64,000 nt of DNA from Candidatus Omnitrophota bacterium (GTDB lineage: Bacteria > Omnitrophota > Gorgyraeia > Gygaellales > Profunditerraquicolaceae): positions 9,683-73,682 of the forward strand of contig JAPLLR010000043.1 of the NCBI GenBank assembly GCA_026387455.1, given 5' to 3'. Positions within the stretch are counted from its first letter, which is position 1, and the number at the start of each line of letters is the position of its first letter. Below are positions 1 through 64,000 of this stretch, piece by piece. Under the pieces are notes generated by a model. That model did no database searches. It had not been told where the DNA came from and worked only from the letters and a program-made list of their open reading frames with translations. The translations under genes were made by a program, and so were the position numbers.

Positions 1-260
1 AAGGGAGTTCTATAATCCCGGGAATTAATACGGTAAAGGAGAAATGAAGTGAATAGTTGCATAAGATGCGGAATGAAATCATCTCATAATTATTTGAAAG
101 CAATATTTATGACTATAAGTGAAAAAAGAAGAAGGGTATTAGTATGTTCAAAGTGTGAGGAGATTTTAGACGCAAAAGCAAAGAATCCTCCGGGCGGCCA
201 AGGCGCTAAAGGAGAAATGAAGTGAGGGAGTAAAGGGGGCGGTTCTGATTTTGAGGTTTA

Positions 261-289
261 GCCGCGAGTAAAAGCGCGGCTATTTTTTT
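261..289 (+). terminator. Rho-independent terminator-like hairpin (AGCCGCG-AGTAAAA-GCGCGGCT followed by a T7 run)
   Basis: GC-rich inverted repeat followed by TTTTTTT, read directly from the sequence; it closes the short unit at the window start. Confidence 0.5.
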
Positions 290-406
290 ACCTGGATTTG
301 AGGCATGTTTCGACTTGCGGTGGAGCTATTTAGAGTTATAATGAAGGACAAATTGTAAAGCTAAAGAGGGTCAGGGTACGGGCTGGAAAGGCAGAAGGAG
401 TGGGGA

Positions 407-988
407 ATGGGAGAGAGCGATAATTCGGGAAACAAGCTTATCTATATTTTAGAGATCGTCTATGCGATCCTTCTGTCGTGGGGTTTTGCGCGCGTGGCAG
501 AGCGTTTTACCGTGGACCATGTCTTTTACTGGTTGTGTATGCTGGTCAGTGTGCTTGCGCTCATTCGGTTCTTCTTTGCGCCTTCCCATAACGTCGGCGT
601 TGTAATCAAGCTTATTGGAAACCGAAAGGCTGCGGCACGGATGATCGTATTTTTTGATATCCCGCTTCTTATCGCTCATTCTTTTGTGTTTTTCAGGATG
701 TGTTATGCTATAGGTGACCTAAACTACCATTACTTCTTTCGCGACTTTTCGGTGTTGCTTCTAATAAACGCGGTATGGCTGGTCACGATAACTTCCCGTC
801 AGAAGCGCGCCAAGATAAACCCACATGACAAACACGCCTTCTGGGTGCTGAATAATTCTATCTGCGGAGCTTTAATCCTCGGGCTATTCTTATTCAAGGC
901 CGGGCTTGGATCAATGTTCATTGTCGCAATGGTGAATTGTGTTTTGGATCTGTGGAATTGCGCCCCGTATTACTTTGAGAATGTTTAA
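407..988 (+). CDS. Hypothetical polytopic membrane protein
   Basis: 193-aa ORF with several hydrophobic segments; I recognise no family. Confidence 0.5.
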   Translation: MGESDNSGNKLIYILEIVYAILLSWGFARVAERFTVDHVFYWLCMLVSVLALIRFFFAPSHNVGVVIKLIGNRKAAARMIVFFDIPLLIAHSFVFFRMCYAIGDLNYHYFFRDFSVLLLINAVWLVTITSRQKRAKINPHDKHAFWVLNNSICGALILGLFLFKAGLGSMFIVAMVNCVLDLWNCAPYYFENV

Positions 989-1026
989 ATAGGCTAAAAA
1001 ATGGTGGGTGCGAAGGATACTAGGAT

Positions 1027-1737
1027 ATGAATTTAATTGATTGCGGATTCCAGAATTCAAATCTCTTCCAGCATATGCCGCTGTTTGATGAGATCTCTTA
1101 TGTCGGCAAGGATGAGGATAAAGTCCGCCAATATAAGGCCATCCGCGAGGGGCAGTCCTGCGATATTCTGGCCTTGAATTTCATCCGCCTGGACGAAAAG
1201 CTTCTTTGGGATGCGATTGAGGATTTTGTCAAGCGCAGCACCATAAATGCCGTATCCAGCGTGCGGGGGGCATTTATTTTCGATCTCCTGACTATTGATA
1301 TACACAAAGAAATCAATAGCTTTAAGCATTCCGAGTTTTCTACGGTTATTGTTAATACAGCCAGTAAATTAGCCCCCGGGCAGATGAAGATGATCAAGTA
1401 TTCTTCTGCCTATGCGCTTATTCATAAAACTTTAGACGTTGATTGGGGAAAGATCACCTTTAAGACCGCGGTAAATGTTTACAAAGATAAACCGGATTAT
1501 TTAGACCTGCTTATTAAGCAGCTTTTGGGGGATTATGTATATGCGCATGACCCGCTGATCCTTTTATTGAACGATCTTAGCCAGAATCCCGTTTTTGATC
1601 CTAAAAACGAATTGCAGCAATCACGGTTAAAGGCGGTTATAGCCAAGTTAATCCCTGACTCGATCGAGTTTATCCCGGAAGTTTATATCCAAGATAAAAA
1701 CGGGGCAAGGGAGCTTCTTTCCGGGTCTAAACTATAG
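1027..1737 (+). CDS. Hypothetical protein
   Basis: 236-aa ORF in the + strand gene array; no recognisable motif. Confidence 0.45.
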   Translation: MNLIDCGFQNSNLFQHMPLFDEISYVGKDEDKVRQYKAIREGQSCDILALNFIRLDEKLLWDAIEDFVKRSTINAVSSVRGAFIFDLLTIDIHKEINSFKHSEFSTVIVNTASKLAPGQMKMIKYSSAYALIHKTLDVDWGKITFKTAVNVYKDKPDYLDLLIKQLLGDYVYAHDPLILLLNDLSQNPVFDPKNELQQSRLKAVIAKLIPDSIEFIPEVYIQDKNGARELLSGSKL

Positions 1738-1778
1738 TTTTCTTGAAGCTGTAAATATAGGGGTGGAAGTTCAGTTAT

Positions 1779-2294
1779 ATGCAAATAAACGCGATTAAAA
1801 TACTGCGCAGCAAAAAAAGAAGGCGCACTGTAAGTGCGCGCATGATCAAGGACATCCTTGTGGTCAGGGCTCCGGAAAATATCCCGGAAAGCCGTTTAGA
1901 GAAGGTTGTTGCCGAGCTTAAGTTAAGAATCGAGCGAAAGTATTTAAAAGAAGAGTTAAATAAGCACGAGTATCTGTCAATTAGGGCCAAGGAGTTTAAT
2001 CGGCAGTATTTTGAGAATAAGCTTAATATCAACTCTATCGAATACGTCACTGACCAGAATTCCAAGTTCGGCTGCTGCAATTATCGCACCGGGTGCATCC
2101 GTATTTCCCATCGCATCAGTGCCATGCCGCAGTGGGTAAGAGATTATGTGGTTATTCACGAACTGGCGCACCTGGCAGTGCCGGATCATAGCAAGGCATT
2201 CTGGTATATAGTAAACCGCTATAAGCTCGCCGAGAGGGCAAGGGGATACCTTATTGCCGCAGGCAGCGAAGAGGAGCTGATGACATGGAAATAA
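1779..2294 (+). CDS. YgjP/DUF45-like (WLM/SprT-type) zinc-dependent hydrolase
   Basis: C-terminal segment WVRDYVVIHELAHLAVPDHSKAFW contains an HEXXH zinc-binding motif in the context typical of the YgjP family. Confidence 0.65.
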   Translation: MQINAIKILRSKKRRRTVSARMIKDILVVRAPENIPESRLEKVVAELKLRIERKYLKEELNKHEYLSIRAKEFNRQYFENKLNINSIEYVTDQNSKFGCCNYRTGCIRISHRISAMPQWVRDYVVIHELAHLAVPDHSKAFWYIVNRYKLAERARGYLIAAGSEEELMTWK

Positions 2295-2554
2295 AAGTAC
2301 AGAAACTTGGGGACGATGAGCTTAATAAGATGGGTGTTTTCACATGGCCCATCTGGACAAAAGAAGTATCGCGGTTTGACTGGCATTATGACTCTGTGGA
2401 GGAATGTTATTTACTGGAAGGCGAAGTTGAGGTAGAGTCTAAGGATGGAAAGAAGGTAAGCTTCGGCAAGGGGGATTTTGTGATTTTCCCAAAAGGCCTT
2501 TCCTGCACTTGGAACATAAAAAAACCTGTGCGCAAGCATTATAACTTTCAATAA
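2285..2554 (+). CDS. Cupin domain protein (cupin_3-like)
   Basis: 89 aa; beta-barrel motif GEVEV...GDFVIFPKG; 4-nt overlap with the upstream gene. Confidence 0.55.
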   Translation: MEIKVQKLGDDELNKMGVFTWPIWTKEVSRFDWHYDSVEECYLLEGEVEVESKDGKKVSFGKGDFVIFPKGLSCTWNIKKPVRKHYNFQ

Positions 2555-2556
2555 AA

Positions 2557-2883
2557 ATGATAACTTGTTTTCAATGCGGTAAATGTTGCGCAGATGGGGT
2601 TTACGTAGAAAAAGAGGAAGGTAAAAAGTTAGAGCGATCCTTGGGCATTAAACTATTCAAGCGCAAAGATCACTATCCTTTTGCAAAGCAATTCCCGTAT
2701 GACACAAGCAATGGTATTAAAAAATGCATGTTCCTTGATGAAAATGGTAAATGTAAAGCGTATAATTTTAGGCCAAGGCTATGTAGAGAGTTTCCGCTGG
2801 AGAATGGTTTGCCGGTTTACTTCTCTAAATACTGCGAGGGTATGAAACTATGGGAGTTATCGACGCAACCACGTAGAAGATGA
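2557..2883 (+). CDS. YkgJ-family (UPF0153) cysteine-cluster protein
   Basis: N-terminal CFQCGKCC, plus CMFLDENGKCKAY and a C-terminal LCREFP region, as in the CxxCxxCC Fe-S/Zn family. Confidence 0.6.
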   Translation: MITCFQCGKCCADGVYVEKEEGKKLERSLGIKLFKRKDHYPFAKQFPYDTSNGIKKCMFLDENGKCKAYNFRPRLCREFPLENGLPVYFSKYCEGMKLWELSTQPRRR

Positions 2884-4169
2884 AAATGAAGATAGTTTAT
2901 CTATTGAGCACTGCCATTATCATCACCATTGTTGCTACCGGAACCCTTTTAGCTGGTTCAAAAGCGGATCCCGTGATAGTCAAAAATGAGGTGATCCTTC
3001 AGAAGGGGCCGGGCGAATATACGGAGGTCCGCCACATAGTCCTTAAGGGGTCCAATGAGGAGATCGGCAGGGCGCTGGCTGACATCGCGCAAAAAGATTA
3101 CAAGGCCTCGCTGGTAAAATACGCCAGTCCTATCTACGCTAAGGCCCGGCTTGAATACATGAAGAGGAATTATCCCATCCTGTTGGAACGCATGAAAGGT
3201 GTAGCGCGCTCCTACGGCCTCTCTTTAGATGATACTGATCTCGATACGAGCAGTTTATATTATTGCATGCCCGCGCCGAAATGCTCGGCGGCTTTTTTCC
3301 CCGCGCGGATATCCGCCAACAAACATAACTTTTATGTTTTAAACAGGGATTACTACCTGGCGAGCATGTCCGAGATTATGGACGCCAAGCGCCTGCCGGG
3401 CGAGGGGGATTTTTTATCGCGTATGTTTGTGATAGAAATGTATCCGGATAAAGGATACCCCTCTATCGCGATCGGCGCGCTGGACCTGCTCAATATGCAT
3501 GTTGACGTGGTTAACTCAAAAGGGTTAAGCGTTGCGATGCTGGAAGACGATACCTACGGCATGGAGCGTATAATGAAGGATCTGTCCCGGCAGTCCGGAC
3601 TGAATATGAGTCAGGCCATCCGGCTTATCGTTGATACCTGCGCTACGGTGGAGGAGGCGAAAACCGCCCTTTTAAACAATAAAATATCTGTGACTCTTTT
3701 GCCCACGCATTTTATGGTCATGGACAGTTCCGGTAGGTCGTTTATTTACGAGCGGTCTTCTAAGGATTTTAGTGATCGTTTCCTGGATAATAATGGTTTG
3801 CCGCAGCTGATAACCAATCACTCTGTTTGCGATTATCCTACGGTTGATAAATTCCCCAAAGCGCCCGAGGATGATTATGATACTTTTAACCGCTACCGCA
3901 GGCTGGATGAATATGTGCGGGGCCACTCCGGTAAATATTCCATTGAGGATGGTAAACACGCCATGAGTCTGGTGTATGGTTGTGTCAACGAAGCGACTGA
4001 AGGGGGATATCACGCTCTACCGCTAAGGACACTTTATACCGCGGTAGTCGATATTGATGAACGCGCAATATCGGTAAAGTTCTATCTGCGGGATGGGAAA
4101 ATCGATCCGGCGACCGGAGTCCCGGAGCTCGTCTTCTCGAAACCGTTTGAATTTAAATTGAAGGAATAA
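2880..4169 (+). CDS. Secreted Ntn-hydrolase-like protein (C45 peptidase / acyltransferase-like)
   Basis: Signal peptide/TM at the N-terminus; the internal motif PKCSAAFF resembles the autoprocessing Cys nucleophile site of C45/choloylglycine-type Ntn hydrolases; family assignment is tentative. Confidence 0.4.
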   Translation: MKMKIVYLLSTAIIITIVATGTLLAGSKADPVIVKNEVILQKGPGEYTEVRHIVLKGSNEEIGRALADIAQKDYKASLVKYASPIYAKARLEYMKRNYPILLERMKGVARSYGLSLDDTDLDTSSLYYCMPAPKCSAAFFPARISANKHNFYVLNRDYYLASMSEIMDAKRLPGEGDFLSRMFVIEMYPDKGYPSIAIGALDLLNMHVDVVNSKGLSVAMLEDDTYGMERIMKDLSRQSGLNMSQAIRLIVDTCATVEEAKTALLNNKISVTLLPTHFMVMDSSGRSFIYERSSKDFSDRFLDNNGLPQLITNHSVCDYPTVDKFPKAPEDDYDTFNRYRRLDEYVRGHSGKYSIEDGKHAMSLVYGCVNEATEGGYHALPLRTLYTAVVDIDERAISVKFYLRDGKIDPATGVPELVFSKPFEFKLKE

Positions 4170-4198
4170 GAGGACGTTCCGGGAAAGGAGCGAAAGAG

Positions 4199-4717
4199 AT
4201 GGATGTTTTAGAAATTCTCAAAAGCAGAAGAAGCGTCAGGCAATACTCAGAAGAGCAGATATCAAAAGAATTTTTGGAGAAGATTGTTGATGCGGCCAGG
4301 TTTTCCCCTACTGCCAGAAATGTCCAGCCGTGGGAGTTTATTGTGATCACTCAAGCGCCTATTTTAAAAAAGCTTGGTGATTTAGCGGAGAACGCAAGAT
4401 TTCTAGCCCAGGCAAAAGCCTGTATCGCGGTATTTTGCGCTGATACAAAATATTATTTGGAAGATGGATGCGCCGCAACCTGTAATATTCTGCTTGCCGC
4501 GACTGCTCTGGGCGTTGGTTCCTGCTGGGTTGCCGGAGATAAGAAACTTTATTGCGAGGAAGTAGCTAAATTATTAAATGTACCTGTCACCTATAAATTG
4601 GTGAGCCTGGTGGCTTTAGGCTACCCTAAGTCCAAAGAAAGTTTCCATATCGCGCAAAAGAGAGGCCTGAAAGAAGTGATTCATTGGGAGAAATTGAAGG
4701 ATGGAAAAAGAGAATAA
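4199..4717 (+). CDS. Nitroreductase family protein
   Basis: RRSVRQY...ARFSPTARNVQPWEFIVI signature of the NfsA/NfsB-type nitroreductase fold; SD GGAGCGAAAGAG upstream. Confidence 0.8.
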   Translation: MDVLEILKSRRSVRQYSEEQISKEFLEKIVDAARFSPTARNVQPWEFIVITQAPILKKLGDLAENARFLAQAKACIAVFCADTKYYLEDGCAATCNILLAATALGVGSCWVAGDKKLYCEEVAKLLNVPVTYKLVSLVALGYPKSKESFHIAQKRGLKEVIHWEKLKDGKRE

Positions 4718-5480
4718 GGCAGTAGATAAAATTATACTTGTAGCACTTGTATTTGTAGGACTAATTCTGGCGATCCATGTTTTGTTGGTAAGGATGTATC
4801 AGGGCCTAATGCGCCTTGACTATTATAATGCTTCCTGTCTGTCAGGCATTACTATCCTTGTTTTCTTTTATGCCGCTATAAAGTTCAGTAAACCGCTGGA
4901 GCATCAAATCGTTAATTTTGTCTATTTTAAAGATAAACGGCATTATAAAACGCTGTTAGACGAGTCGATCCGCGATGGTTTGACCGGTTTGTTTGGTCAT
5001 AAATATTTTATGCAAAAGCTTGAAGAGGAGGTGGAGCGCTCTAAGAAGAGCCTAAGTCCGCTTTCGCTACTGATGATAGACATAGATTATTTCAAGAAAT
5101 TTAACGATACTTTTGGCCACCTTGAGGGTGATATGATCTTGACGGAACTCGCAGCTATGTTCAAGCGCTTTCGCAGGGAACAAGTCGATCTAGCCGCCCG
5201 CTATGGAGGGGAAGAGTTTGTCATACTGCTTCCGGAAACGTCCAAAGAAAACGCGAAGATTCTGGCTGAGGAATTGCTCAATCACGCAAAGAAAATCAAT
5301 ACCAGTAAGGGCGTGGTCACCATAAGCATCGGCATTGGTTGCTTTGACGGCAACAGTAAAGATTTTGCTAAAGAAGATCTGATCAGGATCTCAGACGCTG
5401 CGCTTTACCGCGCCAAAGCAGCGGGAAGGGATCGCGTGGAGATTCAAAGGGAGAGCGAGAAGGATGTATGCGAAGAATAA
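4701..5480 (+). CDS. Membrane-anchored GGDEF-domain diguanylate cyclase
   Basis: Two to three N-terminal TM helices, then DGLTGLFGHKYF, DIDYFKKFNDTFGH and the RYGGEEF active-site motif. Confidence 0.85.
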   Translation: MEKENKAVDKIILVALVFVGLILAIHVLLVRMYQGLMRLDYYNASCLSGITILVFFYAAIKFSKPLEHQIVNFVYFKDKRHYKTLLDESIRDGLTGLFGHKYFMQKLEEEVERSKKSLSPLSLLMIDIDYFKKFNDTFGHLEGDMILTELAAMFKRFRREQVDLAARYGGEEFVILLPETSKENAKILAEELLNHAKKINTSKGVVTISIGIGCFDGNSKDFAKEDLIRISDAALYRAKAAGRDRVEIQRESEKDVCEE

Positions 5481-6271
5481 TCAGTCTTATAGCATTGGCA
5501 GTTTTTTTTACGGTTATTCTTTGTCAGGCCTGTGAGCCTGAGCTCAAGGTGCTTAAGATCGAGCACGGGAGCGCGCAATCATTGTTTGAAGTGGCGAATA
5601 GCTTGAAAAGTGAGCAAGGCAAGGTAAGCTTTGACCAGAACTCCAACAGCCTGATCGTGTTTGATTGTCCGGAGAATATTTTGCGTATTGCCCAGGTGAT
5701 CAAGGGCATAGATATCCGGGAAAAGCAGGTCGAGATCAAAGTCCTGGTCATAGAGGCCAGCGAAAGATTCCTGGAGAATATCGGGGTTAGTTACAGTCAG
5801 GTCATTATCCCTCAGGGAAAGTTTATGGCGATTACGGAGCTGATCAAGGAAAGTAAAGAGGCCAGCACCCGTACTAGCATGATGGTCCGGACTTTGAGTA
5901 ATCGTCCGGCAGTGCTGCAGGTCACTACTGACGAGGTGATCGGTACCGAATTCGTGATATTCAGCAATGGTACGGAGATCACAACACCTGTAAGAGAGCC
6001 GATAGGCAGCATGTTGGAAGTATTGCCTACTGTGAATAACGATGGCTCGATTAATGTGGTCTTAAGGCCAACGGTCAACAGCATGGAGAAGCACGGCACT
6101 CCTTCTGAGAGGTCGATAATAACCCAGGTAGTGCTTAATGACGGAGATACTGTCGCAATAGGTGGAGCTCTGGTCCAAAAGGGGCGCTCCAAGAAAGGGC
6201 TTTTGTCAGGAAAATCCAGCGAGGAGAATAAGAAAGTGGAGATGTTTCTGACCGCTAAAATTGTTGATTAA
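5468..6271 (+). CDS. Minimal secretin-like outer-membrane protein (secretin N domain plus a short secretin core)
   Basis: Signal peptide; an N-domain-like segment (LKVLKIEHGSAQSL...IVFDCPENILRIAQVIKGID), then a secretin-core-like segment (QVEIKVLVIEASERFLENIGVSY...VEMFLTAKIV) that resembles PilQ/GspD C-terminal regions; only 267 aa. Confidence 0.5.
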   Translation: MRRIISLIALAVFFTVILCQACEPELKVLKIEHGSAQSLFEVANSLKSEQGKVSFDQNSNSLIVFDCPENILRIAQVIKGIDIREKQVEIKVLVIEASERFLENIGVSYSQVIIPQGKFMAITELIKESKEASTRTSMMVRTLSNRPAVLQVTTDEVIGTEFVIFSNGTEITTPVREPIGSMLEVLPTVNNDGSINVVLRPTVNSMEKHGTPSERSIITQVVLNDGDTVAIGGALVQKGRSKKGLLSGKSSEENKKVEMFLTAKIVD

Positions 6272-6325
6272 GGGTAGCCGGAGATTTGGGGATCTTTTTA
6301 AAATCCTCGTACTCGTAAATAAAAT

Positions 6326-9300
6326 ATGATTATCAAAGATTTGATTTTAGTTGACGAATTAACCGGGCATTATAACCGCAGGGGTTTTCGTGAGAGCATC
6401 GGACAGATACTTTCACTTCCCCATGGCGCTGCCAAATCCTTTTATCTTATCCTTACCGATTTAGACCATTTTAAAGATATTAATGACACCTACGGCCACT
6501 TAAGCGGAGACTTCGTGCTTAAGGAATTCGCGGCGCTTTTGGAGCGCGGATTACAGAATACCGAAGCGGTAATTGCCCGCTACGGCGGCGATGAATTTGT
6601 GGCGATTCTAAAAAACTGCAATAGGCAAAATGTAAGCGTCATCTGGGACAAGATACGGCGGGATGTTGCCAATAAAGAATTTATCCTCCCTGGTTCCAAG
6701 CAGAGCCTGCGTCTGACCATGAGCATAGGGATCGTGGAATTCCCTCAGGATGGGTTAACCCAGGAAGAACTGTTAGCTAAAGCCGATGAAGCCCTGTATT
6801 CATCAAAGAGGCTCGGTAAAAACAAACTCACCTTTGCCAACGAGATCCTTGTCCAGACCAAAGAAGAAAAAAGGATCCAAAAGAATATTGCTGAGCCGCC
6901 GTTTGTTGACCGGGCAAACGAATTAGCCGAGATCCAGAAGTTTATTTTTGGAGGGAAAAGCTATAAGCTTATTATCATAAATGGTGAGGTGGGCTGCGGT
7001 AAAAGCCGTATGCTCCAGGAGGTATCCATCCGGGCAAAGGCAAGGAACCTAAAAACATTCTTTCTTGTCTGCGGCGAACAGCAGAAAGAAAAGCCTTACA
7101 GTCTGCTGGAAGATATCATAGGTAGCCTTGTTTACGAGCATGTCGAAATATGCCAAAAGGCGGTGTTCGATCTTCCGCCGAAATTAAAAACCGCGCTCTC
7201 CGCATTACCAAAATTAAAAAGATTATTTGTGCCTCATCTTCATGTGACCCATTGGGATGCCGAGGTGAGGCTAAATCTATTCCACGGGCTCGCAGACCTT
7301 TGTGAAAGCATATTCACCCAGATAAATCCGCTTATTATCGTGGACAATCTCGATTGGATCGATGCCGCAAGCTCAGAAATATTAAGTTTCATAATCCTGT
7401 CTAAGAAACAGACTCCTTTTGTCTTATTAGGAAGCACCAGCCGCCCGGCTTCAAAAACGCACGATAGCGATTCAGCTCTTGATGCGTTGTTGTCGGAGAT
7501 CTCGGAGTTTGAGATTGTGCCTCACATAGCCCTGCCGTTTTTTAATCAGGCAGAGACCGAAGAAGTCGTAAAGGGGATTTTTAGCGGCCATGATATACCT
7601 GAAAAATTCACCAGCGAGTTCTTCGGCGCTACCGAAGGCAACCCCTTTTTCATTGTCGAGTTAATACAATACCTTTGGGACAGGAAAAACATTTATCTGC
7701 AATATCCTCATTGGATATTTCAAATTGACACAAGCCGGCTTCCGAGGGATTTAAGGGAGCTGCTTATCAGCAAGCTGCAAAACCTAGGGGCCGAAGAAAA
7801 GGAATTGCTTCTGGCTGTTTCCGGCATAGGGAGCAACCTTAAGTTTGATTTCCTTTCCAAGCTTAAAAAGATAAACCACGGGCACTTGCAGGATATCCTT
7901 TCCCGCATCTCAGAAAAAAATATCCTAAAGCTCGGAGAAAATCAGGTCGAAGATGAGGTTTTCTTCAATAACGATTCCCTGCGCTCGGTTCTTTATGAGA
8001 GTATCGATACTGAGAAGAAAAAGAAGATCCACCTTGATATTGCTACCACTCTTGAGCATGAATTCAAGAATAATACCGAAGAGATAAGCTCGGAGCTGGC
8101 CTTCCATTTCAACAAGGCAAATCTTGAAGCTAAGACAAAAAACTATGCCCAGCAGGCGGTCGTCTATATCGAAAACCTTTTTTCAAACGCTGAGGCGGAA
8201 AAGGTCATCGAAAATGCCATTAACGACCGGGAAGAGAAGGAGCGCCATGAGCCGATAAAAAAAGATACCTGGCCGCTGATAATGGAGATCATTAGCTCTT
8301 TTAATTCAGCGATAAAAAGTATGCAGATGTACCAGATGCCTAATGAGATCACCACAAAGATGGTCTATAGCCTAGCCAGATGTTTGGAAGAATTTTTTAC
8401 GGCCTACCATATACTTACCTTTAGCTGTCCGTCCGGAGATATCAAGCTTTTGATAAACGGGCAGGAATTGCATCTGCCATCCCATTCGGAAGATATGTTT
8501 ACAAAGACCATTCTTGCCATTATGAACATGGCTAATATCGGAAGCATTACTTTTCATCGCACTGTTTCGGCTAATGAGATCAAGGCATTTATCGGCCTTC
8601 TTTCTAATCCCAAACTATCGATGGAAAAAAAGGAACAATGGAAAAAGATCCTCCTTGATTATAAGATCAACGCCATAAATATCGATGAGGTGCTCTACAA
8701 AAAAGTCTATTCCGAAGAAGAAAAAAGGCAGTTGCATAAGGAATTCATCAAAGAATTCATGATAAAAAGAGCTATCGGAGAGGCTGTTCCTCTGCCGAAG
8801 GAAGGTGGCGCTAAGGTTGGTGACGAGAAAGAAGAGACCAAGGTCATCAAAAAAATAAAGGTTTTCGATGAAGCGGAAACAGACCTTTTTGCTAAAACCA
8901 TCTCCCATTTTTCGCCGGACGTGCTAGTGGAGGTAATTACTGATGAATACCGCCGTCATATAACAGCGATCTTGGATATCAGGGAAATGGTCAAGGTGTG
9001 CCTGAAAGACTCCCAACAAAAAGAAACAATCGCCGTAAAATTGAAAGATGCCCTAATAAAGTTGGGGATGTCGGATGTCTGCTTTGCGTGGCTTATCGAT
9101 AGTCATGATTTTCTGCACTATCCTGTGATCAAGAGGGCCAACACATATTTGAATGCTGATTCCGGAACTATTCTTGCTATGGGGGTTATAGAAAATCTTA
9201 AACCCACCCTTAATGAACTTTTTGTAATAAATGAAAGCGCTCTTGCAGAACAGATCTTGGATAAATATCTTCTGAATTTACAAAGCAGCGAGCTGGAAGC

Positions 9301-10213
9301 AAAGATATATACGGCCGTAACCTTGCCGGAGATCATAAAGATCATTCCCGCGCACCTTGCGGATTTCTACGTGAAAAGAATCACCGCTCTTTTTCTTCAG
9401 GCGCTTCATGTTGAAAATGATCAGCAAGCTTATGAATCGCTTGCGATGGATGCGGGGGCTATTATTTCTCGCTTACAGGAACTCAGCAATTATTGGGATA
9501 TCTATAGGGTTATCTCTACGCTAAAAGAAGATCTTAATGCTTCAGGAGGGCTTGTCTGGAGGAGGCAATTGGCTAAGGAAGCCTTGAAAGGAATAGACAT
9601 ATTTTCTCTGTGCGCTCAGCTAGCAAGTATTCTTGATGAAGTCGCCTTTGATGCCAGCAAGAATGCCTTAGTTATCTCTCTCTTTAAGAAGATGATGCCG
9701 GAAGGGATCCTTTATTTTATTGAGACATTAGAAACAAGGCAATCGAGCACCCTGCTTTTCGAATGGTACCTGCAGAACCTGGAATTACTGGATATACTCA
9801 AGGAATTTAAAACCGAAACCGTGCCTTTCATAGAAATGCTTATTGATTCAGGGGCACAGAAAAGGGTATTGCTTGCTTTAGATATAATGGAAAGGATAAA
9901 TGATGAACAGCAACTTCCTCTTTATGAAAAAGCTATTCAAAGCAATGACCTGGAGATTAAAAGAAATTATTTTCGATCGCTTATTCAGATGAATACAGAA
10001 AGCGCTTTTTCAATGATAAAAAGATTATTTCCCAGACAGGACCCCGAGACACAGCGGGATATTGTCATAGATATGGGGGTGTATGGGAGCAGAAAAGAGA
10101 TGAGTGAGTTTTTGAAAAGCCTGCTTGACCAGAAAATTTATGGGTTAGGCCGAAAAGAAATACTTTTGTACATTGATAAAATTAATACTTGCCTATCTCA
10201 TAAAGGGAAGTAG
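6326..10213 (+). CDS. Large multidomain signalling protein: N-terminal GGDEF domain, P-loop NTPase (AAA_16/STAND-like), and about 850 aa of helical (HEAT/TPR-like) repeats
   Basis: LTGHYNRRGF, DLDHFKDINDTYGH and RYGGDEF motifs in residues 1-170; Walker A GEVGCGKS and Walker B LIIVDNLDWID; long C-terminal helical region. Confidence 0.8.
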   Translation: MIIKDLILVDELTGHYNRRGFRESIGQILSLPHGAAKSFYLILTDLDHFKDINDTYGHLSGDFVLKEFAALLERGLQNTEAVIARYGGDEFVAILKNCNRQNVSVIWDKIRRDVANKEFILPGSKQSLRLTMSIGIVEFPQDGLTQEELLAKADEALYSSKRLGKNKLTFANEILVQTKEEKRIQKNIAEPPFVDRANELAEIQKFIFGGKSYKLIIINGEVGCGKSRMLQEVSIRAKARNLKTFFLVCGEQQKEKPYSLLEDIIGSLVYEHVEICQKAVFDLPPKLKTALSALPKLKRLFVPHLHVTHWDAEVRLNLFHGLADLCESIFTQINPLIIVDNLDWIDAASSEILSFIILSKKQTPFVLLGSTSRPASKTHDSDSALDALLSEISEFEIVPHIALPFFNQAETEEVVKGIFSGHDIPEKFTSEFFGATEGNPFFIVELIQYLWDRKNIYLQYPHWIFQIDTSRLPRDLRELLISKLQNLGAEEKELLLAVSGIGSNLKFDFLSKLKKINHGHLQDILSRISEKNILKLGENQVEDEVFFNNDSLRSVLYESIDTEKKKKIHLDIATTLEHEFKNNTEEISSELAFHFNKANLEAKTKNYAQQAVVYIENLFSNAEAEKVIENAINDREEKERHEPIKKDTWPLIMEIISSFNSAIKSMQMYQMPNEITTKMVYSLARCLEEFFTAYHILTFSCPSGDIKLLINGQELHLPSHSEDMFTKTILAIMNMANIGSITFHRTVSANEIKAFIGLLSNPKLSMEKKEQWKKILLDYKINAINIDEVLYKKVYSEEEKRQLHKEFIKEFMIKRAIGEAVPLPKEGGAKVGDEKEETKVIKKIKVFDEAETDLFAKTISHFSPDVLVEVITDEYRRHITAILDIREMVKVCLKDSQQKETIAVKLKDALIKLGMSDVCFAWLIDSHDFLHYPVIKRANTYLNADSGTILAMGVIENLKPTLNELFVINESALAEQILDKYLLNLQSSELEAKIYTAVTLPEIIKIIPAHLADFYVKRITALFLQALHVENDQQAYESLAMDAGAIISRLQELSNYWDIYRVISTLKEDLNASGGLVWRRQLAKEALKGIDIFSLCAQLASILDEVAFDASKNALVISLFKKMMPEGILYFIETLETRQSSTLLFEWYLQNLELLDILKEFKTETVPFIEMLIDSGAQKRVLLALDIMERINDEQQLPLYEKAIQSNDLEIKRNYFRSLIQMNTESAFSMIKRLFPRQDPETQRDIVIDMGVYGSRKEMSEFLKSLLDQKIYGLGRKEILLYIDKINTCLSHKGK

Positions 10214-10223
10214 GGGAGATGGA

Positions 10224-10865
10224 ATGATGAAAAAAACGATTCCTATTATGATTGCGGCGATGCTGTTGACAGTAACGGCATTTGCACAAGAGGCAAAGAC
10301 TATTCAGTTACCCAAGCCGAATATGAGCGGCGGGAAACCCCTAATGCAAGCGCTTAAAGAGCGCAAAAGTGTCCGTGAATTCAGCTCTAAGGAACTTACG
10401 CCGCAGGTTTTGTCGGACATGCTCTGGGCGGCAAACGGGATCAATCGTCCTGAGTTAGGATATCGCACCGCTCCCAGCGCCCATAACGCGCAGGAGATCG
10501 ATATCTATGCCGTGTTATCAGACGGGTTGTATTTATTTGATGCTTTGGCGCATGAGCTAAAGTTGATCGCGTCGGGAGACCTACGCGGCCTTACAGGTAA
10601 ACAGCCTTTTGTTAAAGAGGCAGCGGTTAATTTGATCTATGTCGCAACACTTTCTAAATTGGGAAACGCGTCCAGCGAAGACGCGGCTTTTTATGCGGCT
10701 ACTGATGCAGGATTTGTCAGCGAAAACGTGTATTTGTATTGTGCTTCAGCAGGTTTAGCTACTGTCGTGCGGGGGTGGGTGGATAAGACAGCTTTGGGAA
10801 AAGTGATGAAGCTAAGGCCAGATCAAAAGGTGATCCTTGCGCAAACCGTAGGCTATCCGAAATAA
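10224..10865 (+). CDS. Secreted SagB-type nitroreductase-family protein
   Basis: Signal peptide MMKKTIPIMIAAMLLTVTAFA; KSVREFSSKELTPQVLSDMLWAANGINRPE...APSAHNAQEID as in SagB/ThcOx-type dehydrogenases. Start moved to the ATG at 10224, which has an SD GGGGAGATGG (the ORF track starts at 10173, inside the previous gene). Confidence 0.7.
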   Translation: MMKKTIPIMIAAMLLTVTAFAQEAKTIQLPKPNMSGGKPLMQALKERKSVREFSSKELTPQVLSDMLWAANGINRPELGYRTAPSAHNAQEIDIYAVLSDGLYLFDALAHELKLIASGDLRGLTGKQPFVKEAAVNLIYVATLSKLGNASSEDAAFYAATDAGFVSENVYLYCASAGLATVVRGWVDKTALGKVMKLRPDQKVILAQTVGYPK

Positions 10866-10869
10866 AATC

Positions 10870-11280
10870 ATGGTGAATCTGGATAAAGAAAAATCATTGC
10901 ATGAGTTGATGATCCGCCTCGGGGTGCGCGAAGAGGATATAGAAGAAAAGTTTATCCGCTCCCAGGGGCCAGGCGGGATGAACGTTAACAAGGTTTCGAC
11001 CTGCGTGTATTTGCGGCATCTGCCAACCGGCATAGAGGTCAAATGCCAGCAGGAGCGCTCGCAGGCACAGAACCGATTTCTAGCCAGGCGGATTTTGTTG
11101 AGCAAGATTGAATCCAGTATTTTGGGCAGGCTTTCCGCGGAAAGAATGCGCATCGAGAAGATCCGCCGGCAGAAGCGCAGGAGATCCCGCCGGGCCAAGC
11201 TGAAAATCTTAGAGGCAAAGCGCCGGCATTCTCAGAAAAAATCTCTTCGCACCAGGGTGCGGCAGGGGGAAGATCAGTGA
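10870..11280 (+). CDS. ArfB-like RF-1 domain protein with GGM in place of the catalytic GGQ
   Basis: IRSQGPGGMNVNKVSTCVYLRH aligns with ArfB/YaeJ [22 protein letters not shown]; the basic C-terminal tail is as in ArfB; the codon is ATG, not CAG/CAA. Confidence 0.7.
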   Translation: MVNLDKEKSLHELMIRLGVREEDIEEKFIRSQGPGGMNVNKVSTCVYLRHLPTGIEVKCQQERSQAQNRFLARRILLSKIESSILGRLSAERMRIEKIRRQKRRRSRRAKLKILEAKRRHSQKKSLRTRVRQGEDQ

Positions 11281-11300
11281 TCTGCGCGTTAAATTGCTCT

Positions 11301-11329
11301 TGACTGATGGAGCTTGGCCGAATACAATA
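11301..11329 (+). promoter_or_regulatory. Sigma70-like promoter (TTGACT - 17 nt - TACAAT)
   Basis: Hexamers read from the sequence; lies about 200 nt upstream of carB. Confidence 0.4.
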
Positions 11330-11469
11330 GTACAAACATTAAAATCAGTTACAAAGGCTTGGGCTTAATGCTTCTAGCGGTAAAATCACACCAGAAATAT
11401 TTTAGGCAACTCTTGAGAATTTAGAGGGTTGCTTATTTTTTTACCCTAGCCTGCTTAAAATTTAATAAT

Positions 11470-11520
11470 ACACCCAACTTTATAGGAGAAGTTGGTGTTC
11501 CGCTTCCTGCGGAAGGAGGT
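11470..11520 (+). promoter_or_regulatory. Conserved two-hairpin 5' leader motif ending in GCGGAAGGAGGT, 5 nt before the carB ATG
   Basis: Near-identical to 23890-23940; hairpin 1 is CAACTT/AAGTTG here versus CTGGC/GCCAG in the other copy (covariation); hairpin 2 is TTCCGC-TTCCT-GCGGAA overlapping the SD. Confidence 0.55.
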
Positions 11521-11525
11521 TACTC

Positions 11526-14500
11526 ATGCCAAGACGTACAGACATCAAAAAAGTCATCATCATCGGCTCAGGCCCCATTATCATCGGGCAGGCCTGCGAA
11601 TTCGATTATTCCGGCACCCAGGCTTGTAAAGCGCTGCGTGAGGAGGGGTATGAGATCGTGTTGGTGAACTCTAACCCCGCGACTATCATGACCGATCCCG
11701 GTATGGCGGATAATACCTATATAGAGCCGCTTACCGTTGAGAGCCTGACCAAGATAATTGAGAAAGAGCGGCCGGATGCGCTGTTGCCTAATTTGGGAGG
11801 ACAGACCGGATTGAACCTGTCTTCTGCTTTGCATAAGTTAGGAGTATTGGATAAATTCGGGGTCAAGATCATCGGCGTAAAAGCTGACGCTATTGAAAGA
11901 GGTGAAGACCGCGATGCGTTCAAGGACACCATGAAAAAACTGGGCATCCCTGTGCCGCGCTCGCAGACCTGCAATACTTTAGTGGAGGCCCAGAAGGCGG
12001 CGCAGGAACTGGGCTATCCGGTGGTTATCCGTCCGGCATATACGATGGGCGGGACTGGCGGAGGTATCGCTTATAATAACGAAGATTTTTTTACTCTTGT
12101 AAATCGCGGTCTTAACGCTAGCATTATACATCAGGTGCTAATCGAAGAAGCGGTCATCGGCTGGGAGGAGCTGGAGCTTGAGGTGGTGCGCGACGAGAAG
12201 AATCAGAAGATTACCGTCTGTTTTATCGAGAATATCGACGCTATGGGTGTGCATACCGGAGATAGCTTCTGTGTTGCTCCTATGCAAACCGTCCCCCAGG
12301 AGCTGCAGAAAAGACTGCAGGATTATTCCTATAAAATTGTGGATGCCATTGGTGTGGTGGGGGGGACAAATATCCAGTTCGCGCACAATTTAAAAGACGA
12401 CCGCATAGTGGCTATAGAAATAAATCCCCGCACCTCGCGTTCTTCTGCTTTGGCTTCTAAGGCTACGGGTTTTCCTATCGCTCGCGTTTCTACAAAATTA
12501 GCCGCGGGTCTTACTCTCGATGAAATGCCTTATTGGAGAAAAGGGACATTAGAGAAATACGAGCCGTGGGGTGAGTATGTAGTGATCAAATTCGCGCGCT
12601 GGGCTTTTGAGAAATTTCGCCAGGCAAAAGATATCCTGGGCACGCAGATGAAGGCAGTGGGCGAAGTAATGAGTATTTCTAAGTCATTCAAGGAAGCGTT
12701 TCAGAAATCTATCCGCTCGCTTGAGACCGGAAGATACGGTTTGGGGTTTGCCAAAGATTTTAACAGTCTGTCTTTGGAAGAACTAAAGTCCCGGCTGGTA
12801 ACTCCATCCAGCGAGCGCGTATTCTTGGTGTATGAGGCGCTGCGCAAGGGCGCAACCGTAGAGGAGCTTTACGCACTCACCTTTATCGGCAGATGGTTTA
12901 TTAAAGAAATGAAAGAGATGGTTGAATTTGAACAGGATATGCTTGCCACCGGATGGCAGGGGCTGTCGGATGCGAGTTTGCGTAAAGCCAAGGAGTGGGG
13001 CTTCAGCGACAGGTACCTGGCCAAGATATTTAAGGTAAAAGAGGCGGATGTGCGCGGCCGCAGGAAGAAGCTGATGGGCAACGCTCGTTTTGAGCCTGTG
13101 CCGGTTAGCGGTGTGAAAGACGCCGCGTATTATTATTCCACTTATACTCCGGGCGAGGACCTGGTTTCAGTTTCCGGTAATAAAAAAATATTGATCTTGG
13201 GCGGTGGGCCGAATCGTATCGGACAGGGTATTGAGTTTGATTATACCTGTGTGCATGCGGCTTTTGCTCTGCGCGATGCGGGGTTGGAAACCATCATGAT
13301 CAACTGTAACCCTGAGACAGTCTCAACTGATTATGATACGTCAAATAAGCTTTATTTTGAGCCATTGACGGTTGAGGATGTCCTGGCGATATGGGAAAAG
13401 GAAAAACCGGTCGGTGCGATCGTGCAGTTTGGCGGTCAGACGCCTTTGAATATCGCCGCGGAATTGGAGAAGAACGGAGTGAAGATCATCGGCACAAGCA
13501 CTAAATCAATCGCTTTTGCTGAGGATCGCGAGTTATTCAGACAGAAGATGATAGCGCTGGGCATCCGACAGACCGAAGGCGGCACGGCGGGCTCCCTGGA
13601 TGAGGCGATTGCTATTGCCGGTAGAATTGGCTATCCGGCGATGGTCAGGCCTTCGTTTGTTTTGGGCGGCCGCGGTATGGAAGTGATTTACGACGAAAAG
13701 ATGCTTATTAAATACGCCAAAGAGGCGATACAGGTCTCACCTGAGTATCCTATGTTGATCGACCGTTTTCTGGATAATGCTATTGAATGCGAGGTGGATG
13801 CGCTTTGTGACGGCAAAGATACATTTGTGGCCGCGGTGATGGAGCATATCGAGCACGCAGGTATCCACTCCGGGGATTCCGCTTGCACTATTCCTTCGCG
13901 CAGCATTAAGCAAGAGCACTTGAAGACTATTGACGAGTGGACGAAAAAAATCGCCGTGGAATTAAAAGTGGTAGGCTTGATCAATATTCAATACGCTATT
14001 TGCGATGACCAGGTTTATATCTTGGAGGCTAACCCGCGAGCTTCCCGTACGGTGCCGTTGGTAGCTAAAACCATGGGCATTCCGTTGGCGCGTATTGCCA
14101 CCCAGCTTATACTGGGCAAAAAGATCAGCGACTTTACGGAGCTGATTTCGCGTAAGATTCCATATGTCACGGTTAAAGAAGCGGTGTTTCCTTTTAACAT
14201 GTTCCCGGAGGTCGATCCGGTTTTGGGCCCCGAGATGCGGGCAACCGGAGAGGTGATGGGAATCGGCGATGATTTCGGGGTGGCGTTTTACAAGGCCCAG
14301 GAGTCAGTGGGCACTAAGCTTCCCCTTGAGGGAAATGTTTTGATCACCGTAGCGGACAAGGATAAGCAGAATCTTTTTCCGATAGCCTCAAAGCTTGTGC
14401 AATTGGGATTTAAGATCTTTACAACGGAAAACACTCATAGATATTTGAAAGAAAAGGGTGTGGATTCTACTTTGATCAAAAAACTGCACGAGGGCAGGCC

Positions 14501-14762
14501 GAATATTGCCGATACCATAAAGAATAAGGAGATCAACCTGATTATCAATACCCCTATCGGCAGGATGAGCGTTCATGACGATAGCTATATTCGTATGCTT
14601 GCTATCCAGCATAAGATCCCCTACGTGACTACTATGGCCGCGGCACGGGCAACGGTAGACGGGATCGATTCAGTGAAGAAAAAGCATGATTTGCCCAAAT
14701 CGCTGCAGGAATATCACAAGATGCTAGAAGTTAAAGATGAGCGTAAGGTCCCCGCTAAATAA
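11526..14762 (+). CDS. carB: Carbamoyl-phosphate synthase large subunit
   Basis: 1078 aa; duplicated ATP-grasp halves ([22 protein letters not shown] ... [22 protein letters not shown]), oligomerisation domain and MGS-like C-terminus. Confidence 0.97.
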
Positions 14763-14764
14763 AG

Positions 14765-15805
14765 ATGCCAAAAACTAAAATAATCTGCACCTTGGGTCCT
14801 GCGTCAGGCAGGGCAGGCGTATTGTTTGAGATGATGCGCTGCGGCATGGATGTGGTAAGATTAAATTTCTCTCATGGAAGTTTTGAGGAGCACCTTGAGA
14901 AGATTAATATCGTGAGGAGGTTAAATAAGAAATATCGGCGGCACATAAGGATATTGGGAGATTTAGAAGGCTACCGTATCAGGATAGGCAGGTTTAAAGA
15001 AGGCAAGCCTATCGAGGTCAGGAAAAGGCAAGCGCTCTGGCTCACCCAGAAAAATATCTTAGGAGAAGGAAGCATTATTCCTTTTGATTACGCAGGTTCG
15101 CTGGCATTCATCAAAAGAGGGCAGCATATTTACATTGATGACGGGAATATTGCTCTTATCGTGGAAGGGCGGGAAAAGAAGGGTTTAAAGGTTAAGGTAG
15201 TAGTTCCGGGCCTGATCAAGGAGCGTAAGGGAATCAATATGCCCGGGGTAAATTTTAGTTTTAAAGGACTGACGCTAAAAGACAAGGAAGGCCTTGATTT
15301 TTGCATGGAGCGGAAACTCGATTATATCGCTCAGTCTTTCGTGAGAGATAAGGATGATATTCAGGCTATCAAAAGATGTATCGGAGATTACGTACATAAA
15401 CCTAAGATAATCGCTAAGATTGAAAATAGGGATGGTATAAGAAATATCGATGAGATAATTGGGGCCTGCGATGGGATTATGATCGCAAGGGGAGATATGG
15501 GAGTCTCACTGCCTATATATGAGGTGCCTTTGATACAGAAGTCGATAATTAGAAAATGTAACCGGGCGAAGAAGTTCGTGATCACCGCCACGCAGATGCT
15601 GGAGAGTATGACCGAAAATCTCAGGCCCACCAGGGCGGAGGTTTCAGATGTGGCCAATGCCATTATTGACGGGTCGGATTATGTGATGCTTTCAGCTGAG
15701 ACCGCGGTAGGTGCCCATCCTGCGCAGTGCGTGGATATGATGAATAAAATAATTAAGTTTACAGAGAGGGGTTATTCGCATGCTGGCAAAGATGATCAAG
15801 CATAA
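14765..15805 (+). CDS. pyk: Pyruvate kinase, short form (barrel domains only, C-terminal regulatory domain absent)
   Basis: [12 protein letters not shown]...[17 protein letters not shown] and the typical MLESM motif; only 346 aa versus roughly 470 for canonical PK. Confidence 0.75.
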
Positions 15806-15903
15806 ATATTTCTTTCATGCGGTGGCTTTATTGGTTATAATAATCGTATCATTATTCTTTATTATATTCAGCGGGACTTCTAATTAAGTAGAAGGGGGGC
15901 AAT

Positions 15904-16092
15904 ATGAAGGCAAAGGCTATAGTTTTACTCGCGCTTGGTGTTCTGGGAGCAATATTCGTCTGCACTTTTGATATTCTTACCGGAAAGCCGGTAAACGACA
16001 TCTCAGGGCCGAAATCCATATTAGCGTTAGTTTTCTGCGTCATATTGGTATTGCTTGGCGTACGCCTCCTATTGAAAAAGAAAAGTAAATAA
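15904..16092 (+). CDS. Small membrane protein (two TM helices)
   Basis: 62 aa, two hydrophobic helices, SD GAAGGGGGG upstream. Confidence 0.45.
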   Translation: MKAKAIVLLALGVLGAIFVCTFDILTGKPVNDISGPKSILALVFCVILVLLGVRLLLKKKSK

Positions 16093-16098
16093 CCGCAA

Positions 16099-16713
16099 AT
16101 GGATAGTTTAAGCGGACTCATTCGCTTGACCGAGAGGGATATAGCGCGGGCGAGTGAGGTCTTGGCTCGGGCGTTTATTCTTGACCCGATGGTCACTTAT
16201 ATTTTTTCGCAGGAGAAAGAGGCAGAGAGGAATCTGTCTCTTCTTTTTGAAGTGATGGTGCGTTATGGCCTTAGGTATGGAGAGGTCTATGCTCCTTCTG
16301 GCAACATTGAGGGTATAGCTATATGGCTGACTTCCGAGAACTCCGAAATGTCGATGCCGAAGATGCTGGAGTGCGGATTTGGGGATTTCAGTTCTCAGGT
16401 TTCGCCAGAATACGTGGAACGGCTTATATATTTTAACGATTTTGCTTTTGAGAAAAACAAAAAGTACGCTCCCTTTCGGCACTGGTACCTGGCTTTTATC
16501 GGAGTGGACCCGGATTTTCACGGCAAGGGTTTTGCCAGCGCGTTGATTAAGCCCATGCTTGCCAGGATTAGTAAAGAGAAAATGTCTTGCTATCTTGAGA
16601 CCACCATTATTAAGAACGCCGCGATGTATGAGCATTTCGGCTTCGAGCTTAAGGAAGAAGCCATTATTCCTGATACGGACGTCATGCTTTTTGCCATGCT
16701 AAAGGAGAAATAA
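16099..16713 (+). CDS. GNAT-family N-acetyltransferase
   Basis: Acetyl-CoA-binding region HGKGFASALIKPML and the overall length fit GNAT. Confidence 0.65.
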   Translation: MDSLSGLIRLTERDIARASEVLARAFILDPMVTYIFSQEKEAERNLSLLFEVMVRYGLRYGEVYAPSGNIEGIAIWLTSENSEMSMPKMLECGFGDFSSQVSPEYVERLIYFNDFAFEKNKKYAPFRHWYLAFIGVDPDFHGKGFASALIKPMLARISKEKMSCYLETTIIKNAAMYEHFGFELKEEAIIPDTDVMLFAMLKEK

Positions 16714-16715
16714 AC

Positions 16716-17210
16716 ATGCCAAATTTTTCGTTTGATGTAGTCTCCGAGGTTGACTTGCAGGAGATGGACAATGCCGTGAATCAGGCGAGTAAGGAGCTGG
16801 CTCAGAGATATGATTTTAAGGGCAGCAAATCCTCGATCGCCTATGACCGCACGGAAAAGCTGGTCACCCTGATAGCCGATGACGATTTTAAACTGCGCGC
16901 CCTTACTGATATGTTGGTCGGCCGCATGGCTAAAAGAGGCATATCCGTTAAGTCCCTTAAATTCAATGATCCGGAAAAGGCTTTTGAAGGGTACCTGCGT
17001 CAGAAAATCGAGATCTGTATGGGTATTGACAAGGAAAACGCCAAAAAGCTTACCGGCATTATAAAAGAGCTGGGCCTGAAAGCGCAGGCTCAGATCGAGG
17101 GAGAAAAGATCAAGGTCTCTTCCGCGAAAAAGGATGATTTGCAGGCAGTGATCGCGCATCTAAGGGCTCTGGAGTTTCCTATACCGCTCAGTTTCTGTAA
17201 TTACCGCTAG
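16716..17210 (+). CDS. yajQ: YajQ-family (UPF0234) nucleotide / c-di-GMP-binding protein
   Basis: MPNFSFDVVSEVDLQEMDNAVNQASKELAQRYDFKGS is the characteristic YajQ N-terminus; 164 aa. Confidence 0.85.
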   Translation: MPNFSFDVVSEVDLQEMDNAVNQASKELAQRYDFKGSKSSIAYDRTEKLVTLIADDDFKLRALTDMLVGRMAKRGISVKSLKFNDPEKAFEGYLRQKIEICMGIDKENAKKLTGIIKELGLKAQAQIEGEKIKVSSAKKDDLQAVIAHLRALEFPIPLSFCNYR

Positions 17211-17214
17211 AGCG

Positions 17215-18708
17215 TTGAGAATTCTTTTAAGTTCAATATGCCTTGAGACCGGCACAGATATACAGCTGGCGCTTTATTATTTAAAAGGTTTTCTTTTAAA
17301 ACAGTCGTCCCCGCAACACTTTTCCCCAAAAGTACAAATTAAAGTCTTTAACGAAAATCAAAGTATTTCTGACATCGCTAAACAGATTTTAAATTGTAAT
17401 CCGGACCTGGTAGGATTTTCTTGTTATCTTTGGAATATCCGTAAGACCTTGCAGGTAAGTCGTCAGTTAAAACGCTATGACGATTCGATAAAAATAGTCC
17501 TGGGAGGGCCGGAAGTGAGCCCCCGCGCAGAAGAGCTGCTCAAGATTAATAAATTCATTGATATAATTGTGAGGGGCGAGGGAGAAGAAGCTTTTGCGCA
17601 ATTGGCTAAGAGCTTGACTGTTGAAAACCCGGATTTGTCTCCGGTTAAGGGAATATCTTTTCGCCGGGGAAAATGTGTAATCAGCAATTCCGACAGGCTG
17701 AACTTGGCGGATATCTCGATCATTCCTTCGCCGTATCTAACAGGTTTAGTAAATCTTAAAGACAGGAATATCGTGGACATACCTTTGGAAACCACGCGCG
17801 GGTGTTCTTTTAGTTGCGGCTACTGTTATTATCATAAGGAGTTTTTGGGGTTAAGATTCATGCCGTTTTCCAGGGTCCAGAAAGAGTTTAAGATGATCCT
17901 TTCTCGAAAGCCGCGTGAGGTTTATCTGATGGACGCTACATTTAATTCCTGTCCTAAGAGGGCTAAGCGGATCCTGAAGCTGTTTATCAGGCATAACCGG
18001 GGCGCCAATCTTCACGTAGAGCTGAGGGCGGAGCTGGTTGATCCAGAGATGGCCAGGCTTCTATATCGGGCAAACGCTTACAATATAGAGATCGGCATTC
18101 AAAGCACGAATCCCAGGACTTTAAAAGCAGTCAACCGCCCGCTAAATATTGGTAAGTTTGTTCAGGGCATTCAGCTATTGAATAAATACAAGCTTTTTTA
18201 TGAGATTCAGCTCATCGATGCCTTGCCTTTTCAGAGTTTTAGCGGTCTGAAGAAATCTTTGGATTGGCTCTATGATTTACATCCGGCAAAGGTGAGTATT
18301 TTCCGTCTGAATTTGCTACCGGGGACAGTTTTACGCCAGCACGCTGCCAGATTCGGCATCAAGTATCAATCTCAGGCGCCTTATCGGGCGATTAAGAGCA
18401 GGGCTATGTCTAAGGCGGATCTAAAAAGAGTAGAGAAGATACAGTTTGCCATGGAGAGGCTTTACGACAGCCAGGTGTTTCAGAATACGCTTTACGCGTT
18501 GCGGGATAGGGCAGGGGTAAAGATTTCGCAAATCTTCGAGGATTGGTTAGTTTGGGAAGCCAAGCAGAAGATCCATGGCCCGAAATACCTTGATGAGCTT
18601 AACAAAAAGTCCCCGCAGTTTCTGGAATACTTTTGCCACAGGCATAGCAAAGCAGATCTCTATTATCGGCTCCTGCCCCAGCTTTTAAAAGACCTTCCCG
18701 GCTATTGA
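17215..18708 (+). CDS. B12-binding-domain radical SAM enzyme
   Basis: N-terminal B12-binding-like region, then TTRGCSFSCGYC (CxxxCxxC radical SAM motif). Confidence 0.75.
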   Translation: MRILLSSICLETGTDIQLALYYLKGFLLKQSSPQHFSPKVQIKVFNENQSISDIAKQILNCNPDLVGFSCYLWNIRKTLQVSRQLKRYDDSIKIVLGGPEVSPRAEELLKINKFIDIIVRGEGEEAFAQLAKSLTVENPDLSPVKGISFRRGKCVISNSDRLNLADISIIPSPYLTGLVNLKDRNIVDIPLETTRGCSFSCGYCYYHKEFLGLRFMPFSRVQKEFKMILSRKPREVYLMDATFNSCPKRAKRILKLFIRHNRGANLHVELRAELVDPEMARLLYRANAYNIEIGIQSTNPRTLKAVNRPLNIGKFVQGIQLLNKYKLFYEIQLIDALPFQSFSGLKKSLDWLYDLHPAKVSIFRLNLLPGTVLRQHAARFGIKYQSQAPYRAIKSRAMSKADLKRVEKIQFAMERLYDSQVFQNTLYALRDRAGVKISQIFEDWLVWEAKQKIHGPKYLDELNKKSPQFLEYFCHRHSKADLYYRLLPQLLKDLPGY

Positions 18709-18715
18709 TCGGTTG

Positions 18716-19498
18716 TTATTTTTTGGACTTACCCTGATTGGTAACTGAAGCGATAGCGCTGTTTAATTTCTCAGCGTCAGCAAGATAATAGTGTTTTATG
18801 GGTTTAAGATTCTGATCCAGCTCATAAACCAGTGGAATGCCGGTGGGAATATTCAGTCCTACAATTTCCTCATCAGAAACATTATCCAGGTATTTTACCA
18901 GCGCTCGAAGGCTGTTGCCGTGGGCGGCGATCAATACCTTTTTCCCGGATTTGATGGATGGCCCGATAGTTTCGTGCCAGTAAGGAAGAAAGCGCTCTAC
19001 TGTATCCTTGAGGCACTCGGTGAGCGGAACATCTTTGGGGGCAAGATTCTTGTAGCGCGCCTCATTGCCCGGCCAGCGCGCGTCAGTTTTCTCTAAGGGC
19101 GGAGGAGGGGTGTCGTAACTTCTGCGCCACACCAAGACCTGCTCTTCGCTGAATTTCTGAGCGGTTTCGGACTTGTTCAGGCCCTGCAAAGCGCCGTAAT
19201 GCCGTTCATTCAGGCGCCAGGAATTATATACCGGTATCCACATTTGGTCCATTTTGTCTAAGGTGATCCAAAGGGTGCGGATAGCTCTTTTTAATACCGA
19301 GGTGTAGGCTATATCAAATACAAAGCCTTCTTTTTTTAAGGCTTCTCCGGATTCGGATGCTTCTTGCAGGCCTTTCTCCGATAAGTCTACATCTGTCCAG
19401 CCGGTAAAACGATTTTCTTTGTTCCAGGTGCTTTCTCCGTGCCTTAAGAGTACAAGTTTTATATTATTCATAAAAGTCTCCTTATTAGTGTTTAACAA
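18716..19498 (-). CDS. gpmA: 2,3-bisphosphoglycerate-dependent phosphoglycerate mutase
   Basis: [29 protein letters not shown]...HGNSLRAL; the only convincing minus-strand gene. Confidence 0.95.
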
Positions 19499-19597
19499 AG
19501 CAGGAGAACATTATATATCCAATACTATATTAGTAAATAGAAAATTTCCCTCTGATTTTGCTTGGGGATTTGGGTATTTAGAGGTATAATTCTTTAT

Positions 19598-20683
19598 ATG
19601 GAAATTACCGTTTTGATCATCGGAATTGTTGCGGGAGCGGCTATTGGATTTATCGCGGGGTACTTCTTTGCCAGGGCAAAGCAGGCCCAGCCTGCTGATC
19701 TATCTTCAATGGCCAATCTTGGGGTGCAGTTAGCGGAGTTTAAAGCCAAGTTCTCCGAGATGGAAAATTCAAGATCTGCTTTTGAGAAGGAAAGAGAGCT
19801 TAGGATCAAGGAGTGGATGGAGAGCAATAACAGGATGTTTAGAGAAATCAGCGAGAAAAACGATATCTCTGCCGGCGAGAAGGAAAAGCGCATTCAGGAG
19901 TTGATGAGCGCTACCAGAAAATTTTTTGATGAGCAAAAAGGTTCTACTGAGAAATTCCTACAGGAGCAAGGCAGAGGTCAGCAGGAAGTTGAGCGGCAGA
20001 GAAACGCGCAGCTTGAAGATATGAGGGGCCTGATCCAGAACTTTACCCGTACGGTTTCCGGCACTAAGACGCGCGGCATGGTGGGCGAGGAGATACTTAG
20101 GGATGTTTTGCATAACTCTATTCAGGCGGGCGTAGTAGTTACTAATCTTCGGACTGATAACGGAGAAGTGGAGTTTGCCTGGAAGTTGGACGCCAATAAG
20201 TATATTCCAATTGATGCCAAGCTTCCCGATGTCTTTGAGCTGGTGGAAAAATATAACGCCGCCTTAAATATTGACCAGCAAAAGGCCTATAAAAAAGAGA
20301 TAGTTGAGAAGATCAAAAAAGAGATCAAGAGTGTACAGAAGTATCAGAATCTGAGCAACACCATAGATAACTGCATGCTGGTGGCTCCGCCTGCGGCAGT
20401 AGAGATCGCCCCTGAGATCATTAGCATAGGCAATGAATCCAATGTGTTTGTCTGTACTTATAAGGATGTTTTCCCGATAGCCCATGTCTTGCAGGAGCAG
20501 TACGCCCGCCTGAAAGAAGAGGGAGACGTGGGGAAATATAAGTTATTGATAAAGTCGCTATTTCAGATACTTGAGAAAATAAACTCTAAGACCGATACCA
20601 TCAGGACCGCTATAACCCAGATCACCAATGCCACTGATTCCATAAGGGAGGAAGTAGCAAAGGCTAGGATCCAGCAGGAGTAA
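19598..20683 (+). CDS. rmuC: DNA recombination protein RmuC
   Basis: N-terminal TM helix, long coiled coil, RmuC C-terminal domain. Start placed at the ATG at 19598 immediately after a TATAAT box (possibly leaderless); the ORF track starts at 19562. Confidence 0.75.
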   Translation: MEITVLIIGIVAGAAIGFIAGYFFARAKQAQPADLSSMANLGVQLAEFKAKFSEMENSRSAFEKERELRIKEWMESNNRMFREISEKNDISAGEKEKRIQELMSATRKFFDEQKGSTEKFLQEQGRGQQEVERQRNAQLEDMRGLIQNFTRTVSGTKTRGMVGEEILRDVLHNSIQAGVVVTNLRTDNGEVEFAWKLDANKYIPIDAKLPDVFELVEKYNAALNIDQQKAYKKEIVEKIKKEIKSVQKYQNLSNTIDNCMLVAPPAAVEIAPEIISIGNESNVFVCTYKDVFPIAHVLQEQYARLKEEGDVGKYKLLIKSLFQILEKINSKTDTIRTAITQITNATDSIREEVAKARIQQE

Positions 20684-20690
20684 TGTAGCC

Positions 20691-21041
20691 ATGAATAGTA
20701 AAATAGTTTTTATTGTTGTGGTTTTAGTTTTGATCGCCGCGTCAATAGTATATGCTGTGGAATCAGTTAATGTTTCAGGAGTGAACCTTGCGCTTATTGA
20801 AGGAGCGGTGCATTCCGGGAATACGGGGATAGGTAACGCTAGCGTAGAGACCTTTACCATCAGCAAGCCTTTGGCTGAAGTAGTGGCGTTTTATTCGGTT
20901 TATTTTAAGAATAACGGATTTTTGATCATCGGCGGAGAAGATTCTTCCGGATTTAACGCTTCGGTAAAGAAAGATAGTTCGATGTTCACAGTCAAGATTT
21001 TTGTCGAAAATGGAAAGACTATTCTGCAGTTTGTATGGTAA
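20691..21041 (+). CDS. Small secreted or membrane-anchored hypothetical protein
   Basis: 116 aa with an N-terminal signal/TM segment. Confidence 0.4.
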   Translation: MNSKIVFIVVVLVLIAASIVYAVESVNVSGVNLALIEGAVHSGNTGIGNASVETFTISKPLAEVVAFYSVYFKNNGFLIIGGEDSSGFNASVKKDSSMFTVKIFVENGKTILQFVW

Positions 21042-21808
21042 AGCCGCTTAAGGGCATTACACTTCTTATTTTTCTTCTGGTTTTATCCGGGTGCGCTACC
21101 CTGTATAATCCTGCCACCGGAAGAAACGAAATGATCTTTCTTAATAGCCAGACAGAAGTTTCTATCGGCGAAAGCGTAATCCCAGAATTCTTAAGCAAGC
21201 ATTCTCTTTCCAATGACCAGGTTTTAAATGAACGGTTGCGTAGAATTGGCGGCAGGCTGGCTAATGCCTCTGACCGTCAGGATATCCTTTACAAATTTTA
21301 CGTACTGCAGGATTTAGAGCTCAATGCTATGACCTTGCCCGGAGGTATTGTCTACGTTAATCAGGGGCTGATGAAGATCCTTAACGACGATGAGTTGGCT
21401 TATGTCGTGGGGCATGAAGTGGGTCACGTGGCTGCCCGGCATATCGCTAAGAAGCTGCAGGCGAATATGGCTTATCAGCTGTTGTTGGGGGTTGCCTTTG
21501 CCGGTTTTGGGGACAGCTCCGGAAGTAGTGCTTCCAATGTAGCGCAGGGGGTGGATGCGGTTTATAATCTTGTCTCGCTCGGCTACAGCCGTAAAGACGA
21601 GTATGAGGCAGATCGTCTGGGGGCTAAGTATTCTTTCAAGTCAGGATTTAATCCCTGGAGTTCGCTTACTGCGCTTGAGAAGATTAAGGTTGAAGAGGGG
21701 CCAAACTGGAAAGTGATGGGGTATTTCAGGACCCATCCGTATGTTGAAGACCGTGTTGCGGCGTTAAAAGTGGTGATTCCGGAAGTAGAGAAGGGAGTGA
21801 TCAATTAA
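21035..21808 (+). CDS. M48-family zinc metallopeptidase (lipoprotein)
   Basis: Signal peptide with LSGC lipobox; HEVGHVAARH zinc motif and downstream E; BepA/LoiP-like. Confidence 0.8.
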   Translation: MVKPLKGITLLIFLLVLSGCATLYNPATGRNEMIFLNSQTEVSIGESVIPEFLSKHSLSNDQVLNERLRRIGGRLANASDRQDILYKFYVLQDLELNAMTLPGGIVYVNQGLMKILNDDELAYVVGHEVGHVAARHIAKKLQANMAYQLLLGVAFAGFGDSSGSSASNVAQGVDAVYNLVSLGYSRKDEYEADRLGAKYSFKSGFNPWSSLTALEKIKVEEGPNWKVMGYFRTHPYVEDRVAALKVVIPEVEKGVIN

Positions 21809-21811
21809 GCT

Positions 21812-22588
21812 ATGAATAAAATTAGATTATTGTTGATCGGCGTCTTGGTGAGCGGTTTATTTATGACTAGCGCATTTGCCAGGCAGGCGCCGATAACATT
21901 TAGGAACACCGGAGAATTGCAGAAAGATATAAACAGCGGCAAGACCGTGATGTTCATCTTTCCTCATCCGGATGACGAGGCCTGGGTTGCCGGGACTCTT
22001 GTTTTGGTCGCTGGAGATAAGGGTACATTCTGCTATGTGTGCTGCCTGGGCTCGGTGGCAAATGTCAGGGCGGAGAATATCGACGTTCCCTCAAGACTTC
22101 AGGCTATCCGCTGGCTGACTAAGACGTATCTGCGCGATTACATCTTTCTGGATAACAACTTCACCTCTATTACCCCGAAAATGCTTATGGCCATTAAACC
22201 CAAGCTCATCGAGACCATAGAGGACAAGAAACCGGAGATCATCGTTACATTTTCTCCTGCCGGTTATGATGGTAACCACAACCACAGGATGGTCTCAAAG
22301 CTGGTGGGCGAAGCGTATTACTCTTTGAGTTACAAGCCAAAGCTTTATTACGTGATAAATATCGACCAGGAGCTGCAGATGAAAGTCCGCGAATACCGCA
22401 AGTATCCACCTACGGATATTATTGACCTGGATGTGTTCTCCGAGAAGATGGGCAAAACTCTTTGGGACGCCAAGCTTGAAATCTGGCGCCGTTACAGCGA
22501 TTCTAGTCCCGCTCTCATGGGCATTACTGCCCGCACCAAGCGCCTGGAAAACAACGATCACAAAGAGTACTTTATGAAAGTGCATTAG
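21812..22588 (+). CDS. PIG-L / LmbE-family deacetylase, secreted
   Basis: Signal peptide; MFIFPHPDDEAWVAG (HPDDE motif) and a downstream H-containing motif. Confidence 0.75.
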   Translation: MNKIRLLLIGVLVSGLFMTSAFARQAPITFRNTGELQKDINSGKTVMFIFPHPDDEAWVAGTLVLVAGDKGTFCYVCCLGSVANVRAENIDVPSRLQAIRWLTKTYLRDYIFLDNNFTSITPKMLMAIKPKLIETIEDKKPEIIVTFSPAGYDGNHNHRMVSKLVGEAYYSLSYKPKLYYVINIDQELQMKVREYRKYPPTDIIDLDVFSEKMGKTLWDAKLEIWRRYSDSSPALMGITARTKRLENNDHKEYFMKVH

Positions 22589-22602
22589 GGGGCTCAAAGA
22601 TC

Positions 22603-23838
22603 ATGGAAAAAGCCGCTTCTAAACAGTTCGTCGCGGGCAGCTGCTATTCTTATGTTATTTCTTCAAAAGGCGAGGCCATTGTCATTGATCCGCATATTAG
22701 CCTGCTTGGAGATTACAGGGTATATTTGCGTAAGAATAAATTACAGCTAAAGCATATTATCGACACACATACTCACGCCGACCATTTTTCTCTAGCCGTG
22801 GTGCTTAAAAAGGAATTCGGCGCTAAAGTTTTGATGCATGAAAAAGCTATTTCTGAGGTTGCTGACGTTAGACTTAAGGATAATGACGAGATTAGTGTTG
22901 GGGTAGTGAAGGTTCGGGTAATATATGCGCCCGGTCATACTGACGATACGGTTAATCTTTATTGCGAGGGCAGGCTGTTTACCGCAGATATGCTTTTAAT
23001 CGGCAGTGTGGGCAGGACGGACTTTCAGAACGGGTCGCCAGAATCGATGTTTGACACTTTGCAAAAGATAAAGGCTCTGCCGGATAGTACGGTTATTTTT
23101 CCGGGGCATGATTATCATGAAAAGAAATCCTCTACGCTAGGTGCTGAAAAGAAAACAAACCCTTTTATGCTGGCTTTAGATAAAGAGGTGTTTACGCGGG
23201 ATATGCGGCTTAAAAAGATCCCCAAGCCATTTAATATTGATAATATCGTCCGGGTCAACCAGAAAGGGCAGGCGGTATCTTTGTTGATGATTTCTCCTGC
23301 AGACGCTATGGCGGCAGCTGCCAAAGATCTTAATATAAAGCTGTTGGATGTCCGTTCGGTGCTTGAGTTTGGCCAGTCTCACATCAAGGATTCACTTAAT
23401 GTGCCTATCGATATTCTGAGCCTTAAGCTTAATGAGCTTGCGCAATCAAACCAGTCGTATATCGTGCTCTGCCGTACCGGCAACCGTTCTCCCATGGCTG
23501 CGGATATGCTTATTCAATCCGGCATACGGAATGTCAGAGTGATGGAAGGCGGTTTGACGCGGTGGCAGAAAGAAAGGCTTCCGGTTATAAAGGGCGAGGG
23601 GGGTATTTCTCTTGAGCGGCAGGTGCGTATTATTGCCGGCTCATTAGTACTTTTGGGAATTCTGCTGGCCTGGCTGGTGAGCGGTGCGTTCATATTTCTT
23701 TCAATATTTGTCTCTTGCGGCTTGATTTTTGCCGGGCTGACTGACGCTTGTCTTATGGGCATGCTTTTGATGAAGCTCCCCTTTAATAAGAAATTATATA
23801 AGACAAAGTCTGGCGGCGGCACCTGTGCCATGGGTTAA
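22603..23838 (+). CDS. MBL-fold hydrolase (persulfide-dioxygenase-like), rhodanese domain and C-terminal DUF2892 membrane domain, fused
   Basis: HTHADH metallo-beta-lactamase motif; rhodanese active-site loop LCRTGNRS; two C-terminal TM helices of YgaP/DUF2892 type. Confidence 0.75.
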   Translation: MEKAASKQFVAGSCYSYVISSKGEAIVIDPHISLLGDYRVYLRKNKLQLKHIIDTHTHADHFSLAVVLKKEFGAKVLMHEKAISEVADVRLKDNDEISVGVVKVRVIYAPGHTDDTVNLYCEGRLFTADMLLIGSVGRTDFQNGSPESMFDTLQKIKALPDSTVIFPGHDYHEKKSSTLGAEKKTNPFMLALDKEVFTRDMRLKKIPKPFNIDNIVRVNQKGQAVSLLMISPADAMAAAAKDLNIKLLDVRSVLEFGQSHIKDSLNVPIDILSLKLNELAQSNQSYIVLCRTGNRSPMAADMLIQSGIRNVRVMEGGLTRWQKERLPVIKGEGGISLERQVRIIAGSLVLLGILLAWLVSGAFIFLSIFVSCGLIFAGLTDACLMGMLLMKLPFNKKLYKTKSGGGTCAMG

Positions 23839-23889
23839 TCAGGAGAATATCGATGAAACCAAGGATACGATTAACGTAATTTCATAAAT

Positions 23890-23940
23890 ACACCTGGCTT
23901 TAAAGGATAGGCCAGTGTTCCGCTTTCTGCGGAAGGAGGT
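23890..23940 (+). promoter_or_regulatory. Second copy of the conserved two-hairpin leader motif, 5 nt before the lemA ATG
   Basis: ACACCTGGCTTTAAAGGATAGGCCAGTGTTCCGCTTTCTGCGGAAGGAGGT; see 11470-11520. Confidence 0.55.
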
Positions 23941-23945
23941 GGCTA

Positions 23946-24509
23946 ATGTTATTAATCGGTTTAGGAGTTTTAGCAGTTGTGCTGGTGCTAGTGTATTTGG
24001 CGTTCTACAACACCATGATCTCAAAGAAGAATCAGGTTACTAACGTATTCGCTACCATTGACGCGCTTCTGAAGAAGCGTTTCGATCTGATCCCTAACCT
24101 GATTTCAAGCTGCCAAACCTATATGAATTATGAGAAAGGCACGCTTACTCAGATCACCGAGTTACGTACAAAAGCTATTTCTGGAAATCTTTCTGATGAC
24201 CAAAAGGTAGACTTGGAGAACCAGATGACCAAGCTTTTAGGCGGGATTAAAATCGCTTTTGAGAATTATCCTGATCTTAAAGCTAGCCAGAATTTTCTGC
24301 AACTGCAGGCAGCGCTTAACGAAGTCGAAGAGCAGATATCAGCTGCCCGGCGCGCCTATAACGCCTCGGTTACCGATTATAATAATGCTGTTGAGATGTT
24401 TCCTACCAACATGATCGCTTCTTCCATGGGCCTTGCCCAGAAAAAAGTCTTTGAGGTGCCTGAGGAAGAGCGTAAAAATGTCAACGTAGGGGAGCTGTTT
24501 AAGAAATAA
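23946..24509 (+). CDS. lemA: LemA-family membrane protein
   Basis: N-terminal TM helix followed by NTMISKKNQV...KKRFDLIPNL, a typical LemA N-terminal region. Confidence 0.85.
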   Translation: MLLIGLGVLAVVLVLVYLAFYNTMISKKNQVTNVFATIDALLKKRFDLIPNLISSCQTYMNYEKGTLTQITELRTKAISGNLSDDQKVDLENQMTKLLGGIKIAFENYPDLKASQNFLQLQAALNEVEEQISAARRAYNASVTDYNNAVEMFPTNMIASSMGLAQKKVFEVPEEERKNVNVGELFKK

Positions 24510-24511
24510 AT

Positions 24512-25468
24512 ATGAAGTCAGCCGAAGAATTCGCTAAATTCTTTGAGACTTCCCTGCAAGTGCCGCTGGCTGAGCTTGAGCAGAAAAGAAAGCAGATAGT
24601 TTTTAATATCTGGATTTCTTTGCTGGTGGCGTTTGGGGTATTAAGCCTCCTTTCTATATTTATCGGCTCTGCCGCGCTGATAATATTCCCCATTGCCGCG
24701 CTGATAGTTTTTCTAATCGTTCGATTCGGCTTTACCAAGAATTATGTTCAGGAGTTTAAGGATAAGGTCATCCGCTCCATTGTGGCTTTTATCGACCCCA
24801 GCCTTAATTACCGAAGTGATGGTTTTATTCCGATGGATACTTTCATGAGTAGTGAAATATTCAAGGTGTATCCTGACCGTTACAATGGGGATGATTTTGT
24901 GTCGGGAATCGTAGGCAAGACACAAGTAACTTTTTCCGAGCTGCACGCGGAGTATAAAACAGAGACTACTGATAAGGATGGCCACAGGCAGGAGTATTGG
25001 CACACTATTTTTAAAGGTTTGCTTGTTATCGCTGATTTCAATAAGAATTTTGAGGGAAAAACTGTAGTTCTGCCTGATACCGCGGAGCGGCTTTTTGGAG
25101 GTTTTGGCAAGATGTTACAATCTTGGAACCTGATGCGTGGCCAACTGATACAGCTGGAAGATCCGGAATTTGAGAAGTTATTCGCGGTGTATGGCGATAA
25201 TCAAGTAGAGGCGCGATATATTTTATCGACCAGCCTGATGAAAAGAATAGTGGATTTTAAGAACAAAAGCGGCAAGCAGATCTATTTGTCTTTTGTTGGC
25301 TCAAGGATTTACGTAGCTATATCGTATTCTAAAAGCTTATTTGAGCCGCGTGTTTTTAAGACGCTTTTGGATATCCGCCCGGCACAGGAATATTTTACCG
25401 ACCTGGAATTGGCTCTCGGAGTAGTCGATGACCTTAATCTGAATACGAGGATTTGGAGTAAGCAATAG
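24512..25468 (+). CDS. DUF3137-like membrane protein (the usual LemA partner)
   Basis: Two TM helices after an N-terminal helix; conserved gene pairing with lemA; family assigned from architecture and context. Confidence 0.55.
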   Translation: MKSAEEFAKFFETSLQVPLAELEQKRKQIVFNIWISLLVAFGVLSLLSIFIGSAALIIFPIAALIVFLIVRFGFTKNYVQEFKDKVIRSIVAFIDPSLNYRSDGFIPMDTFMSSEIFKVYPDRYNGDDFVSGIVGKTQVTFSELHAEYKTETTDKDGHRQEYWHTIFKGLLVIADFNKNFEGKTVVLPDTAERLFGGFGKMLQSWNLMRGQLIQLEDPEFEKLFAVYGDNQVEARYILSTSLMKRIVDFKNKSGKQIYLSFVGSRIYVAISYSKSLFEPRVFKTLLDIRPAQEYFTDLELALGVVDDLNLNTRIWSKQ

Positions 25469-25543
25469 ATTGGGGTGGAATATATATTTCTCTGTATAAA
25501 TTTGTGGTATACTGTATAAATAAATAATTTAACGGAGGTAAGA

Positions 25544-25747
25544 ATGAGAATCAAGAATAGTGTAGCTTTTGCTTCGATTATCATTTTTATTATTTGCGTA
25601 TATTCCTTTCTTTTGGGGAATAATGTGTTTGAAGGAAAATTTGAGAATGAGCCTATTCCCTGGTATTTTTTGGCTAAGGGTTTATTTTGTGGCATAGCGC
25701 TATATCTATTGGCTATCATCGCCGAGAAACTGACTGATAAGAAATAA
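25544..25747 (+). CDS. Small membrane protein
   Basis: 67 aa, two hydrophobic helices. Confidence 0.4.
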   Translation: MRIKNSVAFASIIIFIICVYSFLLGNNVFEGKFENEPIPWYFLAKGLFCGIALYLLAIIAEKLTDKK

Positions 25748-25753
25748 AACATA

Positions 25754-26167
25754 ATGCATATTTTCGAGAAATTGCCTTCCCGCCTAGAAATGATCCCCCC
25801 ACTTGTTCAGGCGGTAATAGAAAAATTAGAAAAATCCGGCCTTTCAAAGGAAAAGCTTTTTGATGTGAAGCTTTGTCTTGATGAGGCGCTGGTCAATGCT
25901 GTTAAGCATGGCAATAAATTCAGCCCGGAGCATCATGTGGAGGTAGAGGCTGAGATTACTGGCGATAGTCTGATTATCCAGGTAAGGGATCGGGGGCAGG
26001 GATTTGATTATACTAAGATACCTAATCCTACCGAGAAAAGTAACCTTGAGAAGAATCACGGCCGGGGGGTATTTTTGATCAAAACGCTGATGGATAAAGT
26101 TGAACATTTCGATTCTGGCCGCACCATAAAGATGGTTAAATTTATAAAAAACGGGGGTAAAAAGTGA
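25754..26167 (+). CDS. Anti-sigma regulatory factor, Ser/Thr kinase (RsbW/SpoIIAB-like HATPase)
   Basis: LDEALVNAVKHGN (N-box), DRGQGFD (G1), GRGVFLIKTLMD (G2). Confidence 0.8.
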   Translation: MHIFEKLPSRLEMIPPLVQAVIEKLEKSGLSKEKLFDVKLCLDEALVNAVKHGNKFSPEHHVEVEAEITGDSLIIQVRDRGQGFDYTKIPNPTEKSNLEKNHGRGVFLIKTLMDKVEHFDSGRTIKMVKFIKNGGKK

Positions 26168-26496
26168 AGATCAGAGAAGAGCGGATCGGTGGCGCGGTAA
26201 TCTGTTTTCTAGAGGGCGAGATCAATATCAATAATTCTCCTGAATTGCGCAAAGCCTTTGATGGGATCATTGCTAAGAACGAGAAGAAAGTGGCGGTGAA
26301 CTTTTCAGGGGTCAACTATATCGACAGCTCCGGCCTTGCCACGCTAATAGAGATGTTTCAGCGCCTGAAAAAGATCGGGGGAGCTTTGCGTTTTTGCAAC
26401 ATGGAGCAGAAAATTAAGAACGTATTTGAGATTACTAAGCTGCACAAGTTGTTTGAGATATTTGATACGCAGGAGAACGCGCTAAAGGACTTTTAA
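26164..26496 (+). CDS. STAS-domain anti-sigma-factor antagonist (SpoIIAA/RsbV-like)
   Basis: 110 aa; the conserved phosphorylatable serine context NYIDSSGLATLIEM. Confidence 0.8.
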   Translation: MKIREERIGGAVICFLEGEININNSPELRKAFDGIIAKNEKKVAVNFSGVNYIDSSGLATLIEMFQRLKKIGGALRFCNMEQKIKNVFEITKLHKLFEIFDTQENALKDF

Positions 26497-27284
26497 TGAT
26501 CAATGCTTTGGGAAAATTCGTCATAGACTATCTGAAATGGGTAAAGGGCGTGGTAATCCTTTTTATGGATATCCTTTATTGGACTTTTATCGGTCCGTTC
26601 AAGGGTAAGGCCGCGCACCGCGAGGCGATTTTTTACCAGATGAGTTTTGTGGGCGTGCGCTCCATTATTATAGTATTTTTTGTGGATATATTCACCGGTA
26701 TCGTTATCGCCATGCAGACCGCGTATCAATTTGAGAAGATGGGCGCGGGTATTTACGTGGCAGCACTTGTAGCTATCGCCTTGTGCCGCGAGCTTAGCCC
26801 GGTCTTGACCGCGCTGGTAGTGGCTGGGCGCGTGGGCTCGGCGATCGCCGCGGAGTTGGGTACTATGAAAGTCAGCGAGCAGATCGAAGCACTGGACACC
26901 ATGGCCATCAACCCGGTGAGGTTCTTGGCTGTTCCCAGATTTCTTGCTTTATTGTTGATGCTGCCGTGTTTAACAATTCTCGGTGATATCGCCGGCATTA
27001 TCGGCGGCTATATCGTTGGCAACGGCACGCTGCATATCAATACTGATCTGTATTTTCAGACCACATTCAAATATCTTAAGTGTAAAGATATCTATACGGG
27101 TTTGATCAAGTCGGGGGTATTCGCGGTGATCATCGCGCTTATCGGTTGTTTTGAGGGCCTGAATACCCGCGGTGGAGCAGAGGGTGTGGGAAGGGGAACC
27201 ACCCGAAGCGTGGTTATTAGCTTTATCCTGATAATTCTGGCCGATTGTATTTTAACCGCGTTTTTCTATTTTTCAAAAGTATGA
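26496..27284 (+). CDS. mlaE: Mla-type ABC transporter permease
   Basis: Polytopic permease with a C-terminal EG-x-x-RGGAEGVG motif. Confidence 0.85.
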   Translation: MINALGKFVIDYLKWVKGVVILFMDILYWTFIGPFKGKAAHREAIFYQMSFVGVRSIIIVFFVDIFTGIVIAMQTAYQFEKMGAGIYVAALVAIALCRELSPVLTALVVAGRVGSAIAAELGTMKVSEQIEALDTMAINPVRFLAVPRFLALLLMLPCLTILGDIAGIIGGYIVGNGTLHINTDLYFQTTFKYLKCKDIYTGLIKSGVFAVIIALIGCFEGLNTRGGAEGVGRGTTRSVVISFILIILADCILTAFFYFSKV

Positions 27285-28090
27285 GCGAAGCCGTTAAAAT
27301 TGATCCTATTATATCTTTGCGCAATGTTTCTAAGTCCTTTCAGGGGAATAAGATCATTGATAATGTTAACCTTGATATTTATCCCGGAGAGACATTTGTG
27401 ATTATGGGTTGTTCCGGCTCGGGCAAGAGCACGCTGCTACGCTTGATGACCGGGGCATTGCGCCCGGAGGAGGGCAGTGTCCTGATCAAGGGTAAGGATA
27501 TCGCAAGTATTTCCGAGGCCCAGCTGGATGAGGTAAAAAAAGGTTTTGGCATGACCTTTCAGTATTCAGCGCTGCTGGATTCGCTTTCTGTAGAAGATAA
27601 CGTTGCCCTTCCCATCAAAGAGCACACTAAATTAGCCGATGAGATCATCGATATTATTATTAAGATGAAGCTTGCGCTGGTGGGTTTACGCGGATACGAG
27701 AAGTATCTTCCTTCACAGATATCAGGCGGTATGAGAAAGCGTGTCGGCCTGGCGCGCGCCATTGCATTGGACCCGGATATAGTATTTTACGATGAGCCGA
27801 CTTCGGGGCTTGATCCGGTAGTAGGTGGCGTGATCGACCATCTGATTAAGGACCTGAGCGTCAAGCTTTGCATTACTTCCGTCGTGGTGACTCACGATAT
27901 GCAAAGCGTATTCGCCATCGGTGACAGGATCGCCATGGTGCATAAGGGTAAAATCGTCGAAGTAGGTACACCGGATGAGATCCGTAATTCTAAGAATCCT
28001 TACATTCAGCAATTTATAAACGGCAAGCCGGAAGGCCCGATAGATTTTTTTAAGGAAGATATAGGTATCATCCAGGCTTTGGGATTATAA
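27281..28090 (+). CDS. mlaF: Mla-type ABC transporter ATP-binding protein
   Basis: Walker A GCSGSGKST, signature ISGGMRKRVGLARA, Walker B IVFYDEPTSGLD. Start at the ATG at 27281 overlapping the mlaE stop (ATGA). Confidence 0.85.
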   Translation: MSEAVKIDPIISLRNVSKSFQGNKIIDNVNLDIYPGETFVIMGCSGSGKSTLLRLMTGALRPEEGSVLIKGKDIASISEAQLDEVKKGFGMTFQYSALLDSLSVEDNVALPIKEHTKLADEIIDIIIKMKLALVGLRGYEKYLPSQISGGMRKRVGLARAIALDPDIVFYDEPTSGLDPVVGGVIDHLIKDLSVKLCITSVVVTHDMQSVFAIGDRIAMVHKGKIVEVGTPDEIRNSKNPYIQQFINGKPEGPIDFFKEDIGIIQALGL

Positions 28091-28132
28091 GTGAGGGCAC
28101 AATTTATGGAGTCCAATGGATGGGCGACATAA

Positions 28133-28172
28133 GGCCCTTCCTAATTGGATAGGAAGGCCTACCCCTGTGGGG
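28133..28172. repeat. Dispersed short palindromic repeat unit (GGCCCTTCCT...ATAGGAAGGCCTACCCCTGTGGGG)
   Basis: Near-identical to units at 44427-44512; internal hairpins CCTTCC/GGAAGG and CCCC-TGT-GGGG. Confidence 0.6.
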
Positions 28173-28284
28173 CAAATTGTATGCCCGAACTTACCCCTGC
28201 AGCTACAAGAAAAATTTTAGGGCAAAGCCCACAAATTTTTCGAAGTGTTTAGCTGCAAGGGGTACAATACTAGTGAGGGTTACT

Positions 28285-28929
28285 ATGAAAAAGGCAAATT
28301 TCAATAATGAGTTTAAGGTGGGGTTATTTGTGGTATTGTGCCTGCTTGGTCTGGGGTATCTGATATTCTCAAGTAATAAGTCCAATATAAAAAAGGGCGG
28401 CTATAATATCTACGTTGTATTTAATGATATCGCCGGACTTGAGGAAAAGGCTCCGGTGATGCTTAACGGCCTTGAAGTGGGCAAAGTCGACGACATTGAT
28501 ATCCTGTATGACGAAGCCGGTACCGCGATTACCCTTAAGCTGTGGCTGGATGATAAGGCAAAAGTGCGTGAGGACGGGGTGGTTTCCATAAAGACCCTTG
28601 GTTTAATGGGTGAGAAATTCATCCAGATATCTTCTGTCGGCAATTCGGAGTTCTTAAAGCCCGGCGCAAAGTTAACGGGCAAACCTTATATGGATATTGA
28701 CGCGCTTTTGGAGCAGGCCCAGATCATGACTAAGAATATCTCGACTGAGGTGAGTAAGCTGGTAGTCAATTTAAACAGCACTGTCGAGGGTAATAAGGGC
28801 AACGTGTCTCAGATAGTTAAGAATCTTGAGGCTACTTCAAAGAATTTCGAAGAGTTTAGCGATGATATCAAACGGCATCCTTGGAAACTTCTGATGAAGA
28901 CCAAGGAAAAACCGCCGGCGAAGAAATAG
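28285..28929 (+). CDS. mlaD: MCE-domain periplasmic substrate-binding protein
   Basis: N-terminal TM helix then an MCE domain. Start moved to the ATG at 28285 with SD GTGAGGG; the ORF track start at 28177 lies in the repeat-containing leader. Confidence 0.8.
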   Translation: MKKANFNNEFKVGLFVVLCLLGLGYLIFSSNKSNIKKGGYNIYVVFNDIAGLEEKAPVMLNGLEVGKVDDIDILYDEAGTAITLKLWLDDKAKVREDGVVSIKTLGLMGEKFIQISSVGNSEFLKPGAKLTGKPYMDIDALLEQAQIMTKNISTEVSKLVVNLNSTVEGNKGNVSQIVKNLEATSKNFEEFSDDIKRHPWKLLMKTKEKPPAKK

Positions 28930-29079
28930 TTTACTAGTTATAAGGGTATTACTCAGAAGTTGAATAAGCACAATCTTCTGACTGTCTATTACACCTACCG
29001 GCAAAATACCTCTAATGATCTTTTCGAGTGGTATTCAAAAATTATGTATAACTGCGGTTGGCAGTATATTTCCTAACCG

Positions 29080-30999
29080 ATGAAATTCCTTAAAACTATT
29101 CCTTTAAAGATCTGGGTCATCAGTGCTTCGGTCCTGATGATTTTCTTTTTTTCATGGGGCAGGACTTTTAACAATTACGAGTCCATATCTTATGATCTGC
29201 GCTTTAAACTCCGTCCGGTTTTAAAGGTTAGCCCCGATATCGTCATTGTCGAGATCTCTGACGATACCCTTAAGAGACTGGGAGAATGGCCGCTTTCCCG
29301 GGATTTTCACGCCAGCCTTATTGATGTTTTAAAAGAAAAAGGCGTGCGCATGGTGGTTTTTGACGTGCTTTTCAGCGAGCCTGCCGTTTATGATGATGTC
29401 TTGGCAAAATCCATTAAAGATGCCGGGAATGTGTACATGGCGGTGGCGTTAGAAAATCCGCAAGGCAGAAGTTTTCCTTTAAAGAGCAGCACAGTAATCG
29501 CGGACCTGCGTGACACCTTTAGGGAATCCTGCGTGGGAGTGGGTTATATTAACGCGGATATCGATCCCGACGGCAAGGCGCGCAAGGTGCCGCTCTTCAT
29601 AAAATGCGAAGGAAGTCTTTATCCGCAGCTTGCGCTTAAGGTGGCCGGGGATTGGCTGGGCCTTGATTTGAATAGCGCGGTCTATAAAAGAGGCAGGATC
29701 GTTATCGGGGGAAATTATTCCCTTCCGGTTCTACCGGAAGGTTCCTTTATGGTCAATTACCCCGGCACATGGAGCTCAACCTTTAGGCATTTATCATATG
29801 TAGAAATCCTTAAAGCTTATACTGACGAGAAGCAGGGTATCAAGCCGCAGCTTGATTTATCTATCCTTAAAGATAAAGTCTGTTTTGTCGGCCTTACCGC
29901 TACAGGTACTTCCGATATCAGGCCCAATCCGCTGGAGAATCTCTATCCTATGCTTGGGCTACAGGCAAGCGTCTTAAACAGTATTTTGACTAGTAGGTTT
30001 ATCACGCCTGTGGGATTATTCCTGAATACGTTTATTAATCTGCTGGTTTTTGCGTTAAGCCTCTTTATTTGTTTACGTTTCGCGCCCTTAAGAGCTTTTT
30101 GCTCAAGCATTATTTTAGGCAGCGTCTATTTTATTTTTGCTGTTACTGTTTTTGTGTTTTTCGGCTTCTGGGTAGATCTGTTTTTGCCGCTTTTTATCAT
30201 TGCGCTTACCTATATTGGTTCAACAGCTTATCGCTTTTTTAACGAAACCAAGAAACGCCAGCTTCTGGAGAAAGAGCTGGATATCGCGCGGGCTATTCAG
30301 AAGAGCTTCCTTCCTAAGGATATAAAAGAGTTTTCCGGAATAACCGTGTCCAGCTTCATGCAGCCGGCGAAATTCGTTGCTGGAGACCTGTATGATATCC
30401 TGACGGTTAAAGATAATAAAGTGGGCGTATTTATCGGAGATGTCTCGGGCAAAGGTGTGCCGGCGTCGTTGATTATGGCCCAGACTATTTCGTTATTTCG
30501 GGTGTTCGCCAATCAGTATGATTTCGCGCATGAAGTATTAAACCGCCTGAATAAAGAATTATACGGTAGGTTTGAGGGAAGGTTTGTCACTTGTCTTTAT
30601 ATGATCATCGACTCGCAGGCAGGTAAGGTGCAGGTTTCTTCAGCGGGACACTCTCCGGTTCTGGTTTACCGTAAGGGCGGCAACGCGGTTTTAGAGATCG
30701 AGCTGGGGGCAGGAATGCCCTTGGGGGTAATGGATGAAACGGAATATGAAGACGTCGCATTTGATCTAAGGCCCAACGACAAGGTCATGGTTTATACGGA
30801 CGGTCTTTCCGAGGCGCGCAACCGCCAGTCCCAGGAGTTCGGATCCGAGAACGCAAAAAGAATATTTTTCGAGCATGGAGACGCTTCTTCTGATAGAATA
30901 TTAGGGGTGACAAAGGAAGCGCTCAGCCGTTTTGCAGCCGGCGCGCCGCAGCATGACGATATCACTATTATCGTGCTGGCGAATCTAAGGAAGAGTTAA
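29080..30999 (+). CDS. CHASE2 sensor-domain PP2C/SpoIIE-type serine phosphatase
   Basis: N-terminal TM plus a periplasmic CHASE2-like region, several TM helices, then RAIQKSFLP...GDLYD...GDVSGKGVPASLIMAQ...HDDITII phosphatase motifs. Confidence 0.8.
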   Translation: MKFLKTIPLKIWVISASVLMIFFFSWGRTFNNYESISYDLRFKLRPVLKVSPDIVIVEISDDTLKRLGEWPLSRDFHASLIDVLKEKGVRMVVFDVLFSEPAVYDDVLAKSIKDAGNVYMAVALENPQGRSFPLKSSTVIADLRDTFRESCVGVGYINADIDPDGKARKVPLFIKCEGSLYPQLALKVAGDWLGLDLNSAVYKRGRIVIGGNYSLPVLPEGSFMVNYPGTWSSTFRHLSYVEILKAYTDEKQGIKPQLDLSILKDKVCFVGLTATGTSDIRPNPLENLYPMLGLQASVLNSILTSRFITPVGLFLNTFINLLVFALSLFICLRFAPLRAFCSSIILGSVYFIFAVTVFVFFGFWVDLFLPLFIIALTYIGSTAYRFFNETKKRQLLEKELDIARAIQKSFLPKDIKEFSGITVSSFMQPAKFVAGDLYDILTVKDNKVGVFIGDVSGKGVPASLIMAQTISLFRVFANQYDFAHEVLNRLNKELYGRFEGRFVTCLYMIIDSQAGKVQVSSAGHSPVLVYRKGGNAVLEIELGAGMPLGVMDETEYEDVAFDLRPNDKVMVYTDGLSEARNRQSQEFGSENAKRIFFEHGDASSDRILGVTKEALSRFAAGAPQHDDITIIVLANLRKS

Positions 31000-31002
31000 G
31001 CG

Positions 31003-31782
31003 ATGGAAAAGAAGGACCCGCGCGTAATTGAGAAAAAGGCTTACGATTTTTTAGTCGAGTCAAAATATGAGGATGCTTTTCACGCTTTTCGCGAGGCAGG
31101 TGATCTTTACAGCGCGGCAGGCAGCCATAAAGAGTCGTCGCTATGCTTCTCTTCCGCGGCAAGCTGTTGGGCGTTGAGGCAGGGGGAGAAGGTGCTCCAG
31201 AACGCAGCTATCTCCTACGAATCGGCGGCATCTGAGGCGGAGAAAGCGGGGGACTATGAGTATGCTTCATTACTGTACCGGTACGCCGCGATTAATTACG
31301 AGAAAGATATGGAGTTCGCGAAGTATTCGGAATGCTTCTTTGCTTCAAAAGAATCGCAGCGCAGGTACTTGATGTTCAGTGTTTTTAATCCTAAAAGGAT
31401 CCATAATATAAGCACAGGCAAGGGTCATAAGTGGACTCATAGTATTATAAAGCGCACCTATCATTGGTTGGGCCTGACCTTTGCGGCTATGCTTTGGGGG
31501 CATGGTGAGCGACCGATGAGGACGTTTTTATTCGCCATCTTTATAATCTTTGCAATGGCGTCTTTGTATACGTTTGGCAGGCTGGAGGCTGATAATGAGG
31601 TGTTTCGGCCCAACATTTTTAGCGCGATGTATTTCAGCGCTATAACTTTTACTACTGTAGGTTATGGGGATATCAATCCAATAGGCCTTACCAGGGCTCT
31701 GGCCATGGTTGAGGCGTTTTGCGGAGTTTTTATTACCCCGCTATTCATTGTCGGTATGTCCCGTAAGTATCTAAGGGTCTAG
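31003..31782 (+). CDS. Potassium channel (two-TM pore domain) with an N-terminal cytoplasmic helical domain
   Basis: Selectivity filter TVGYGD in ITFTTVGYGDINP, flanked by TM helices. Confidence 0.8.
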   Translation: MEKKDPRVIEKKAYDFLVESKYEDAFHAFREAGDLYSAAGSHKESSLCFSSAASCWALRQGEKVLQNAAISYESAASEAEKAGDYEYASLLYRYAAINYEKDMEFAKYSECFFASKESQRRYLMFSVFNPKRIHNISTGKGHKWTHSIIKRTYHWLGLTFAAMLWGHGERPMRTFLFAIFIIFAMASLYTFGRLEADNEVFRPNIFSAMYFSAITFTTVGYGDINPIGLTRALAMVEAFCGVFITPLFIVGMSRKYLRV

Positions 31783-31872
31783 CCCAGGAAGGGCAGACCT
31801 TTCTACCCTATAAGAAAGGGTCTAGCCCAGAAAGGTCTAGTCGGTCTAAAAAGAATTATAAAGATTTTATTT

Positions 31873-31900
31873 GACTAAGGCACTAATTGTGTTATACTTT
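31873..31900 (+). promoter_or_regulatory. Sigma70-like promoter (TTGACT - 16 nt - TATACT) for rplM-rpsI
   Basis: Hexamers read from the sequence about 80 nt upstream of rplM; the leader contains a CCAGAC...GTCTGG hairpin. Confidence 0.45.
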
Positions 31901-31980
31901 ACCACCTATTGGCCCAGACAGGCTGAGCAGAGGGGCATAGGGCGTCTGGTGAGCTTTATTTATAAGCTAGGATTGTAAAA

Positions 31981-32415
31981 ATGAATAAGACATACGTTGC
32001 TAAAAAAGGTGATATCAAGAGAGAGTGGTTTATAATTGACGCCAAGGATAAGATTCTGGGCAGGGTTGCGGCAAAAGTCGCGGTAATATTGCGCGGAAAG
32101 CATAAGCCGATATTTAGCCCGCACCTTGATACCGGAGACGGCGTAGTGATCATTAACGCCGCCAAGATTAGGGTAACGGGGCGAAAGATGTCCCAAAAGG
32201 TTTACCGCCGCTATTCGGGTTATCCGGGCGGTCTTCGCGAGGTGACTTTGGAAACTCTTTTGGCCAAAAAGCCAGCGACAGTGATGAGGTTGGCAGTCAG
32301 GCGCATGCTTCCCGGCGGGCCGTTGGGCAGGCAGTTACTTAAAAAATTAAAAATATACGCGGATGATAAGCACCAGCAGATAGCGCAGAATCCGGTAGTT
32401 CTGGAGTTTAAGTAA
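31981..32415 (+). CDS. rplM: 50S ribosomal protein L13
   Basis: MNKTYVAKKGDIKREWFIIDAKDKILGR is a typical L13 N-terminus. Confidence 0.95.
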   Translation: MNKTYVAKKGDIKREWFIIDAKDKILGRVAAKVAVILRGKHKPIFSPHLDTGDGVVIINAAKIRVTGRKMSQKVYRRYSGYPGGLREVTLETLLAKKPATVMRLAVRRMLPGGPLGRQLLKKLKIYADDKHQQIAQNPVVLEFK

Positions 32416-32434
32416 AGAAAGGGTACATTAATTT

Positions 32435-32830
32435 ATGGAACAGGCAACAAAATTCTCAGCAATCGGAAGACGTAAAGAATCAGTGGCACGGGTGCAGCTT
32501 TTGCACGGTAAGGGCACTATCACGGTCAATTCTTTGCCTTACAACAAATATTTCTTAAGGGAAACTGACAGGATTATTGTTACGCAGCCTTTGGTATTGA
32601 CCAATACCGGGACCAAGTTTGATGTGGTAGCTAATCTTAACGGTGGTGGTCTTACCGGACAGGCGGGGGCAATTCGTTTGGGGATATCCCGCGCATTGGT
32701 CATGGCTGATTCTGAGCTAAAGGATATTCTGCGTAAGAATGGCTACCTGACCCGCGACCCGCGCGCAAAAGAGCGCAAGAAGTACGGTCAGAAAGGCGCT
32801 CGCAAACGCTTCCAGTGGACGAAACGTTAA
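32435..32830 (+). CDS. rpsI: 30S ribosomal protein S9
   Basis: [10 protein letters not shown]...C-terminal [11 protein letters not shown] is typical of S9. Confidence 0.95.
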
Positions 32831-32873
32831 AGGATAATTAAAGACGTAGCGTCAGAAAAACTAGATTTCGATA

Positions 32874-32906
32874 AAAATCCCGCTGGAAAGAGCGGGATTT
32901 TTTATT
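32874..32906 (+). terminator. Rho-independent terminator after rpsI
   Basis: AAAAATCCCGCT-GGAAAG-AGCGGGATTTTTTATTT, a perfect 8-bp stem plus a T-run. Confidence 0.8.
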
Positions 32907-32933
32907 TGCTGCCTTGATTGAGTATTTGTTTAG

Positions 32934-33226
32934 CGTCTGTCTTGTCCTGTTTCTCGCGGGCTATTGTTTAGCGGGTCCTGCCTTGGCTTGTCCTGCGCGC
33001 GGCTTTTGCCGTGCTCGGATCAAGCCAAGTCACCCGCTAAACCTACCGAGCTAATTTCTTCAACTGGCGGTAGGCTTGGCTTGGTTTTGAGCAGGGCATG
33101 GAAGCCCCGAGCGGGCATGGTTCGCCCGCTATTACATACCAGGCGAGAGCGAGGGGCTGGAAATGAGTGCAGTTTTGCCACGCCGGGGCAAAACAAACGT
33201 CCCTGCGAGAAACAAGACAAGCCGAC
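32934..33226. other. GC-rich (about 58%) highly structured intergenic element, a candidate ncRNA of unknown class
   Basis: Nested long-range complementarities (32936-32960 with 33201-33226; 32972-32984 with 33041-33053; 32990-32999 with 33031-33040) and local hairpins; protein ORFs in it are unconvincing. Confidence 0.4.
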
Positions 33227-33289
33227 CAGCCATGAGATTTGGCGAGACGCTGGATAGCAATATTTAATTAGTATTATCGACGAGAAATT

Positions 33290-33318
33290 ACTTGACTGCC
33301 GACGGATTTTACACTATT
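33290..33318 (+). promoter_or_regulatory. Sigma70-like promoter (TTGACT - 17 nt - TATTAT) for the arg operon
   Basis: Near-consensus hexamers about 30 nt upstream of the argC SD GGAGAAAAT. Confidence 0.55.
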
Positions 33319-33346
33319 ATGAACGATATATCTTAATGGAGAAAAT

Positions 33347-34360
33347 ATGACCATCAATGTAGGAATAATCGGGGCGACGGGGCATACAGGAGAAGAACTG
33401 ATAAGTGTTCTTCTTAAGCATCCTAATGTTCGGATATCAAGGCTCTATAACACAAGTGATGAGCCCCATAAGATTTCAGATGTTTTCCCTCAATTTAAAG
33501 GTCGGTGTGAGCTCGTCTGCTCAAAGCCGGATATGAAGGATATCGCAAATCATTGCGATCTCGTATTCCTGGCTTTGCCGCATACTGTTTCCATGAATTT
33601 CGCGCCCAAGATTCTTAAGCTTGGCAAGAAGGTCATTGACTTGAGCGCAGATTATCGGCTGAAGAACATAAAGGTATTCGAGAAGTTTTATCATGCTAAA
33701 CATAAAGACGCGGCTAACCTTAGGAATGCGGTTTACGGAATACCTGAGCTTTACAGGGCGAATATCAAGAAAGCGAAACTTGTGGCTAATCCGGGGTGTT
33801 ATTCGACTTCAGCGATTCTGGCGCTTGCGCCGTTGGTTGCCCTTGGTTTGATCGATAAGGAATCGATTATTATTGACGCTAAGTCCGGCGTATCTGGCGC
33901 GGGAAAGAAACTTGAGAAGGGGCTGCTGTTTCTAGAGGTGAATGAGGATTTCAGGGCGTATAAAGTAAATACCCATCAGCACATGCCTGAGATAAGCTCT
34001 ATTCTTACTAGGCTTGCGGGTAAAAGTGTCAGCGTTACTTTTGTGCCGCATCTTTTGCCCCTGCAAAAAGGCATCTTGAGCACTATATACGTCAGGAAAA
34101 TTGGCAGGACGCAGAATCTGGCTAACCTTTACAAGAAGTTCTACAAGAATGAGCCTTTTGTGCGGATAAAGAAAGAAGGGGAGTTTCCCAGGCTCAAGGA
34201 TGTTGTGGGCACGAATTTCTGTGATATCGGGATCAAGGAAGACACAAAGAGCGTGATAGTGATCTCTGCGATCGACAACCTATTGAAAGGCGCCTCGGGT
34301 CAGGCTGTACAGAACATGAATATCATGTATAAGTTCCCTGAGACCACAGCGTTGCTGTAA
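33347..34360 (+). CDS. argC: N-acetyl-gamma-glutamyl-phosphate reductase
   Basis: VGIIGATGHTGEELISVL NAD-binding N-terminus and catalytic Cys in NPGCYSTSAILAL. Confidence 0.95.
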   Translation: MTINVGIIGATGHTGEELISVLLKHPNVRISRLYNTSDEPHKISDVFPQFKGRCELVCSKPDMKDIANHCDLVFLALPHTVSMNFAPKILKLGKKVIDLSADYRLKNIKVFEKFYHAKHKDAANLRNAVYGIPELYRANIKKAKLVANPGCYSTSAILALAPLVALGLIDKESIIIDAKSGVSGAGKKLEKGLLFLEVNEDFRAYKVNTHQHMPEISSILTRLAGKSVSVTFVPHLLPLQKGILSTIYVRKIGRTQNLANLYKKFYKNEPFVRIKKEGEFPRLKDVVGTNFCDIGIKEDTKSVIVISAIDNLLKGASGQAVQNMNIMYKFPETTALL

Positions 34361-35497
34361 ATGAAGGTATTTATTAAAGCTCTGCTTCCCAAGAAATTCA
34401 AGGCAAATGGAATCGCCTGTGGTCTGAAGAAATCCGGTAAGCTTGATCTTGCGCTGTTTTATTCCGAGATCCCTGCAAAAGCATCCTGTAAATTCACCAC
34501 TAATACTGTTCAGGCGGCACCTCTTAAGATAAGCAAGCAACACCTTGCCAAGGGCAAAGTGTTTCAGGCGGTGATTGCCAACTCCGGGAACGCTAATTGC
34601 CTTACCGGGGCTGCCGGGTTAAAGGACGCAATGGACACCACTAAAGCTGTTTCAAAGGCTCTGGGGATCAAAAAAGAGCGGGTATTGATCAACTCTACCG
34701 GAGTCATCGGAAAAAGGCTTCAGATTTCAAAGATCATTGACGGCATTCCGCAGCTGGTTAGCGGATTATCCATCGAGGGGATGGATAAGGCAAAGAAGGC
34801 GATTATGACCACTGACCTTTTTGCCAAGGAAATCTCTGTTAAGCTAACTCTTGGCGGTAAAGTTGTGACTGTCTGCGGCGTAGCAAAGGGCGCGGGAATG
34901 ATCGCGCCGAACATGGCTACGATGTTCGCTTTTATATTTACCGATGCGAATATTTCGCAAGGAGCTTTAGATAAGGCTTTGAATTTATGCGTGTCGGTGA
35001 GTTTTAACTGCATTACGGTGGATGGTTGCATGAGCACTAACGACAGCGTAATGATCCTGGCAAACGGCTCAAGTGAAAATAAATTAATCAGTGGCGGTAA
35101 AGATCTTGTAGGTTTTACAAATGCGCTTAATATCGTCTGCCTTGAGTTGGCTAAGATGATCGTCAGGGACGGCGAAGGAGCTACTAAATTTATTCAGATC
35201 ACCGTAAATAAGGCAAAGAGCGTGCCCCAAGCTAAGATAGCTGCTTTAGCTATAGCTAACTCAAATCTTTTTAAGACCGCTGTTTACGGAGAGGATCCGA
35301 ATTTCGGTAGGATTGCCGCGGCAGTGGGGGCAAGCGGCGTGGACATGAAGGAAGATTCGTTTAGGATTAAGGTGAGTCCGCTTAATAAAAAAGATATAAC
35401 AGTAGAGGTATTTTTGAATACAGGCAGCGGCCGGGCGACCGTTTATACGTCTGATCTGACTCCGGAGTATATCAAGATCAATGCGGAGTATAATTAG
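34361..35497 (+). CDS. argJ: Bifunctional ornithine acetyltransferase / N-acetylglutamate synthase
   Basis: ArgJ-family length and motifs including the autoprocessing region ATMFAFIFTDA (Thr nucleophile context ATM). Confidence 0.9.
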   Translation: MKVFIKALLPKKFKANGIACGLKKSGKLDLALFYSEIPAKASCKFTTNTVQAAPLKISKQHLAKGKVFQAVIANSGNANCLTGAAGLKDAMDTTKAVSKALGIKKERVLINSTGVIGKRLQISKIIDGIPQLVSGLSIEGMDKAKKAIMTTDLFAKEISVKLTLGGKVVTVCGVAKGAGMIAPNMATMFAFIFTDANISQGALDKALNLCVSVSFNCITVDGCMSTNDSVMILANGSSENKLISGGKDLVGFTNALNIVCLELAKMIVRDGEGATKFIQITVNKAKSVPQAKIAALAIANSNLFKTAVYGEDPNFGRIAAAVGASGVDMKEDSFRIKVSPLNKKDITVEVFLNTGSGRATVYTSDLTPEYIKINAEYN

Positions 35498-35507
35498 AGA
35501 GGAAAAG

Positions 35508-36362
35508 ATGGAAGAAGCGATCAAGAAGGCGGAAGTTTTAATCGAAGCGTTACCTTATATAAAGAAATTCCATAAGAAGGTCATTGTGATCAAGTATGGT
35601 GGTAGTATTTTGGGTGATGAGAAGATCCGCCGGGGTGTTCTCGAGGACATAGTTTTTCTTAATTTCATGGGCCTGGAGCCGGTGTTGGTCCATGGCGGCG
35701 GCCCGAACATAAGTGATCGCATGCGTCAGAGCGGTAAGAAAACTGATTTTGTGGACGGGATGCGTGTTACTGACGAGGAGACGTTGGTCGTCGTCGAGGA
35801 GGAACTTAAGAGCCTTAATGATCTGATCGTTAAGGAAATCAATGAACTGGGGGCAAAGGCTGTAGGATTAAACGGCAAGGATCATCAGCTGGTGCAGGCT
35901 GATAAGAAGAAGGGCAAAGTAGACCTCGGGCTGGTGGGGCAGATTTCAGGCATAAACACTGAACCTATTTTAAATGAGTTAAAGAGAGACAGGATCCCCG
36001 TTGTGCTTCCCATGGGCGTAGGCAAGGACAAGTTGACTTATAACGTCAATGCAGATGAGGCAGCTTCACATATTGCTGTGGCATTAAAGGCGGAGAAATT
36101 TGTTTTGTTGACCAATGTAAAAGGGATCATGCGTAATCCCGATGACCCGAATTCATTTCTTTCTACGCTGACCACCAAAGAAGCAAACGGATTGATGGAG
36201 AATAAGGTAGTGCAGCAGGGTATGATCCCCAAGGTCAAGGCTTGTATTGACGCGCTTGAGGGAGGGGTAGGCAAGACCCACGTGGTGGACGCTCGCACGC
36301 CGCATGGATTATTGCTTGAAATATTCACCAACCAGGGCGTGGGGACAGAGATCGTAAAGTAA
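35508..36362 (+). CDS. argB: Acetylglutamate kinase
   Basis: VIKYGGSIL...LVHGGGP amino-acid-kinase motifs. Start at the ATG at 35508 with SD GAGAGGAAAAG (track start 35481). Confidence 0.93.
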   Translation: MEEAIKKAEVLIEALPYIKKFHKKVIVIKYGGSILGDEKIRRGVLEDIVFLNFMGLEPVLVHGGGPNISDRMRQSGKKTDFVDGMRVTDEETLVVVEEELKSLNDLIVKEINELGAKAVGLNGKDHQLVQADKKKGKVDLGLVGQISGINTEPILNELKRDRIPVVLPMGVGKDKLTYNVNADEAASHIAVALKAEKFVLLTNVKGIMRNPDDPNSFLSTLTTKEANGLMENKVVQQGMIPKVKACIDALEGGVGKTHVVDARTPHGLLLEIFTNQGVGTEIVK

Positions 36363-37538
36363 ATGACTAAAGAAGAAATACTAGAGTCTTATAGCGAAAA
36401 TATAATGCCTACTTATACTAAGGTGCCTTTGGTGTTTGTCAAGGGCAAGGGTTCAAAGCTTTGGGATATCCATAGCAAAGCTTATCTTGATTTCTTTCCC
36501 GGCTGGGGAGTGGGTAATCTCGGTCATTGCCATCCGAAAGTGATGCAGGCAGTCAGGGATCAGGTCGATAAACTTATATTTATCCCGAATAATTATTACC
36601 AAATACCTCAGGCGAAACTTGCCCGGGAAATGGTTTACTGGACATATCCTGCTAAAGTCTTTTTCTGTAACTCCGGGGCCGAAGCTAATGAGGGCGCAAT
36701 CAAATTATCCCGGAAGTTCGGGCGAGGTCGATTTGAGATAATTACTTTTGATAATGCTTTTCACGGCCGGACGCTGGCTACGCTGACCGCGACAGGCCAG
36801 AAGAAATATCAGGAGGGGTTTGAGCCGCTGGTTGAAGGGTTTAAGACGGTTAAGTTCAATGACATTTTAGCGGTGAAAGCCGCCATAACTGACAAGACAG
36901 TGGCGATAATGCTGGAGCTGGTGCAGGGAGAGGGCGGGATCAATGTCGCGGATAAGAGCTTTGTACAGGAGCTAAGGTCGATCTGCGATGAGAAGAATAT
37001 GCTCTTGATCGTTGATGAGGTGCAGACCGGAATAGGCAGGACAGGAAAGCTTTTTTGCTATCAGCACTACGGGATCATTCCGGATATTATGACTTTGGCT
37101 AAGGCATTGGGAGGTGGATTGCCGATAGGCATGATGGTGGTTAAAAAAGAGATCGCTGACACCTTGCAGCCGGGCACACACGCTTCTACTTTTGGCGGAG
37201 GGCTGGTTATCTCCCGGGCGGCACTCGCCGTGCTGGTGGCAATACAAAAGGAAAAACTTTTGGTAAACGCCACCAAGATGGGAGAGTATTTATTTGTTAA
37301 GTTAAATGAGCTAAAAGATAAATTCAGCGTGATTAAAGAAGTGAGGGGCAAAGGCTTGATGATTGGTGTGGAATTGAATATTCCGGGAAAAGCGATTGTT
37401 GAGAAGTGTGTGGAGAAGGGCCTTTTGATCAATTGTACCCACGATACGGTTTTAAGGCTGATGCCGGCGCTGAATATCACCAAGAAAGATATTGATAAGG
37501 CGGTAAATTTACTGGATGAGGTATTAAAGGAGATATGA
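36363..37538 (+). CDS. argD: Acetylornithine aminotransferase
   Basis: Class-III PLP aminotransferase: LIVDEVQTGIGRTGKLF with the PLP-lysine context TLAKALGGG. Confidence 0.93.
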   Translation: MTKEEILESYSENIMPTYTKVPLVFVKGKGSKLWDIHSKAYLDFFPGWGVGNLGHCHPKVMQAVRDQVDKLIFIPNNYYQIPQAKLAREMVYWTYPAKVFFCNSGAEANEGAIKLSRKFGRGRFEIITFDNAFHGRTLATLTATGQKKYQEGFEPLVEGFKTVKFNDILAVKAAITDKTVAIMLELVQGEGGINVADKSFVQELRSICDEKNMLLIVDEVQTGIGRTGKLFCYQHYGIIPDIMTLAKALGGGLPIGMMVVKKEIADTLQPGTHASTFGGGLVISRAALAVLVAIQKEKLLVNATKMGEYLFVKLNELKDKFSVIKEVRGKGLMIGVELNIPGKAIVEKCVEKGLLINCTHDTVLRLMPALNITKKDIDKAVNLLDEVLKEI

Positions 37539-38452
37539 AAAAAGACTTAGTTACTATCAAAGACTTAAGTTCTAAGGAAATTGAAGATATTTTTAACCTG
37601 ACTGATAAGCTTAAAGTTAACAAGGCTAAGTTCAGTAAGGTGCTGTCCGGAAAGACATTGGCTTTGATCTTTCAGAAGCCTTCCAACAGGACGCGGGTGT
37701 CTTTTTCTGTCGGCATGTATCAGCTGGGAGGTAATTCCATATACCTGGCTCCCAATGAGATCAATCTGGGAGTGAGGGAGACAGTCGAGGATGTGGCTAA
37801 GACGCTTTCCCGCTATGTCGATGGAATAGTCTTAAGGACTTTTGAGCATAAAAATGTGTTAGATTTGGCCAAATTTGCCACTGTCCCGGTTATAAACGGA
37901 TTGTCGGATTTTTCGCATCCCTGTCAGGCCTTGGCAGATGTTTATACCGTGAAGGAAAAGTTTAAGAAATTGAAAGGTATTACTCTGGCCTACGTTGGCG
38001 ATGGGAACAATGTCTGTAATTCATTATTGTTTGCCTGTGCTAAGGTGGGTATGAATATTCATGTGGGTTGTCCTAAAGAATATGAGCCGGATAGCCAAGT
38101 GGTAAGTGACGTTAAAGTTATTGCGGCTAAGTCCGGGGCTAAGGTCAATATCTTTAATGACCCTTTGCAGGCAGCAATTGATGTCGATGTTTTGTATACT
38201 GATGTTTGGGCGAGCATGGGTCAGGAAGAAGAAATAAAAGTGAGGAAGAAAATATTCAAGGATTATCAGGTCAACAGCACCTTGATGAAGCTGGCTAAGA
38301 AAAGCTGTCTGATTATGCATTGCCTGCCCGCGCACAGGGGAGAAGAAATCTCTAACGAGGCGATGGATAGCCCCAATTCGGTGGTTTTTGATGAGGCGGA
38401 GAACAGGATGCATGTGCAAAAGGCGATTTTGATAAGACTACTAAAGCGTTAA
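37535..38452 (+). CDS. argF: Ornithine carbamoyltransferase
   Basis: STRTR-type motif SNRTRVSF, HPCQALAD and HCLPAHRGEE. Confidence 0.95.
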   Translation: MKKDLVTIKDLSSKEIEDIFNLTDKLKVNKAKFSKVLSGKTLALIFQKPSNRTRVSFSVGMYQLGGNSIYLAPNEINLGVRETVEDVAKTLSRYVDGIVLRTFEHKNVLDLAKFATVPVINGLSDFSHPCQALADVYTVKEKFKKLKGITLAYVGDGNNVCNSLLFACAKVGMNIHVGCPKEYEPDSQVVSDVKVIAAKSGAKVNIFNDPLQAAIDVDVLYTDVWASMGQEEEIKVRKKIFKDYQVNSTLMKLAKKSCLIMHCLPAHRGEEISNEAMDSPNSVVFDEAENRMHVQKAILIRLLKR

Positions 38453-38466
38453 GTCAGGGAGGACTA

Positions 38467-38841
38467 ATGAAAAAAAGTTTTACATTGGTGGAATGTATCC
38501 TTGTGTTGGTCATAGTCATCATTATCATGGCTGCTTTTATGCCTGTTTTTAGCAAGGCAAAAGAAAGGAATCTAGACAGAGAGGCTTCTGTGTATTTAAA
38601 AATGTTGCAACAGGCGGAAAAGACCCGTAAATTAGAATCGGGAACTTATTATGGAGACCAATCAGACACCGCTACTATTAACAGTAATCTTAGGATTATG
38701 TTGCCTACAATAGCGTCTAATTGGAATTATACTGTTAAATCTACGGGCTGTGTTCAGGCGGTTAGAAACGGCGGCGATGCCCGGTCATGGAATCTGATTA
38801 TAACTAATAACGCTGCACCCGCTTCTGGGCTTTGTCCATAA
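38467..38841 (+). CDS. Type IV pilin-like protein (N-terminal methylation-motif domain) embedded in the arg operon
   Basis: MKKSFTLVECILVLVIVIIIMA: class III signal with F+1 and E+5 but Ser rather than Gly at -1; SD GGGAGGA upstream; C-terminal Cys pair. Confidence 0.65.
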   Translation: MKKSFTLVECILVLVIVIIIMAAFMPVFSKAKERNLDREASVYLKMLQQAEKTRKLESGTYYGDQSDTATINSNLRIMLPTIASNWNYTVKSTGCVQAVRNGGDARSWNLIITNNAAPASGLCP

Positions 38842-38850
38842 GGAGATTAA

Positions 38851-40032
38851 ATGAAAAAAGTTGTGCTAGCATATTCCGGCGGGTTAGATACTTCCTGCAT
38901 TGTGAAGTGGCTTGATGAGCGGGGTTATGAGGTGATCTGTTTTTGCGCTGATCTTGGGCAGGGGCTGGGAAGCGGCGAGGACCTGGCGGCAATTGAACGC
39001 AGGGCATTGGTTGCGGGCGCTTCCAAGGTGTATATAAAAGACTTGCAGGATGAGTTTGTCGGGGACTTTGTCATTCCGGCTATAAAGGCCAACGCCATAT
39101 ATGAAGGTAAGTATTTATTGGCAACCGCTTTGGGTAGGCCGTTGATCGCTAAATACCTGGTAGAGATTGCGCATAAGGAAAATGCCGATGCTGTGGCCCA
39201 TGGCTGTACGGGAAAAGGCAATGACCAGGTCAGGCTTGAGGTCACTGCCGGGATACTGGATCCGAAGCTTGAGATCCTGGCTCCGGTAAGGGATTGGGAA
39301 TTTAAATCTAGGGAAGAAGAGATTGAGTACGCCAGGAGGCATAAAATCCCTATTGATGTGACTAAGAAAAAGCCTTACAGCATTGACAGGAATATCTGGG
39401 GTATTAGCATTGAGGCGGGGGTTTTAGAAGATCTCGAGCAGGAGCCTCCGGAAGACACGTACATGATCACTAATGGCCCGGCCAAGCAGCCAGGCACTGC
39501 AAAATATGTCGAGATTTATTTTGAGAAGGGTATTCCTAAGAAAATCGATGGTAAGACTATGAAACTCAAAAATCTTATTAGCTACCTTAATAAGGTTGGT
39601 GGGCAGCATGGCGTGGGCAGGATGGATCTGGTCGAGAACAGGCTGGTAGGGATAAAATCCCGGGAAATATATGAAGCGCCAGGCGCGACTATTCTTTACA
39701 CCGCGCATAAGGAGTTAGAGAGCGTGGTGCTAGACAGGGAGCTCATGCACTTTAAGGATATTGTATCTTTGAAATATTCCGACCTGATCTATAACGGGCT
39801 TTGGTATTCAGATCTCAAGAAAGCGCTGGATGGATTTGTAAATTCCACGCAGCGATATGTCACCGGGAGCATTAAGCTAAAATTATTCAAGGGAAGCTGT
39901 GTGCCGGTGGGGAGGAAGTCAAAGAACTCACTGTATAAAAAAGAGCTGAGCACTTATGGCAAAGAAGATAAGTTCAACCAGAAACTGGCGGAAGGGTTCA
40001 TCAGGATCTGGGGGATGCCTTATCAGAGATAA
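38851..40032 (+). CDS. argG: Argininosuccinate synthase
   Basis: VVLAYSGGLDTS PP-loop and the rest of the type-1 ArgG signature. Confidence 0.95.
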   Translation: MKKVVLAYSGGLDTSCIVKWLDERGYEVICFCADLGQGLGSGEDLAAIERRALVAGASKVYIKDLQDEFVGDFVIPAIKANAIYEGKYLLATALGRPLIAKYLVEIAHKENADAVAHGCTGKGNDQVRLEVTAGILDPKLEILAPVRDWEFKSREEEIEYARRHKIPIDVTKKKPYSIDRNIWGISIEAGVLEDLEQEPPEDTYMITNGPAKQPGTAKYVEIYFEKGIPKKIDGKTMKLKNLISYLNKVGGQHGVGRMDLVENRLVGIKSREIYEAPGATILYTAHKELESVVLDRELMHFKDIVSLKYSDLIYNGLWYSDLKKALDGFVNSTQRYVTGSIKLKLFKGSCVPVGRKSKNSLYKKELSTYGKEDKFNQKLAEGFIRIWGMPYQR

Positions 40033-40109
40033 ATGTCACGGGACAGACTCCGTCAAAGCTATAACTTTCAGCACATAGGAGCCCTGTCCCGACCATATAG
40101 GAGAATTTA

Positions 40110-41489
40110 ATGAGTAAGAAATTATGGGGATCAAGATTTTCGAAAAAGACTAACGCGATGGTGGATAAGTTCACTTCAAGTATCTCTTACGACCAGAGGC
40201 TGGCGAAGTATGACATTTTGGGAAGTATCGCCCATGCCACTATGCTTGGGAAAAAGAAGATTATTCCTTCGGTTGATGCGGCTAAGATCGTAAAGGGCCT
40301 TAAAGTAATCCTTAAAGATGTAGTAGCAGGGAAATTCAAGTTTGACCCAACTGCTGAGGATATCCACTCTAATATTCAGGACCTGCTTTTTAAGAAATCC
40401 GGAAGCGCCGCGCTTAAACTGCATACTGCCCGCTCTAGAAACGACCAGATCGCTTTGGATATTAAGATGTATTTAAAGGAAGAGACTAAGGAGCTAGCTG
40501 AGTCTATATCTTTGCTGCAGAAATCTATTCTTAGGTTTGCCAAGTCTAACGCCAAGGTAATCATCCCAAGCTACACGCATTTGCAGGTGGCGCAATGCGT
40601 ATTACTCGCGCATCATCTTTTGGCGTATGTGGAAGCTTTAGAGAGGGATAAGGAACGGATACAGGATGCGGCTAAAAGGATAGATATTATGCCGCTTGGG
40701 GCTTGTGCACTTTCCGGGACAGGACTGCCTATTGACCGGACGTTAGTTGCCAAACAGCTGGGATTTTCTAAGGTGACGGAAAATAGCATTGACAGCGTCA
40801 GCGACAGGGATTACATCATTGAGATACTCGCAGACTTAGCCATATTATCCGTGCATTTATCCAGGATGGCCGAGGACCTGATACTCTGGTCGACTAAGGA
40901 GTTCTCTTTTATCGATATTGATTTCTCGTTTTGCACGGGCTCAAGCATCATGCCGCACAAGAAAAATCCCGATGTCCTGGAATTAATCAGGGGTTCGGTG
41001 GGTAAGATCAATGGAGAACTTTCAAGTGTGCTGATCCTGATGAAAGGCCTGCCTTTGTCTTACAACCGGGATATGCAGCTGGATAAGCCTCCCGTATTTA
41101 ACGCCATTGATACAGCCAAGAATATCTTAGAGATATTTGAGGCGTTGTTTGAGAACATCATAATCGAAAAAGAGGCGGTTGCCGCTAAATTGACGGATGA
41201 GTCGATGTTCTCGGTGGATATTGTGGAATACTTGATTAAAAAGGGCGTATCCTACCGGGGAGCCCATGATATTGTCGGCAGGCTTGTTCGGGGGTGTCTG
41301 GACAAGGGCAAGAAAATATCCGCTTTAAGCCCGCAAGAGCTAAAAAGGTATTCTACCGAACTTGGTAGCGATGTTAAGAAGATCTTGAGTGCCGAGAAAT
41401 CCCTGAATTTGAAGAAATCTTACGGCAGCACTAACCCCAGGCTTGTTGCAGCACAGCTTGACAAATGGAGCAAGAAACTGCATGCATGA
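40110..41489 (+). CDS. argH: Argininosuccinate lyase
   Basis: Fumarate-lyase signature GSSIMPHKKNPD. Confidence 0.95.
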   Translation: MSKKLWGSRFSKKTNAMVDKFTSSISYDQRLAKYDILGSIAHATMLGKKKIIPSVDAAKIVKGLKVILKDVVAGKFKFDPTAEDIHSNIQDLLFKKSGSAALKLHTARSRNDQIALDIKMYLKEETKELAESISLLQKSILRFAKSNAKVIIPSYTHLQVAQCVLLAHHLLAYVEALERDKERIQDAAKRIDIMPLGACALSGTGLPIDRTLVAKQLGFSKVTENSIDSVSDRDYIIEILADLAILSVHLSRMAEDLILWSTKEFSFIDIDFSFCTGSSIMPHKKNPDVLELIRGSVGKINGELSSVLILMKGLPLSYNRDMQLDKPPVFNAIDTAKNILEIFEALFENIIIEKEAVAAKLTDESMFSVDIVEYLIKKGVSYRGAHDIVGRLVRGCLDKGKKISALSPQELKRYSTELGSDVKKILSAEKSLNLKKSYGSTNPRLVAAQLDKWSKKLHA

Positions 41490-42744
41490 ATTTAAGTATA
41501 AAAGTGATCGGTTATTTTGCGAGCAGGTAAATGTTCAGGATCTAGCGGAGAAGTATGGAACGCCGCTTTATGTTTATAGTTACGGGACTTTAGTCGATCA
41601 TTACTTGAAGCTCAAGCACGCATTCCGAAAGATACAGCCGCTTATCTGTTACTCAGTCAAGGCCAATTCCAATCTGGCATTGCTGAAAGCTCTGGTGGAT
41701 AAGGGCGCTGGCCTGGATATCGTATCGGGTGGTGAATTATTTCGGGCTCTTAAGGTCGGCTGTCCGGCAAATAAAATCGTTTATGCTTCTGTCGGCAAGA
41801 CCGATGCAGAAATAGAAGAGGCGATACGTAGAGGCATATTGTTTTTTAACGTGGAATCTGTGCCGGAACTTGAGAATATTAACCGCATCGCGAAATCGCT
41901 TAATAAAGTAACTAATGTAGCTATTCGTATTAATCCGGATGTAGAGCCTAAGACTCATAAATATATCACCACGGGGAAGTTGACCAATAAATTCGGCATT
42001 GATTTAAAAAGCGCCCGTCAGATCTTGCACTTACGTAAAGCTTTGGATTATGTCAGGATCTCTGGGCTCCATATTCACATCGGTTCCCAGATAACCGAAA
42101 GCGATCCTTATGTGGCGGCTATAAGAAAGATGGTTGCGTTTATCAAAATTTTAAAGAATTGCGACGTGGTCATCGAGTATTTGAATATCGGCGGAGGCTT
42201 GGGGATAATCTATAACAAGGAGACTCCTCAGACTGCCCAGAATTACGCCAAGAAAGTACTCCCTTTGCTAAAGAAGACCGGGCTTAAAGTGATCATGGAG
42301 CCGGGCAGGTTCATTGCGGGCAATGCCGGGATACTGGTTGCGAAAGTATTGTATATCAAATCGACGCCGAAGAAGAAGTTTGTAATCGTTGATGGAGGGA
42401 TGAATGATTTGATCCGTCCGGCCCTATATGAGGCGTATCATAATATTGTGCCGCTTAAAGCAAGCGCGCGACCACTAGAGAAAGTGGATGTGGTGGGTCC
42501 GATTTGTGAGAGCGGAGATTTCTTCGCTAAAGAAAGAAAATTGCCCAAACTTAAAGAAGGCGAATATATTGCGGTGATGAGCGCGGGTGCGTATGGCTTT
42601 AGCATGTCCAGCAACTATAATTCCCGCAGGCGTGCCCAGGAAGTGATGGTTGATAAAGATAAAGTTTATGTGATCAGGAAACGGGAGACCTTTGATGACC
42701 TTATCCGTAATGAGGTGATCCCGCCGAAAAGATTCGGATTTTAA
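41482..42744 (+). CDS. lysA: Diaminopimelate decarboxylase
   Basis: GTPLYVY, PLP-lysine context YSVKAN and EPGR; start at the ATG at 41482 overlapping the argH stop (track start 41443). Confidence 0.92.
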   Translation: MHEFKYKSDRLFCEQVNVQDLAEKYGTPLYVYSYGTLVDHYLKLKHAFRKIQPLICYSVKANSNLALLKALVDKGAGLDIVSGGELFRALKVGCPANKIVYASVGKTDAEIEEAIRRGILFFNVESVPELENINRIAKSLNKVTNVAIRINPDVEPKTHKYITTGKLTNKFGIDLKSARQILHLRKALDYVRISGLHIHIGSQITESDPYVAAIRKMVAFIKILKNCDVVIEYLNIGGGLGIIYNKETPQTAQNYAKKVLPLLKKTGLKVIMEPGRFIAGNAGILVAKVLYIKSTPKKKFVIVDGGMNDLIRPALYEAYHNIVPLKASARPLEKVDVVGPICESGDFFAKERKLPKLKEGEYIAVMSAGAYGFSMSSNYNSRRRAQEVMVDKDKVYVIRKRETFDDLIRNEVIPPKRFGF

Positions 42745-42745
42745 T

Positions 42746-43540
42746 ATGAAAAAATTAAGTTTTACCAAAATGGTGGCATCGGGGAACGATTTCGTGGTCG
42801 TGGATGCGTATCAGGGGTCCAGCGCATCGGGATATCGGGACCTGGCGAAGAAAGTGTGCGATAGAAAGTTTGGCATTGGCGCAGACGGGTTGCTTGTCTT
42901 AAGTAAATCAAAGTTGGCCAAAGTCAGGATGCGCATATTCAATGCCGATGGGTCTGAGGCAGAGATGTGCGGTAACGGTGCCCGGTGTGCCGCGCTATAT
43001 ACAGGTAAAAAGAATGTGCGTCTTGAAACTTTGGCCGGGATTATTGAGGCAATAGTCAGCAGAGATTTGGTAAAGATAAAACTTACCGATCCGTATAGCC
43101 TCAAATTAGATTTGCCGGTCAAAATAGGCAGCAGGTCTTTATGGGTCAATTTTATTAATACCGGTGTTCCGCATGCGGTCATTTTTGTTGACGGCTTAGA
43201 GAATATCGATGTGCATGGGCTTGGCCGGCATATCCGAAATCACAAGGAGTTTTCCCCAAAAGGCACAAATGTAAATTTTATTGAAGTGCTGGATAATGAC
43301 TCTATCGCGATAAGGACTTACGAAAGAGGAGTGGAGGCAGAGACGCTTGCCTGTGGTACCGGCAGCACTGCTTCGGCGCTTGTTTTTGCTCTGAGGGCGG
43401 GGATAAATAAAAGCGTAAAAGTACACACTAGAAGCGGCGAGGTGTTGAAGGTATATTTTAATAGAGTAGACGATGAATTCAGCGATGTCTGGCTTGAGGG
43501 AAATGCTCGCATTGTTTACAAAGGAGAGTGCCATGTTTAG
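42746..43540 (+). CDS. dapF: Diaminopimelate epimerase
   Basis: FTKMVASGNDFVVVD N-terminus and the two catalytic Cys (MCGNGARC, ACGTGSTA). Confidence 0.93.
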   Translation: MKKLSFTKMVASGNDFVVVDAYQGSSASGYRDLAKKVCDRKFGIGADGLLVLSKSKLAKVRMRIFNADGSEAEMCGNGARCAALYTGKKNVRLETLAGIIEAIVSRDLVKIKLTDPYSLKLDLPVKIGSRSLWVNFINTGVPHAVIFVDGLENIDVHGLGRHIRNHKEFSPKGTNVNFIEVLDNDSIAIRTYERGVEAETLACGTGSTASALVFALRAGINKSVKVHTRSGEVLKVYFNRVDDEFSDVWLEGNARIVYKGECHV

Positions 43541-44411
43541 GGGTTCCATTACCGCAATTGTTACGCCTTTCAAAAACGGCCAGGTTGATGAAAAGAAATT
43601 CAGGGAACTGATCGAGTTTCAGATCAAGCACGGCACTTTCGGAATAGTCCCCTGCGGCACTACCGGAGAATCCGCTACTTTGAACTTTGAAGAGCATGAC
43701 TGCGTGATCGAGATCGCTATCGAGCAAGCCAAAAAGAGGGTGCCGGTGATCGCTGGCACAGGGTCTAATTCCACCGAGGAAGCGATTATGCTCACAAAGC
43801 ACGCGGCCAAGGCCGGGGCAGACGCCTCTTTGCAGGTCTCTCCTTATTACAACCGCCCTACGCAAAAAGGCCTGTATCTGCATTTTAAGGCCATAGCGGA
43901 TGCCGTGGATATACCGATCATTTTATACAATATCGCCTCGCGTACGGGAGTGAATATTGAGCCGGAGACCATCGCCCAGTTAGCTAAGGACTGCAAAAAT
44001 ATAGTGGCAGTCAAGGAGGCTTCGGGGAGCTTGGACCAGATGTCGCGGGTGAAGGCGCTGTGCCCGGACAGCTTTGAGCTGATTTCCGGAGATGATAGTC
44101 TGACTTTGCCGGTATTAAGTATCGGCGGGACCGGGATCATCTCGGTAGTGTCAAACATCATCCCTAAAGATATGGCTGATATGGTGGCGGCTTTTGAAAA
44201 AGGCGACATCAAGAAGGCCCAAAGTCTGCATTTCAAGATGCTGCCTTTGATCAAGGCGATATTCATCGAGACTAACCCGATCCCCGTAAAGACCGCAATG
44301 GGGTTGATGGGGCTGTGCGAACCGGATTTGCGTTTGCCGATGTGTCCGATGTCGCCGGATAATTTAGAGAAGTTGAAGAAAGCGCTTAAGGATTACGGAT
44401 TGATAAAATAA
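43533..44411 (+). CDS. dapA: 4-hydroxy-tetrahydrodipicolinate synthase
   Basis: GSITAIVTPF...CGTTGES and Schiff-base Lys in VAVKEASG; start at the ATG at 43533 with SD AAAGGAGAG (track start 43473). Confidence 0.93.
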   Translation: MFRGSITAIVTPFKNGQVDEKKFRELIEFQIKHGTFGIVPCGTTGESATLNFEEHDCVIEIAIEQAKKRVPVIAGTGSNSTEEAIMLTKHAAKAGADASLQVSPYYNRPTQKGLYLHFKAIADAVDIPIILYNIASRTGVNIEPETIAQLAKDCKNIVAVKEASGSLDQMSRVKALCPDSFELISGDDSLTLPVLSIGGTGIISVVSNIIPKDMADMVAAFEKGDIKKAQSLHFKMLPLIKAIFIETNPIPVKTAMGLMGLCEPDLRLPMCPMSPDNLEKLKKALKDYGLIK

Positions 44412-44412
44412 A

Positions 44413-44601
44413 ACACCTGGCTTTAGCCCCTTCCTTAGTCCCTTCCTTAAAAGGTATAGGAAGGACTACCCCTGTGGGGTTAAAAGGTATAGGAAGGGCT
44501 ACCTCTCTGGGGTTATAGGATAAGCCAGTGTTCCGTCCTAAAAAGGACGCACCCAGCATACCTTTTAGCTGGGGTGCAGCTTTTTGCGCAAGGAGAGTTA
44601 G
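44413..44601 (+). promoter_or_regulatory. dapB leader: third copy of the conserved leader motif, split by an inserted tandem REP-like repeat
   Basis: ACACCTGGCTTT (44413-44424) and AAGCCAGTGTTCCG (44522-44535) match the two arms of hairpin 1 of the carB/lemA leader; 44425-44521 between them carries the repeat units. Confidence 0.5.
44427..44512. repeat. Two tandem units of the dispersed palindromic repeat (AAAAGGTATAGGAAGGnCTACCyCTsTGGGG)
   Basis: Direct tandem duplication, related to 28133-28172. Confidence 0.6.
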
Positions 44602-45312
44602 ATGATTAAACTAGGCATAGCGGGTGCTTGCGGAAGGATGGGCAGGCGTATATTTGAACTGGCGCAGCAGGATAAGGATTTTGATATCACTCTTGCTCTT
44701 GAGAAAAAAGGTACTCCTCTGATCGGAAAAGATTTAGGTAGGATCAAAGTCTCATCTAGTCCGGACGGGTTATTCCTTACGGATGTGCTTATTGATTTTA
44801 CCCTTCCTGAGGCGGCGGAAGAACACCTGGATTATGTGGCTAAATATAGGAAAGCGCTGGTTCTGGGCACTACCGGATTGACTGACGCGCAGCTTAAAAA
44901 GGTGGAAGAGGTTTCCGGTGTTGTGCCGGTGGTTTTTTCGCCCAATATGTCTATCGGTGTGAATGTCTTGTTCTTAGCTTTGCCGGAATTAGCCAGAAAG
45001 CTCGGACCCGACTACAATATTGAGATAGTCGAGGCGCATCATAAAGCCAAGAAAGACGCGCCTTCCGGAACAGCCAAGAAATTAATTGAGGTCTTGGCTA
45101 ATGCGACGGGCAAAGAGATACCTACACACGCCATCCGCTTAGGGGACATTGTGGGCGACCATACGGTGATATTCTGCGGTAATTCTGAGCGCATTGAGAT
45201 CAAACATCAGGCGCATTCCCGCGATTTATTTGCAGTCGGCGCGCTGAAGGCGGCGAAATGGATATTTAACAAACCTGCGGGGTTATATTCCATGCAGGAT
45301 GTGCTGAAATAA
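44602..45312 (+). CDS. dapB: 4-hydroxy-tetrahydrodipicolinate reductase
   Basis: IKLGIAGACGRMGRRI NAD(P)-binding N-terminus and the EAHHKAKKDAPSGTA motif. Confidence 0.92.
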   Translation: MIKLGIAGACGRMGRRIFELAQQDKDFDITLALEKKGTPLIGKDLGRIKVSSSPDGLFLTDVLIDFTLPEAAEEHLDYVAKYRKALVLGTTGLTDAQLKKVEEVSGVVPVVFSPNMSIGVNVLFLALPELARKLGPDYNIEIVEAHHKAKKDAPSGTAKKLIEVLANATGKEIPTHAIRLGDIVGDHTVIFCGNSERIEIKHQAHSRDLFAVGALKAAKWIFNKPAGLYSMQDVLK

Positions 45313-45324
45313 CGGAGAAAGATA

Positions 45325-46485
45325 ATGTTCAAACTTTCAAAGAAGCTCAATGCTTTACCGCCGTATCTATTTTTAGAGATAGATAAGGCAAAAAGACTTG
45401 CCCGCGCCGAGGGCCGGGATATCATTGACTTAGGCATAGGAGACCCGGATCAGCCTACTCCTAGATATATTGTTGAGGCGTTGTATCAGGCCGCGCAAGA
45501 TCCGGTGAATCACCGTTACGCGCTGGATCAGGGGATGCCGGCATTGCGCCGCGCCATTGGAGGTTGGTATAAGAGGAGATTTGACGTAGATCTTAATCCG
45601 GATTCCGAGATCCTTCCTCTGATCGGTTCCAAAGAAGGTATTGCCCATTTTCCTCTGGCTTTTATCAATGAAGGCGATTATACGCTGGTGCCTGATCCAT
45701 GTTACCCGCCGTATAAGGGCGGCACGATTTTGGCCGGAGGTAAGCCTTATCTTATGCCTTTACTGGAATCAAACGGATTTCTCCCAGACCTGAAAAGGAT
45801 CCCTTTAAGCGTGCGTAGGAAATCAAAGATCATTTACATAAATTATCCTAATAATCCTACTTCAGCCACAGCCGAGAAGTATTTCTATGAAGAGGTGGTG
45901 GAGTTTGCCCGTAAGAATAAACTGATCGTGATCTCCGATATTGCGTATTCTGAGATGGCCTATGACGGCTATAAGCCGATGAGCATACTGGAGGTTGACG
46001 GAGCAAAGGATGTTTCAATAGAGCTTCACTCTCTGTCTAAGACTTACAATATGACCGGTTGGCGTGTAGGCTGGGCCTGTGGAAACCCTCAAGGCATATC
46101 TGCCTTGGCCAAGGTCAAGAGCAATATTGACTCTGGAATATTCTCGGCCATACAGGTTGCTGCAGTAGCTTCCCTTGAGGGTCCGCAGGAGCATATCAGC
46201 TCAATGTGCGCAATGTATCAGGAGCGCAGGGATGTATTGATGTCGGGATTGCGCTCGCTTGGCTGGAAGGCCCAGTTTCCCAAAGCAACTTTTTACGTCT
46301 GGATTAAAATACCTAAAAAAGCCTTATCTATAAAGTTCTGCGCTTCGCTGCTGGAAAAAGCAAACCTTATTGCCACTCCCGGAGTCGGTTTCGGAAAAAG
46401 CGGGGAAGGGTATATCCGCATGGCGCTTACCGTGCCTAAAGAGCGGATAAATGAAGCGATTGAAAGGCTTAAGAAAGTAGTCTGA
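45325..46485 (+). CDS. dapL: Class I/II PLP aminotransferase, probable LL-diaminopimelate aminotransferase
   Basis: LPPYLF N-terminus, PLP-lysine in SLSKTYNMTGWRVGW; sits between dapB and the end of the lysine block, and no dapD/dapE is in the window. Confidence 0.6.
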   Translation: MFKLSKKLNALPPYLFLEIDKAKRLARAEGRDIIDLGIGDPDQPTPRYIVEALYQAAQDPVNHRYALDQGMPALRRAIGGWYKRRFDVDLNPDSEILPLIGSKEGIAHFPLAFINEGDYTLVPDPCYPPYKGGTILAGGKPYLMPLLESNGFLPDLKRIPLSVRRKSKIIYINYPNNPTSATAEKYFYEEVVEFARKNKLIVISDIAYSEMAYDGYKPMSILEVDGAKDVSIELHSLSKTYNMTGWRVGWACGNPQGISALAKVKSNIDSGIFSAIQVAAVASLEGPQEHISSMCAMYQERRDVLMSGLRSLGWKAQFPKATFYVWIKIPKKALSIKFCASLLEKANLIATPGVGFGKSGEGYIRMALTVPKERINEAIERLKKVV

Positions 46486-46889
46486 TGGCGGTTTGTTATT
46501 TAGGAATAGGTTCGAATCTCGGCAACAAGAGGTTAAAAATCAGGGCAGCCTTGAAAAGAATCGAAGAGTTAAAGGACACTAAAGTATTGAAGGTATCGAA
46601 GCTTATTAAGACCAAGCCTGTCGGAGGCCCCTGTGGGCAGCCGGATTATCTCAATGCCTGCCTTAAAATTGACACCAGGCTCACTCCCCATACACTTCTT
46701 AAAAAACTGCAAGATATTGAAATTAAGCTTGGCCGGTCTAGGAAGCATGTCCGTTTCGGGCCGCGTACAATAGATCTGGATATTCTGTTTTACGGGAATT
46801 CAGTGGTCAATACAAGAAAGCTGACTATTCCGCACCCAAGAGTTTTTGAACGGCAATTTGTTCTGAAGCCCTTGAGGGAGATTCTTTGA
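46485..46889 (+). CDS. folK: 2-amino-4-hydroxy-6-hydroxymethyldihydropteridine pyrophosphokinase
   Basis: CYLGIGSNLGN and RTIDLDILFYG HPPK motifs. Confidence 0.9.
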   Translation: MAVCYLGIGSNLGNKRLKIRAALKRIEELKDTKVLKVSKLIKTKPVGGPCGQPDYLNACLKIDTRLTPHTLLKKLQDIEIKLGRSRKHVRFGPRTIDLDILFYGNSVVNTRKLTIPHPRVFERQFVLKPLREIL

Positions 46890-47752
46890 TAATTATTCGC
46901 GGTATAAAGCAGATGTCTGCTTATTCAAGTAAGGCGCGTCTCAGGGGCAGGTGCATAGGTTTTGTGCCGACGATGGGAGCCTTACATGAAGGCCACCTGA
47001 GCCTGATCCGTCAGGCGGGTAAGGATAACGATCTAGTGTTAGTGAGTATTTTCGTAAATCCGGCTCAGTTCGGGCCGAAAGAGGATCTTCGCAAATACCC
47101 GAGGACATTCATTCGTGATGCAAGGCTATGCAAGAATAGCGGGGTGGACGTCATATTTTATCCCGGCATAGCTCAAATGTATCCTGAGGGCTACCGTACG
47201 TATGTTTCAGTAGAGGGATTAAGCGACTGCCTGTGCGGAAGGTCCCGTCCCGGTCATTTTAAGGGGGTGGCAACCGTAGTAGCTAAACTTTTTAACATCG
47301 TGCAGCCGGATACGGCTTACTTTGGGGTAAAGGATGCCCAGCAGTCAGTGATGATTAGGAAGATGGTGCAAGATTTAAACATCCCGGTTAAAATCAGGGT
47401 AATGCCTACGGTGCGCGAAGGAAGCGGCCTGGCCTTAAGCTCGCGCAATGATTATTTAAGCCTAAATGAAAAGAAGGATGCGTTAATTTTATCGCGGTCA
47501 TTAAGTTTTGCCGAGTATCTGATTAAAAGCGGGCTTAAAGACGCAGACAGAGTGATAAGCGCCATGAAACAGCTTATTCTTAAGAAGCGGTCGGCGAAGA
47601 TCGATTATATCTCGATCGTCGATGCCTCGACACTTAGGCCTCTTAAGAAAATCGCAGGAGAATGTTTGATCGCCTTAGCCGTGCGTATCGGCAGGACTCG
47701 ACTTATTGATAATGTCGTGGTTAAGGTTTCTTTAAGGAAAGATAATAGATGA
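46886..47752 (+). CDS. panC: Pantoate--beta-alanine ligase
   Basis: GFVPTMGALHEGHLSLIR HIGH-like motif; probable TTG start at 46886. Confidence 0.92.
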   Translation: MIIIRGIKQMSAYSSKARLRGRCIGFVPTMGALHEGHLSLIRQAGKDNDLVLVSIFVNPAQFGPKEDLRKYPRTFIRDARLCKNSGVDVIFYPGIAQMYPEGYRTYVSVEGLSDCLCGRSRPGHFKGVATVVAKLFNIVQPDTAYFGVKDAQQSVMIRKMVQDLNIPVKIRVMPTVREGSGLALSSRNDYLSLNEKKDALILSRSLSFAEYLIKSGLKDADRVISAMKQLILKKRSAKIDYISIVDASTLRPLKKIAGECLIALAVRIGRTRLIDNVVVKVSLRKDNR

Positions 47753-48561
47753 AGAAATTAAAGATCGGGATCGTAGGGTGTGGCGCTATCGGTTGCTCGC
47801 TTGCCAAAGTAGTGGCAAGGGACTTAAAGTCTGAAGCGGCACTCTGCGCTCTTTATGATATAGATGAGAGTAAGGCCCTCAGGTTGTCCGAATTAACGGT
47901 TAAGAATATATCCTGCGGATTTGATACTTTGATCAGTAGGTCAGATTTAGTCATTGAAGCGGCATCGGCAAAGTGTTCCTGGATGGTGGCAAGGAAAGCT
48001 TTGGAAAAGGGGCGCGATGTGATGATTATGAGCGTCGGTGGCGTGCTTGATCACGCCAAAGAACTTTCGCGCCTGGCATCAAAGCAAAAAGCCAGGGTTT
48101 ATATACCAAGCGGCGCAATATCCGGAGTGGATGCCTTAAAGGCTTCCGGGGTGGGCAAGATCAGTAAAGTTATGATTACTACGCGTAAGCATCCGCTTTC
48201 TTTTCAGGGCGTGGAATATTTGAAGAATAAGGGGGTGCGGCCGGAAAAGATCCGTCAAGATACAGTTTTATTTTCGGGTCCGGCAAAGGACGCGGTAAAA
48301 TATTTTCCCCAGAATATCAATGTGGCGGCAGTTTTGAGCCTGGCCGGAATAGGCAGCTCTAAGACGCAGGTGCGCATTATTGCGTCTCCTTTAGTTAAAA
48401 GAAATATCCATGAGATAGAGATCGTATCAGATGCGGGAAGAGTTTTTACTCGCACGGAAAATGTTTTGCATCCGGATAACCCTAAGACCAGTTACTTGGC
48501 GGTATTATCCGCGATTGCAACGCTTAAAGCAATAGTAAGGCCGGTTAGTATCGGCACGTAG
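47749..48561 (+). CDS. Aspartate dehydrogenase-like oxidoreductase (NadX-like)
   Basis: LKIGIVGCGAIGCSLA Rossmann N-terminus, about 270 aa, architecture of L-aspartate dehydrogenase; function tentative. Confidence 0.55.
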   Translation: MKKLKIGIVGCGAIGCSLAKVVARDLKSEAALCALYDIDESKALRLSELTVKNISCGFDTLISRSDLVIEAASAKCSWMVARKALEKGRDVMIMSVGGVLDHAKELSRLASKQKARVYIPSGAISGVDALKASGVGKISKVMITTRKHPLSFQGVEYLKNKGVRPEKIRQDTVLFSGPAKDAVKYFPQNINVAAVLSLAGIGSSKTQVRIIASPLVKRNIHEIEIVSDAGRVFTRTENVLHPDNPKTSYLAVLSAIATLKAIVRPVSIGT

Positions 48562-48598
48562 TCAAGAAAATTTTAAACGGAGGGAGGTGATTCGGACA

Positions 48599-48838
48599 AT
48601 GGCACAGAAAGAAATGAAGGTCGGCGTTAAGAGAGAAAAAGGATACCTTTACTTCATCGATAAGCAGGGGGATGTTTCCTGCGCCAAGATGGCACGTGGC
48701 ACGAAGAAGGGCGGTATGCGTAAAAAGGTGGCCAAATGCGGCATCAAGCGCAAAGAAGGTTACCTGTATTTCTTGGACAAGCAGGGGGATGTTTCCTGCG
48801 CCAAGATGAAAAGAGGCGGAAAGAAGAAAAAGAAATAA
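48599..48838 (+). CDS. Small lysine-rich protein with a tandemly duplicated KxGYLYF(I/L)DKQGDVSCAKM module
   Basis: Two roughly 37-aa repeats at protein level and a 27-nt exact DNA repeat (CAGGGGGATGTTTCCTGCGCCAAGATG at about 48663 and 48783); strong SD GGAGGGAGG; ATG at 48599 (the ORF track uses GTG at 48587). Confidence 0.6.
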   Translation: MAQKEMKVGVKREKGYLYFIDKQGDVSCAKMARGTKKGGMRKKVAKCGIKRKEGYLYFLDKQGDVSCAKMKRGGKKKKK

Positions 48839-48852
48839 TAGTGACAATAGCC

Positions 48853-48900
48853 CCGCTCTTTATAAAATGTAGTTACATTTTATAAAGGGCGGGGTTTTTG
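48853..48900 (+). terminator. Rho-independent terminator (about 20-bp stem followed by TTTTT)
   Basis: CCCCGCTCTTTATAAAATGT-AGTT-ACATTTTATAAAGGGCGGGG then TTTTTG. Confidence 0.8.
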
Positions 48901-48915
48901 CTATAATAATAAATT

Positions 48916-51717
48916 ATGGAAGACAGTAAATTCATCATTATCCGCGGGGCAAAGGAGCACAATCTTAAGGATATTAGCCTTCAGCTTCCGCGTAATTCTC
49001 TCATCGTTGTTACCGGGTTGTCCGGTTCAGGCAAGTCCAGCCTTGCCTTCGATACTATTTACGCCGAAGGCCAGCGCAGGTTTGTGGAGAGCCTTTCTAG
49101 CTACGCCCGCCAATTTTTGGAGCAGTTGCAGAAGCCGGATATCGAATATATCTCCGGGCTTTCTCCTACCATCGCTATCGAGCAAAGGTCTGCCGGCGGC
49201 AATCCCCGTTCGACTGTCGCTACCCAAACCGAGATCTACGATTACCTAAGGCTGCTTTTTGCCCGTATCGGAAAAATCCATTGCTACCAGTGCGGCCATT
49301 CTATTGAACGCCAGAGTTCTCAGGAGATCATCGCAAAGATTATGAGCCTTCCCGCGGGAAGCGATATTCAAATATTGGCTCCTTTGGTGCGCGGCAGAAA
49401 AGGCGAGTACCGGGATATATTTTCTCAGATCCAGAAATCAGGTTTTATCCGCGCCAGGGTTGACGGCAAAGTTTATGAGCTGCCGGCCAAGCTAAGCCTA
49501 GCTAAATATAAGATCCACAATATTGAGGTAGTGGTGGACAGGCTCACTCTTAAGCCCAGTGTTAAAAGCCGGCTTACGGATTCCGTGGAGACCGCGCTTA
49601 AGGTGGGTGGGGGAATAGTTCTGGTAACCAGCTCTGCTGTGAAATCTGAGCAAGTATTCAGCGAACAGTACGCCTGTACAAAGTGTGGGATAAATTACGC
49701 GGAGGTGGAGCCGCGGATATTTTCTTTTAATTCTCCTTACGGTGCTTGTTTGGAGTGTAATGGCCTGGGGATGAAGCTGAAATTTGATACGGACTTAGTG
49801 ATCCCGGATAAGACAAAATCCATTAATGACGGCGCGCTTGCCCCATGGAAAAGAGGGGGGAGGGGGTATATCCTGTATTATCGCTGGCTGATACGCGAGT
49901 TGTCCCATGTCCTGAAGTTTGACTTGGACACTCCGTTTAGGCAGCTGAGTAAGGAATCGCAGAAGGCCATACTTTACGGAAGCGATGTGCAGGTTAACGG
50001 AAAGCCTTTTGAAGGGGTGATCCCGAATCTGGAAAGATTGTTCCGCGATACTGACAGCGATTATCTGAAAGAAGAGATCTCCTGTTTTATGTCTAGCCTG
50101 CCGTGTCCAGCTTGCAAAGGCGCGCGCCTTAAAAAAGAAAGCCTGGCAGTCAAAATCAACGGCAAAAATATTTGGGAAGTCACCCAGATGTCCATAAAAG
50201 CAGCCTACAAGTTTTTCGACAGTCTGGAGCTTAATGACAAAGAAAAGGCTATCGCACATCAGGTGTTAAAAGAAATTAAACAGAAGCTGAAGTTTTGTAT
50301 AGATGTGGGCCTGGATTATCTTACGTTGGATAGAAAAAGTGCCACGCTTTCCGGCGGAGAGGCCCAGAGGATCCGTCTGGCGACACAAGTAGGTTCAGGT
50401 TTGGTCGGTGTTTTATATGTTCTGGATGAACCCAGTATCGGTTTGCATCAGCGGGACAACGATAAACTGCTGGCTACCCTGAAAGCTTTGCGTGATCTTG
50501 GCAATACTTTGATCGTAGTTGAGCATGATGAGGCGACGATCCGGGAAGCGGATTATATCGTGGATCTCGGCCCCGGGGCAGGGAGGCACGGTGGTGAAGT
50601 GGTTTTCTCCGGCACAAAGGATGAGCTGCTTAAAGATCCCCGCTCTCTTACCGCCAAATATTTAAGGAGAGAGCTTAAAATCGATGTGCCGGCCAGGCGC
50701 CGTCAGTCAGAGGAGAAAAGATTTCTGGAGATAAAGGGCGCGCGCGAGCATAACCTGAAAAATATTGATGTAAAGTTTCCTCTGGGCAATTTCATCTGCA
50801 TTACCGGCGTATCCGGATCTGGCAAATCTACGTTGATTGATGAGATCCTTTACCGCTCACTCGCCCAGAAACTTTATAAATCAAAAGAGAAGCCCGGCCT
50901 GCATAAAAAGATTGAGGGGATTGAATTTATCGATAAAGTAATTGTTGTGGATCAGTCTCCTATCGGCAGGACTCCGCGATCTAACCCTGCGACCTATACC
51001 GGGGTATTTAACCATATCCGGGATTTCTACAGTAAGCTTCCGGAATCGAAGATGCGCGGGTATAAGCCGGGGAGATTTTCTTTTAATGTCAAGGGCGGCA
51101 GGTGCGAAGCCTGCCAGGGAGACGGGATCAAAAAGATCGAGATGCATTTTCTTCCCGATGTTTATGTGAAATGCGAAGTCTGCGGCGGCCTGCGCTTTAA
51201 TGAGGCTACTTTGGACGTGAAATATAAAGGTAAATCCATTGCCCAGGTGTTGGAGATGACGGTTGAGGAGGCGCTGGAGCTTTTTTCCAATATCCCTCAG
51301 ATCAAAAATATCCTTATTTATCTCTATGATGTTGGTCTGGGATATATACAGCTAGGGCAATTTGCCACTACTTTGTCCGGAGGGGAGGCCCAGCGTATTA
51401 AGCTTTCTTCGGAATTAAGCAAGCGTTCTACCGGCAAGACTCTGTATATCCTTGATGAGCCGACCACGGGATTGCATTTTGCTGATGTGGCCAAGCTTCT
51501 CTCAGTTTTGCAGAGGCTGGTGGATAAGGGTAATACGGTTATCGTCATTGAGCATAATTTAGAAGTGATAAAGTGCGCTGATTATATAGTTGATCTCGGC
51601 CCTGAGGGGGGGGATAAGGGTGGTGAGGTGGTGGCTGCCTGCGCTCCTGAGCAGCTGGTTAAGGTCCTGGCTTCCTATACGGGTACATCCTTGAGAAAGG
51701 TATTGAATAGCAAATAA
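48916..51717 (+). CDS. uvrA: Excinuclease ABC subunit A
   Basis: Two ABC modules ([25 protein letters not shown]), zinc-finger CxxC pairs, 933 aa. Confidence 0.97.
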
Positions 51718-51739
51718 AGTAGTGCTATATTGCTAAGAA

Positions 51740-54220
51740 ATGAAGAAGATCTACGTAGTAATTATCCTCTCTAGTTTAATTCTTGCCTTCATCAATCCTT
51801 GTGTATTCTGCGCTGATAGCCCTGCTGACAGTCAAAAGGAAGAAGAGGCTATTTTTGTGGCGAAAAAAGCTTTTGACGACGGGTTTTATGATGTTTCGCT
51901 TGGTTTACTTGAGCGTTTTCAGAAAAGCTATCCTGATTCTCCTGAAGCGGTAGAAGCCAGCTTGCTTATCGGGCAGTGCTATTTTCAGCAGAACCGTTTT
52001 TTGGATGCTTTGAATAAATTTGAGAGCCTTTTGAATCTTCCTCAAGCCGGGGATTTTAAAGACGCCGTATATTATTGGATCGCGGAGGTGCAATTTAAGG
52101 GAAATAATTTTGAACGCGCTGCCCAGTATTACAAGGCAATTATCAACGAGTTTCCTAAATCTTCCTATGTCCCGGCGGCGTATTATTCTTTGGGCTGGTC
52201 GCTATTCCAGAATAACAAGTTTTCTGAAGCTCTTAAGTGTTTTTTGATCGCGCAAGAAAAGTATCCTAAAGATCCTCAGATGCAGGATGTGTCTTTTAAG
52301 GTCATCCAGTGTCTGTATAATTTAAAGGATTACGACAAGCTAAAGGAACGCTTAAGGGCAGATCTAAAACTCTATGCAAAAGATCCGGCAAAGCTTGGGT
52401 ACCTTTATTTTTATCTTGCCGAATCGGAATACGATCTGAATAATTTTAATGAGGCGTTGGATGCTTATACCAAGGTGATCCAGTTCAGCCGCGATGAGGC
52501 TTTGCAAGCTTTGTCCATGCTGGGGAAAGCCTGGTCATATCTTAAGCTTAAACGTTACGTCGAGGCCCAAAACGCGTTCCTTGAGGTAAAAGAGGCAATT
52601 TTGGATAAGCGCAGCGCAGATATTCTGACTTTAGGTAAGGCGGTCCTGATGTCTGAGACGAACCGCCTGAATGAGGCAAAGGCTCTTTATGATAGATTAT
52701 CCCAGACAGCTGAGGATCCGTTGGTGTCTATGGAGGCGTACTTGGGAAAGGCCGAGGTCTTATACGGCCTTGCCGAGTATGATGAATCTCTTAAAGTCTA
52801 TCAAGAGGCGATTGGTAAATTGGGCGCGGGGTCAGTGCCAGGAGAAGTGGCGGATAAGCTGCATTATAATCTGGCCTGGGTGTATCTGAAGCAGGGGGAG
52901 TTCAAGGGCGCGATCCAGGAGTTCAAGAAGATTGTCAGGGATAGCGACGACAAGATCATCAAGGTTAGCGCGCTCTGCCAGATAGGCGACGCCTATCAGG
53001 ATTCAGGCGATTACCTGCGGGCACAGGAGACCTATGACACTATATTAAAGGATTATCCGGATAGCTTCTATAGTGATTACGTGCAGTATCAGGCTGGCCT
53101 GACCTTGCTTAGGAATTCAAATTACGACGGAGCGATCCTGGCGTTTCAGGCGCTAAAGAAGAATTATCCGCAGTCAAAGCTGATTGATGACGCGGCTTAC
53201 GCATTAGGCTCGGCGTATTTCCAGAAGCAGGATTACAAATCCAGCCGCGAGGAGTTTGTTAAGTTTCAGAACGAATTTAAGTCCAGCAGCATGGCCTCTC
53301 AGGCGCTATATCTTTTAGGCGCAAGCCTGTATAACCTGGGCAGGTTCCAGGAGGCAATCGACGTCTTTAAGAACATCATTAAATCTTACCCGCAGACCCC
53401 TGAGCTTACCCAGAAAGCCGAATATGAGATCGCGGACTGCTATTCTCAGATGGGCAATGAAAACGAAGCGATTACCCGTTTTAAGATTCTGCGTTCCAAA
53501 TATCCTGACTCAAGCCTTACCGCGGAAATCATGTGGTGGTTGGGAGAATACTATTACCGTCAGGGAGACCTGGAGCTTGCGCGTAAATATTTCTCATCAC
53601 TCATTCACGATTTCTCCAAAAGCAGTTTGGTGCCGGACGCTTATTATGCTTTAGGCTCCTGCTATGAAGAGGAGCTCAGGCACGATGAGGCGCTGGAGAA
53701 TTTCAAGCGTATCATCGAGCTGACCAAGTCTGACCTTACCGGTCAGGCTGCTGTGGCAATCGCGGATATTTATGTAAAGCGGGATATGCACGAGTTGGCT
53801 ATAAAAACCTATTCTGATATTATCCGGGTATTTCCTAATCTCACGCATCTAATTTATCCGAAACTGGCAGATGTGTATTATAAAATGAACAGGTATGACG
53901 ATGCTTTGGAATTCTACCGCAAGAGCCTGGATGCGGTTCCGGTGCGGGAGATGGCAGGTATTCAGCTTAAGATCGCGGAAGTCCGCGAGGCGCAGGGTAA
54001 GACTGATGAGGCGGTGGGGGAATATCTTAAGGTCACCTATGTATACCCTGAGGATACCGCTCTGGTGGTCAAGGCGCTTTTGCGCGTGGCAGCGATCTAC
54101 GAGGATAGAGATAAATTCAAAGAGGCGCTGAATATTTACGCAAAAGTGGTCTCCATGAATGTGGAGGAAGGGAAATTCGCCCAGGAGCAGATAGATCGCA
54201 TTGGCCCCAAGACAAAATAG
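51740..54220 (+). CDS. Large secreted tetratricopeptide-repeat protein
   Basis: Signal peptide; more than 15 TPR-like A-x-Y-x-L-G repeats over 826 aa; immediately upstream of exbB/tolQ. Confidence 0.75.
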   Translation: MKKIYVVIILSSLILAFINPCVFCADSPADSQKEEEAIFVAKKAFDDGFYDVSLGLLERFQKSYPDSPEAVEASLLIGQCYFQQNRFLDALNKFESLLNLPQAGDFKDAVYYWIAEVQFKGNNFERAAQYYKAIINEFPKSSYVPAAYYSLGWSLFQNNKFSEALKCFLIAQEKYPKDPQMQDVSFKVIQCLYNLKDYDKLKERLRADLKLYAKDPAKLGYLYFYLAESEYDLNNFNEALDAYTKVIQFSRDEALQALSMLGKAWSYLKLKRYVEAQNAFLEVKEAILDKRSADILTLGKAVLMSETNRLNEAKALYDRLSQTAEDPLVSMEAYLGKAEVLYGLAEYDESLKVYQEAIGKLGAGSVPGEVADKLHYNLAWVYLKQGEFKGAIQEFKKIVRDSDDKIIKVSALCQIGDAYQDSGDYLRAQETYDTILKDYPDSFYSDYVQYQAGLTLLRNSNYDGAILAFQALKKNYPQSKLIDDAAYALGSAYFQKQDYKSSREEFVKFQNEFKSSSMASQALYLLGASLYNLGRFQEAIDVFKNIIKSYPQTPELTQKAEYEIADCYSQMGNENEAITRFKILRSKYPDSSLTAEIMWWLGEYYYRQGDLELARKYFSSLIHDFSKSSLVPDAYYALGSCYEEELRHDEALENFKRIIELTKSDLTGQAAVAIADIYVKRDMHELAIKTYSDIIRVFPNLTHLIYPKLADVYYKMNRYDDALEFYRKSLDAVPVREMAGIQLKIAEVREAQGKTDEAVGEYLKVTYVYPEDTALVVKALLRVAAIYEDRDKFKEALNIYAKVVSMNVEEGKFAQEQIDRIGPKTK

Positions 54221-54226
54221 GAGATA

Positions 54227-54865
54227 ATGAATATGGGCTTAGATAAAGTATCTATGATTAAGTTATTTATATCCGGCGGTCCGGTGATGTGGCCGATCCT
54301 GCTGTGCTCTGTGCTGGCTCTGGCGGTGGTGATCGAGAAATTTCTATACCTCAATAAGGCAAAGATTAATACTGAGGAATTTCTAAATAGCCTGATGGAG
54401 AAGATGAAACGCCACGAGACAAAAGAAGCACTCCAGATATGCGACAATACCTTTAGCCCTATTGCCAATATCCTCAAAGCCGGGATATTAAAATATGACC
54501 GGCCGCGGGCACAGATAATCGAAGCCATAGAAGACGCTTCCTTGTACGAGATACCTCGCATAGAAAAAAGTCTTCCTGTGCTTATGACCATAGCGCATAT
54601 TTCTCCGCTCTTAGGTTTGCTTGGAACAGTCATAGGTCTGGCCAGGTGTTTTCAGGCTATCCAGGCAAAGGCTCAAGGCTTATATCCGGTGCTTTCCGCT
54701 GATATGGCAGGAGGGGTCTGGGAAGCGTTACTGGTGACTATCGCCGGGCTTCTAGTAGCCATACCTGTGTACATAGCCTACAATTATCTGGTGAGCCGTA
54801 TAAACCGCTATATCCTGGAGATGGAGCGCGCATCGACAGAGCTGGTTAATTTTTTAACGGAGTAA
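54227..54865 (+). CDS. exbB: MotA/TolQ/ExbB-family proton channel
   Basis: Three TM helices; conserved ISPLLGLLGTVIGL segment. Confidence 0.85.
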   Translation: MNMGLDKVSMIKLFISGGPVMWPILLCSVLALAVVIEKFLYLNKAKINTEEFLNSLMEKMKRHETKEALQICDNTFSPIANILKAGILKYDRPRAQIIEAIEDASLYEIPRIEKSLPVLMTIAHISPLLGLLGTVIGLARCFQAIQAKAQGLYPVLSADMAGGVWEALLVTIAGLLVAIPVYIAYNYLVSRINRYILEMERASTELVNFLTE

Positions 54866-54872
54866 CCTCAGG

Positions 54873-55274
54873 ATGAAATTTAAAGGCAGGATGGGATTTG
54901 AGCAAGGGCTTAAGACAATGGATATCGCGCCGTTGATCAATGTGGCATTCCTGTTGTTGATATTCGTGATGCTTGGCTCAGGTTTTGTCTCTCAGTCGGC
55001 GGTGTCGGTGAGCCTGCCGCGCGCGGTGACCAGCGAGGCGGTGAGCCGGGAAAATATCGAAGTGCTGATTAGCTCCGAGAACGTAGCCACTTTAAGTGGT
55101 CGGGTAGTCTCTGATGACGAGCTTAAGGCGGCATTCCAGCAGATTTCAAGGGGTAGGGCCGCAATATTGATCAAGGCTGATCGCAGCAGCTCTTTAGGAA
55201 GAGCGGTTAAGATCTGGGATATGGCCCGTTCAGCAGGTATTACGCGGGTATTTATCGCGACTAACCAGGAGTAA
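54873..55274 (+). CDS. exbD: ExbD/TolR-family biopolymer transport protein
   Basis: DIAPLINVAFLLLIFVM N-terminal TM followed by a periplasmic domain. Confidence 0.8.
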   Translation: MKFKGRMGFEQGLKTMDIAPLINVAFLLLIFVMLGSGFVSQSAVSVSLPRAVTSEAVSRENIEVLISSENVATLSGRVVSDDELKAAFQQISRGRAAILIKADRSSSLGRAVKIWDMARSAGITRVFIATNQE

Positions 55275-55275
55275 G

Positions 55276-55917
55276 ATGTTTCATCAAGCACTTTCCAGAA
55301 AAAGCTTAGTATATTCTGCGGTCGGGCACCTTGCGGTTTTGAGCCTTGTGGCCGTATCCTTTGGGCAAAAACTTCCTGGCGCTGAAAGTTACGGCCGTAT
55401 TTCTTTCTGGAGCGACATTCCAATATCCGCGAGTTACAAACTAAAGCAGAATTCCGTTAACAATATAAAAGTCATCGGTAATTTTTTCAGACAGCCTAAA
55501 GGATTGGCGGCTACCCTTAGAGCCAAGAGTGAGGCTGTTGCCGTCTCCCCAGGCTATATTAAGCCTTCTCTCGAATACGGGCTAGGATTCACTAAGAGTG
55601 AATATGTCCAAAAGTCGGCACCCGAGCGTTTTGTGCGTAAGGGCGCCGAGCCTAATATTGTATTTCACCCCATACTTCCTTACGGGTTCACGCTTTATTT
55701 CAAGGACAGGCAGGTAGCGCACGCAGAGCTCATGTTCAAGATCATTCCATCTGAGACCGGGAACGCCATCGTCATAAAGCGCAAGATCTCATCAGGTAAC
55801 CCCGAGGTAGACCTTCTGACCATGCGCTACATGAGCCATTACCTGTTTATCCAGCAGAACCGTTTCTCTCCTAACAGCTGGCAGACAGTCAAAATCGACC
55901 TGTCGGAGAAGGAATGA
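55276..55917 (+). CDS. Membrane-anchored protein, possible TonB/TolA-family partner
   Basis: Single N-terminal TM; positioned after exbB-exbD; the C-terminal domain is not clearly TonB-like. Confidence 0.3.
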   Translation: MFHQALSRKSLVYSAVGHLAVLSLVAVSFGQKLPGAESYGRISFWSDIPISASYKLKQNSVNNIKVIGNFFRQPKGLAATLRAKSEAVAVSPGYIKPSLEYGLGFTKSEYVQKSAPERFVRKGAEPNIVFHPILPYGFTLYFKDRQVAHAELMFKIIPSETGNAIVIKRKISSGNPEVDLLTMRYMSHYLFIQQNRFSPNSWQTVKIDLSEKE

Positions 55918-56135
55918 TCACATTAGACTTCTCTAACGCTATAGCAGTATATATATTATTTATAGTATTTACCTTAATGTGCGTTTCTGCTATGCGCAGA
56001 AAAGAAAAAAGTAAGGGACTTACACTGGACCCTAAGTACATATGGTTTTGTTCTGTCTGCACCTATAATTATATAAACACTAAAGAAGATAAGATCTCGG
56101 TTTGCCCGCGTTGCGGAAGTTATAACAAAAAATAA
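55914..56135 (+). CDS. Small membrane protein with a C-terminal zinc ribbon
   Basis: One TM helix plus CSVC...CPRCG. Confidence 0.45.
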   Translation: MITLDFSNAIAVYILFIVFTLMCVSAMRRKEKSKGLTLDPKYIWFCSVCTYNYINTKEDKISVCPRCGSYNKK

Positions 56136-56181
56136 TTGACATAATCTTTATTTTCCTTATAATAAAAATTGGAGGTAAATC

Positions 56182-56388
56182 ATGATAACCGAAATCGGTA
56201 TTGTTGCAGGAGAGATTTGGCATTATTTGGATCAGCACGGAGAAGTGGCCCTGGTAGTATTGGTAAAAGGCATTGATAAGCCGCGGGATAATGTCTTGAT
56301 GAGCCTGGGTTGGCTGGCCAGGGAAGGGCATGTAATCTTACAGCAGGTTGAAGGCGATTATAGGGTATCATTAAGAAAAGACGGCTGA
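56182..56388 (+). CDS. Small winged-helix protein (DUF2582-like)
   Basis: 68 aa; resembles the DUF2582 wHTH family; SD GGAGGT upstream. Confidence 0.45.
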   Translation: MITEIGIVAGEIWHYLDQHGEVALVVLVKGIDKPRDNVLMSLGWLAREGHVILQQVEGDYRVSLRKDG

Positions 56389-56389
56389 T

Positions 56390-56839
56390 ATGCAGAAAAG
56401 CAATAAAGGTATAGCTTTAATGATAGTCTTGGCGACCATATTAATTGTGGTAATTTTGGCAAGTATCATTTTTGGCTTGGTCCTGAGCCAGTCTCGTTTA
56501 ACTCATCACCAGGTAAGCCGCATTCAGGCCTATTATGCTAATCAGGCGGCGATAAATTTCGCTTTAGAGAATTTAAGAACAAGTGTCTGGACAACAGCTG
56601 ATTGTCCTCCACCGGCAGGTTGTGTCGCTGCTCTGGCCTATAATCCTGCCACTCATCCTGCCACGCAGTTCGTGTTAGATCTAGCTAACGATTTCAGTCC
56701 GCCCAACGTTATTAGTAACGTTACTATCACCATTATCCCTGCTCAATCCATCAATCCGCCGCCTGCAGCATGCTACCGCAATCCTTTAGATACAATAGCC
56801 TGCATTACTTCCACCGCTACTTACACCTACACTCCTTAG
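56390..56839 (+). CDS. Minor pseudopilin-like protein (GspK/PilX-type N-terminus)
   Basis: MQKSNKGIALMIVLATILIVVIL: G at -1 and a hydrophobic helix lacking Glu+5, as in GspK/PilX-type minor pilins; Thr/Pro-rich C-terminus. Confidence 0.5.
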   Translation: MQKSNKGIALMIVLATILIVVILASIIFGLVLSQSRLTHHQVSRIQAYYANQAAINFALENLRTSVWTTADCPPPAGCVAALAYNPATHPATQFVLDLANDFSPPNVISNVTITIIPAQSINPPPAACYRNPLDTIACITSTATYTYTP

Positions 56840-56967
56840 TATTCTACAGTACAAAACCACATTCTAGTTAAGTTTGAGTAAGTTTATTATAATATTGCAT
56901 GTATCCATTTCCGACGGTGATTTTGAATCTAAAGTATGTATGAGTAAGTATATATAAAAAAACACTT

Positions 56968-56996
56968 GACAAAATGTATTCTTTGTGGTTTAATTC
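56968..56996 (+). promoter_or_regulatory. Sigma70-like promoter (TTGACA - 17 nt - TTTAAT) in the AT-rich region upstream of the pil cluster
   Basis: Consensus -35 hexamer and an AT-rich -10 read from the sequence; 205-nt AT-rich intergenic region. Confidence 0.4.
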
Positions 56997-57044
56997 AAAT
57001 CGCAGTAGTTCACAGTAGTTGGTAGTAAAAAAGGAAAGAATTGC

Positions 57045-57245
57045 ATGGCAAAGTTAATGGACATAGATGAATTGGCCGACTATCTTCGCTTAAAGAAGCA
57101 GACTATTTATAATTGGCTGCATCAACGCAAGATTACCGGGATAAAGGTCGGAGGCGTCTGGAGATTTGAGCATAAAGAAGTTGACAATTGGCTCAAAAGC
57201 AAGAGGCGCTTATCCAAGGACCAAAAATCTGGAGATAAACAATGA
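57045..57245 (+). CDS. Excisionase-family (HTH_17 / MerR-superfamily) DNA-binding protein
   Basis: IDELADYLRLKKQTIYNWLHQRKITGIKVGGVWRF; stop overlaps the pilM start (ATGA). Confidence 0.7.
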   Translation: MAKLMDIDELADYLRLKKQTIYNWLHQRKITGIKVGGVWRFEHKEVDNWLKSKRRLSKDQKSGDKQ

Positions 57246-58792
57246 GTTCATTAGGTATCTATTTCGGGCCCAAGGTCATTAGTGTAGTAGAAACCGGCAA
57301 TAAGAAGCTTATCGCTAACACCCAGCTGTTGCAATCGACAGTCGCGACCGGAGAGCTGGGAGAAAAGGTTCCGACCGAGCTTAAGACTATTGAGATTGTA
57401 GCGCTCTTTAAGGATGAGTTGCGCAGAAATAAGATCAATGCCAAAGAGGCTACGCTTAGCCTTTCCGGAAAGGACCTGATCATCCGCAATTTTGATATCC
57501 CTGTCTTGCCGCGTGAGGAGATAGGTAGTGCCATTACTTTTGAGGCGAAGAAGTATATTCCTTTTAAGATGGAAGAACTGGTTTCTGATTATCAGCTAGA
57601 GCTTGATAAGGTCAACAAGAGGAATCAAGTCCTTTTCATGGGTATCAAGAAAGAGGCTCTTGAGCGTTACCTTACTATAACTAGCGAGTTGGGCATCAAG
57701 GTTCTGTCTATAGAGTATTCGGCGTTTAGCCTTATCCGGGCGCTGGGGCTATCGGGTATTAGCGATAAGGGCATTGTCGGTATTGTCTGCGCCGACCTTA
57801 AGGGCGAAGATGAGGTCAACTTTACCGTACTTGAGAATGGTTTTCCGGTTTTTAGCCGGGATATCACCTTAGCCGGCGGGCCCGATGAGTTCAGCCGGGG
57901 TGCTGAGTCGGATGTAGGTATGGCTATGGAAAAGATTAAGACCGAGATCCGCGTGTCTTTAGATTATTACCACCGTAAGTTCCCGGCCAAGAACATCCAG
58001 AAGTTATTCCTTATTTCAAATCCCGAGCATCGTTCTGAGCTGGAGGCTTCAGTAATCGATACTGGCCTTTCAGCGCAGTTTCTCGATCTGTCTAAGTATT
58101 TCGGAAAGCCAGTGCAATTCGATTCTAACTTCGTCAAGGGGTTTACTACGTCCCTTGCACCTGCGATCCGCAGTGGTATCAAGTTAAACCTTTTGGCGGC
58201 TCGCGCGCGTAAACAAGCGGGATCGGCCAAAATCGGACAAGTAGATGTGGCAACGCTTTTTAAAGGGCTAAAAATAAACTCGCTGGTGATTGTGTTGGGG
58301 GTAGCGATATGCGCCGGGGTGATCATTTACGGCCAGACTCAGACCAAGCCCCTGAAGGAAGAATTGGCTCAGGTAATCAGTAAGCAGGTAAAAGTTGCTT
58401 CGGTAAATCCTGGCGCCACTATTGATGAGATGCGCGATGTGGATAAAAAGTTCAAAACCCGCCTTAAGGAACTTGACACGCTGGTAAAAAAGCAGCTTTA
58501 TCTGACCCAGCCGCTTGATGTGATACCGCGGGTGATCCCGGACGGGGTGTGGCTGACTGACTTTACTTTCAAAAAAGATAAGGGCGATGGGGACCTGCAG
58601 CTTAGTGGTTTAGCAGACATGGGTGATGGTGAGAAGGAGTTTGAGGCGGTTAATAAATTCATTGCCAGCCTTAAAGAGAACCCGAACTTCACCAAGTATT
58701 TTACTAATATTAAACTTTTGGTGCTTGATCGTGCAGAGAGTGGAGACGCAGTGAACATGACGGCGTTCTCTATTTCCTGTAAAACTAATTAA
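57242..58792 (+). CDS. pilM: Type IV pilus assembly protein, PilM-PilN fusion
   Basis: Actin-like PilM region (about 330 aa), then a TM helix (LVIVLGVAICAGVII) and a PilN-like periplasmic domain. Confidence 0.75.
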   Translation: MSSLGIYFGPKVISVVETGNKKLIANTQLLQSTVATGELGEKVPTELKTIEIVALFKDELRRNKINAKEATLSLSGKDLIIRNFDIPVLPREEIGSAITFEAKKYIPFKMEELVSDYQLELDKVNKRNQVLFMGIKKEALERYLTITSELGIKVLSIEYSAFSLIRALGLSGISDKGIVGIVCADLKGEDEVNFTVLENGFPVFSRDITLAGGPDEFSRGAESDVGMAMEKIKTEIRVSLDYYHRKFPAKNIQKLFLISNPEHRSELEASVIDTGLSAQFLDLSKYFGKPVQFDSNFVKGFTTSLAPAIRSGIKLNLLAARARKQAGSAKIGQVDVATLFKGLKINSLVIVLGVAICAGVIIYGQTQTKPLKEELAQVISKQVKVASVNPGATIDEMRDVDKKFKTRLKELDTLVKKQLYLTQPLDVIPRVIPDGVWLTDFTFKKDKGDGDLQLSGLADMGDGEKEFEAVNKFIASLKENPNFTKYFTNIKLLVLDRAESGDAVNMTAFSISCKTN

Positions 58793-58805
58793 AGGGATAA
58801 ATACT

Positions 58806-59318
58806 ATGGGATCAGACCAGGCAAATAAAAACAAGAACTTAGTACTGAATCTTATCGTCGTTGTCATTGCCGGCGTTGTCGCTTTTAATCTTTATCAGAA
58901 AAATGAGCAGGCCAAGAAGAAGCTCTCAGGCAATATTAAAGAGGAGCAGGAGAAGTCTCAGGTGCTGGAGGGGATTGACCAGTCAGAGAAGACTATGGCC
59001 GCTTATCGTAAGCTTCTAAGTAAAAAAGACACCAACCTGGTCATGGCGTCAATCACTAATATGGCTAAGGAATTCGGTATCCGGGTGGTCACTGTCAAGC
59101 CGGTGCCGGAGGTAAGATTAAATGAATTCATCAGGACGCCCTTTGTTCTAACAGTAGCTCCTCTTAGTTACCATGCGTTGGGTAAATTCATCAGCGCTAT
59201 AGAGAGCGCTCAGGATGTTTATGTGGTGGATTCGGTTGAGATCAAAACAGGCCAAGAGGGAGAGCCCGGCAAGCTTATGGCTAATGTAACTATCACCTCC
59301 ATAGCGCTGGCAGAATAA
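58806..59318 (+). CDS. pilO: Type IV pilus assembly protein PilO-like
   Basis: N-terminal TM, coiled coil, C-terminal domain; position after pilMN. Confidence 0.6.
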   Translation: MGSDQANKNKNLVLNLIVVVIAGVVAFNLYQKNEQAKKKLSGNIKEEQEKSQVLEGIDQSEKTMAAYRKLLSKKDTNLVMASITNMAKEFGIRVVTVKPVPEVRLNEFIRTPFVLTVAPLSYHALGKFISAIESAQDVYVVDSVEIKTGQEGEPGKLMANVTITSIALAE

Positions 59319-59322
59319 AATT

Positions 59323-59766
59323 ATGAGAATAACTAAATATTGTTTATTGTTTTTGGTGATCCTCCTAAATACGGTTTTTTCTGTGGTTTGTTTTGCGCAG
59401 ATCTTTGAGGGCGCTGATAAAACTGTTTCGGGATCATCGCCGGATCAACTCTTACGGCCTAAGGTCGATTATTCGGCTCAAGGGTTACGCGATCCCTTTA
59501 TGGGTAAAGAGGGAAAGTCCGGGACAGGCGAGGTTTCTAGCCCCGTAGATAAGAAGCCTTTGCCGGCGCTTACGGTGCAAGGGGTCATTTGGGGAGGGAA
59601 TTTTCCGCAGGCGATCATCAATAATAAGGTTTTAAAAGTTGGGGATACGATAGAAGGTGTCAAGATAAAGTCTATTGCCAAGGAAGGCATAATTGTCTTA
59701 TTCGAAGGGTCAGAATCAATTATCTCATCACCGGCTGCTGGATCCGGCGCCGGAACCAGTTCTTAA
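59323..59766 (+). CDS. pilP: PilP-like secreted protein
   Basis: Signal peptide; C-terminal beta-domain pattern VQGVIWGG...NNKVLKVGDTIEGVKIKSIAKEGIIVLFEG. Confidence 0.55.
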   Translation: MRITKYCLLFLVILLNTVFSVVCFAQIFEGADKTVSGSSPDQLLRPKVDYSAQGLRDPFMGKEGKSGTGEVSSPVDKKPLPALTVQGVIWGGNFPQAIINNKVLKVGDTIEGVKIKSIAKEGIIVLFEGSESIISSPAAGSGAGTSS

Positions 59767-59827
59767 CACCCCAATACCCCCAAACTTAATGGATAGTTTG
59801 GGGTGAGCTTGTGCTCAAGGAGGTTAC

Positions 59828-61462
59828 ATGAAATCTTATCTAAGGTCAGGGCTAATTATTTTCTTGCTCGCTATGTTCATGCCTGTATCAAGGTTGTCAG
59901 CCGATGCCTCGCTTCCGCGGCCTGATGTTGAGCCGGCTATCTCTATGGATTTTCAGGACGCTAACCTTAAGGATGTCCTTAAAGTATTTTCTATCCAGTC
60001 GGGAATGAATTTCCTTGCCAATGAAGGTGTTCAAGATAGGAAAGTCACCCTCTATATGGATAAGGTTCCCTTGAGTGAGGCGATGGATAATCTGTTTAAG
60101 GCTAATAATCTTTCCTATAATATGGATCAGCAGGCCAGGATTTTTGTGGTTAAGGATTGGGGAAAGCCGACAGTTGAGACAGTGACCAAGATTTTTTTCC
60201 TTAAGAACGCCTCAGTATCTTCTTCTTCCATAAAGGAAGAAATGAGTGCTGGTCTGACCGGCGGGATAACAGCTGACTTTGATCCGAGTGCCGTATCATC
60301 TTCCACTGCCACCAGCTCAACGTCAGATAGCGGTTCTAGTTCTAGCTCAGGAAAATGGAAGGTAGAGGAGGAGTCAGGGATCACCTATGCCATTAAGAAG
60401 ATCCTTTCTACTAATGGCTCATTGATTGAAGACTACCGCACAAATAGCCTTATTGTCACTGATATCCCTAGCCGCATGGAAGTGATCATGCAGGTCGTGG
60501 CTACGCTGGATATTCCAGTGGCGCAGGTATTGCTGGAAGTAGAGATGCTGGATGTGTCTAAGAACGTAGTGGATCAGCTGGGTGTACAGTGGCCGACGAC
60601 TTTAGCAAGCTTGACTGTTTCCGGTTCCAAGGTGACATCATTTCCTTTTGGGGACAAGATTGGCACAAGCCCTCAAGGCGGGGAAATTGTTCCTGGCCCC
60701 AACCAGTTTGGTGGAGGTTGGGATTTTCCTAGTTGGGGAGCTGCACACTTTGGGCCTTCAATCTTTACCCTTATCGGCAGTACTTTGACTTTTGATTTTC
60801 TGACTACGCAAACCGATACTAAGATCTTGGCGCGTCCGCGGGTAATGACTTTGAATAATGAGACCGCAGAGATAAGGATTGCCGTAAAGGAATCTATTGG
60901 ACAGGACACTTCGACCACTTCAACAGGCGGTACGGGAAATACGACTAGTGCGGCAGAGCGTTATTGGACCGGCGTCATTCTTCGGGTTAGTCCTCAGATC
61001 AATGTGGATGCAGGAGAAATAACGCTTTTTGTTTATCCGAGTGTAGCTACCTCCCAAGTAGGAAATACTATTATTGTGAATGGCGAAACTAATACATACA
61101 GGGATCCAGAAGTAAGAAGCACCAAGCAGACGGTTAAGCTTAAAGACGGAGAGACTATTGTTATCGGTGGTCTGATCCGTAATGATAGCCAGACCGTGGT
61201 CAGCAAGCTTCCTATTCTGGGAGATATTCCTTTTATTGGCGCAGCTTTCAGGCACAAGTCTCAGACCCCCGGCAAAGAGCGCGAGCTGTTGGTGTTTATC
61301 ACACCACATATCATTCGTGACGTAAAGCCTTCTGAAGTTGCGCAGGGGCCTAAACCGATGAGAGCGGCAAGAGCGGTGATGTCTCAGAGAGAACAAGGTG
61401 AGGCTGTTGTAGTGAACAGACAGGCTTCCATCAATAAATATATCAGCAACTACGAGAAATAA
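59828..61462 (+). CDS. pilQ: Type IV pilus / T2SS secretin
   Basis: Signal peptide, N-domains, Ser/Thr-rich linker, secretin core ending KLPILGDIPFIGAAFRHKSQT...ELLVFITPHIIRD. Confidence 0.9.
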   Translation: MKSYLRSGLIIFLLAMFMPVSRLSADASLPRPDVEPAISMDFQDANLKDVLKVFSIQSGMNFLANEGVQDRKVTLYMDKVPLSEAMDNLFKANNLSYNMDQQARIFVVKDWGKPTVETVTKIFFLKNASVSSSSIKEEMSAGLTGGITADFDPSAVSSSTATSSTSDSGSSSSSGKWKVEEESGITYAIKKILSTNGSLIEDYRTNSLIVTDIPSRMEVIMQVVATLDIPVAQVLLEVEMLDVSKNVVDQLGVQWPTTLASLTVSGSKVTSFPFGDKIGTSPQGGEIVPGPNQFGGGWDFPSWGAAHFGPSIFTLIGSTLTFDFLTTQTDTKILARPRVMTLNNETAEIRIAVKESIGQDTSTTSTGGTGNTTSAAERYWTGVILRVSPQINVDAGEITLFVYPSVATSQVGNTIIVNGETNTYRDPEVRSTKQTVKLKDGETIVIGGLIRNDSQTVVSKLPILGDIPFIGAAFRHKSQTPGKERELLVFITPHIIRDVKPSEVAQGPKPMRAARAVMSQREQGEAVVVNRQASINKYISNYEK

Positions 61463-61483
61463 GGCCCTGCGGAAAACTTTCTT

Positions 61484-63202
61484 ATGGCCAAAGAGAAGTA
61501 TCTTAGATTAGGTGAGCTTTTGGTGCAGGAAAGCCTTATCAGCGCGGACCAGCTGGAAAAAGCCATAAGCACGCAGCGGCAGGAGGGTGGCCGCCTCGGT
61601 GAGATCGTGGTGAAGTTGGGGCTGGTGAAAGAAGACCAGCTAGTGGCGGTTCTCGGCCGGCAGCTGAATATCCCATATTTTTCGCTTGGAACCGGGATGC
61701 TTAAGCCCGCCAATGATCAGGGCCTTGAGCGTTTGATCCCGCAGGAATTCGCCATAAAGAATTCAGTTCTTGCGCTGTCCCGTACACTCAAATCCCTTAC
61801 CGTTGCATTAGCAGATCCCCTAGATTTAATCCTCTTAGATAATTTGCGTAAACTTACAGGTTGCGAAGTAAATGCGGTTGTGGCCACTAAGTCTGATATT
61901 GCCAAGGCGGTAGCGGATTTCTACGGCAAGTCCGCTATGCTTAAGGATGCGGTGGATGCCAGCTATGATGTCACTTCCTTTGAGTTCTCTCCCGAGGCGG
62001 ATGTATCCGGCCAGGAGCTAAGCCTGGATAAAATGATCGCCCGCGCGGAAGAGGCGCCGGTAGTAAAATTAGTGGATTTGGTTATTCATCAGGCCATTGA
62101 TGAACGCGCGTCCGATATTCATATCGAGCCGTTTAAGGACAGGATAAACTTACGCTATCGCATAGACGGGAAGCTTTATGAGATCCCCCCGCCGGCAAAG
62201 CATATGCATATGGCAATCATTTCGCGTATTAAGATTCTTTCCAAGTTAGATATAGCTGAAAAGCGCCTTCCTCAGGACGGCGCTTTTATGGTGAAGATGG
62301 AAAATCTTCCCGTAGACATCCGTGTTTCGACAATTCCGACAATTTACGGCGAGAAAGTGGTAATGCGCCTTTTGAATCGCAGTCAGGTAGTGCTGGATTT
62401 AGCTAGAATGGGGTTTGAGCCAAAACAGTTAGAGGATATGCGTAAATCCATCAATGCCCCCTATGGTCTGGTGTTCTTGACTGGGCCCACAGGTAGTGGA
62501 AAGACTACTACGCTTTACGCCATGCTTAATGAGATCAAAAGCCCATCGAAAAATATTATTACTGTCGAAGATCCCGTGGAGTATAAATTGGAGGGGATCA
62601 ATCAGGTTCAGATTAAGCCTGAGATAGGCCTTACTTTTGCAGCGAGCCTGCGCAGCTTTCTGCGTCAGGATCCTGACGTCATGCTGGTAGGCGAGGTGCG
62701 CGATTTAGAGACTGCGCAGATCTGTATCCGCTCAGCGCTTACGGGCCACTTGGTGTTAAGTACTTTACATACAAATGATGCTTCTTCGGCGGTCACCCGT
62801 CTCATGGATATAGGTATCGAGTCTTACATGCTTGCTCCTTCCATAGTATGTGTTGTGGCCCAGCGTCTGCTGCGTAAGATTTGTCCTGAGTGTAAGGAAG
62901 CATACGAGCCTACCCCTGAGCAGCTTAAGCATGTCAAATTGAAGGCAGAATTGATTTATCGGGCCAAAGGCTGCCCAAAGTGTAATCAATTAGGGTACAA
63001 GGGAAGGACTTGTATAGGCGAGGTGATGGTGGTCAATGCCCAGATACAGGAGCTGATCAACCAGAAGGCTTCCTTTCAGAGGATCAGGGAAGTGGCTCGC
63101 GCCGCCGGAATGCAGACATTGTATGAATCAGGATTGCGCAAGGTGGAAGAGGGTATCACTTCTTTAGAAGAAGCGCTTTCCGTTACTATAGGAGCTGAAT
63201 AA
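61484..63202 (+). CDS. pilB: Type IV pilus assembly ATPase (GspE/PilB family) with an N-terminal MshEN c-di-GMP-binding domain
   Basis: Two 24-residue MshEN motifs (RLGELLVQESLISADQLEKAISTQ and RLGEIVVKLGLVKEDQLVAVLGRQ); Walker A GPTGSGKTTT; tetracysteine motif CPEC...CPKC. Confidence 0.92.
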   Translation: MAKEKYLRLGELLVQESLISADQLEKAISTQRQEGGRLGEIVVKLGLVKEDQLVAVLGRQLNIPYFSLGTGMLKPANDQGLERLIPQEFAIKNSVLALSRTLKSLTVALADPLDLILLDNLRKLTGCEVNAVVATKSDIAKAVADFYGKSAMLKDAVDASYDVTSFEFSPEADVSGQELSLDKMIARAEEAPVVKLVDLVIHQAIDERASDIHIEPFKDRINLRYRIDGKLYEIPPPAKHMHMAIISRIKILSKLDIAEKRLPQDGAFMVKMENLPVDIRVSTIPTIYGEKVVMRLLNRSQVVLDLARMGFEPKQLEDMRKSINAPYGLVFLTGPTGSGKTTTLYAMLNEIKSPSKNIITVEDPVEYKLEGINQVQIKPEIGLTFAASLRSFLRQDPDVMLVGEVRDLETAQICIRSALTGHLVLSTLHTNDASSAVTRLMDIGIESYMLAPSIVCVVAQRLLRKICPECKEAYEPTPEQLKHVKLKAELIYRAKGCPKCNQLGYKGRTCIGEVMVVNAQIQELINQKASFQRIREVARAAGMQTLYESGLRKVEEGITSLEEALSVTIGAE

Positions 63203-64000
63203 TGCCAAAATTCTATTATGTTGCTCGTGATAAAAATGGTGATAAACGCAGCGGACTGGAAGATGGCGCAAATCAGGAAGAAGTGATCAGCTCGCTGCAA
63301 TCAAAAGATCTGCTGGTGGTGAGTATCACTACTGACGCAAAAGCTGATCTTTCGGCGTTGAAAGGTGGTACTGCGGTCAAGGCGAAATTAAGGCGCAAGC
63401 ACGGCGGCTGCAACGATGAGGACAAAGTGCTTTTCTGCCGGCAGTTGGGCACATTGCTTGGCGCCGGAGTTACCATTCTTAAGTGTCTTGACATCATAAA
63501 ACAGCAGGTTTCCAGCAGACAGCTCTATGAGGTTTTATCTGACCTACAGAAGAAGATGGAGGCAGGCTTAAGCTTTCATGAGGCAATGTCAAAACATCCG
63601 AAAGTTTTTTCCGAGCTATGGGTGAACCTTGTGGAAAGCGGCGAGGCAAGCGGTAATCTGGCCGTTATTTTAAATCGCCTGGCCGGGTATTTGGAAAGAA
63701 GCGCCGCATTTAAAAGCAAGTTGGTTTCGGCTTTGGTTTATCCTGTGATACTATTTCTTGCAGGCTTTGGCGCGCTGATGTTCTTATCTATCTGGATCAT
63801 TCCTACTTTTGCCAAGGTGTTTGAGGGGTTGAATATCAAATTACCTATAATGACGGTAATGCTTATTGGGTTTAGCGGGTTTCTGCGTAGCTATTTTCTG
63901 GTTATTGCCGGAATTGCGGTTGCCGGTTTCTTTATTTTCCGAAAATATATAAGCACTCGGGGAGGCAAAAGGAATTTTGAAAATTTTCTTTTTGGGCTGC
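63202..64000 (+). CDS. pilC: Type IV pilus / T2SS platform protein (GspF/PilC family), 5' partial, running off the window
   Basis: The ATG overlaps the pilB stop (TAATG). It is not in the ORF track because no stop falls within the window. N-terminal cytoplasmic domain and first TM helices typical of PilC. Confidence 0.8.
   Translation, partial: MPKFYYVARDKNGDKRSGLEDGANQEEVISSLQSKDLLVVSITTDAKADLSALKGGTAVKAKLRRKHGGCNDEDKVLFCRQLGTLLGAGVTILKCLDIIKQQVSSRQLYEVLSDLQKKMEAGLSFHEAMSKHPKVFSELWVNLVESGEASGNLAVILNRLAGYLERSAAFKSKLVSALVYPVILFLAGFGALMFLSIWIIPTFAKVFEGLNIKLPIMTVMLIGFSGFLRSYFLVIAGIAVAGFFIFRKYISTRGGKRNFENFLFGL

Follow-up and report, generated by a model that had tools for sequence, protein, structure and literature searches.

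An orphan half-size secretin and a GGDEF-STAND protein in a probably lineage-specific gene block of an Omnitrophota bacterium

A 64,000-nt sequence from a Candidatus Omnitrophota bacterium (GCA_026387455.1 JAPLLR010000043.1:9683-73682), the whole of which is termed the window here, carries three adjacent genes encoding a small membrane-anchored GGDEF protein, a 267-aa secretin-like protein (the mini-secretin), and a 1295-aa GGDEF-STAND protein (the giant). The initial annotation regarded this block as a secretin tied to a dedicated pair of cyclases. Our analysis argues instead that the block is probably no dedicated c-di-GMP/secretin module but three functional genes, each evolving independently, that came recently and by chance to lie side by side in one Omnitrophota lineage; they include a half-size orphan secretin and a STAND-type cyclase whose gene was exchanged as a cassette. 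As the proposed module fails, the gene order establishes no new principle of regulation.

ORF calling placed the three genes on the + strand at 4701-5480, 5468-6271, and 6326-10213, co-directional and overlapping or tightly spaced as the initial annotation had described. The stop of the first GGDEF gene and the start of the mini-secretin gene overlap by 13 nt. Nitroreductase-family genes flank the block on both sides, also as annotated. The upstream one (4199..4717, + strand) encodes a cytoplasmic protein of 172 aa (Pfam Nitroreductase, 91.7 bits; TM1586_NiRdase, 60.6 bits), and its stop overlaps the start of the GGDEF gene. The downstream one (10224..10865, + strand) encodes a nitroreductase/SagB-like protein that apparently carries a signal peptide at its N-terminus (Pfam Nitroreductase, 87.7 bits; TIGR03605 SagB, 55 bits, under the cut-off). 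Its open frame extends over 10173-10865, and the ATG at 10224, beyond the stop of the giant, is the probable start because of the translation and the gene calls of 210-211 aa in two related loci, L008 and L092. This protein shows just 67% identity to those of L008 and L092, whereas its neighbours show approximately 90-97%. The packing of the block is the norm in the window: 61 of 62 genes lie on the + strand, gaps have a median of 7 nt, and overlaps occur in 26% of adjacent pairs; the co-directional, tight arrangement is not above chance for the window.

A sequence scan of both gaps between the genes of the block detected nothing resembling a terminator, and the counts of a promoter/terminator scan were no higher than those of shuffles. 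Because of the 13-nt overlap, the lack of terminator-like sites, and the gene order kept in three genomes (the window, L008, and L092), the three genes are probably co-transcribed in the window lineage, and some regulatory coupling may exist. All three are under purifying selection (dN/dS 0.09-0.19). The overlap and the kept order, together with the intact catalytic motifs of both cyclases and a PilB with MshEN motifs, are consistent with a functional operon in which a dedicated cyclase pair controls the production or gating of the small secretin, within a c-di-GMP regulon that includes YajQ and PilB. We consider such an operon improbable: overlap and co-directionality are usual in the window, and the gene neighbourhoods, the history of the giant gene, and the nature of the secretin also argue against it, as described below.

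The neighbourhood comparison covered roughly ten lineages from metagenomes, for some of which the flanks were short. The three-gene block was found elsewhere only in L008 and L092, which are ~92-94% identical to the window (L001), and in L092 the overlap is already gone, with 9133 as the last position of the GGDEF gene and 9143 as the first of the secretin gene. None of nine further mini-secretin lineages (77-38% identity) has an adjacent cyclase, and no GGDEF was found in the fetched flanks (0.8-10 kb per side) of eight loci representing seven of those nine lineages. Giant orthologues likewise occur without an adjacent secretin in all three contexts outside the block, namely L009 (91.5% identity), L093 (81%), and L094 (47%). 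In L009, the giant lies 4.2 kb from the mini-secretin on the same backbone with six housekeeping genes between them, and no secretin was detected in the flanks of the L093 and L094 orthologues. The linkage is thus gone at secretin identities of 77% or less, and the claimed tie between the secretin and a cyclase pair finds no co-conservation past genomes of ~92% identity.

The immediate neighbours of the mini-secretin form ten different pairs in ten lineages, among them carB/RF-1, GMP-synthase-like/SIR2, PTA/SIMPL, SIR2/chorismate-binding, unknown/NYN, TPR/GH77, TilS-like/STAS, DUF4126/unknown, and KDPG aldolase/DUF456. All-vs-all clustering of these neighbourhoods revealed no recurrent partner apart from backbone genes, and no T2SS, T3SS, T4P, Tad, or inovirus cluster surrounds the gene in any of the ten lineages. 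PilZ or STAS genes occur a few kb from the mini-secretin in the distant loci L002, L003, and L006, which is a weak hint of an association with signalling.

By blastn, we delimited a recently exchanged segment at 6301..10214, which consists of the giant gene, 25 nt upstream of it, and one base past its stop. This segment is 92.9% identical in nucleotides to L009, compared with 66-82% for the other segments common to both, and its boundaries are sharp and gene-length. The dS value against L009 was 0.215 for the giant and saturated for the mini-secretin. Slow protein evolution was considered as the cause of the 91.5% protein identity between the two giants and was rejected, since synonymous sites show little divergence as well and the segment is sharply bounded at the nucleotide level. 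According to these nucleotide comparisons, the giant gene was recently transferred between lineages as a cassette of one gene, and this accounts for its position beside the secretin in the window but not in relatives. Arrival or replacement of the giant through recent single-gene exchange argues against a dedicated operon. The sharply bounded exchange of a 3.9-kb signalling gene is, moreover, a clean case of gene-level recombination in an uncultured phylum.

A coherent c-di-GMP regulon had also been proposed for the locus, with a YajQ protein and a PilB carrying MshEN motifs elsewhere in the window. Both proteins were confirmed: YajQ/DUF520 (16716..17210, + strand; Pfam DUF520, 200.7 bits) lies outside the block at a distance of 6.5 kb, and PilB (61484-63202, + strand; MshEN, 56 bits; two tandem MshEN motifs in the sequence) at 51 kb. 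Genes for arginine, lysine, and cofactor biosynthesis, ribosomal genes, and repair genes lie in between; therefore, these unrelated genes leave no coherent c-di-GMP regulon in the window. PilB belongs to a canonical type IVa pilus operon identified with Pfam (57242..63202), which also encodes, all on the + strand, a PilM-PilN fusion (57242-58792), PilO (58806-59318), a small protein (59323-59766), and a full-length PilQ secretin of 544 aa (59828-61462; Pfam Secretin, 136.8 bits, model positions 2-169 of 169). MshEN domains provide a c-di-GMP route to pilus and secretion ATPases, and the tandem motifs of PilB make c-di-GMP control of the pilus plausible in the window organism. The target of such control would be a cytoplasmic ATPase encoded 51 kb away and not a secretin, so that the route gives no support to the cyclase-secretin pairing. 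The mini-secretin itself is an exported protein in which no cytoplasmic or nucleotide-binding domain able to sense c-di-GMP was found.

The first gene of the block (4701..5480, + strand) encodes a protein of 259 aa that matched Pfam GGDEF with 139.3 bits and TIGR00254 with 154 bits. Hydropathy analysis indicated two N-terminal hydrophobic segments at approximately residues 10-32 and 45-63, followed by a short loop, and the GGDEF domain occupies residues 90-245 (nt 4968-5435). The catalytic motifs are intact, i.e., GGEEF at residue 169 and the metal/substrate motif DIDYFKKFND. The allosteric RxxD I-site, an optional feature five residues upstream of GG[DE]EF, is absent, and RREQVD (RxxxD) is present there instead. 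Among the loci compared, the gene is present only in the window, L008, and L092 (dN/dS 0.09-0.12). The protein is a minimal diguanylate cyclase with two transmembrane segments and no sensor domain.

The giant (6326..10213, + strand), named 'diguanylate cyclase' in its NCBI record (MCX5705491.1), was analysed with Pfam, NCBIfam, motif searches, and AlphaFold. An N-terminal GGDEF domain (residues 9-167, nt 6350-6826; Pfam, 138.8 bits) is followed by a P-loop NTPase (residues 193-413, nt 6902-7564). The AlphaFold model then predicted a winged helix with a helical arm (residues 414-690, nt 7565-8395), a small α/β domain (residues 696-787, nt 8411-8686), a disordered linker (residues 793-848, nt 8702-8869), and a HEAT-like solenoid (residues 849-1294, nt 8870-10207), all encoded on the + strand; a helix plus β-hairpin element, the arm, and the solenoid are recognisable in this model. 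The all-helical solenoid of ~445 residues has a pLDDT of 85-92, compared with 75 for the entire model of residues 414-1295, and is further supported by weak alphaRep/HEAT matches in the PDB (E 9e-6) and by Pfam HEAT_2 on two orthologues (P0190 and P0191). Profiles, motifs, and structure prediction thus agree with the earlier description of a membrane-anchored GGDEF protein and of an intact GGDEF fused to a P-loop NTPase. Of the ~850 aa of helical repeats ascribed to the giant, the solenoid stands, and the remainder comprises the winged helix with its arm, the α/β domain, and the disordered linker.

The GGDEF motif at residue 87, accompanied by DLDHFKDIND, is invariant in 11 giant orthologues, and Walker A (GEVGCGKS, residue 220) as well as a Walker B-like motif (LIIVDNLDW, residue 339) are conserved; Walker B has the form hhhhDN, with Asn as the second acidic residue, in 10 of the 11. 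As in the small cyclase, no RxxD I-site was found, and NTEAV occupies its position. The NTPase region matched AAA_22 with 29.8 bits (cut-off 27) and AAA_16 with 32.5 bits, just under the cut-off of 32.6, and residues 192-622 showed homology to a region of TIGR03903 (E 4.8e-23). Judged from sequence and models, this module has the features of a STAND P-loop NTPase of the AAA_16 type, with NTP binding and hydrolysis as predictions. A full-length homology search retrieved GGDEF-AAA_16-TPR proteins of WOR-3 and Hydrothermota as well as versions carrying HEAT_2 or HD-GYP. By its domain order, the giant adds a new protein to the GGDEF-AAA_16-repeat architecture, which is a recurrent one. It shares an N-terminal effector, a STAND NTPase, and a C-terminal helical-repeat sensor with GGDEF-AAA_16-TPR/HEAT and cyclase/kinase-AAA_16-TPR fusions, e.g., the TIGR03903 TOMM kinase/cyclase, and differs from TPR-type fusions in the extra α/β domain, the long HEAT-like solenoid replacing the TPRs, and the hhhhDN Walker B. 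Our search of the literature on GGDEF-STAND proteins found no description of this family and no experimentally characterised member.

Synthesis of c-di-GMP requires dimerised GGDEF domains. From homology and monomer models, we infer that a ligand or partner would bind the C-terminal solenoid and the α/β domain of the giant, that this binding would trigger nucleotide-dependent oligomerisation of the P-loop module, and that the N-terminal GGDEF domains would thereby be united. The c-di-GMP produced would act on cytoplasmic receptors encoded elsewhere, such as PilB with its MshEN motifs and YajQ. Defence systems often include STAND NTPases with repeat sensors, and the giant is of this type and moved horizontally as a cassette; it could accordingly be suspected that the giant and its neighbours form an Avs-like antiphage defence with c-di-GMP or a membrane pore as the effector. 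This is very improbable, because none of the five genes was matched by a PADLOC model, the catalytic motifs of the effector, an ordinary GGDEF, are conserved in the 11 orthologues, and the giant is a single gene among housekeeping neighbours that is highly conserved rather than diversifying (dN/dS 0.16-0.19).

The mini-secretin gene (5468..6271, + strand) encodes a signal peptide (approximately residues 1-20), an N3/Secretin_N domain (25-87), and a compact secretin core (88-267) that ends in the strand MFLTAKIVD. The proposed secretin homology was supported by profile searches, as both Pfam Secretin_N (PF03958; 38.8 bits, cut-off 28.2) and Pfam Secretin (PF00263; 44.1 bits, cut-off 27.5) matched, the latter partially over model positions 3-127 of 169. 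In profile alignments, the family profile reaches the terminal strand of GspD and PilQ. The predicted structure showed the β-α-β-β-α topology of N3 in residues 25-81 (pLDDT >90) and, in the monomer, a secretin fold with long-stranded inner and outer barrel sheets and gate hairpins. Cys22 and Cys67 covary in the family alignment and may form a disulfide. For the PilQ, GspD, and SctC equivalogs (TIGR02515, TIGR02517, and TIGR02516), the full-length scores versus the NCBIfam cut-offs were 74.8 versus 284, 69.4 versus 351, and 48.8 versus 238 bits, respectively, and no assignment to them was obtained.

Several elements of larger secretins are missing. Alignment of the family profile with PilQ and with XcpQ located the β-lip position at residues ~108-122 (5789..5833, + strand), which leaves ~15 residues compared with 68 in the PilQ of the window; profile positions 110-124 correspond to PilQ 255-322. 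The β-lip follows the first outer-barrel strand and is the main region that spans the membrane (PMC8563730, PMC6532946), with 36 residues in phage pIV, 51-60 in type II secretins, and up to ~80 residues (PMC8563730). At the position of the amphipathic helical loop (AHL; residues ~236-256; 6173..6235, + strand), a basic, polar QKGRSKKGLLSGKSSEENKK is found where PilQ has LPILGDIPFIGAAF, and the conserved motif of the VP-h-LGDIP-h-LG type is lacking. The mini-secretin reads 'KGLLSGKSS' there, basal family members keep the half-motif 'LFGVPLS', and the model has low pLDDT over residues 233-252. No profile match to an N0/STN domain was obtained, unlike for PilQ, and the mature protein begins ~5 residues before N3; no S-domain is present. 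The mini-secretin would thus be exported by its signal peptide and consist of one ring-building N3 domain and a gated compact double-barrel core, having lost N0, the β-lip, the canonical AHL, and any S-domain.

The same features recur across relatives. At least 60 clusters at 50% identity were found among the best 150 matches, with lengths of 249-310 aa (median 275 aa) and invariant core residues. The lip segment has 19 residues across 60 short clusters compared with a median of 44 in long secretins, the canonical P-h-h-G-D-I-P AHL motif occurs in 0 of 60 short and 55 of 80 long secretins, and the C-terminal extension is 1 residue in the short and 88 in the long ones. A profile search of GTDB representative contigs yielded three true family members; the other 77 loci were ordinary secretins and were left out. 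Mini-secretins are therefore a conserved Omnitrophota family of half-size orphan secretins, of which we found no description in the literature on minimal, short, mini, or truncated secretins or on Omnitrophota secretins.

The size of about half a PilQ, the partial Pfam Secretin match, and a score of 60 bits on the pIV PHROG might suggest a gene fragment in decay or a remnant derived from a phage (inovirus pIV-like), in either case devoid of cellular function. Conservation and selection effectively refute such an origin, whose probability we regard as negligible: length is maintained over the family, dN/dS is ~0.09, the invariant core and the covarying Cys pair are kept, and the profile aligns up to the terminal strand. 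Furthermore, the host PilQ outscores the mini-secretin on the pIV PHROG (136 versus 60 bits), no phage genes lie near mini-secretin loci, and the viral structure library (BFVD) contained nothing closer.

Alternatively, the mini-secretin could serve a type IV filament machine that has no secretin of its own and whose genes lie in another part of the genome (Tad, T2SS-like, or a second pilus system), either as its channel in the outer membrane or as an accessory subunit, or it could co-assemble with PilQ or RcpA. Omnitrophota commonly possess multiple systems for type IV filaments, T4aP and Tad (PMC10066038), T2SS-like GspF genes occur in the phylum (bioRxiv 10.64898/2026.06.07.730766), the core of PulD that is competent for assembly comprises N3 and the secretin domain (PMC4604470), and the fold and gate region of the mini-secretin are kept under purifying selection. 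Nevertheless, we judge this explanation unlikely. The gene is never in or beside a pilus or secretion cluster in ten lineages, the T4aP operon of the window has a complete PilQ, and the Tad systems of the phylum have RcpA (PMC10066038). The protein also lacks the lip and AHL for membrane insertion, and N0. The N0 domain docks secretins to inner-membrane platforms through GspC/PilP-type partners.

We tentatively suggest, as a possibility held with considerable doubt, that the ~270-residue orphans are a distinct class, the smallest natural secretins. Their gated double-barrel ring may either not span the outer membrane, acting as a periplasmic or inner-leaflet gate, or associate with the membrane by a new mode, e.g., through the basic loop replacing the AHL; in the ultra-small, possibly host-dependent Omnitrophota, they would have a role apart from known type II/III/IV machines. 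Secretins characteristically form outer-membrane channels as 12-15-mers that resist detergent; for the mini-secretin, ring formation, localisation, and pore function are proposed here from homology and monomer models. The family is a natural experiment on minimal secretin requirements, as it dispenses with the elements now credited with outer-membrane insertion (β-lip and AHL), pilotin binding (S-domain), and inner-membrane coupling (N0). Should the mini-secretin still make a channel, studies of secretin assembly and gating would gain an attractive model of small size, and the lip and AHL would not be universal; if its ring is purely periplasmic, it would represent a new use of the secretin fold.

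Comparison with known secretins illustrates the extent of this reduction. The most compact solved secretin is pIV of phage f1 (PDB 7OFH), which has an N0 domain, a 36-residue β-lip, and aromatic girdles for membrane positioning (PMC8563730). It is ~1.6 times as long as the mini-secretin and is phage-encoded, whereas the mini-secretin is chromosomal among housekeeping genes. The PilQ of the window shares a homologous N3 and secretin core with the mini-secretin (25% identity over 255 aligned columns), but the N-terminus of PilQ is of the STN/N0 type, its lip segment comprises 68 residues, it keeps the canonical LPILGDIPFIGAAF loop, and 48 residues form its C-terminal tail; the pilQ gene, unlike the orphan mini-secretin gene, sits between pilO and pilB. 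An engineered, truncated PulD (residues 28-42/259-660) consisting of the N3, C, and S domains multimerises and inserts in vivo and in vitro (PMC4604470). It has N3 and the secretin domain in common with the mini-secretin, and its assembly supports ring formation by a natural N3-plus-core protein. However, lip, AHL, and the S-domain that binds the pilotin are all retained in this PulD variant; as the mini-secretin lacks all three, membrane insertion is not to be assumed. The Tad secretin RcpA (PDB 8ODN) is reduced like the mini-secretin: its periplasmic part has just one N-domain, and its inner lip is a small coil-turn-coil that lies flush with the barrel (PMC10499894).

Three intact genes on the + strand, all under purifying selection, occupy window positions 4701–10213: a small GGDEF gene (4701–5480, 259 aa), a mini-secretin gene (5468–6271, 267 aa), and the gene for a giant protein (6326–10213, 1295 aa). 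The mini-secretin gene starts 13 nt inside the end of the small GGDEF gene and is followed by a 54-nt gap before the giant. Pfam profiles detected a GGDEF domain in the small cyclase (139 bits), and both Secretin_N (38.8 bits, cut-off 28.2) and Secretin (44.1 bits, cut-off 27.5) in the mini-secretin, the latter match being confined to model positions 3–127 of 169. In the giant, a GGDEF domain (139 bits) precedes a P-loop region that scored 32.5 with AAA_16 (cut-off 32.6) and 29.8 with AAA_22 (cut-off 27) and carries Walker A (GEVGCGKS) and Walker B-like (LIIVDNLDW) motifs. Residues 192–622 of the giant resembled a TOMM kinase/cyclase fusion family of NCBIfam (E = 4.8e-23), while its database annotation (MCX5705491.1) is just 'diguanylate cyclase'. 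An exact database match and the names attached to homologues assign the window to a Candidatus Omnitrophota MAG. Motif reading indicated that both cyclases retain GG[DE]EF and DxDxFKxxND and that the canonical RxxD I-site is absent from both. The small GGDEF protein, with two hydrophobic N-terminal segments and without a sensor domain, is ordinary. Both genes flanking the block are of the nitroreductase family (Pfam), and the window also encodes YajQ/DUF520 (16716–17210, Pfam) and a PilB (61484–63202) in which two tandem MshEN motifs are legible. All of these components, as well as the start/stop overlap, had been reported in the initial annotation and were confirmed.

That annotation further regarded the block as a c-di-GMP island, in which a dedicated cyclase pair is tied to a secretin within a coherent regulon including YajQ and the MshEN-containing PilB. 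The co-directional tight packing was not found to be special: 61 of the 62 window genes are + strand genes, neighbours are separated by a median of 7 nt, and 26% of adjacent pairs overlap, so that 'co-directional, tightly spaced' fits nearly any adjacent gene trio here. Promoter-like and terminator-like sites in 4000–11600 did not exceed their frequency in shuffled sequence. Co-transcription of the block within the window lineage is nevertheless likely, and incidental co-regulation could follow. YajQ and PilB lie outside any contiguous regulon, the rest of the window being housekeeping genes (carB, pyruvate kinase, ribosomal proteins, arginine and lysine biosynthesis, folate and pantothenate genes, UvrA, and ExbBD). 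Extreme strand bias and compaction extend over the whole window (1–64000), and the cumulative GC skew climbs steadily across its first 16 kb, the stretch profiled.

The block with both nitroreductase flanks was found again in two loci from close relatives, L008 and L092, where the orthologues were approximately 85–98% identical to those of the window (secretin, 94% and 92%, respectively). The gene overlap is not constant even among these genomes, as the GGDEF gene of L092 ends at 9133 and its secretin gene starts at 9143. In each more distant lineage, the secretin neighbours differ. The upstream and downstream genes are carB and RF-1 in L010 (secretin identity 77%), GMP-synthase-like and SIR2 in L009 (73%), PTA_PTB and SIMPL in L006 and L007 (64%), SIR2 and chorismate-binding in L011 (51%), unknown and NYN in L002 (47%), TPR and GH77 in L005 (46%), DUF4126 and unknown in L012 (42%), TilS-like and STAS in L003, L004, and L014 (41%), and KDPG aldolase and DUF456 in L013 (38%). 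A scan of the fetched flanks with a GGDEF profile built from two sequences, with which precomputed Pfam calls agree, detected GGDEF in the block genomes and L009 only. In L009, the giant is located 4.2 kb upstream of the secretin, separated from it by YajQ, RF-1, GNAT, pyruvate kinase, and the GMP-synthase-like gene. All-against-all neighbour clustering yielded no recurrent secretin partner within 6 kb; the sole recurring neighbours were backbone genes of the closest lineages and generic STAS proteins. No secretin and no small GGDEF gene lies near the giant orthologues of two further loci (L093, 81% identity; L094, 47%). The comparison covers about ten metagenomic lineages, and the flanks of some are short; in this sample, neighbourhood conservation of the three-gene 'island' fails beyond L008 and L092, and the island is not a conserved unit of function. 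The initial observation holds, and its functional interpretation is largely refuted.

Several other genes were noticed around the block. The downstream nitroreductase/SagB-like protein (10173–10865, probable start 10224) has an apparent signal peptide (MMKKTIPIMIAAMLLTVTAFAQ) and is 67% identical to its L008 and L092 orthologues, compared with approximately 90–97% for neighbouring genes. This nitroreductase-fold protein evolves unusually fast and is apparently exported. Two genes upstream of the small GGDEF gene, adjoining the nitroreductase flank, 2880–4169 encodes a C45-family (acyl-CoA:6-APA acyltransferase/choloylglycine hydrolase-like) autoproteolytic hydrolase with a hydrophobic N-terminal segment, which is kept in L008 and L092. 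In some distant lineages, PilZ or STAS-domain genes occur a few kb from the mini-secretin (L002 6759–7478 and 11899–12279; L006 7934–8503; L003 5865–6218).

Orthologues of the window and L009 share 56–87% protein identity and 66–82% DNA identity, with the giant as the exception: its identity is 91.5% at the protein level and 92.9% at the DNA level over 3,914 nt. This segment (window 6301–10214, L009 1847–5760) begins 25 nt upstream of the giant's ATG and ends one base beyond its stop codon. The dS of the giant to L009 was 0.22, equal to its dS to L008 and L092, both close relatives, whereas that of the secretin was saturated, as were the values for neighbours. The high DNA identity, sharp gene-length edges, and low dS indicate a recent event, horizontal exchange or recombination, in which the giant moved between Omnitrophota lineages as a one-gene cassette. 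Since the exchange was recent and the genomic context of the giant differs in every lineage looked at, its adjacency to the secretin is young and lineage-specific. The transfer is a clean example of the exchange of a single gene.

From its architecture, we infer that the giant is a STAND-type switch. In an AlphaFold model of residues 414–1295, a helix plus beta-hairpin element and a helical arm are followed by an alpha/beta domain, a disordered linker (793–848), and a confident HEAT-like solenoid (849–1294, pLDDT 85–92), which agrees with weak alphaRep/HEAT matches and with HEAT_2 calls on orthologues. The small mixed alpha/beta domain (approximately 696–787; window 8411–8686; pLDDT approximately 70–88), located between the STAND helical arm and the solenoid, had no Pfam match. 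Engagement of the sensor would lead to nucleotide-dependent oligomerisation and so unite the GGDEF domains for catalysis. The Walker B motif (residues 339–347) reads hhhhDN instead of hhhhD-D/E, and the Asn is present in 10 of 11 orthologues, down to 36% identity; this residue possibly permits nucleotide binding with slow or no hydrolysis. The giant had no match among PADLOC defence models. The GGDEF-AAA_16-TPR/HEAT architecture also occurs in WOR-3, Hydrothermota, and others, in some cases with an HD-GYP-type domain, and the giant is a further member of it.

The mini-secretin is a real, conserved secretin homologue and not a fragment. An initial homology search returned 33 clusters, each of 235–289 aa and with a lowest identity of 39%, the named ones being from Omnitrophota. 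An exhaustive profile search over 1.84 billion representatives placed 60 clusters at 50% identity (249–310 aa, median 275) among the best 150 matches, from which the family counts were taken. The dN/dS was approximately 0.09. The alignment of the family profile to GspD, and likewise to the PilQ encoded in the window, starts at N3, crosses the gate region, and reaches the terminal strand. Gate 1 is near full length, with 27 residues from T153 to the invariant G180 compared with approximately 31 in XcpQ, and its first hinge glycine appears to be replaced by a small residue. C22 and C67 were both present in 17 sequences and both absent in 16, a pattern that fits a periplasmic disulfide and may reflect one evolutionary event; it suggests that, in one sub-clade, the N3 domain is tethered by a disulfide to the N-terminus of the mature chain. 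Among the same best 150 matches, 51 were secretin-domain proteins of at least 2,500 aa and up to 5,532 aa. These (P0041, P0079, P0096, P0098, P0111, P0126, P0130, and others) have a C-terminal secretin core and 16–33 matched stretches, presumably long tandem N3/Secretin_N-like arrays.

A complete PilQ (544 aa, Secretin model positions 2–169 of 169) is already encoded in the genome, within a pilMN-pilO-pilQ-pilB operon, which makes the mini-secretin an extra, orphan paralogue. It scored far below the NCBIfam equivalog cut-offs for PilQ, GspD, and SctC, and database labels for the family are generic ('secretin N-terminal domain-containing protein', 'GspD/PulD'). The type IV pilus operon encodes PilM and PilN as one fusion protein of 516 aa (57242–58792), and a small protein between pilO and pilQ (59323–59766) gave a sub-threshold T2SSB score (26.7, cut-off 28.4) and no PilP match.

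The mini-secretin has neither N0 nor other N-domains, its mature chain starting a few residues ahead of N3. Lip and amphipathic helical loop (AHL) assignments were made from alignments to PilQ and XcpQ and literature definitions, not from a multimer structure. The beta-lip, described as the major membrane-spanning region (PMC6532946), directly follows the first outer-barrel strand and comprises 36 residues in phage secretins, 51–60 in type II, and approximately 80 in those with a cap gate (PMC8563730). In the alignment to PilQ, this segment has approximately 15 residues in the mini-secretin compared with 68 in the window's PilQ; family-wide it has 19, virtually without insertions, whereas the median for long secretins is 44. 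The AHL is reported for all structurally characterised secretins as their most conserved motif (PMC6532946). At its site, a basic polar loop ('QKGRSKKGLLSGKSSEENKK') in the mini-secretin takes the place of the PilQ sequence 'LPILGDIPFIGAAF', and basal family members have the half-motif 'LFGVPLS' only; the canonical pattern was found in none of the 60 short secretins but in 55 of the 80 long ones. The family also has no S-domain or C-terminal tail, with a median extension of 1 residue beyond the last strand compared with 88 in long secretins. No account of a short secretin family lacking the lip turned up in literature searches.

PulD engineered down to N3 and the C- and S-domains still assembles in vivo and in vitro (PMC4604470), and by analogy the mini-secretin probably assembles as a gated double-barrel ring of identical subunits. 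Lacking N0, such a ring would have no canonical docking to an inner-membrane platform. We tentatively propose, at somewhat under even chances, that it is a stand-alone gated ring. Type IV filament systems (T4aP and Tad) are common in Omnitrophota (PMC10066038), and the mini-secretin might instead be auxiliary to one encoded elsewhere, but we consider this unlikely, and no linkage to T4aP or Tad systems was seen. Of moderate interest, as a by-product of the analysis, is that minimal, lip-less orphan secretins make up a conserved family. The closest known relatives of the mini-secretin are phage pIV, the engineered truncated PulD, RcpA, and the genome's own PilQ, which have the fold and the N3-plus-core organisation in common with it. 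In contrast to these shared traits, it departs from secretins in four defining or near-universal features: the lip, the AHL, N0, and a system-linked genomic context.

Follow-up and report, generated by a model that had tools for sequence, protein, structure and literature searches.

A 267-residue secretin homologue of Omnitrophota without a β-lip and with a truncated AHL

Secretins form the common outer-membrane exit for type II and type III secretion, type IV pili, competence and filamentous phage, and their BAM-independent insertion is usually attributed to two elements, the β-lip and the amphipathic helical loop (AHL). The locus described here raises the question of what a secretin may do when both insertion elements are gone. 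It lies in the window (the whole stretch of 64,000 nucleotides that was analysed) and encodes the smallest kind of secretin-family protein found in this analysis:

5468..6271, + strand: gene of a short secretin homologue, complete with stop codon (ORF list, sequence, Pfam, homologues and dN/dS)

An intact gene of a distinct subfamily

The ORF begins with ATG and encodes 267 aa ending in VEMFLTAKIVD. Upstream, a complete GGDEF gene and the start of the secretin gene overlap by 13 nt; on the other side, 55 nt downstream, a further GGDEF gene starts at 6326 and encodes a 1295-aa GGDEF-STAND protein. No in-frame continuation was found on either side of the ORF, and no other secretin-like frames were found near 5468..6271. 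Homologues comprise 33 proteins of 267–289 aa and one N-terminally truncated entry of 235 aa, and about 70 representatives (50% identity clusters) of 250–310 aa align end to end. Comparison with the 94%-identical orthologue gives a dN/dS of 0.086. The gene is therefore real, intact and conserved, and the possibility considered in the sequence-only reading, that it might be a fragment of a larger frameshifted gene, is ruled out by the missing continuation, the full-length homologues and the low dN/dS.

The short secretins constitute a large, distinct subfamily of the secretin superfamily with a constant length. Their hosts are Omnitrophota and some Verrucomicrobiota metagenome-assembled genomes. 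A search of the literature on secretins of Omnitrophota (Omnitrophica) and on short, minimal or truncated secretins found no description of this family.

Domains retained and elements missing

Both Pfam profiles score above their gathering thresholds: Secretin_N (PF03958) with 38.8 bits (cut-off 28.2) over residues 27–87, directly before the secretin domain, and Secretin (PF00263) with 44.1 bits (cut-off 27.5) over residues 127–239. The latter profile is matched only over positions 3–127 of 169 because the AHL region is missing. A profile of the short-secretin family matches PDB chains of GspD, PilQ, BfpB, pIV and InvG, with E-values down to 1e-27. The AlphaFold monomer model built from 68 sequences (pLDDT 89.9, pTM 0.74; it replaced an earlier run with 34 sequences and a pLDDT of 74.9) predicts a fold of two β-barrels that includes the hairpins of Gate 1 and Gate 2, and its best 40 Foldseek matches in the PDB are all secretins (probability 1.0, TM up to 0.59–0.61). 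Pfam, homologues, AlphaFold and Foldseek thus agree with what had been proposed from the letters of the DNA, namely a true but unusually short secretin in which a signal peptide and one N-domain precede the secretin core. From the N-terminus, the protein is laid out as follows:

5468..5530, + strand: signal peptide, residues 1–21, with MRR, a hydrophobic core and CQA/C as the putative cleavage site (sequence reading)
5540..5725, + strand: single N3-type ring-building domain, βαββα, residues 25–86 (Pfam Secretin_N, pLDDT 95–98)
5726..5761, + strand: first outer-barrel strand, residues 87–98, QVEIKVLVIEAS (HMM alignment to M13 pIV)
5762..5812, + strand: tight turn at the site of the β-lip hairpin, residues 99–115, ERFLENIGVSYSQVIIP (alignment)
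5813..5851, + strand: helix into the inner barrel, residues 116–128 (AlphaFold model; aligned with pIV and PilQ segments)
5909..6034, + strand: Gate 1 hairpin and inner-barrel strands, residues 148–189 (model strands 148–164 and 170–189)
6050..6136, + strand: second hairpin of the inner barrel, Gate 2 shortened, residues 195–223 (segment lengths; pIV alignment)
6164..6223, + strand: AHL remnant, residues 233–252, GALVQKGRSKKGLLSGKSSE, short, Lys/Ser-rich and hydrophilic (length, hydropathy)
6224..6268, + strand: last outer-barrel strand and protein end, residues 253–267, …KKVEMFLTAKIVD (model strand 250–266)

The N-terminus reads like a signal peptide of the Sec type, in which MRR precedes a hydrophobic core of 14 residues and CQA/C, and the AlphaFold model places a helix at residues 2–18. 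Sec export would leave a mature protein of about 246 aa. Cys22 and Cys67 covary perfectly (17/17 members), which argues that Cys22 is kept in the mature protein and implies an oxidizing compartment and a periplasmic disulfide. A Cys22–Cys67 disulfide at the N domain is probable, and the pair points to export of the short secretin to the periplasm. A lipoprotein was considered and is unlikely, because Cys19 is not conserved (it is present in just 17 of 34 sequences) and the residue preceding it is Leu or Phe.

The retained core carries several hallmarks of secretins. Its N domain aligns with N1/N3 of XcpQ and with the N domain of PilQ. Glu96, which is Glu or Asp in all 34 members, aligns with pIV Glu185, and Arg215 aligns with pIV Arg337; in pIV, these two residues form the inter-barrel salt bridge (PMC8563730). 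The Gate 1 segment, at 28 residues, falls within the range of other secretins (22–46), and Gly180, invariant in 68/68 members, aligns with Gly297, the second of the Gate 1 hinge residues of pIV (PMC8563730). Lack of the first hinge glycine was dropped as a distinctive trait, since the PilQ encoded in the window also lacks it. Gate 2 is reduced to 15 residues, versus 18–28 in nearly all other secretins. In the last outer strand, MFLT is nearly invariant across the family.

The shortness of the protein has three causes: a lone N3-type domain (no N0 or S domain), an excised β-lip and a cut AHL. From G106 to F119 there are 14 residues here and in the other aligned family members, compared with 26–93 in 78 other secretins (67 in the PilQ of the window and 39 in pIV for the equivalent segment). 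In 61 of the 68 family members, segment 99–115 is 17 residues long; the alignment contains no insert residues that could make up a β-lip, which is missing from all 68. The turn that replaces it (GVSYSQVIIP) has a moderately hydrophobic tip (best Kyte–Doolittle window 1.18) with a conserved QVIIP. The AHL segment, residues 233–259, is 27 residues long versus 41 in nearly all of the 78 other secretins; across the 68 family members, it ranges from 19 to 36 residues, most often 33–34, and the longer members retain the first half of the AHL only (vPfxG). The best nine-residue Kyte–Doolittle window of the remnant is −0.33, versus at least 1.06 in 78/78 comparators, and the remnant is the region of lowest pLDDT in the AlphaFold model. 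In 20 of the 68 members, however, its hydrophobicity equals that of the least hydrophobic canonical AHL. A regular expression for the AHL motif, run over six frames of the whole window, matched PilQ alone and not the short secretin; a split secretin that receives its AHL from another ORF was rejected on this basis. After residue 266 the tail consists of two residues, as opposed to up to 72 in other secretins, and there is no S domain. The idea of a stripped-down outer-membrane pore consequently stands only in part. The stripped secretin core is there, but among the lost parts are the β-lip, the major membrane-spanning region of secretins (PMC6532946), and most of the AHL, the secretin signature that is essential for membrane insertion (PMC8134430).

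Relation to known secretins

The window contains only one other secretin ORF, and the presence of a full PilQ gene, already noted from the sequence, was confirmed:

59828: full PilQ, 544 aa, with STN, Secretin_N and Secretin domains, in a pilMNO(P)QB-type cluster at 57–63 kb

Like type IVa PilQ (for example, V. cholerae PilQ, PDB 6W6M), the short secretin passes directly from an N-domain to the double barrel and has a PilQ-like Gate 1; a GG…(L/M)(V/F)(F/L)(I/L)T C-terminal strand is common to both, and PilQ is a top Foldseek match. The best NCBIfam match is likewise PilQ (TIGR02515), although its 74.8 bits lie far below the cut-off of 284. In contrast to PilQ, the short secretin has no STN/N0, AMIN, C-terminal tail or pil cluster: 54 kb lie between its gene and the pil cluster of the window, and no pil genes lie beside it in any of 11 contexts. 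The two proteins of the window share 25% identity and differ in their lip (14 versus 67 residues), Gate 2 (15 versus 27) and AHL (27 versus 42). The short secretin is not the type IV pilus secretin of its host. Neither does it qualify as a GspD of a T2SS (TIGR02517, 69.4 bits versus a cut-off of 351), from which it differs by its single N domain, the lack of a tail past the last strand and the absence of gsp neighbours.

pIV of phage f1/M13 (PDB 7OFH) is one of the smallest secretins whose structure has been solved. As in pIV, the core of the short secretin lacks an S domain (TM-score normalized to pIV, 0.61), and the Glu and Arg of the salt bridge and the second Gate 1 hinge Gly are kept (PMC8563730). 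Mature pIV, however, has 405 aa with N0 and N3, a 36-residue extracellular lip and the complete AHL motif VPFLSKIPLIGLLF, whereas the mature short secretin, of about 246 aa, has no N0, lip or complete AHL motif and occurs in a non-phage context. PHROG 1012 (M13 protein IV) does match it (E = 3.7e-16), but the best stretch, residues 27–109, extends no further than the N-domain and the first strand. No phage gene was found in any context examined, and the neighbours in the window are housekeeping genes.

The same N3 + C architecture is found in an engineered PulD (28-42/259-660; N3 + C + S), which shows that N3 + C(+S) is enough for assembly and which multimerizes and inserts (PMC4604470). Unlike the short secretin, the PulD core has a full β-lip, AHL and S domain, all three of which are lost here. 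GspD/GspDL of the mitochondrial miT2SS in some protists is reduced in a different manner: strongly truncated, it has no N domains but keeps the AHL and still makes membrane pores (PMC8134430), whereas the short secretin, a bacterial protein of the PVC group, keeps N3 and the first outer strand and has a degraded AHL. With Tad RcpA/CpaC it shares a single periplasmic N-domain and a minimal lip, which in RcpA is a mere coil-turn-coil flush with the barrel (PMC10499894). In RcpA, nevertheless, the N-domain is VirB9-like, the AHL is conserved, the pilotin TadD is bound by an S domain, and the gene belongs to a tad operon. RcpA is a far weaker Foldseek match (E = 2e-5, TM 0.30), and the family profile finds no sequence match to it in the PDB.

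Genomic neighbourhood and possible modes of action

The two GGDEF genes on either side of the short secretin had suggested a small export apparatus coupled to the flanking cyclases and controlled by c-di-GMP. The 13-nt overlap with the upstream gene and the 55-nt spacing from the GGDEF-STAND gene would fit such a unit, as would the like arrangement in the 94%-identical orthologue (L092) and the PilZ or GGDEF genes within about 3 kb of the short secretin in three other contexts (L001, L006 and L009). Synteny largely refutes it. The flanking pair is kept solely in L092; it is missing from the contexts with 77%, 73% and 64% identity, as well as from all more distant ones: at 77% identity (L093), GGDEF genes are lacking on both flanks, and the 511-aa upstream product gives no BLAST match to the 1295-aa GGDEF protein; at 73% (L005), the 1295-aa gene lies 4 kb off, with six genes between. 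Across contexts, c-di-GMP genes have no fixed position or orientation relative to the short secretin, and overlapping co-directional genes are the norm in these compact genomes. An apparatus of this kind is therefore highly improbable. Across 11 independent genomic contexts, the short secretin has no fixed neighbour at all and no adjoining T2SS, T4P or Tad genes. A conserved small partner gene was also ruled out, as the unannotated small membrane ORFs beside the gene in L001 and L002 have no homology to each other or to the window. The best reading of these data is that the gene is an orphan, functionally untied to the adjacent diguanylate cyclases.

How, then, might the protein work? We give about an even chance to an exported, gated ring of the secretin type whose contact with the outer membrane is shallow or mediated by a partner and which is an orphan rather than coupled to the cyclases. 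In the mature protein, a single N3-type domain for ring building would precede a double-barrel core whose Gate 1 is intact and whose Gate 2 is short, and the protein would most likely self-assemble into a gated ring of 12–15 subunits; its oligomerization, localization and gating are what we infer by analogy with solved secretins and with PulD N3 + C. With a tight turn in place of the β-lip and an AHL that is both shortened and hydrophilic, canonical insertion into the outer membrane would not be expected, and the lack of N0 would preclude the usual docking on an inner-membrane platform of the GspC/PilP type. Association of the ring with the outer membrane may hence be shallow or depend on a partner. 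Shallow autonomous insertion is conceivable because of the hydrophobic tip of the lip turn and the hydrophobic AHL remnants in 20/68 members.

The closest rival, which we consider possible but clearly less probable, is a minimal outer-membrane pore that inserts by itself through the hydrophobic tip of its shortened barrel and serves as the exit channel of a machine encoded elsewhere, be it one resembling type II/IV-filament systems or one for DNA or protein traffic. The intact secretin core and Gate 1 would suit such a pore, as would the conserved and fairly hydrophobic QVIIP tip and the natural variation in lip length (PMC10499894), and both the engineered N3 + C PulD (PMC4604470) and the truncated mitochondrial GspD (PMC8134430) form inserted assemblies or pores. 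Yet the mitochondrial protein retains the AHL that is lost here, the major membrane-spanning lip (PMC6532946) is absent in 68/68 members, there is no N0 for coupling to a platform, and T2SS, T4P and Tad genes are adjacent in 0 of 11 contexts. With the lip and AHL missing, the family might instead represent a new functional class, a proposal that we hold just as tentatively: gated rings of secretin fold that do not cross the outer membrane alone and act either as an independent gate in the periplasm or below the membrane, or within a two-component outer-membrane channel, where they would form the inner half and an unrelated protein the membrane part.

A role as accessory or modulator of PilQ or another secretin, through mixed rings or as an extra periplasmic gate stacked beneath, which corresponds to the decoy or regulator proposed from the sequence alone, is doubtful. 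It draws on the complete PilQ encoded in the same genome, on the similar Gate 1 (both proteins lack the first hinge glycine), on PilQ as top NCBIfam match and on the known mixed multimers of full-length and truncated PulD (PMC4604470). However, the 25% identity and the differences of 53, 12 and 15 residues in lip, Gate 2 and AHL make an in-register mixed barrel with PilQ unlikely, and the pil cluster is 54 kb away, while in other contexts pil genes never adjoin the short secretin. That the protein is a pseudogene or fragment, or else a pIV-like secretin of a filamentous prophage, might be suspected from its short length and the PHROG 1012 match, but is for practical purposes refuted: its length is constant in about 100 clusters, dN/dS is 0.086 and flanking frames resemble no secretin, while the PHROG match is confined to residues 27–109 and no phage gene occurs in the contexts.

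A natural and widely conserved protein of about 27 kDa has here kept N3, both barrels and Gate 1 and shed both insertion elements. Either a pore can work without lip and AHL, or a secretin gate can be used off the membrane; if the new-class proposal is true, this would be the first secretin gate uncoupled from a secretin pore. The short secretin would be the smallest natural scaffold for studies of secretin assembly and gating, possibly also for nanopore engineering, and it marks an uncharacterized component of the envelope in two uncultured or little-studied groups, Omnitrophota and Verrucomicrobiota. Given lip lengths of 26–93 residues in other secretins and the coil-turn-coil of RcpA (PMC10499894), the family could represent the extreme of a continuum.

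A conserved secretin-fold protein

The short secretin matches both Secretin and Secretin_N in Pfam above the gathering scores, so that its likeness to secretins is real and no chance resemblance; the N-domain and secretin core that the sequence-only reading had seen are thus present in the sequence.

5468–6271, + strand: short secretin ORF, ATG start, 267 aa, C-terminal end …KKVEMFLTAKIVD
Residues 27–87: Secretin_N (PF03958), 38.8 bits against a gathering score of 28.2
Residues 127–239: Secretin (PF00263), 44.1 bits against a gathering score of 27.5

All NCBIfam matches (PilQ, GspD, SctC, HofQ and MshL) are sub-threshold, and the protein falls outside the equivalog models for PilQ, GspD, SctC and MshL. 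It has the domains and fold of the secretin superfamily and lacks the signatures of the β-lip and the amphipathic helical loop (AHL). The PilQ/GspD-type secretins, which are homologous, are closest to it in working. Databases give its family automatic names alone, and full-text literature searches returned no description.

A search of 5.8 billion proteins yielded 33 clusters (40–94% identity), all with both Pfam domains and 267–289 aa long, the sole exception being an N-terminally truncated 235-aa entry; their source names are ‘secretin N-terminal domain-containing protein’ or ‘GspD/PulD’, from Candidatus Omnitrophota. Some 70 further proteins of 250–310 aa matched the family profile end to end in an exhaustive search of 1.84 billion representatives (50% identity), the named members belonging to Omnitrophota and two Verrucomicrobiota MAGs. 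In a scan of one genome per GTDB species, the family occurs at only three loci; the 77 other secretin relatives found there measure 312–1171 aa where the ORF is complete, nearly all >440 aa. That the ORF might be a fragment of a frameshifted larger gene is ruled out by this family-wide length, by a dN/dS of 0.086 against the 94%-identical orthologue, and by six-frame translation of the window, which revealed no other secretin-like ORF except PilQ at 59828. The short secretin is a secretin-fold protein that is conserved and evolves under purifying selection.

Retained barrel and lost insertion elements

AlphaFold, supplied with a 68-sequence alignment, returned a model (pLDDT 89.9, pTM 0.74) with the following elements:

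N-terminal, first element: signal-peptide helix
Residues 25–81: βαββα N-domain
Residues 87–98: strand, then a short helix
Residues 116–128: helix
Residues 132–143, 148–164/170–189, 195–206, 212–223, 228–241 and 250–266: long β-hairpin series

Secretins account for every one of the 40 best Foldseek matches in the PDB, at probability 1.0 (GspD, PilQ, InvG, pIV, BfpB and RcpA), with TM-scores of up to 0.59 (query-normalised) and 0.61 (pIV-normalised); the family sequence profile also matches PDB chains of this group, with E-values down to 1e-27. Retained elements were judged by aligning this profile to M13 pIV, the structural elements of which were taken from PMC8563730. Glu96 and Arg215 correspond to pIV Glu185 and Arg337, which form an inter-barrel salt bridge (PMC8563730), and Gly180, invariant in the family, aligns with Gly297, the second Gate 1 hinge. 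Gate 1 itself comprises 28 residues, compared with 31 in pIV. At the first hinge, Thr, Ser or Ala stands in place of the glycine; this was dropped as a special family feature because the window PilQ also lacks it.

Loop lengths were counted between fixed anchors after alignment of 78 other secretins to the family profile, namely GTDB-scan secretins of diverse phyla, four multi-N-domain secretins from the profile search, the window PilQ and M13 pIV.

Residues between anchors in the short secretin, its family and 78 other secretins
β-lip (G106..F119): short secretin 14; three GTDB members 14; others 26–93, median ~51 (window PilQ 67, pIV 39)
Gate 2: short secretin 15; family mostly 15; others 18–28 in nearly all
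AHL (233..259): short secretin 27; family 19–36, commonest 33–34; others 41 in almost all (pIV 37)
Past the last strand: short secretin 2; family 2; others up to 72

At the β-lip position the family has zero insert residues, against 12–79 in the comparators, which indicates a clean excision. The AHL motif vPxLGDIPxLGxLF is cut to vPfxG in longer family members and to GLLSGK in the window protein's subgroup, and its best 9-residue Kyte–Doolittle window, at least 1.06 in 78 of 78 comparators (median 1.45), falls to a family median of 0.77 and to −0.33 in the window protein. Neither an N0 nor an S domain is present. The only hydrophobic part is the rim of lip and AHL, and the AHL is common to all solved secretins and their most conserved part (PMC6532946); it is a secretin signature and essential for membrane insertion (PMC8134430). 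The shortness is thus not merely a shedding of optional periplasmic domains, since the canonical membrane-insertion elements have gone too. What is left is one N3 domain, with inner barrel and Gate 1 intact, the lip gone and the AHL degraded. The earlier suggestion of a ‘stripped-down OM pore’ has to be qualified, as the stripped parts include the elements by which canonical secretins insert into the outer membrane.

The nearest ‘minimal’ secretins all retain parts that are lost in the family: N0, lip and AHL in pIV; lip, AHL and S domain in the engineered PulD core; the AHL in mitochondrial GspD; and, in RcpA, the AHL together with a pilotin-associated S domain. A short secretin on a Gemmatimonadota MAG chromosome (CP070758.1; locus L034, 5914–6852), 312–361 aa depending on the start codon, has a lip of 42 residues and an AHL of 41, both canonical, so that being short is not enough to define the lip-less family.

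Outside the window, the profile search also returned giant secretins of 3000–5500 aa (including P0035, P0073, P0091, P0106 and P0119), in which an ordinary secretin domain follows 16–32 Secretin_N-like stretches; in P0035 (3491 aa), the lip is complete at 61 residues and the AHL is normal. Three secretins of 1000–1600 aa (P0061, P0114 and P0142), with ~10–15 N-domain repeats and Pro/Ala-rich linkers between them, have a short lip (26 residues) and a complete AHL, and fall between the canonical secretins and the lip-less family.

Signs of export, probable assembly and relation to the membrane

Two features of the sequence point to export of the short secretin: a signal sequence at the N-terminus, and two cysteines that covary:

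5531–5533, + strand: Cys22 codon
5666–5668, + strand: Cys67 codon

Cys67 is present in 17 of 17 family sequences with Cys22, and the others lack both, bar one N-terminally truncated entry. This covariation points to a disulfide within the mature N-domain, probably a subgroup-specific bond tying the mature N-terminus to that domain, which would in turn imply cleavage before Cys22 and export to the oxidising periplasm.

The protein probably assembles into a gated ring of 12–15 subunits: in PulD, an engineered N3+C(+S) core suffices for assembly (PMC4604470), and mitochondrial GspD, heavily truncated, still oligomerises (PMC8134430). Co-assembly with PilQ is unlikely, since the two proteins are 25% identical and all their loops differ greatly in length. 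PilQ itself belongs to a compact, complete type IV pilus module:

57242–63202, + strand: PilM–PilN fusion (516 aa), PilO, PilP-position protein (147 aa, T2SSB match just below threshold), PilQ (544 aa; STN, Secretin_N and Secretin, no AMIN domain) and PilB-type ATPase with an MshEN domain

Since this machine has its own PilQ, the short secretin is not its secretin. Without lip and AHL, canonical insertion of a ring would be impossible; the main alternative is that the protein may insert shallowly and autonomously through its QVIIP tip, which is conserved and moderately hydrophobic (Kyte–Doolittle 1.18). The result itself is solid and the architecture uncommon in the field, but function and membrane relationship are inferred.

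Genomic context

The short secretin is an orphan gene: across 11 independent contexts of the family, no T2SS, T4P, Tad, pilotin or phage genes adjoin it. In the window, its ORF and the stop of the GGDEF gene upstream (259 aa) overlap by 13 nt, and on the downstream side a 54-nt spacer separates it from a second GGDEF gene:

6326–10213, + strand: 1295-aa protein with N-terminal GGDEF, AAA_16/NACHT-like STAND ATPase and HEAT-like C-terminal region

The coupling to these flanking cyclases proposed from the sequence is refuted by synteny, as the GGDEF–secretin–GGDEF order recurs solely in L092, the locus of the 94%-identical orthologue. At 77% identity (L093), the flanking genes encode an unrelated 511-aa product and an RF-1-domain protein; at 73% (L005), the 1295-aa GGDEF gene lies 4 kb upstream, and directly beside the short secretin are a GMP-synthase-like gene and SIR2; at 64% (L006), the neighbours are PTA and SIMPL. 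More distant members adjoin NYN, TilS-like, TPR, GH77, DUF4126, DUF456, GGACT or ParA-like genes. Orthologues of the GGDEF–STAND protein (1295–1298 aa) are present in L005 and L092.

Four or five of the 11 contexts have PilZ or GGDEF genes less than ~3 kb from the short secretin, never in a fixed position or order, a possible loose association:

Window: 4701–5480 and 6326–10213
L001 (family locus): 4759–5478 and 9899–10279
L006: 5934–6503
L009 (family locus): 3004–3480

Practically all credible ORFs of at least 120 aa in the window (1–64000) are on the + strand, those on the minus strand being mostly shadows within + strand genes, and related Omnitrophota loci are likewise packed with co-directional, overlapping genes.

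Follow-up and report, generated by a model that had tools for sequence, protein, structure and literature searches.

The window, a stretch of 64,000 nucleotides, derives from an uncultured Omnitrophota bacterium and carries on its forward strand an open reading frame, at 6326-10213, that encodes a protein of 1295 residues. Translation starts at the first start codon past the upstream stop, which makes an N-terminal extension of the protein impossible. The translation is identical (100%) to P0001, labelled 'MAG: diguanylate cyclase [Candidatus Omnitrophica bacterium]', and the existence of full-length homologues at 36-81% identity establishes the frame as a real gene. Its product is a tripartite fusion, in which an intact GGDEF domain is followed by an ATP switch of the NLR/Apaf-1 type and by a long helical-repeat sensor (Table 1).

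Table 1. Domain layout of the GGDEF-STAND gene, in nucleotide positions of the window and residues of the encoded protein.
Feature	Residues	Position	Strand	Basis
Whole gene, GGDEF-STAND-alpha/beta domain-HEAT protein	1295 aa	6326..10213	+	ORF list, translation, homologues
GGDEF diguanylate cyclase domain	9-167	6350..6826	+	Pfam, Foldseek, alignment to PleD and GacA, invariant columns
Linker helix joining GGDEF and NTPase	176-189	6851..6892	+	AlphaFold model
P-loop nucleotide-binding domain of the NOD	about 193-375	6902..7450	+	AAA_16 and AAA_22 matches, motifs
NOD helical domain and winged-helix domain	384-452 and about 456-560	7475..8005	+	Model secondary structure, Foldseek
Helical arm C-terminal of the NOD	562-641	8009..8248	+	Model; TIGR03903 alignment reaching residue 622
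Alpha/beta domain without Pfam match; first half of the sensor module	646-787	8261..8686	+	AlphaFold model of 620-1295
Low-confidence, probably disordered Lys/Glu-rich linker	808-848	8747..8869	+	pLDDT < 50
HEAT/ARM-like alpha-solenoid; second half of the sensor module	849-1294	8870..10207	+	Model, Foldseek

The GGDEF domain occupies the extreme N terminus and has no sensor domain ahead of it, as the earlier note on this DNA had proposed. It is recognised by PF00990 with an E-value of 1.8e-40 (138.8 bits against a cut-off of 23.8) and by TIGR00254 (E 3e-42), and its model matches GGDEF crystal structures in Foldseek with a target-normalised TM-score of about 0.9. The RYGGDEF motif (residues 85-91, nt 6578-6598) and the Mg/GTP residues D45, D47, K50, N53, D62 and K161 show no variation across 24 homologues (alignment A1). 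When aligned to PleD and GacA, the domain displays the GG[DE]EF motif, the metal-binding Asp and Glu (the former matching PleD D327) and the counterparts of PleD K332 and K442, and its guanine-specific residues N53 and D62, both invariant in the family, fall on PleD N335 and D344.

Among PDB sequences the domain is best matched by GacA, a Hypr enzyme of Geobacter (6d9m, E 1.9e-26), and position 165 is a Lys as in GacA, itself an active enzyme, where PleD has Arg446. Both observations would fit a Hypr-type or otherwise non-canonical GGDEF making cGAMP or c-di-AMP, or a degenerate GGDEF serving as a non-enzymatic nucleotide receptor, but we regard this as extremely improbable: the specificity position holds Asp62, equivalent to PleD Asp344, where GacA has Ser, the catalytic residues are all intact, and the RxxD site by which receptor-type GGDEF domains bind c-di-GMP is missing. 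Classification as a Hypr GGDEF, marked by Ser or Thr at the position of PleD Asp344, was accordingly rejected. With its guanine-binding and catalytic residues intact the domain looks active and GTP-specific, and the predicted product is c-di-GMP rather than a Hypr-type mixed dinucleotide, so that from the initial suggestion of 'c-di-GMP or another cyclic dinucleotide' we retain only the former.

The I-site had been named, together with the Hypr residues, as a point to check, and here the canonical motif proved to be lost. Five residues upstream of GGDEF there is no RxxD, and a degenerate QNTE is found at 78-81, along with a one-residue insertion. Close relatives have K-x-T-D, RxxD is absent in all 21 of the Desulfobacterales-clade members listed, and only the TPR clade (described below) has kept it.

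The P-loop motifs that the earlier note had picked out do belong to an NTPase. Walker A, GEVGCGKS, spans G220-S227 (nt 6983-7006) and Walker B, LIIVDNLDWID, spans residues 336-346 (L336-N341, then W344-I-D346; nt 7331-7363), with G223, G225, K226, D340 and D346 invariant across 24 homologues. At the second acidic position of Walker B the query clade has Asn (N341) and other clades have Asp, while a sensor-1-like R373 (SDSRP, aligned to YREEE) and the GxP motif of the helical domain (G438-N-P440, in a conserved GNPFF) are kept across clades. AAA_22 scores above its Pfam cut-off (29.8 against 27 bits), AAA_16 falls 0.1 bit short of its own (32.5 against 32.6), and NCBIfam TIGR03903, a kinase/cyclase-AAA_16 fusion, aligns with residues 192-622 (E 4.8e-23). 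The AlphaFold model of residues 1-645 (pLDDT 86.7, pTM 0.81) contains all three parts of the NOD fold, nucleotide-binding, helical and winged-helix, and Foldseek aligns it with the STAND structures 6mfv, 1z6t, 3sfz and 2qen over 410-570 columns (E 1e-9 to 7e-9); 6mfv is PH0952, a STAND protein with TPR, and 1z6t and 3sfz are Apaf-1, with alignments of 436-570 columns. By its modelled fold and its motifs the NTPase is thus a STAND protein. The helical arm that follows carries the AAA_16-family signature (K)IHxxIAxxLE ... ELAFHF. The invariant H569, a candidate at most for the MHD-like His by which winged-helix domains contact ADP, falls just past the winged-helix domain and within the arm. Relatives of the NOD bear kinase, cyclase or HTH effectors.

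The remainder of the protein had been described as a very long HEAT/TPR-like region. A helical repeat is indeed present in the AlphaFold model of residues 620-1295, but it does not directly adjoin the NTPase, from which it is separated by the alpha/beta domain and the probably disordered linker, the least conserved segment of the protein. Residues 849-1294 are modelled as a confident alpha-solenoid in which some 25 helices follow one another (pLDDT above 90 for the most part), matched by Foldseek to PP2A-A HEAT, beta-catenin ARM and alphaRep at E-values of about 1e-4. The HEAT_2 profile is not significant in the query protein (E 0.13 and 0.037) and scores strongly in its relatives, which means that assignment to the HEAT/ARM repeats is based on the predicted structure and not on sequence. 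For the alpha/beta domain neither a Pfam match nor a credible PDB sequence match was found, and its own profile retrieves 3608 clusters (50% identity) at E <= 0.001. Together with the HEAT repeats it also occurs as a stand-alone protein, in fusion with a cNMP-binding domain, and C-terminal to kinase-GGDEF-STAND, and in sister clades TPR takes the place of the whole module. To judge from these sequences the sensor is a mobile module. It is not hypervariable, and its divergence roughly equals that of the NTPase (35-41% versus 35-51% identity).

All 33 large relatives sampled carry GGDEF, AAA_16 and HEAT (HEAT_2), and GGDEF-STAND versions with a TPR sensor also exist. The architecture is therefore not rare but widespread across metagenomes. 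The earlier note had named an architecture both common and already annotated as grounds for refutation, and only half of this applies, since family members are labelled only generically as 'diguanylate cyclase'. The GGDEF-STAND-HEAT architecture is not described in the literature searched, and the HEAT- and TPR-sensor versions alike are uncharacterised. Desulfobacterales MAGs and the Olavius Delta-3 symbiont (P0014, P0017, P0018, P0022, P0122 and others) encode proteins of the same family and architecture, GGDEF-AAA_16-(alpha/beta domain x2)-HEAT, with an alpha/beta domain homologous to that of the query. Outside GGDEF they share just 13-26% identity with it, and they differ in having two alpha/beta domain copies, mostly an AGDEF motif, a canonical Asp-Asp Walker B and HEAT repeats detectable by sequence. 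In the TPR clade, which comprises GGDEF-AAA_16-TPR proteins (WOR-3, Hydrothermota; P0015-P0037) and GGDEF-AAA_16-TPR-HD-GYP proteins (P0038-P0041), GGDEF and NOD are ordered as in the query and 26-30% identical to it over residues 1 to about 620. Here TPR replaces the alpha/beta domain and HEAT repeats, RxxD is retained, and some members add a c-di-GMP-degrading HD-GYP domain, which the query lacks.

Class III cyclase-AAA_16-TPR(-LuxR) proteins, of which Rv0386, Rv1358 and Rv2488c of M. tuberculosis are examples, had been put forward as a parallel, and this comparison is supported. Examples found here are Mesorhizobium WP_258124175.1 (SAM-Guanylate_cyc-AAA_16-TPR), P0086 and the TIGR03903 fusion. 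They share with the query a cyclising domain of the same fold, an AAA_16-type NOD, the arm (LHxxIA...HF) and a helical-repeat sensor, all in the same order, and the boundaries coincide, with Guanylate_cyc at 7-162 and AAA_16 at 192-364 in P0086 against GGDEF at 9-167 and AAA_16 at 193-364 in the query. The NODs are 21-24% identical. The effector, in contrast, is a GGDEF (c-di-GMP) instead of a class III cyclase (cAMP/cGMP), the sensor consists of the alpha/beta domain and the HEAT/ARM solenoid instead of TPR, and there is no LuxR DNA-binding domain. The query was not classed as an Rv0386-type protein: it has no match to PF00211, TPR or GerE, and its homology is confined to the NOD and arm.

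More distantly, the protein resembles the structurally characterised STAND switches Apaf-1, Pyrococcus PH0952 (PDB 6mfv) and MalT, which likewise combine a nucleotide-binding, helical and winged-helix NOD, P-loop, Walker B, sensor-1 Arg and GxP with a C-terminal repeat sensor. Sequence identity to these is about 15%, their effector and sensor domains are different, and ATP-driven oligomerisation has been demonstrated for them, whereas for the query it is proposed. With PleD and WspR it shares the canonical GGDEF core (31-37% identity) and the expectation that activity needs two GGDEF domains together. In those enzymes, however, an N-terminal receiver drives dimerisation and RxxD mediates product inhibition, whereas the query has GGDEF at its extreme N terminus, with all of the regulatory parts C-terminal to it, and has lost RxxD.

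The window is core chromosome, with carB, arginine and lysine biosynthesis genes and uvrA. At 57242-63202 it also contains a pilus cluster with an MshEN-T2SSE ATPase (two near-canonical MshEN motifs), PilM/N, PilO and a secretin, about 50 kb from the GGDEF-STAND gene. The relatives P0010 and P0011 lie immediately upstream of an MshEN-ATPase/T2SSF/pseudopilin/PilM cluster, the MshEN motifs being degenerate in the ATPase adjoining P0010, and in Desulfobacterales relatives PilC and PilS genes are found at a distance of 3-5 kb. Closeness to genes of type IV pili or type II secretion is thus a weak, recurring feature, in neighbourhoods that are unconserved even for the 81%-identical homologue. A housekeeping-type cyclase adjacent to the GGDEF-STAND gene also makes c-di-GMP.

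The earlier note had further drawn an analogy with defence NTPases, which these contexts do not bear out. In an antiviral STAND protein of the Avs/bNACHT kind, the HEAT sensor would detect a phage protein and the GGDEF domain would raise a cyclic-dinucleotide alarm that triggers a toxic effector. Avs proteins and NLRs do share the effector-NOD-repeat order, the STAND superfamily intermingles clades with and without a defence role (PMC13581612), and rare GGDEF domains are on record in other conflict systems (PMC7159879). We nevertheless consider a defence role very unlikely. Neither the protein nor the products of five nearby genes matched a PADLOC model, no homologue was found among 50,697 phage records, and on plasmids the NOD alone was matched, distantly, by cyclase-AAA_16 signalling proteins. 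Homologues lie among housekeeping genes, and precomputed Pfam labels revealed no recognisable defence gene or dinucleotide-activated effector in seven of their neighbourhoods. The location on the core chromosome points the same way, as do the lack of a toxic effector and the sensor, whose divergence does not outpace that of the NTPase. Finally, the GGDEF domain is of the canonical c-di-GMP type, and c-di-GMP, being produced by the adjacent cyclase as well, would make a poor alarm signal. Membership of the antiviral STANDs was rejected on the PADLOC, phage and context results, and the protein is probably an ordinary signalling protein rather than a phage-defence protein.

The catalysis of c-di-GMP synthesis requires two GTP-loaded GGDEF domains face to face, and a lone GGDEF domain therefore cannot produce it. 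Class III cyclases have the same fold as GGDEF and also need to dimerise, and the finding of GGDEF in the effector slot that a class III cyclase fills in P0086 and the Mesorhizobium protein supports a reading in which the fused NTPase controls activity. We judge it reasonably probable that the protein is a cytoplasmic diguanylate cyclase gated by a STAND ATP switch of the NLR/Apaf-1/MalT class. We infer oligomerisation, with its effect on the GGDEF domain, purely from the STAND paradigm, and treat the sense of the regulation, the sensor ligand and the target of the signal as putative too. At rest the protein would be a closed, ADP-bound monomer. Docking of a ligand or partner protein on the C-terminal sensor, that is, the alpha/beta domain and the HEAT/ARM-like solenoid, would then promote exchange of ADP for ATP and oligomerisation of the NOD, which would bring the N-terminal GGDEF domains together and turn on c-di-GMP synthesis through induced proximity.

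ATP hydrolysis may be poor with the Asp-Asn Walker B of the query clade, a motif that could equally indicate a non-cycling nucleotide-binding scaffold. The GGDEF domain would then be active constitutively, or by some other route, and the NTPase and HEAT repeats would form a nucleotide-binding adaptor that does not gate it by oligomerisation and instead docks the enzyme on a target machine, for instance the pilus or secretion apparatus, for local c-di-GMP signalling. HEAT/ARM solenoids are typical protein-docking surfaces, the sensor module is also found in stand-alone proteins, and the closeness to type IV pilus and type II secretion genes, although loose, recurs. On the other hand, the conservation of the Walker A Lys, Walker B Asp, sensor-1 Arg and GxP in distant relatives argues for a working nucleotide switch, the listed Desulfobacterales relatives retain the canonical Asp-Asp Walker B, and it is not obvious how a GGDEF domain lacking a dimerising partner domain could be active alone. 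On balance we regard such an adaptor as rather unlikely.

If the cyclase is instead gated by its STAND switch, the loss of RxxD and the replacement of the usual Asp-Asp Walker B by Asp-Asn would together make for an ON state that is long-lived and independent of the product level. The c-di-GMP formed would be read by ordinary receptors, for which the MshEN-domain pilus/secretion ATPase is a candidate.

The open reading frame at 6326-10213 (+) comprises 1295 codons, counted from the first start codon past the upstream stop. Its product is 100% identical to the database entry 'MAG: diguanylate cyclase [Candidatus Omnitrophica bacterium]' and has full-length homologues at 36-81% identity, chiefly in Omnitrophota MAGs, so the ORF is a genuine gene from an uncultured member of the Omnitrophota. 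The earlier note had read a GGDEF domain, a P-loop NTPase and a long HEAT/TPR-like region from the sequence, an overall observation borne out by Pfam, NCBIfam, structure models and homologues. Besides the GGDEF domain, Pfam recognised P-loop NTPase families at residues 193-371, where AAA_22 passed its 27-bit cut-off (29.8 bits), AAA_16 fell just short of its own (32.5 versus 32.6 bits), and NACHT, ATPase_2 and NPHP3_N gave weaker matches. Residues 192-622 also matched NCBIfam TIGR03903, a TOMM kinase/cyclase-AAA_16 fusion family (E 4.8e-23).

With 24 homologues as input, AlphaFold gave a confident model of residues 1-645 (pLDDT 86.7, pTM 0.81). In Foldseek comparisons with the PDB, its GGDEF domain reached a target-normalised TM-score of about 0.9 to GGDEF crystal structures, while for the rest of the model 410-570 columns could be aligned, at E about 1e-9, to the STAND proteins PH0952 with TPR (6mfv), Apaf-1 (1z6t, 3sfz) and PAB2304 (2qen). 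Residues 620-1295 were modelled separately (pLDDT 80.9), and this second model showed that the supposed HEAT/TPR-like region is a solenoid only in its final 450 residues, and that a separate alpha/beta domain in front of it had been overlooked. In structure, the solenoid matched the HEAT repeats of PP2A-A, the ARM repeats of beta-catenin and alphaRep designs (E about 1e-4); by sequence, the Pfam HEAT_2 match was not significant (E 0.037-0.13). The protein has the tested sequence and fold features of both GGDEF cyclases and STAND NTPases.

Domains of the GGDEF-STAND protein and position of its gene in the window
Feature	Position	Strand	Evidence or remark
GGDEF domain	residues 9-167		Pfam (E 1.8e-40) and AlphaFold model of 1-645
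Linker helix	residues 176-189		AlphaFold model of 1-645
Rossmann-like nucleotide-binding domain (NBD)	residues about 193-375		AlphaFold model of 1-645
Helical domain	residues 384-452		AlphaFold model of 1-645
Winged-helix domain	residues about 456-560		AlphaFold model of 1-645
Four-helix arm	residues 562-641		AlphaFold model of 1-645
Compact alpha/beta domain	residues 646-787 (window 8261-8686)		AlphaFold model of 620-1295
Probably disordered linker, Lys/Glu-rich	residues 808-848		AlphaFold model of 620-1295
Continuous alpha-solenoid	residues 849-1294		AlphaFold model of 620-1295, pLDDT mostly above 90
Nitroreductase gene	4199-4717	+	gene run around the GGDEF-STAND gene
Membrane-anchored GGDEF protein gene	4701-5480	+	259 aa, GGEEF motif; two genes upstream of the GGDEF-STAND gene
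Mini-secretin gene	5468-6271	+	267 aa; ends 54 nt upstream of the GGDEF-STAND gene
GGDEF-STAND gene	6326-10213	+
Secreted SagB-like nitroreductase gene	about 10221-10865	+	downstream of the GGDEF-STAND gene
Type IV pilus / type II secretion-like cluster	57242-63202	+	PilM-PilN fusion, PilO, secretin, MshEN-T2SSE ATPase

Across the 24 homologues, D45, D47, F49, K50, N53, D54, H58, G61, D62, R85, Y86, G88-F91 and K161 are invariant, and in a residue-level alignment to PleD the two guanine-reading residues N335 and D344 correspond to N53 and D62. With invariant catalytic residues and N53 and D62 as in PleD, the domain is predicted to be active, GTP-specific and c-di-GMP-producing. The best sequence match in the PDB was the Geobacter Hypr enzyme GacA (6d9m), which has Ser at the position of Asp62. 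A Hypr or other dinucleotide product was rejected on the presence of Asp, as in PleD D344, and the protein is not a member of the Hypr GGDEFs; the broader reading, in which the domain makes a non-canonical product or serves as a receptor, is scarcely probable. The RxxD product-inhibition site is degenerate (R-A-I-D in PleD versus Q-N-T-E with one residue inserted after it). In close relatives the site reads K-x-T-D, a TPR-bearing sister clade retains RxxD, and in the larger Desulfobacterales clade RxxD is absent from 21/21 motif-listed members, most of which carry AGDEF.

The NTPase motifs quoted in the earlier note were confirmed, with GEVGCGKS at residues 220-227 and LIIVDNLDWID at 336-346. 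Conservation from Omnitrophota through Desulfobacterales and WOR-3 relatives extends to G223, G225 and K226 of Walker A, D340 of Walker B, D346 of the W-x-D signature, an Arg at the sensor-1 position (S-D-S-R-P, aligned with Y-R-E-E-E) and the GxP motif that STAND proteins have in their helical domain (G438-N-P440). The arm has an I-H-x-x-I-A...E-L-A-F-H-F signature, which is typical of AAA_16-TPR proteins, and its H569 is invariant across homologues. At the second acidic position of Walker B, the query clade and some WOR-3 proteins have Asn, whereas Asp occurs elsewhere. Walker B mutants of other STAND proteins hydrolyse ATP more slowly, and by analogy the Asn would slow hydrolysis in the query clade. 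The loss of RxxD and the Asp-Asn exchange in Walker B suggest that the switch, rather than the product level, sets how long the protein stays on.

In P0086, a class III cyclase-AAA_16 protein, Guanylate_cyc lies at 7-162 and AAA_16 at 192-364, and Mesorhizobium WP_258124175.1 is a SAM-Guanylate_cyc-AAA_16-TPR protein; in both comparisons the Omnitrophota protein has a GGDEF domain in the class III cyclase position. Class III cyclases and GGDEF domains share a fold, and both are active only as dimers. The strongest argument for the best-supported reading, that the protein is probably a STAND-gated diguanylate cyclase acting by induced proximity, is that GGDEF occupies the exact class III cyclase slot of homologous proteins with the same nucleotide-binding, helical and winged-helix domains (NOD). 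In such a mechanism the sensor would bind a ligand or partner, this binding would permit ATP binding and NOD oligomerisation, and oligomerisation would in turn pair the N-terminal GGDEF domains. A scaffold or local-signalling role is rather unlikely. The protein differs from the Rv0386-type cyclase family in effector and sensor and is not a member of it, but plausibly works like these proteins. Diguanylate cyclases are normally activated by dimerising N-terminal sensor domains; here the order is reversed, with the cyclase at the extreme N-terminus and all possible regulators in the C-terminal STAND switch.

A GGDEF-STAND fusion was not described in the literature covered by full-text searches combining GGDEF with STAND, AAA_16, NB-ARC or Avs; the closest mention concerns vWA-MoxR conflict systems, in which GGDEF domains are rare (PMC7159879). 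In a word-indexed search, GGDEF and AAA_16 occurred together in about half of the 120 clusters listed. Three layouts were seen: GGDEF-AAA_16-HEAT (the clusters P0014, P0017, P0018, P0022 and P0023), GGDEF-AAA_16-TPR (WOR-3 and Hydrothermota) and GGDEF-AAA_16-TPR-HD-GYP. The domain order of the homologue P0015 agrees, with GGDEF at 12-168, AAA_16 at 189-370 and TPR after. An exhaustive profile search with the alpha/beta domain against 1.84 billion representatives found 3608 clusters (50% identity) at E <= 0.001, of which 770 reached E <= 1e-10. Among the best 150 matches, about 90 are 1300-1460 aa long and have the domain around residues 650-810; GGDEF, AAA_16 and HEAT_2 were present in all of those sampled (33/33). 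Where named in their source, these large proteins are called 'diguanylate cyclase' or 'HEAT repeat domain-containing protein', and those with an organism name come from Desulfobacterales or Deltaproteobacteria MAGs. Public data contain many proteins of this architecture under an unspecific name, so the locus encodes a divergent representative of a family that already exists but is unstudied. At one locus of the Olavius algarvensis Delta-3 symbiont (L004), two tandem GGDEF-AAA_16-HEAT paralogues (8001-12230 and 13123-17367) adjoin genes for an ECF sigma factor and a vWA protein.

The alpha/beta domain, in the query and in P0122-P0267, was always observed with HEAT repeats, and it is duplicated in the Desulfobacterales clade. 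The alpha/beta + HEAT sensor is a mobile module, which also forms stand-alone proteins of 530-820 aa, is fused to a cNMP-binding domain and terminates Ser/Thr-kinase-GGDEF-AAA_16 proteins. Pfam returned only noise for the alpha/beta domain of the query and the two copies from P0017, and a PDB profile search gave no credible relative by sequence. A match to a cytochrome c555 trimer (E 5.7e-9) looks like a three-repeat summing artefact, since a single cytochrome c552 scores E 0.12. A word-indexed search with the domain alignment returned one 263-aa protein and missed the family itself, a sensitivity artefact superseded by the exhaustive search. A pattern scan of a genome collection yielded a sole close relative, at locus L010 (39% identity), among mostly unrelated AAA_16 proteins because the pattern was a generic AAA_16 Walker B/WxD motif, and was uninformative on taxonomy.

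The window is core chromosome, containing carB, pyruvate kinase, an arginine biosynthesis cluster, lysine biosynthesis genes, uvrA and Mla transport genes. Almost all genes lie on the + strand (34/34 real-looking ORFs of >= 150 aa in 22-64 kb) and all 2-kb bins have a positive GC skew, so that the window appears to be one long leading-strand stretch. The GGDEF-STAND gene belongs to a tightly packed, co-directional run from 4199 to about 10865, in which a promoter and terminator scan of 4000-11600 gave counts no higher than chance. The membrane GGDEF gene overlaps its neighbours on both sides, the nitroreductase and mini-secretin genes; with just 29% identity, its domain was ruled out as a recent duplicate of the GGDEF studied here. 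The mini-secretin is unusually short (Secretin_N at 27-87, partial Secretin domain at 127-239) and has a signal- or lipoprotein-like N-terminus. Two nitroreductase-family genes flank the GGDEF / secretin / GGDEF-STAND run, the downstream product having a signal peptide and a SagB-like profile match under the family's curated cut-off, and a nitroreductase gene also precedes the homologue at locus L001. Elsewhere in the window, all on the + strand, are ORFs of 193 and 236 aa without a Pfam match (407-988, whose product resembles a multi-pass membrane protein, and 1027-1737), a CHASE2-SpoIIE (PP2C phosphatase) membrane sensor (29080-30999) followed by an ion-channel protein (31003-31782), and an 826-aa TPR protein (51740-54220) between uvrA, directly before it, and a MotA/ExbB-family gene.

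Comparison of seven homologue neighbourhoods revealed no common gene and no conserved operon partner; even the 81%-identical homologue has different neighbours. The mini-secretin is not conserved beside the homologues, and direct comparison with the gene upstream of the homologue at locus L009 showed no similarity. The only recurring theme is a loose closeness to pilus or secretion genes: an MshEN-T2SSE / T2SSF / pseudopilin / PilM cluster lies directly downstream of the homologues P0010 and P0011, PilC and PilS are 3-5 kb away from the Desulfobacterales homologue genes, and in the window the mini-secretin adjoins the gene and the pilus/secretion-like cluster lies at 57242-63202. This proximity is no more than suggestive. 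The N-terminus of the MshEN-T2SSE ATPase in the window has two near-canonical c-di-GMP-binding motifs, RLGELLVQESLISADQLEKAISTQ and RLGEIVVKLGLVKEDQLVAVLGRQ, judged against the motif given in the MshEN literature, making this ATPase a candidate receptor for c-di-GMP made by the GGDEF-STAND protein. A YajQ/DUF520 protein is encoded at 16716-17210 (+) (Pfam match), and some members of that family are reported c-di-GMP receptors (review PMC10333796).

An analogy to defence NTPases had also been proposed, and it was not supported. PADLOC models matched neither the protein nor five nearby gene products, and tblastn found no homologue in 50,697 phage records. On plasmids, only the NOD gave matches, at 21-24% identity; these were adenylate/guanylate cyclase-AAA_16-TPR signalling proteins, most of them encoded by large replicons. 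Identity within the clade is 31-54% for the alpha/beta domain, 31-41% for HEAT and 32-51% for the NBD; the sensor diverges about as fast as the NTPase, with no sign in these sequences of an arms race. The protein is not one of the Avs proteins, and it has neither the defence-gene neighbourhood nor the immune effector by which a recent STAND census recognised its systems (PMC13581612). A role as a defence protein, against which the PADLOC and phage results both speak, is very unlikely.

Omnitrophota are reported to be host-dependent nanobacteria, and the protein recognised could for this reason be host- or prey-derived in a bolder reading, which we consider doubtful. There the protein would be an NLR-like receptor, whose sensor would recognise a specific protein and trigger an apoptosome-like oligomer; its ring of GGDEF domains would produce a feedback-free burst of c-di-GMP, and this would activate MshEN-type pilus/secretion ATPases for attachment, the output being a second messenger and not cell death.

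The analysis delimits a large, functionally unannotated sensor module composed of the alpha/beta domain and the HEAT repeats behind it. The work is of moderate practical value, offering a clear biochemical test case and answering no long-standing question. If the STAND-gated mechanism holds, it would represent a distinct, ATP-dependent and oligomerisation-based control of c-di-GMP, and the effector slot of bacterial STAND proteins would prove to have taken up, interchangeably, two kinds of cyclase that share a fold, class III and GGDEF. If the NLR-like reading were true, it would add a new mode of diguanylate cyclase control and give a first function to the sensor module, with its alpha/beta domain lacking a Pfam match, of more than 3000 protein clusters.

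Follow-up and report, generated by a model that had tools for sequence, protein, structure and literature searches.

A natural methionine in place of the GGQ glutamine in a putative mtRF-R-like protein of Omnitrophota

To our knowledge, GGQ is taught as the one motif common to all release factors, in all domains of life. The role of its glutamine side chain has been debated for 25 years, the proposals being water coordination, packing together with exclusion of other nucleophiles, or very little. Substitutions of this glutamine in RF1, RF2 and eRF1 reportedly fail to support growth, with some activity left in vitro. The two glycines adopt backbone angles open to glycine only and mutating them kills release; the backbone NH of the glutamine is likewise essential, and a Q-to-P change is dead (PMC4691834, PMC5799190). 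The same two sources give the glutamine side chain a role in packing and in selecting water as the nucleophile, with reasonable activity retained by Q-to-E and packing improved by N5-methylation. Selection of water by the side chain is the finding of Shaw and Green (2007), as relayed by PMC4691834. Moreover, some structural models assign the side-chain carbonyl a role in coordinating water, and methionine has no such carbonyl (PMC5799190). In the mechanism drawn from structural work of 2025, as summarised by a 2026 review (PMC13602936), it is the 2'-OH of A76, not the glutamine side chain, that first attacks the ester carbonyl, after which water hydrolyses the peptide from the tRNA. This mechanism, in which the tRNA 2'-OH attacks first, has reopened the question of what the side chain contributes.

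Several proteins carry the GGQ domain without codon-recognition domains. Burroughs and Aravind (2019; PMC6514570) separate ArfB class 1, comprising E. coli YaeJ and ICT1 and marked by an inserted alpha-i helix, from a 'classical' ArfB group that lacks this helix and clusters with C12orf65. In human C12orf65, or mtRF-R, a rescue factor of mitochondria, the glutamine is methylated by HEMK1, and loss of the methylation is tolerated in HeLa cells (PMC8904536). In vitro mtRF-R is inactive in release with either 70S or 55S complexes; together with the S4-domain protein MTRES1 it acts on large subunits that have split off with peptidyl-tRNA still attached (PMC8786322). For Hsp15-bound 50S complexes of bacteria, the corresponding factor has been described as unknown (PMC9757039). 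Here we describe a bacterial gene whose product resembles mtRF-R and has methionine where the glutamine is expected.

The gene and the family of its product

Within the 64-kb stretch of DNA analysed here (the window), the ORF at 10870-11280 on the + strand runs from an ATG start to a TGA stop and encodes a 136-aa protein containing FIRSQGPGGMNVNKVSTCVYLRH, exactly as quoted in the first-pass annotation. The product is identical in sequence to NCBI MCX5705493.1, a 'peptide chain release factor-like protein' from a Candidatus Omnitrophota MAG. Its sole domain is Pfam RF-1 (PF00472; 84.9 bits against a cut-off of 35, E=5e-24, residues 17-130), and a database search returned hundreds of homologues; therefore, the ORF is a real gene. 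Given this strong homology support on the + strand, an antisense ORF lying almost wholly inside the gene (10812-11198, - strand, 128 aa) was judged to be a shadow ORF. A scan for promoters and terminators around the gene gave counts not above those of shuffled sequence. Residues 35-36 are Gly-Gly and residue 37 is Met, encoded by ATG, so that the Gly-Gly-Gln tripeptide is absent. The basic C-terminal tail that had been noted earlier is present, with 22 K/R in the last 50 residues (87-136). In the AlphaFold2 model (mean pLDDT 88.5; secondary structure by DSSP) three strands, at residues 24-29, 45-50 and 56-59, lie between the two helices of Table 1, of which the C-terminal one is a single long helix. 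The GGM loop sits between strands 1 and 2, and strands 45-50 and 56-59 are joined by a five-residue turn (LPTGI) with no helix there.

Table 1. Positions of the gene, the parts of its product, its upstream neighbour and the RRM-paired GGQ loci
Feature	Position	Strand	Basis
CDS, stand-alone RF-1-domain (GGQ-domain) protein	10870-11280	+	ORF list, Pfam, exact database match, dN/dS
N-terminal helix, residues 4-17, before first GGQ-domain strand	10879-10920	+	AlphaFold2/DSSP
Catalytic loop G33-P-G-G-M-N-V-N-K41, counterpart of the release-factor GGQ loop	10966-10992	+	Alignment to C12orf65, RF1
ATG codon, Met37 in place of the conserved GGQ Gln	10978-10980	+	Sequence
Long C-terminal helix, residues 65-135	11062-11274	+	AlphaFold2/DSSP
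Strongly basic distal half of C-terminal helix, residues 87-131	11128-11262	+	Composition
Nitroreductase-family protein directly upstream	10224-10865 (ORF listed from 10173)	+	Domain search
RRM-paired GGQ loci	L008 (4725-5411), L006, L087, L091, L092, L097, L098, L100		
RRM-paired GGQ loci, continued	L101, L103, L104, L107, L108, L110, L111, L112, L116		

The protein had been called an ArfB/YaeJ-like rescue factor. That description is apt as far as it denotes a stand-alone, codon-independent, release-factor-like protein with a basic tail, but it does not extend to identity with ArfB of the E. coli type. The best match among PDB sequences was human C12orf65/mtRF-R (7a5h_C; 77.9 bits, E=8e-21), with residues 17-118 of the GGM protein aligned to residues 53-153, compared with 28 bits (E=2e-5) for E. 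coli ArfB/YaeJ. RF1, RF2 and PrfH gave E values of 1e-13 to 1e-9 in the same search, RF1 and RF2 at no more than 53 bits. Amongst the NCBIfam models, the ArfB equivalog NF006718 scored 51.2 bits against a cut-off of 100 and matched residues 15-49 alone; prfB (70 bits against 370) and the prfA models (62-64 bits against 400-423) matched domain 3 alone, and PrfH TIGR03072 scored 56.9 bits against 166.65. No RtcB gene, to which PrfH is linked elsewhere, is found in the 64-kb window. Foldseek searches with the model returned domain 3 of RF1 and RF2, PrfH and C12orf65, the matches to domain 3 and to PrfH having a probability of 1.0 and 37-46% identity over about 75 residues. Codon-recognition domains are absent and a basic C-terminal extension is present, as in ArfB of any class and in mtRF-R. 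Moreover, the alpha-i helical insertion that defines ArfB class 1 is absent from the AlphaFold2 model, as it is from RF1/RF2 and C12orf65. On the strength of these sequence and model comparisons we assign the protein to the 'classical ArfB' (mtRF-R/C12orf65-like) group and not to class 1.

The family ranges over Omnitrophota and MAGs labelled Syntrophorhabdus, Aminicenantes, Elusimicrobia/Endomicrobia, Planctomycetota and others. Some of the sequences recovered are longer: P0130-P0141 (about 170-200 aa) and P0143 (511 aa) have N-terminal extensions of 40-80 residues or are joined to a sizeable additional stretch, and may be organellar (C12orf65-type) proteins or new domain fusions.

Distribution, ancestry and constraint of the GGM form

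Amongst 438 distinct relatives, 409 carry GGQ and 22 carry GGM; the rest are one GGS, one GGL, one GEQ and four fragments. The 120 closest database clusters comprise 96 with GPGGQNVN and 21 with GPGGMNVN, together with single instances of GAGGQNVN, GPGGQNIN and GPGGSNVN. When the GGM protein most distant from the rest was used to seed another search, one further GGM sequence and no other variant came to light. The 22 distinct GGM sequences correspond to about 53 contigs from many metagenomes (JGI, ENA, NCBI, Logan), with one protein (P0021) found on 20 contigs and another (P0044) on 9. By comparison, GGM occurs in one of 80 GTDB species representatives (L001, 93% identical), the other 79 being GGQ, and the readable motifs in 150 representatives of 50%-identity clusters are all GGQ save one GEQ and one GGL. 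The GGL motif lies in a degenerate-looking sequence of 115 aa and the GEQ motif in one of 124 aa (P0235, P0161). At site 37 the Omnitrophota group shows Q, M and one S only; the intermediates K, L and T are absent from the group, the second, divergent-seeded search included. The GGS sequence (P0079; L165 649-1065, codon TCG) is a close Omnitrophota relative known from a single Logan contig of ERR10755942.

The replacement of glutamine by methionine is genuine. All 11 GGM loci for which there is DNA use ATG (L001, L081, L084/85, L089, L115, L166-L171). The first-pass annotation had set aside a sequencing error on the ground that ATG is two substitutions from CAG or CAA. The count is right for CAG, whereas CAA is three away, and relatives encode the glutamine by CAG in 119 cases and by CAA in 33. 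A separately assembled Logan contig from run SRR20698647 agrees with window positions 9803-11618 at every base (100% identity), the ATG included, though the reads behind it may be those of the MAG. That the motif reflects a sequencing or assembly error, or an incipient pseudogene, we regard as having practically no probability. The rarity of the motif is all that speaks for this, and the reading is refuted by the recurrence of ATG, two nucleotides from CAG, across independent projects (22 distinct sequences, about 53 contigs), and by ORFs that are intact and keep dN/dS at about 0.1 although synonymous divergence is saturated. Orthologues at least 86% identical to the window protein are all GGM, so that the refuting case named in the first-pass annotation, GGQ in the orthologues and a mutation in this copy only, fails, and with it a strain-specific mutation as an explanation. 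Within the library that could be searched, no paper combines 'GGM' with 'GGQ' and 'release factor'. What appears to be new is that the catalytic glutamine has been replaced in nature, throughout a lineage, and that selection maintains the replacement; the fold, the family and the general role were already known.

We then consider whether the GGM form is a paralogue, as had been proposed. Each of 80 GTDB species genomes has one locus (80/80, the genomes being read in part and the MAGs being incomplete), and tblastn of the protein finds no second copy in the window or in any of 172 loci. At the GGM loci L001, L084/85, L089 and L115, and at the GGQ loci L002 and L083, the neighbours match window genes in rearranged order, amongst them secretin, pyruvate kinase, DUF520, GNAT, PIG-L and others. 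Pyruvate kinase directly follows the gene in both L089 (GGM) and L002 (GGQ). L001 and L115 carry the large upstream GGDEF-ATPase gene at 92-93% identity, and L001 and L085 carry carB at 93-98%. Because the loci are related and the gene is single-copy in each genome, we interpret GGM as an orthologous replacement, that is, as the version of an ordinary single-copy gene found in a group of related Omnitrophota; the proposal of a paralogue is not upheld.

The GGM sequences and a few GGQ sequences have a common background of eight residues (L13, E25, S31, Y47, F70, L71, R74 and R92). One pair across the two states, P0013 (GGQ, CAG) and P0018 (GGM), is 92% identical. Both come from JGI sample 3300035660 (L164 74-484 and L166 8001-8405, respectively), on different contigs with different neighbours, and probably represent two co-existing populations rather than one genome. 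In neighbour-joining bootstraps of protein and codon alignments the sequences without glutamine were never monophyletic, and the trees require 3-9 state changes, compared with 16-22 when labels are shuffled. In a Templeton test, forcing monophyly lengthened trees of about 2017 steps by 15-21 (p=0.12-0.24), so that a single origin is not rejected; the gene is too short to decide between one and several origins of GGM. Whatever that number, Q and M occupy what are, by alignment, nearly identical protein backgrounds.

GGM genes are under constraint similar to that of their GGQ relatives. Pairs of GGM genes, with dS from 0.2 to saturation, have dN/dS of 0.04-0.135 (median 0.10); the median is 0.12 for pairs of GGQ genes and 0.12 for mixed pairs. 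The ratio being about the same in both forms, there is no relaxation of constraint. The loop G33-P34-G35-G36-x-N38-V39-N40-K41 varies little or not at all across 21 GGM sequences and 124 GGQ sequences close to them, and no other position changes specifically with the methionine. Methionine has a single codon, and its persistence across saturated synonymous divergence implies that codon changes have been removed by selection. Judged by these rates, Met37 is held by purifying selection and the remaining protein is under normal constraint.

Such constraint is shared by a different reading, which we consider unlikely: that the change from Q to M abolished hydrolysis and left a catalytically dead ribosome binder, with a non-hydrolytic job that needs the loop in the peptidyl-transferase centre. 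The protein would then hold or block large subunits carrying peptidyl-tRNA, aid tRNA ejection or subunit recycling, or compete with active factors. Purifying selection and an intact Gly-Gly loop fit a function in binding alone, and conservation of that loop would also be expected if only docking were needed. Moreover, the near-invariance of the glutamine across the superfamily (409/438 relatives), which the literature calls universal, argues that the amide matters in vivo and hence against retained activity. There is also a precedent in MRPS35, an inactive RF-domain protein that lost the glutamine and took a structural role (PMC6514570). However, the subfamily is single-copy in the loci and genomes read and shares its neighbourhood with GGQ forms, and there is neither the rate change nor the accompanying substitution usual after a change of function. 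The 92% identity of P0013 and P0018 shows the two states exchanging on a near-identical background. Free variation would be expected at site 37 if the side chain were irrelevant, yet the Omnitrophota group has Q, M and one S only, and mutations of the glutamine side chain are in any case far milder than those of the glycines (PMC4691834).

Genomic neighbourhood

The window is ordinary chromosome, with genes for arginine and lysine biosynthesis, rplM-rpsI, uvrA, and Mla, Exb/Tol and pilus genes. In the Pfam-scanned set, 57 of the 58 long ORFs lie on the + strand, the lone minus-strand ORF (18716-19498) belonging to the histidine phosphatase family. The only translation-related genes in the window are rplM-rpsI (Pfam on 58 proteins, Rfam and ARAGORN). 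Pfam found no prfA/B, prmC, smpB, pth, rqcH or S4 gene amongst the 58 proteins of the 64-kb window, and ARAGORN and Rfam found no tRNA, tmRNA or Rfam element in it. An S4-domain partner resembling MTRES1, Hsp15 or RqcP is absent both from the window and from the recurrent neighbours of 133 loci.

The nitroreductase gene directly upstream ends 4 nt before the start codon of the release-factor-like gene, a gap which suggests co-translation of the two in the window. This neighbour had been described as a secreted SagB-type nitroreductase. It does belong to the nitroreductase family, and its N-terminus resembles a signal peptide (MMKKTIPIMIAAMLLTVTAFA/QE), an unusual feature in a flavin nitroreductase; the SagB label is weak (TIGR03605, 55 bits against a cut-off of 78.4). 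Another nitroreductase-family gene lies at 4199-4717. A functional link between the release-factor-like gene and its upstream neighbour was rejected: the pairing is absent in L115, L166, L168 and L170, and the nitroreductase is incidental because it is not conserved beside the gene in other GGM loci.

Across 133 loci there is no general conserved neighbour. The best recurrence is with RRM-type RNA-binding proteins with long Arg/Lys/Pro-rich tails, at 17 Omnitrophota GGQ loci (Table 1), where one or two RRM genes precede the GGQ orthologue. The pairing is lineage-specific but recurrent, and both genes are RNA- or ribosome-related. Elsewhere in the window, the product of 6326-10213 (1295 aa) begins with a GGDEF diguanylate cyclase domain, which is fused to an ATPase of STAND/AAA_16 type and followed by a C-terminal region that is long and helical, and a second, stand-alone GGDEF protein lies at 4701-5480. 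A partner-switching module at 25754-30999, composed of a HATPase_c_2 anti-sigma-type kinase, a STAS protein and a CHASE2-SpoIIE phosphatase, adjoins the Mla lipid-transport operon (26496-28929).

Possible function and comparison with known systems

Taken together, the explanation that we rate somewhat above even is that this is a single-copy, mtRF-R-like orthologue of Omnitrophota in which glutamine was replaced by methionine in one lineage, the protein being most likely a still active hydrolase. It would belong with the stand-alone, codon-independent hydrolases of mtRF-R type, in which a GGQ domain (domain 3 of release factors) is joined to a long basic helix. The protein would bind to a ribosome that has stalled, or to a large subunit that has split off with its peptidyl-tRNA, and its Gly-Gly-X loop would enter the peptidyl-transferase centre and release the nascent chain. 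In one Omnitrophota lineage the glutamine would have become methionine by two nucleotide changes from CAG and then have been held by purifying selection. The methionine side chain, unbranched, similar in size and hydrophobic, would replace the packing and nucleophile-excluding role of the N5-methylated glutamine. Activity has most likely been kept because the indispensable parts, both glycines together with the backbone NH at position 37, are retained. The first-pass annotation held that GGQ substitutions normally abolish hydrolysis; this is so for both glycines but not for the glutamine side chain, Q-to-E keeping reasonable activity (PMC4691834, PMC5799190). Either a 70S non-stop complex or a 50S-peptidyl-tRNA complex could serve as substrate, closeness to mtRF-R favouring the latter.

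Glutamine is the standard genetic mimic of methionine sulfoxide, which counts in favour of a further, quite improbable reading in which the methionine mimics methyl-glutamine. In one form of it, the S-methyl group of methionine would replace the N5-methyl-glutamine that PrmC produces, and the factor would no longer need that methyltransferase; in the other, Met37-sulfoxide, near glutamine in shape and polarity, would serve as a redox gate, so that release responds to oxidative stress. The glutamine of GGQ, that of mtRF-R included, is normally N5-methylated, with improved packing (PMC8904536, PMC4691834, PMC5799190), and the site tolerates essentially Q or M only. The gene in the window is, moreover, seemingly co-translated with a nitroreductase. 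However, the nitroreductase linkage is absent from other GGM loci, and the reading is purely inferential.

Alternatively, the methionine may alter the chemistry, changing nucleophile selection or the product, for instance through attack by a nucleophile other than water. We think this very improbable. Selection of water has been reported as a property of the glutamine side chain (Shaw and Green 2007, as relayed by PMC4691834), and the GGS relative P0079 (TCG) is of note here, small side chains being reported to relax the selection. Nevertheless, methionine is about as large as glutamine, so the exclusion of larger nucleophiles should persist, and no linked enzyme or conserved neighbour points to a new substrate.

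The methionine has been kept by selection across the whole lineage and is therefore a natural test of the role of the glutamine, and the near-identical GGQ orthologue (P0013 compared with P0018, 92%) makes a ready-made pair for direct biochemical comparison. A widespread and uncharacterised bacterial family is thereby brought to attention. Since this family is nearer to mtRF-R than to ArfB, it is a candidate for the factor, so far missing, by which split 50S subunits would be cleared of their nascent chains. The most far-reaching version, that the family is the bacterial counterpart of mtRF-R (a release factor for 50S subunits with peptidyl-tRNA) and that GGM shows the glutamine amide to be dispensable, with methionine acting as a methyl-glutamine mimic or a redox switch, we put forward as a distinctly long shot. 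If true, methionine would be a hard-wired, PrmC-independent mimic of N5-methyl-glutamine or, as the sulfoxide, a redox-gated release switch.

Of the described systems, mtRF-R/C12orf65 (MTRFR; PDB 7a5h, 2rsm) is similar at about 40-50% identity, the alignment covering the GGQ domain and reaching into the basic C-terminal helix, as far as residue 118 of the Omnitrophota protein. Both proteins lack codon-recognition domains and a helix inserted between the last two strands, and both have a long basic helix. The loop reads GPGGxNVNK in the Omnitrophota protein and GPGGQATNK in mtRF-R, and the residue that is a HEMK1-methylated glutamine there is methionine here; the Omnitrophota gene is, in addition, bacterial and chromosomal. 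ArfB/YaeJ of E. coli and ICT1 share with it the stand-alone GGQ domain and the basic C-terminal tail, and their codon-independent rescue of stalled ribosomes is what would be expected of the Omnitrophota protein. They differ in combining GGQ with the alpha-i helix, where the Omnitrophota protein has GGM and lacks that helix, and in having a flexible linker followed by a short helix, where a continuous helix is predicted to extend into the tail.

Domain 3 of RF1/RF2 and PrfH have the same fold and the same loop context. However, the Omnitrophota protein lacks domains 1, 2 and 4 of RF1/RF2 and hence would not read stop codons, and the RtcB neighbour of PrfH is not found beside its gene. Closest to the substitution itself are engineered glutamine mutants on the 70S ribosome, in which the same position is altered: RF2 Q253P and the GGS and GGD forms of RF1 (PDB 4v9n, 9mtr and 9mtq), the RF1 GGS (9mtr) and GGD (9mtq) mutants having been crystallised on the 70S. 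These show that the loop still docks in the peptidyl-transferase centre when the glutamine is changed. They were, however, made in the laboratory to slow or stop release, whereas the methionine of Omnitrophota is natural and has been kept by selection across a lineage.
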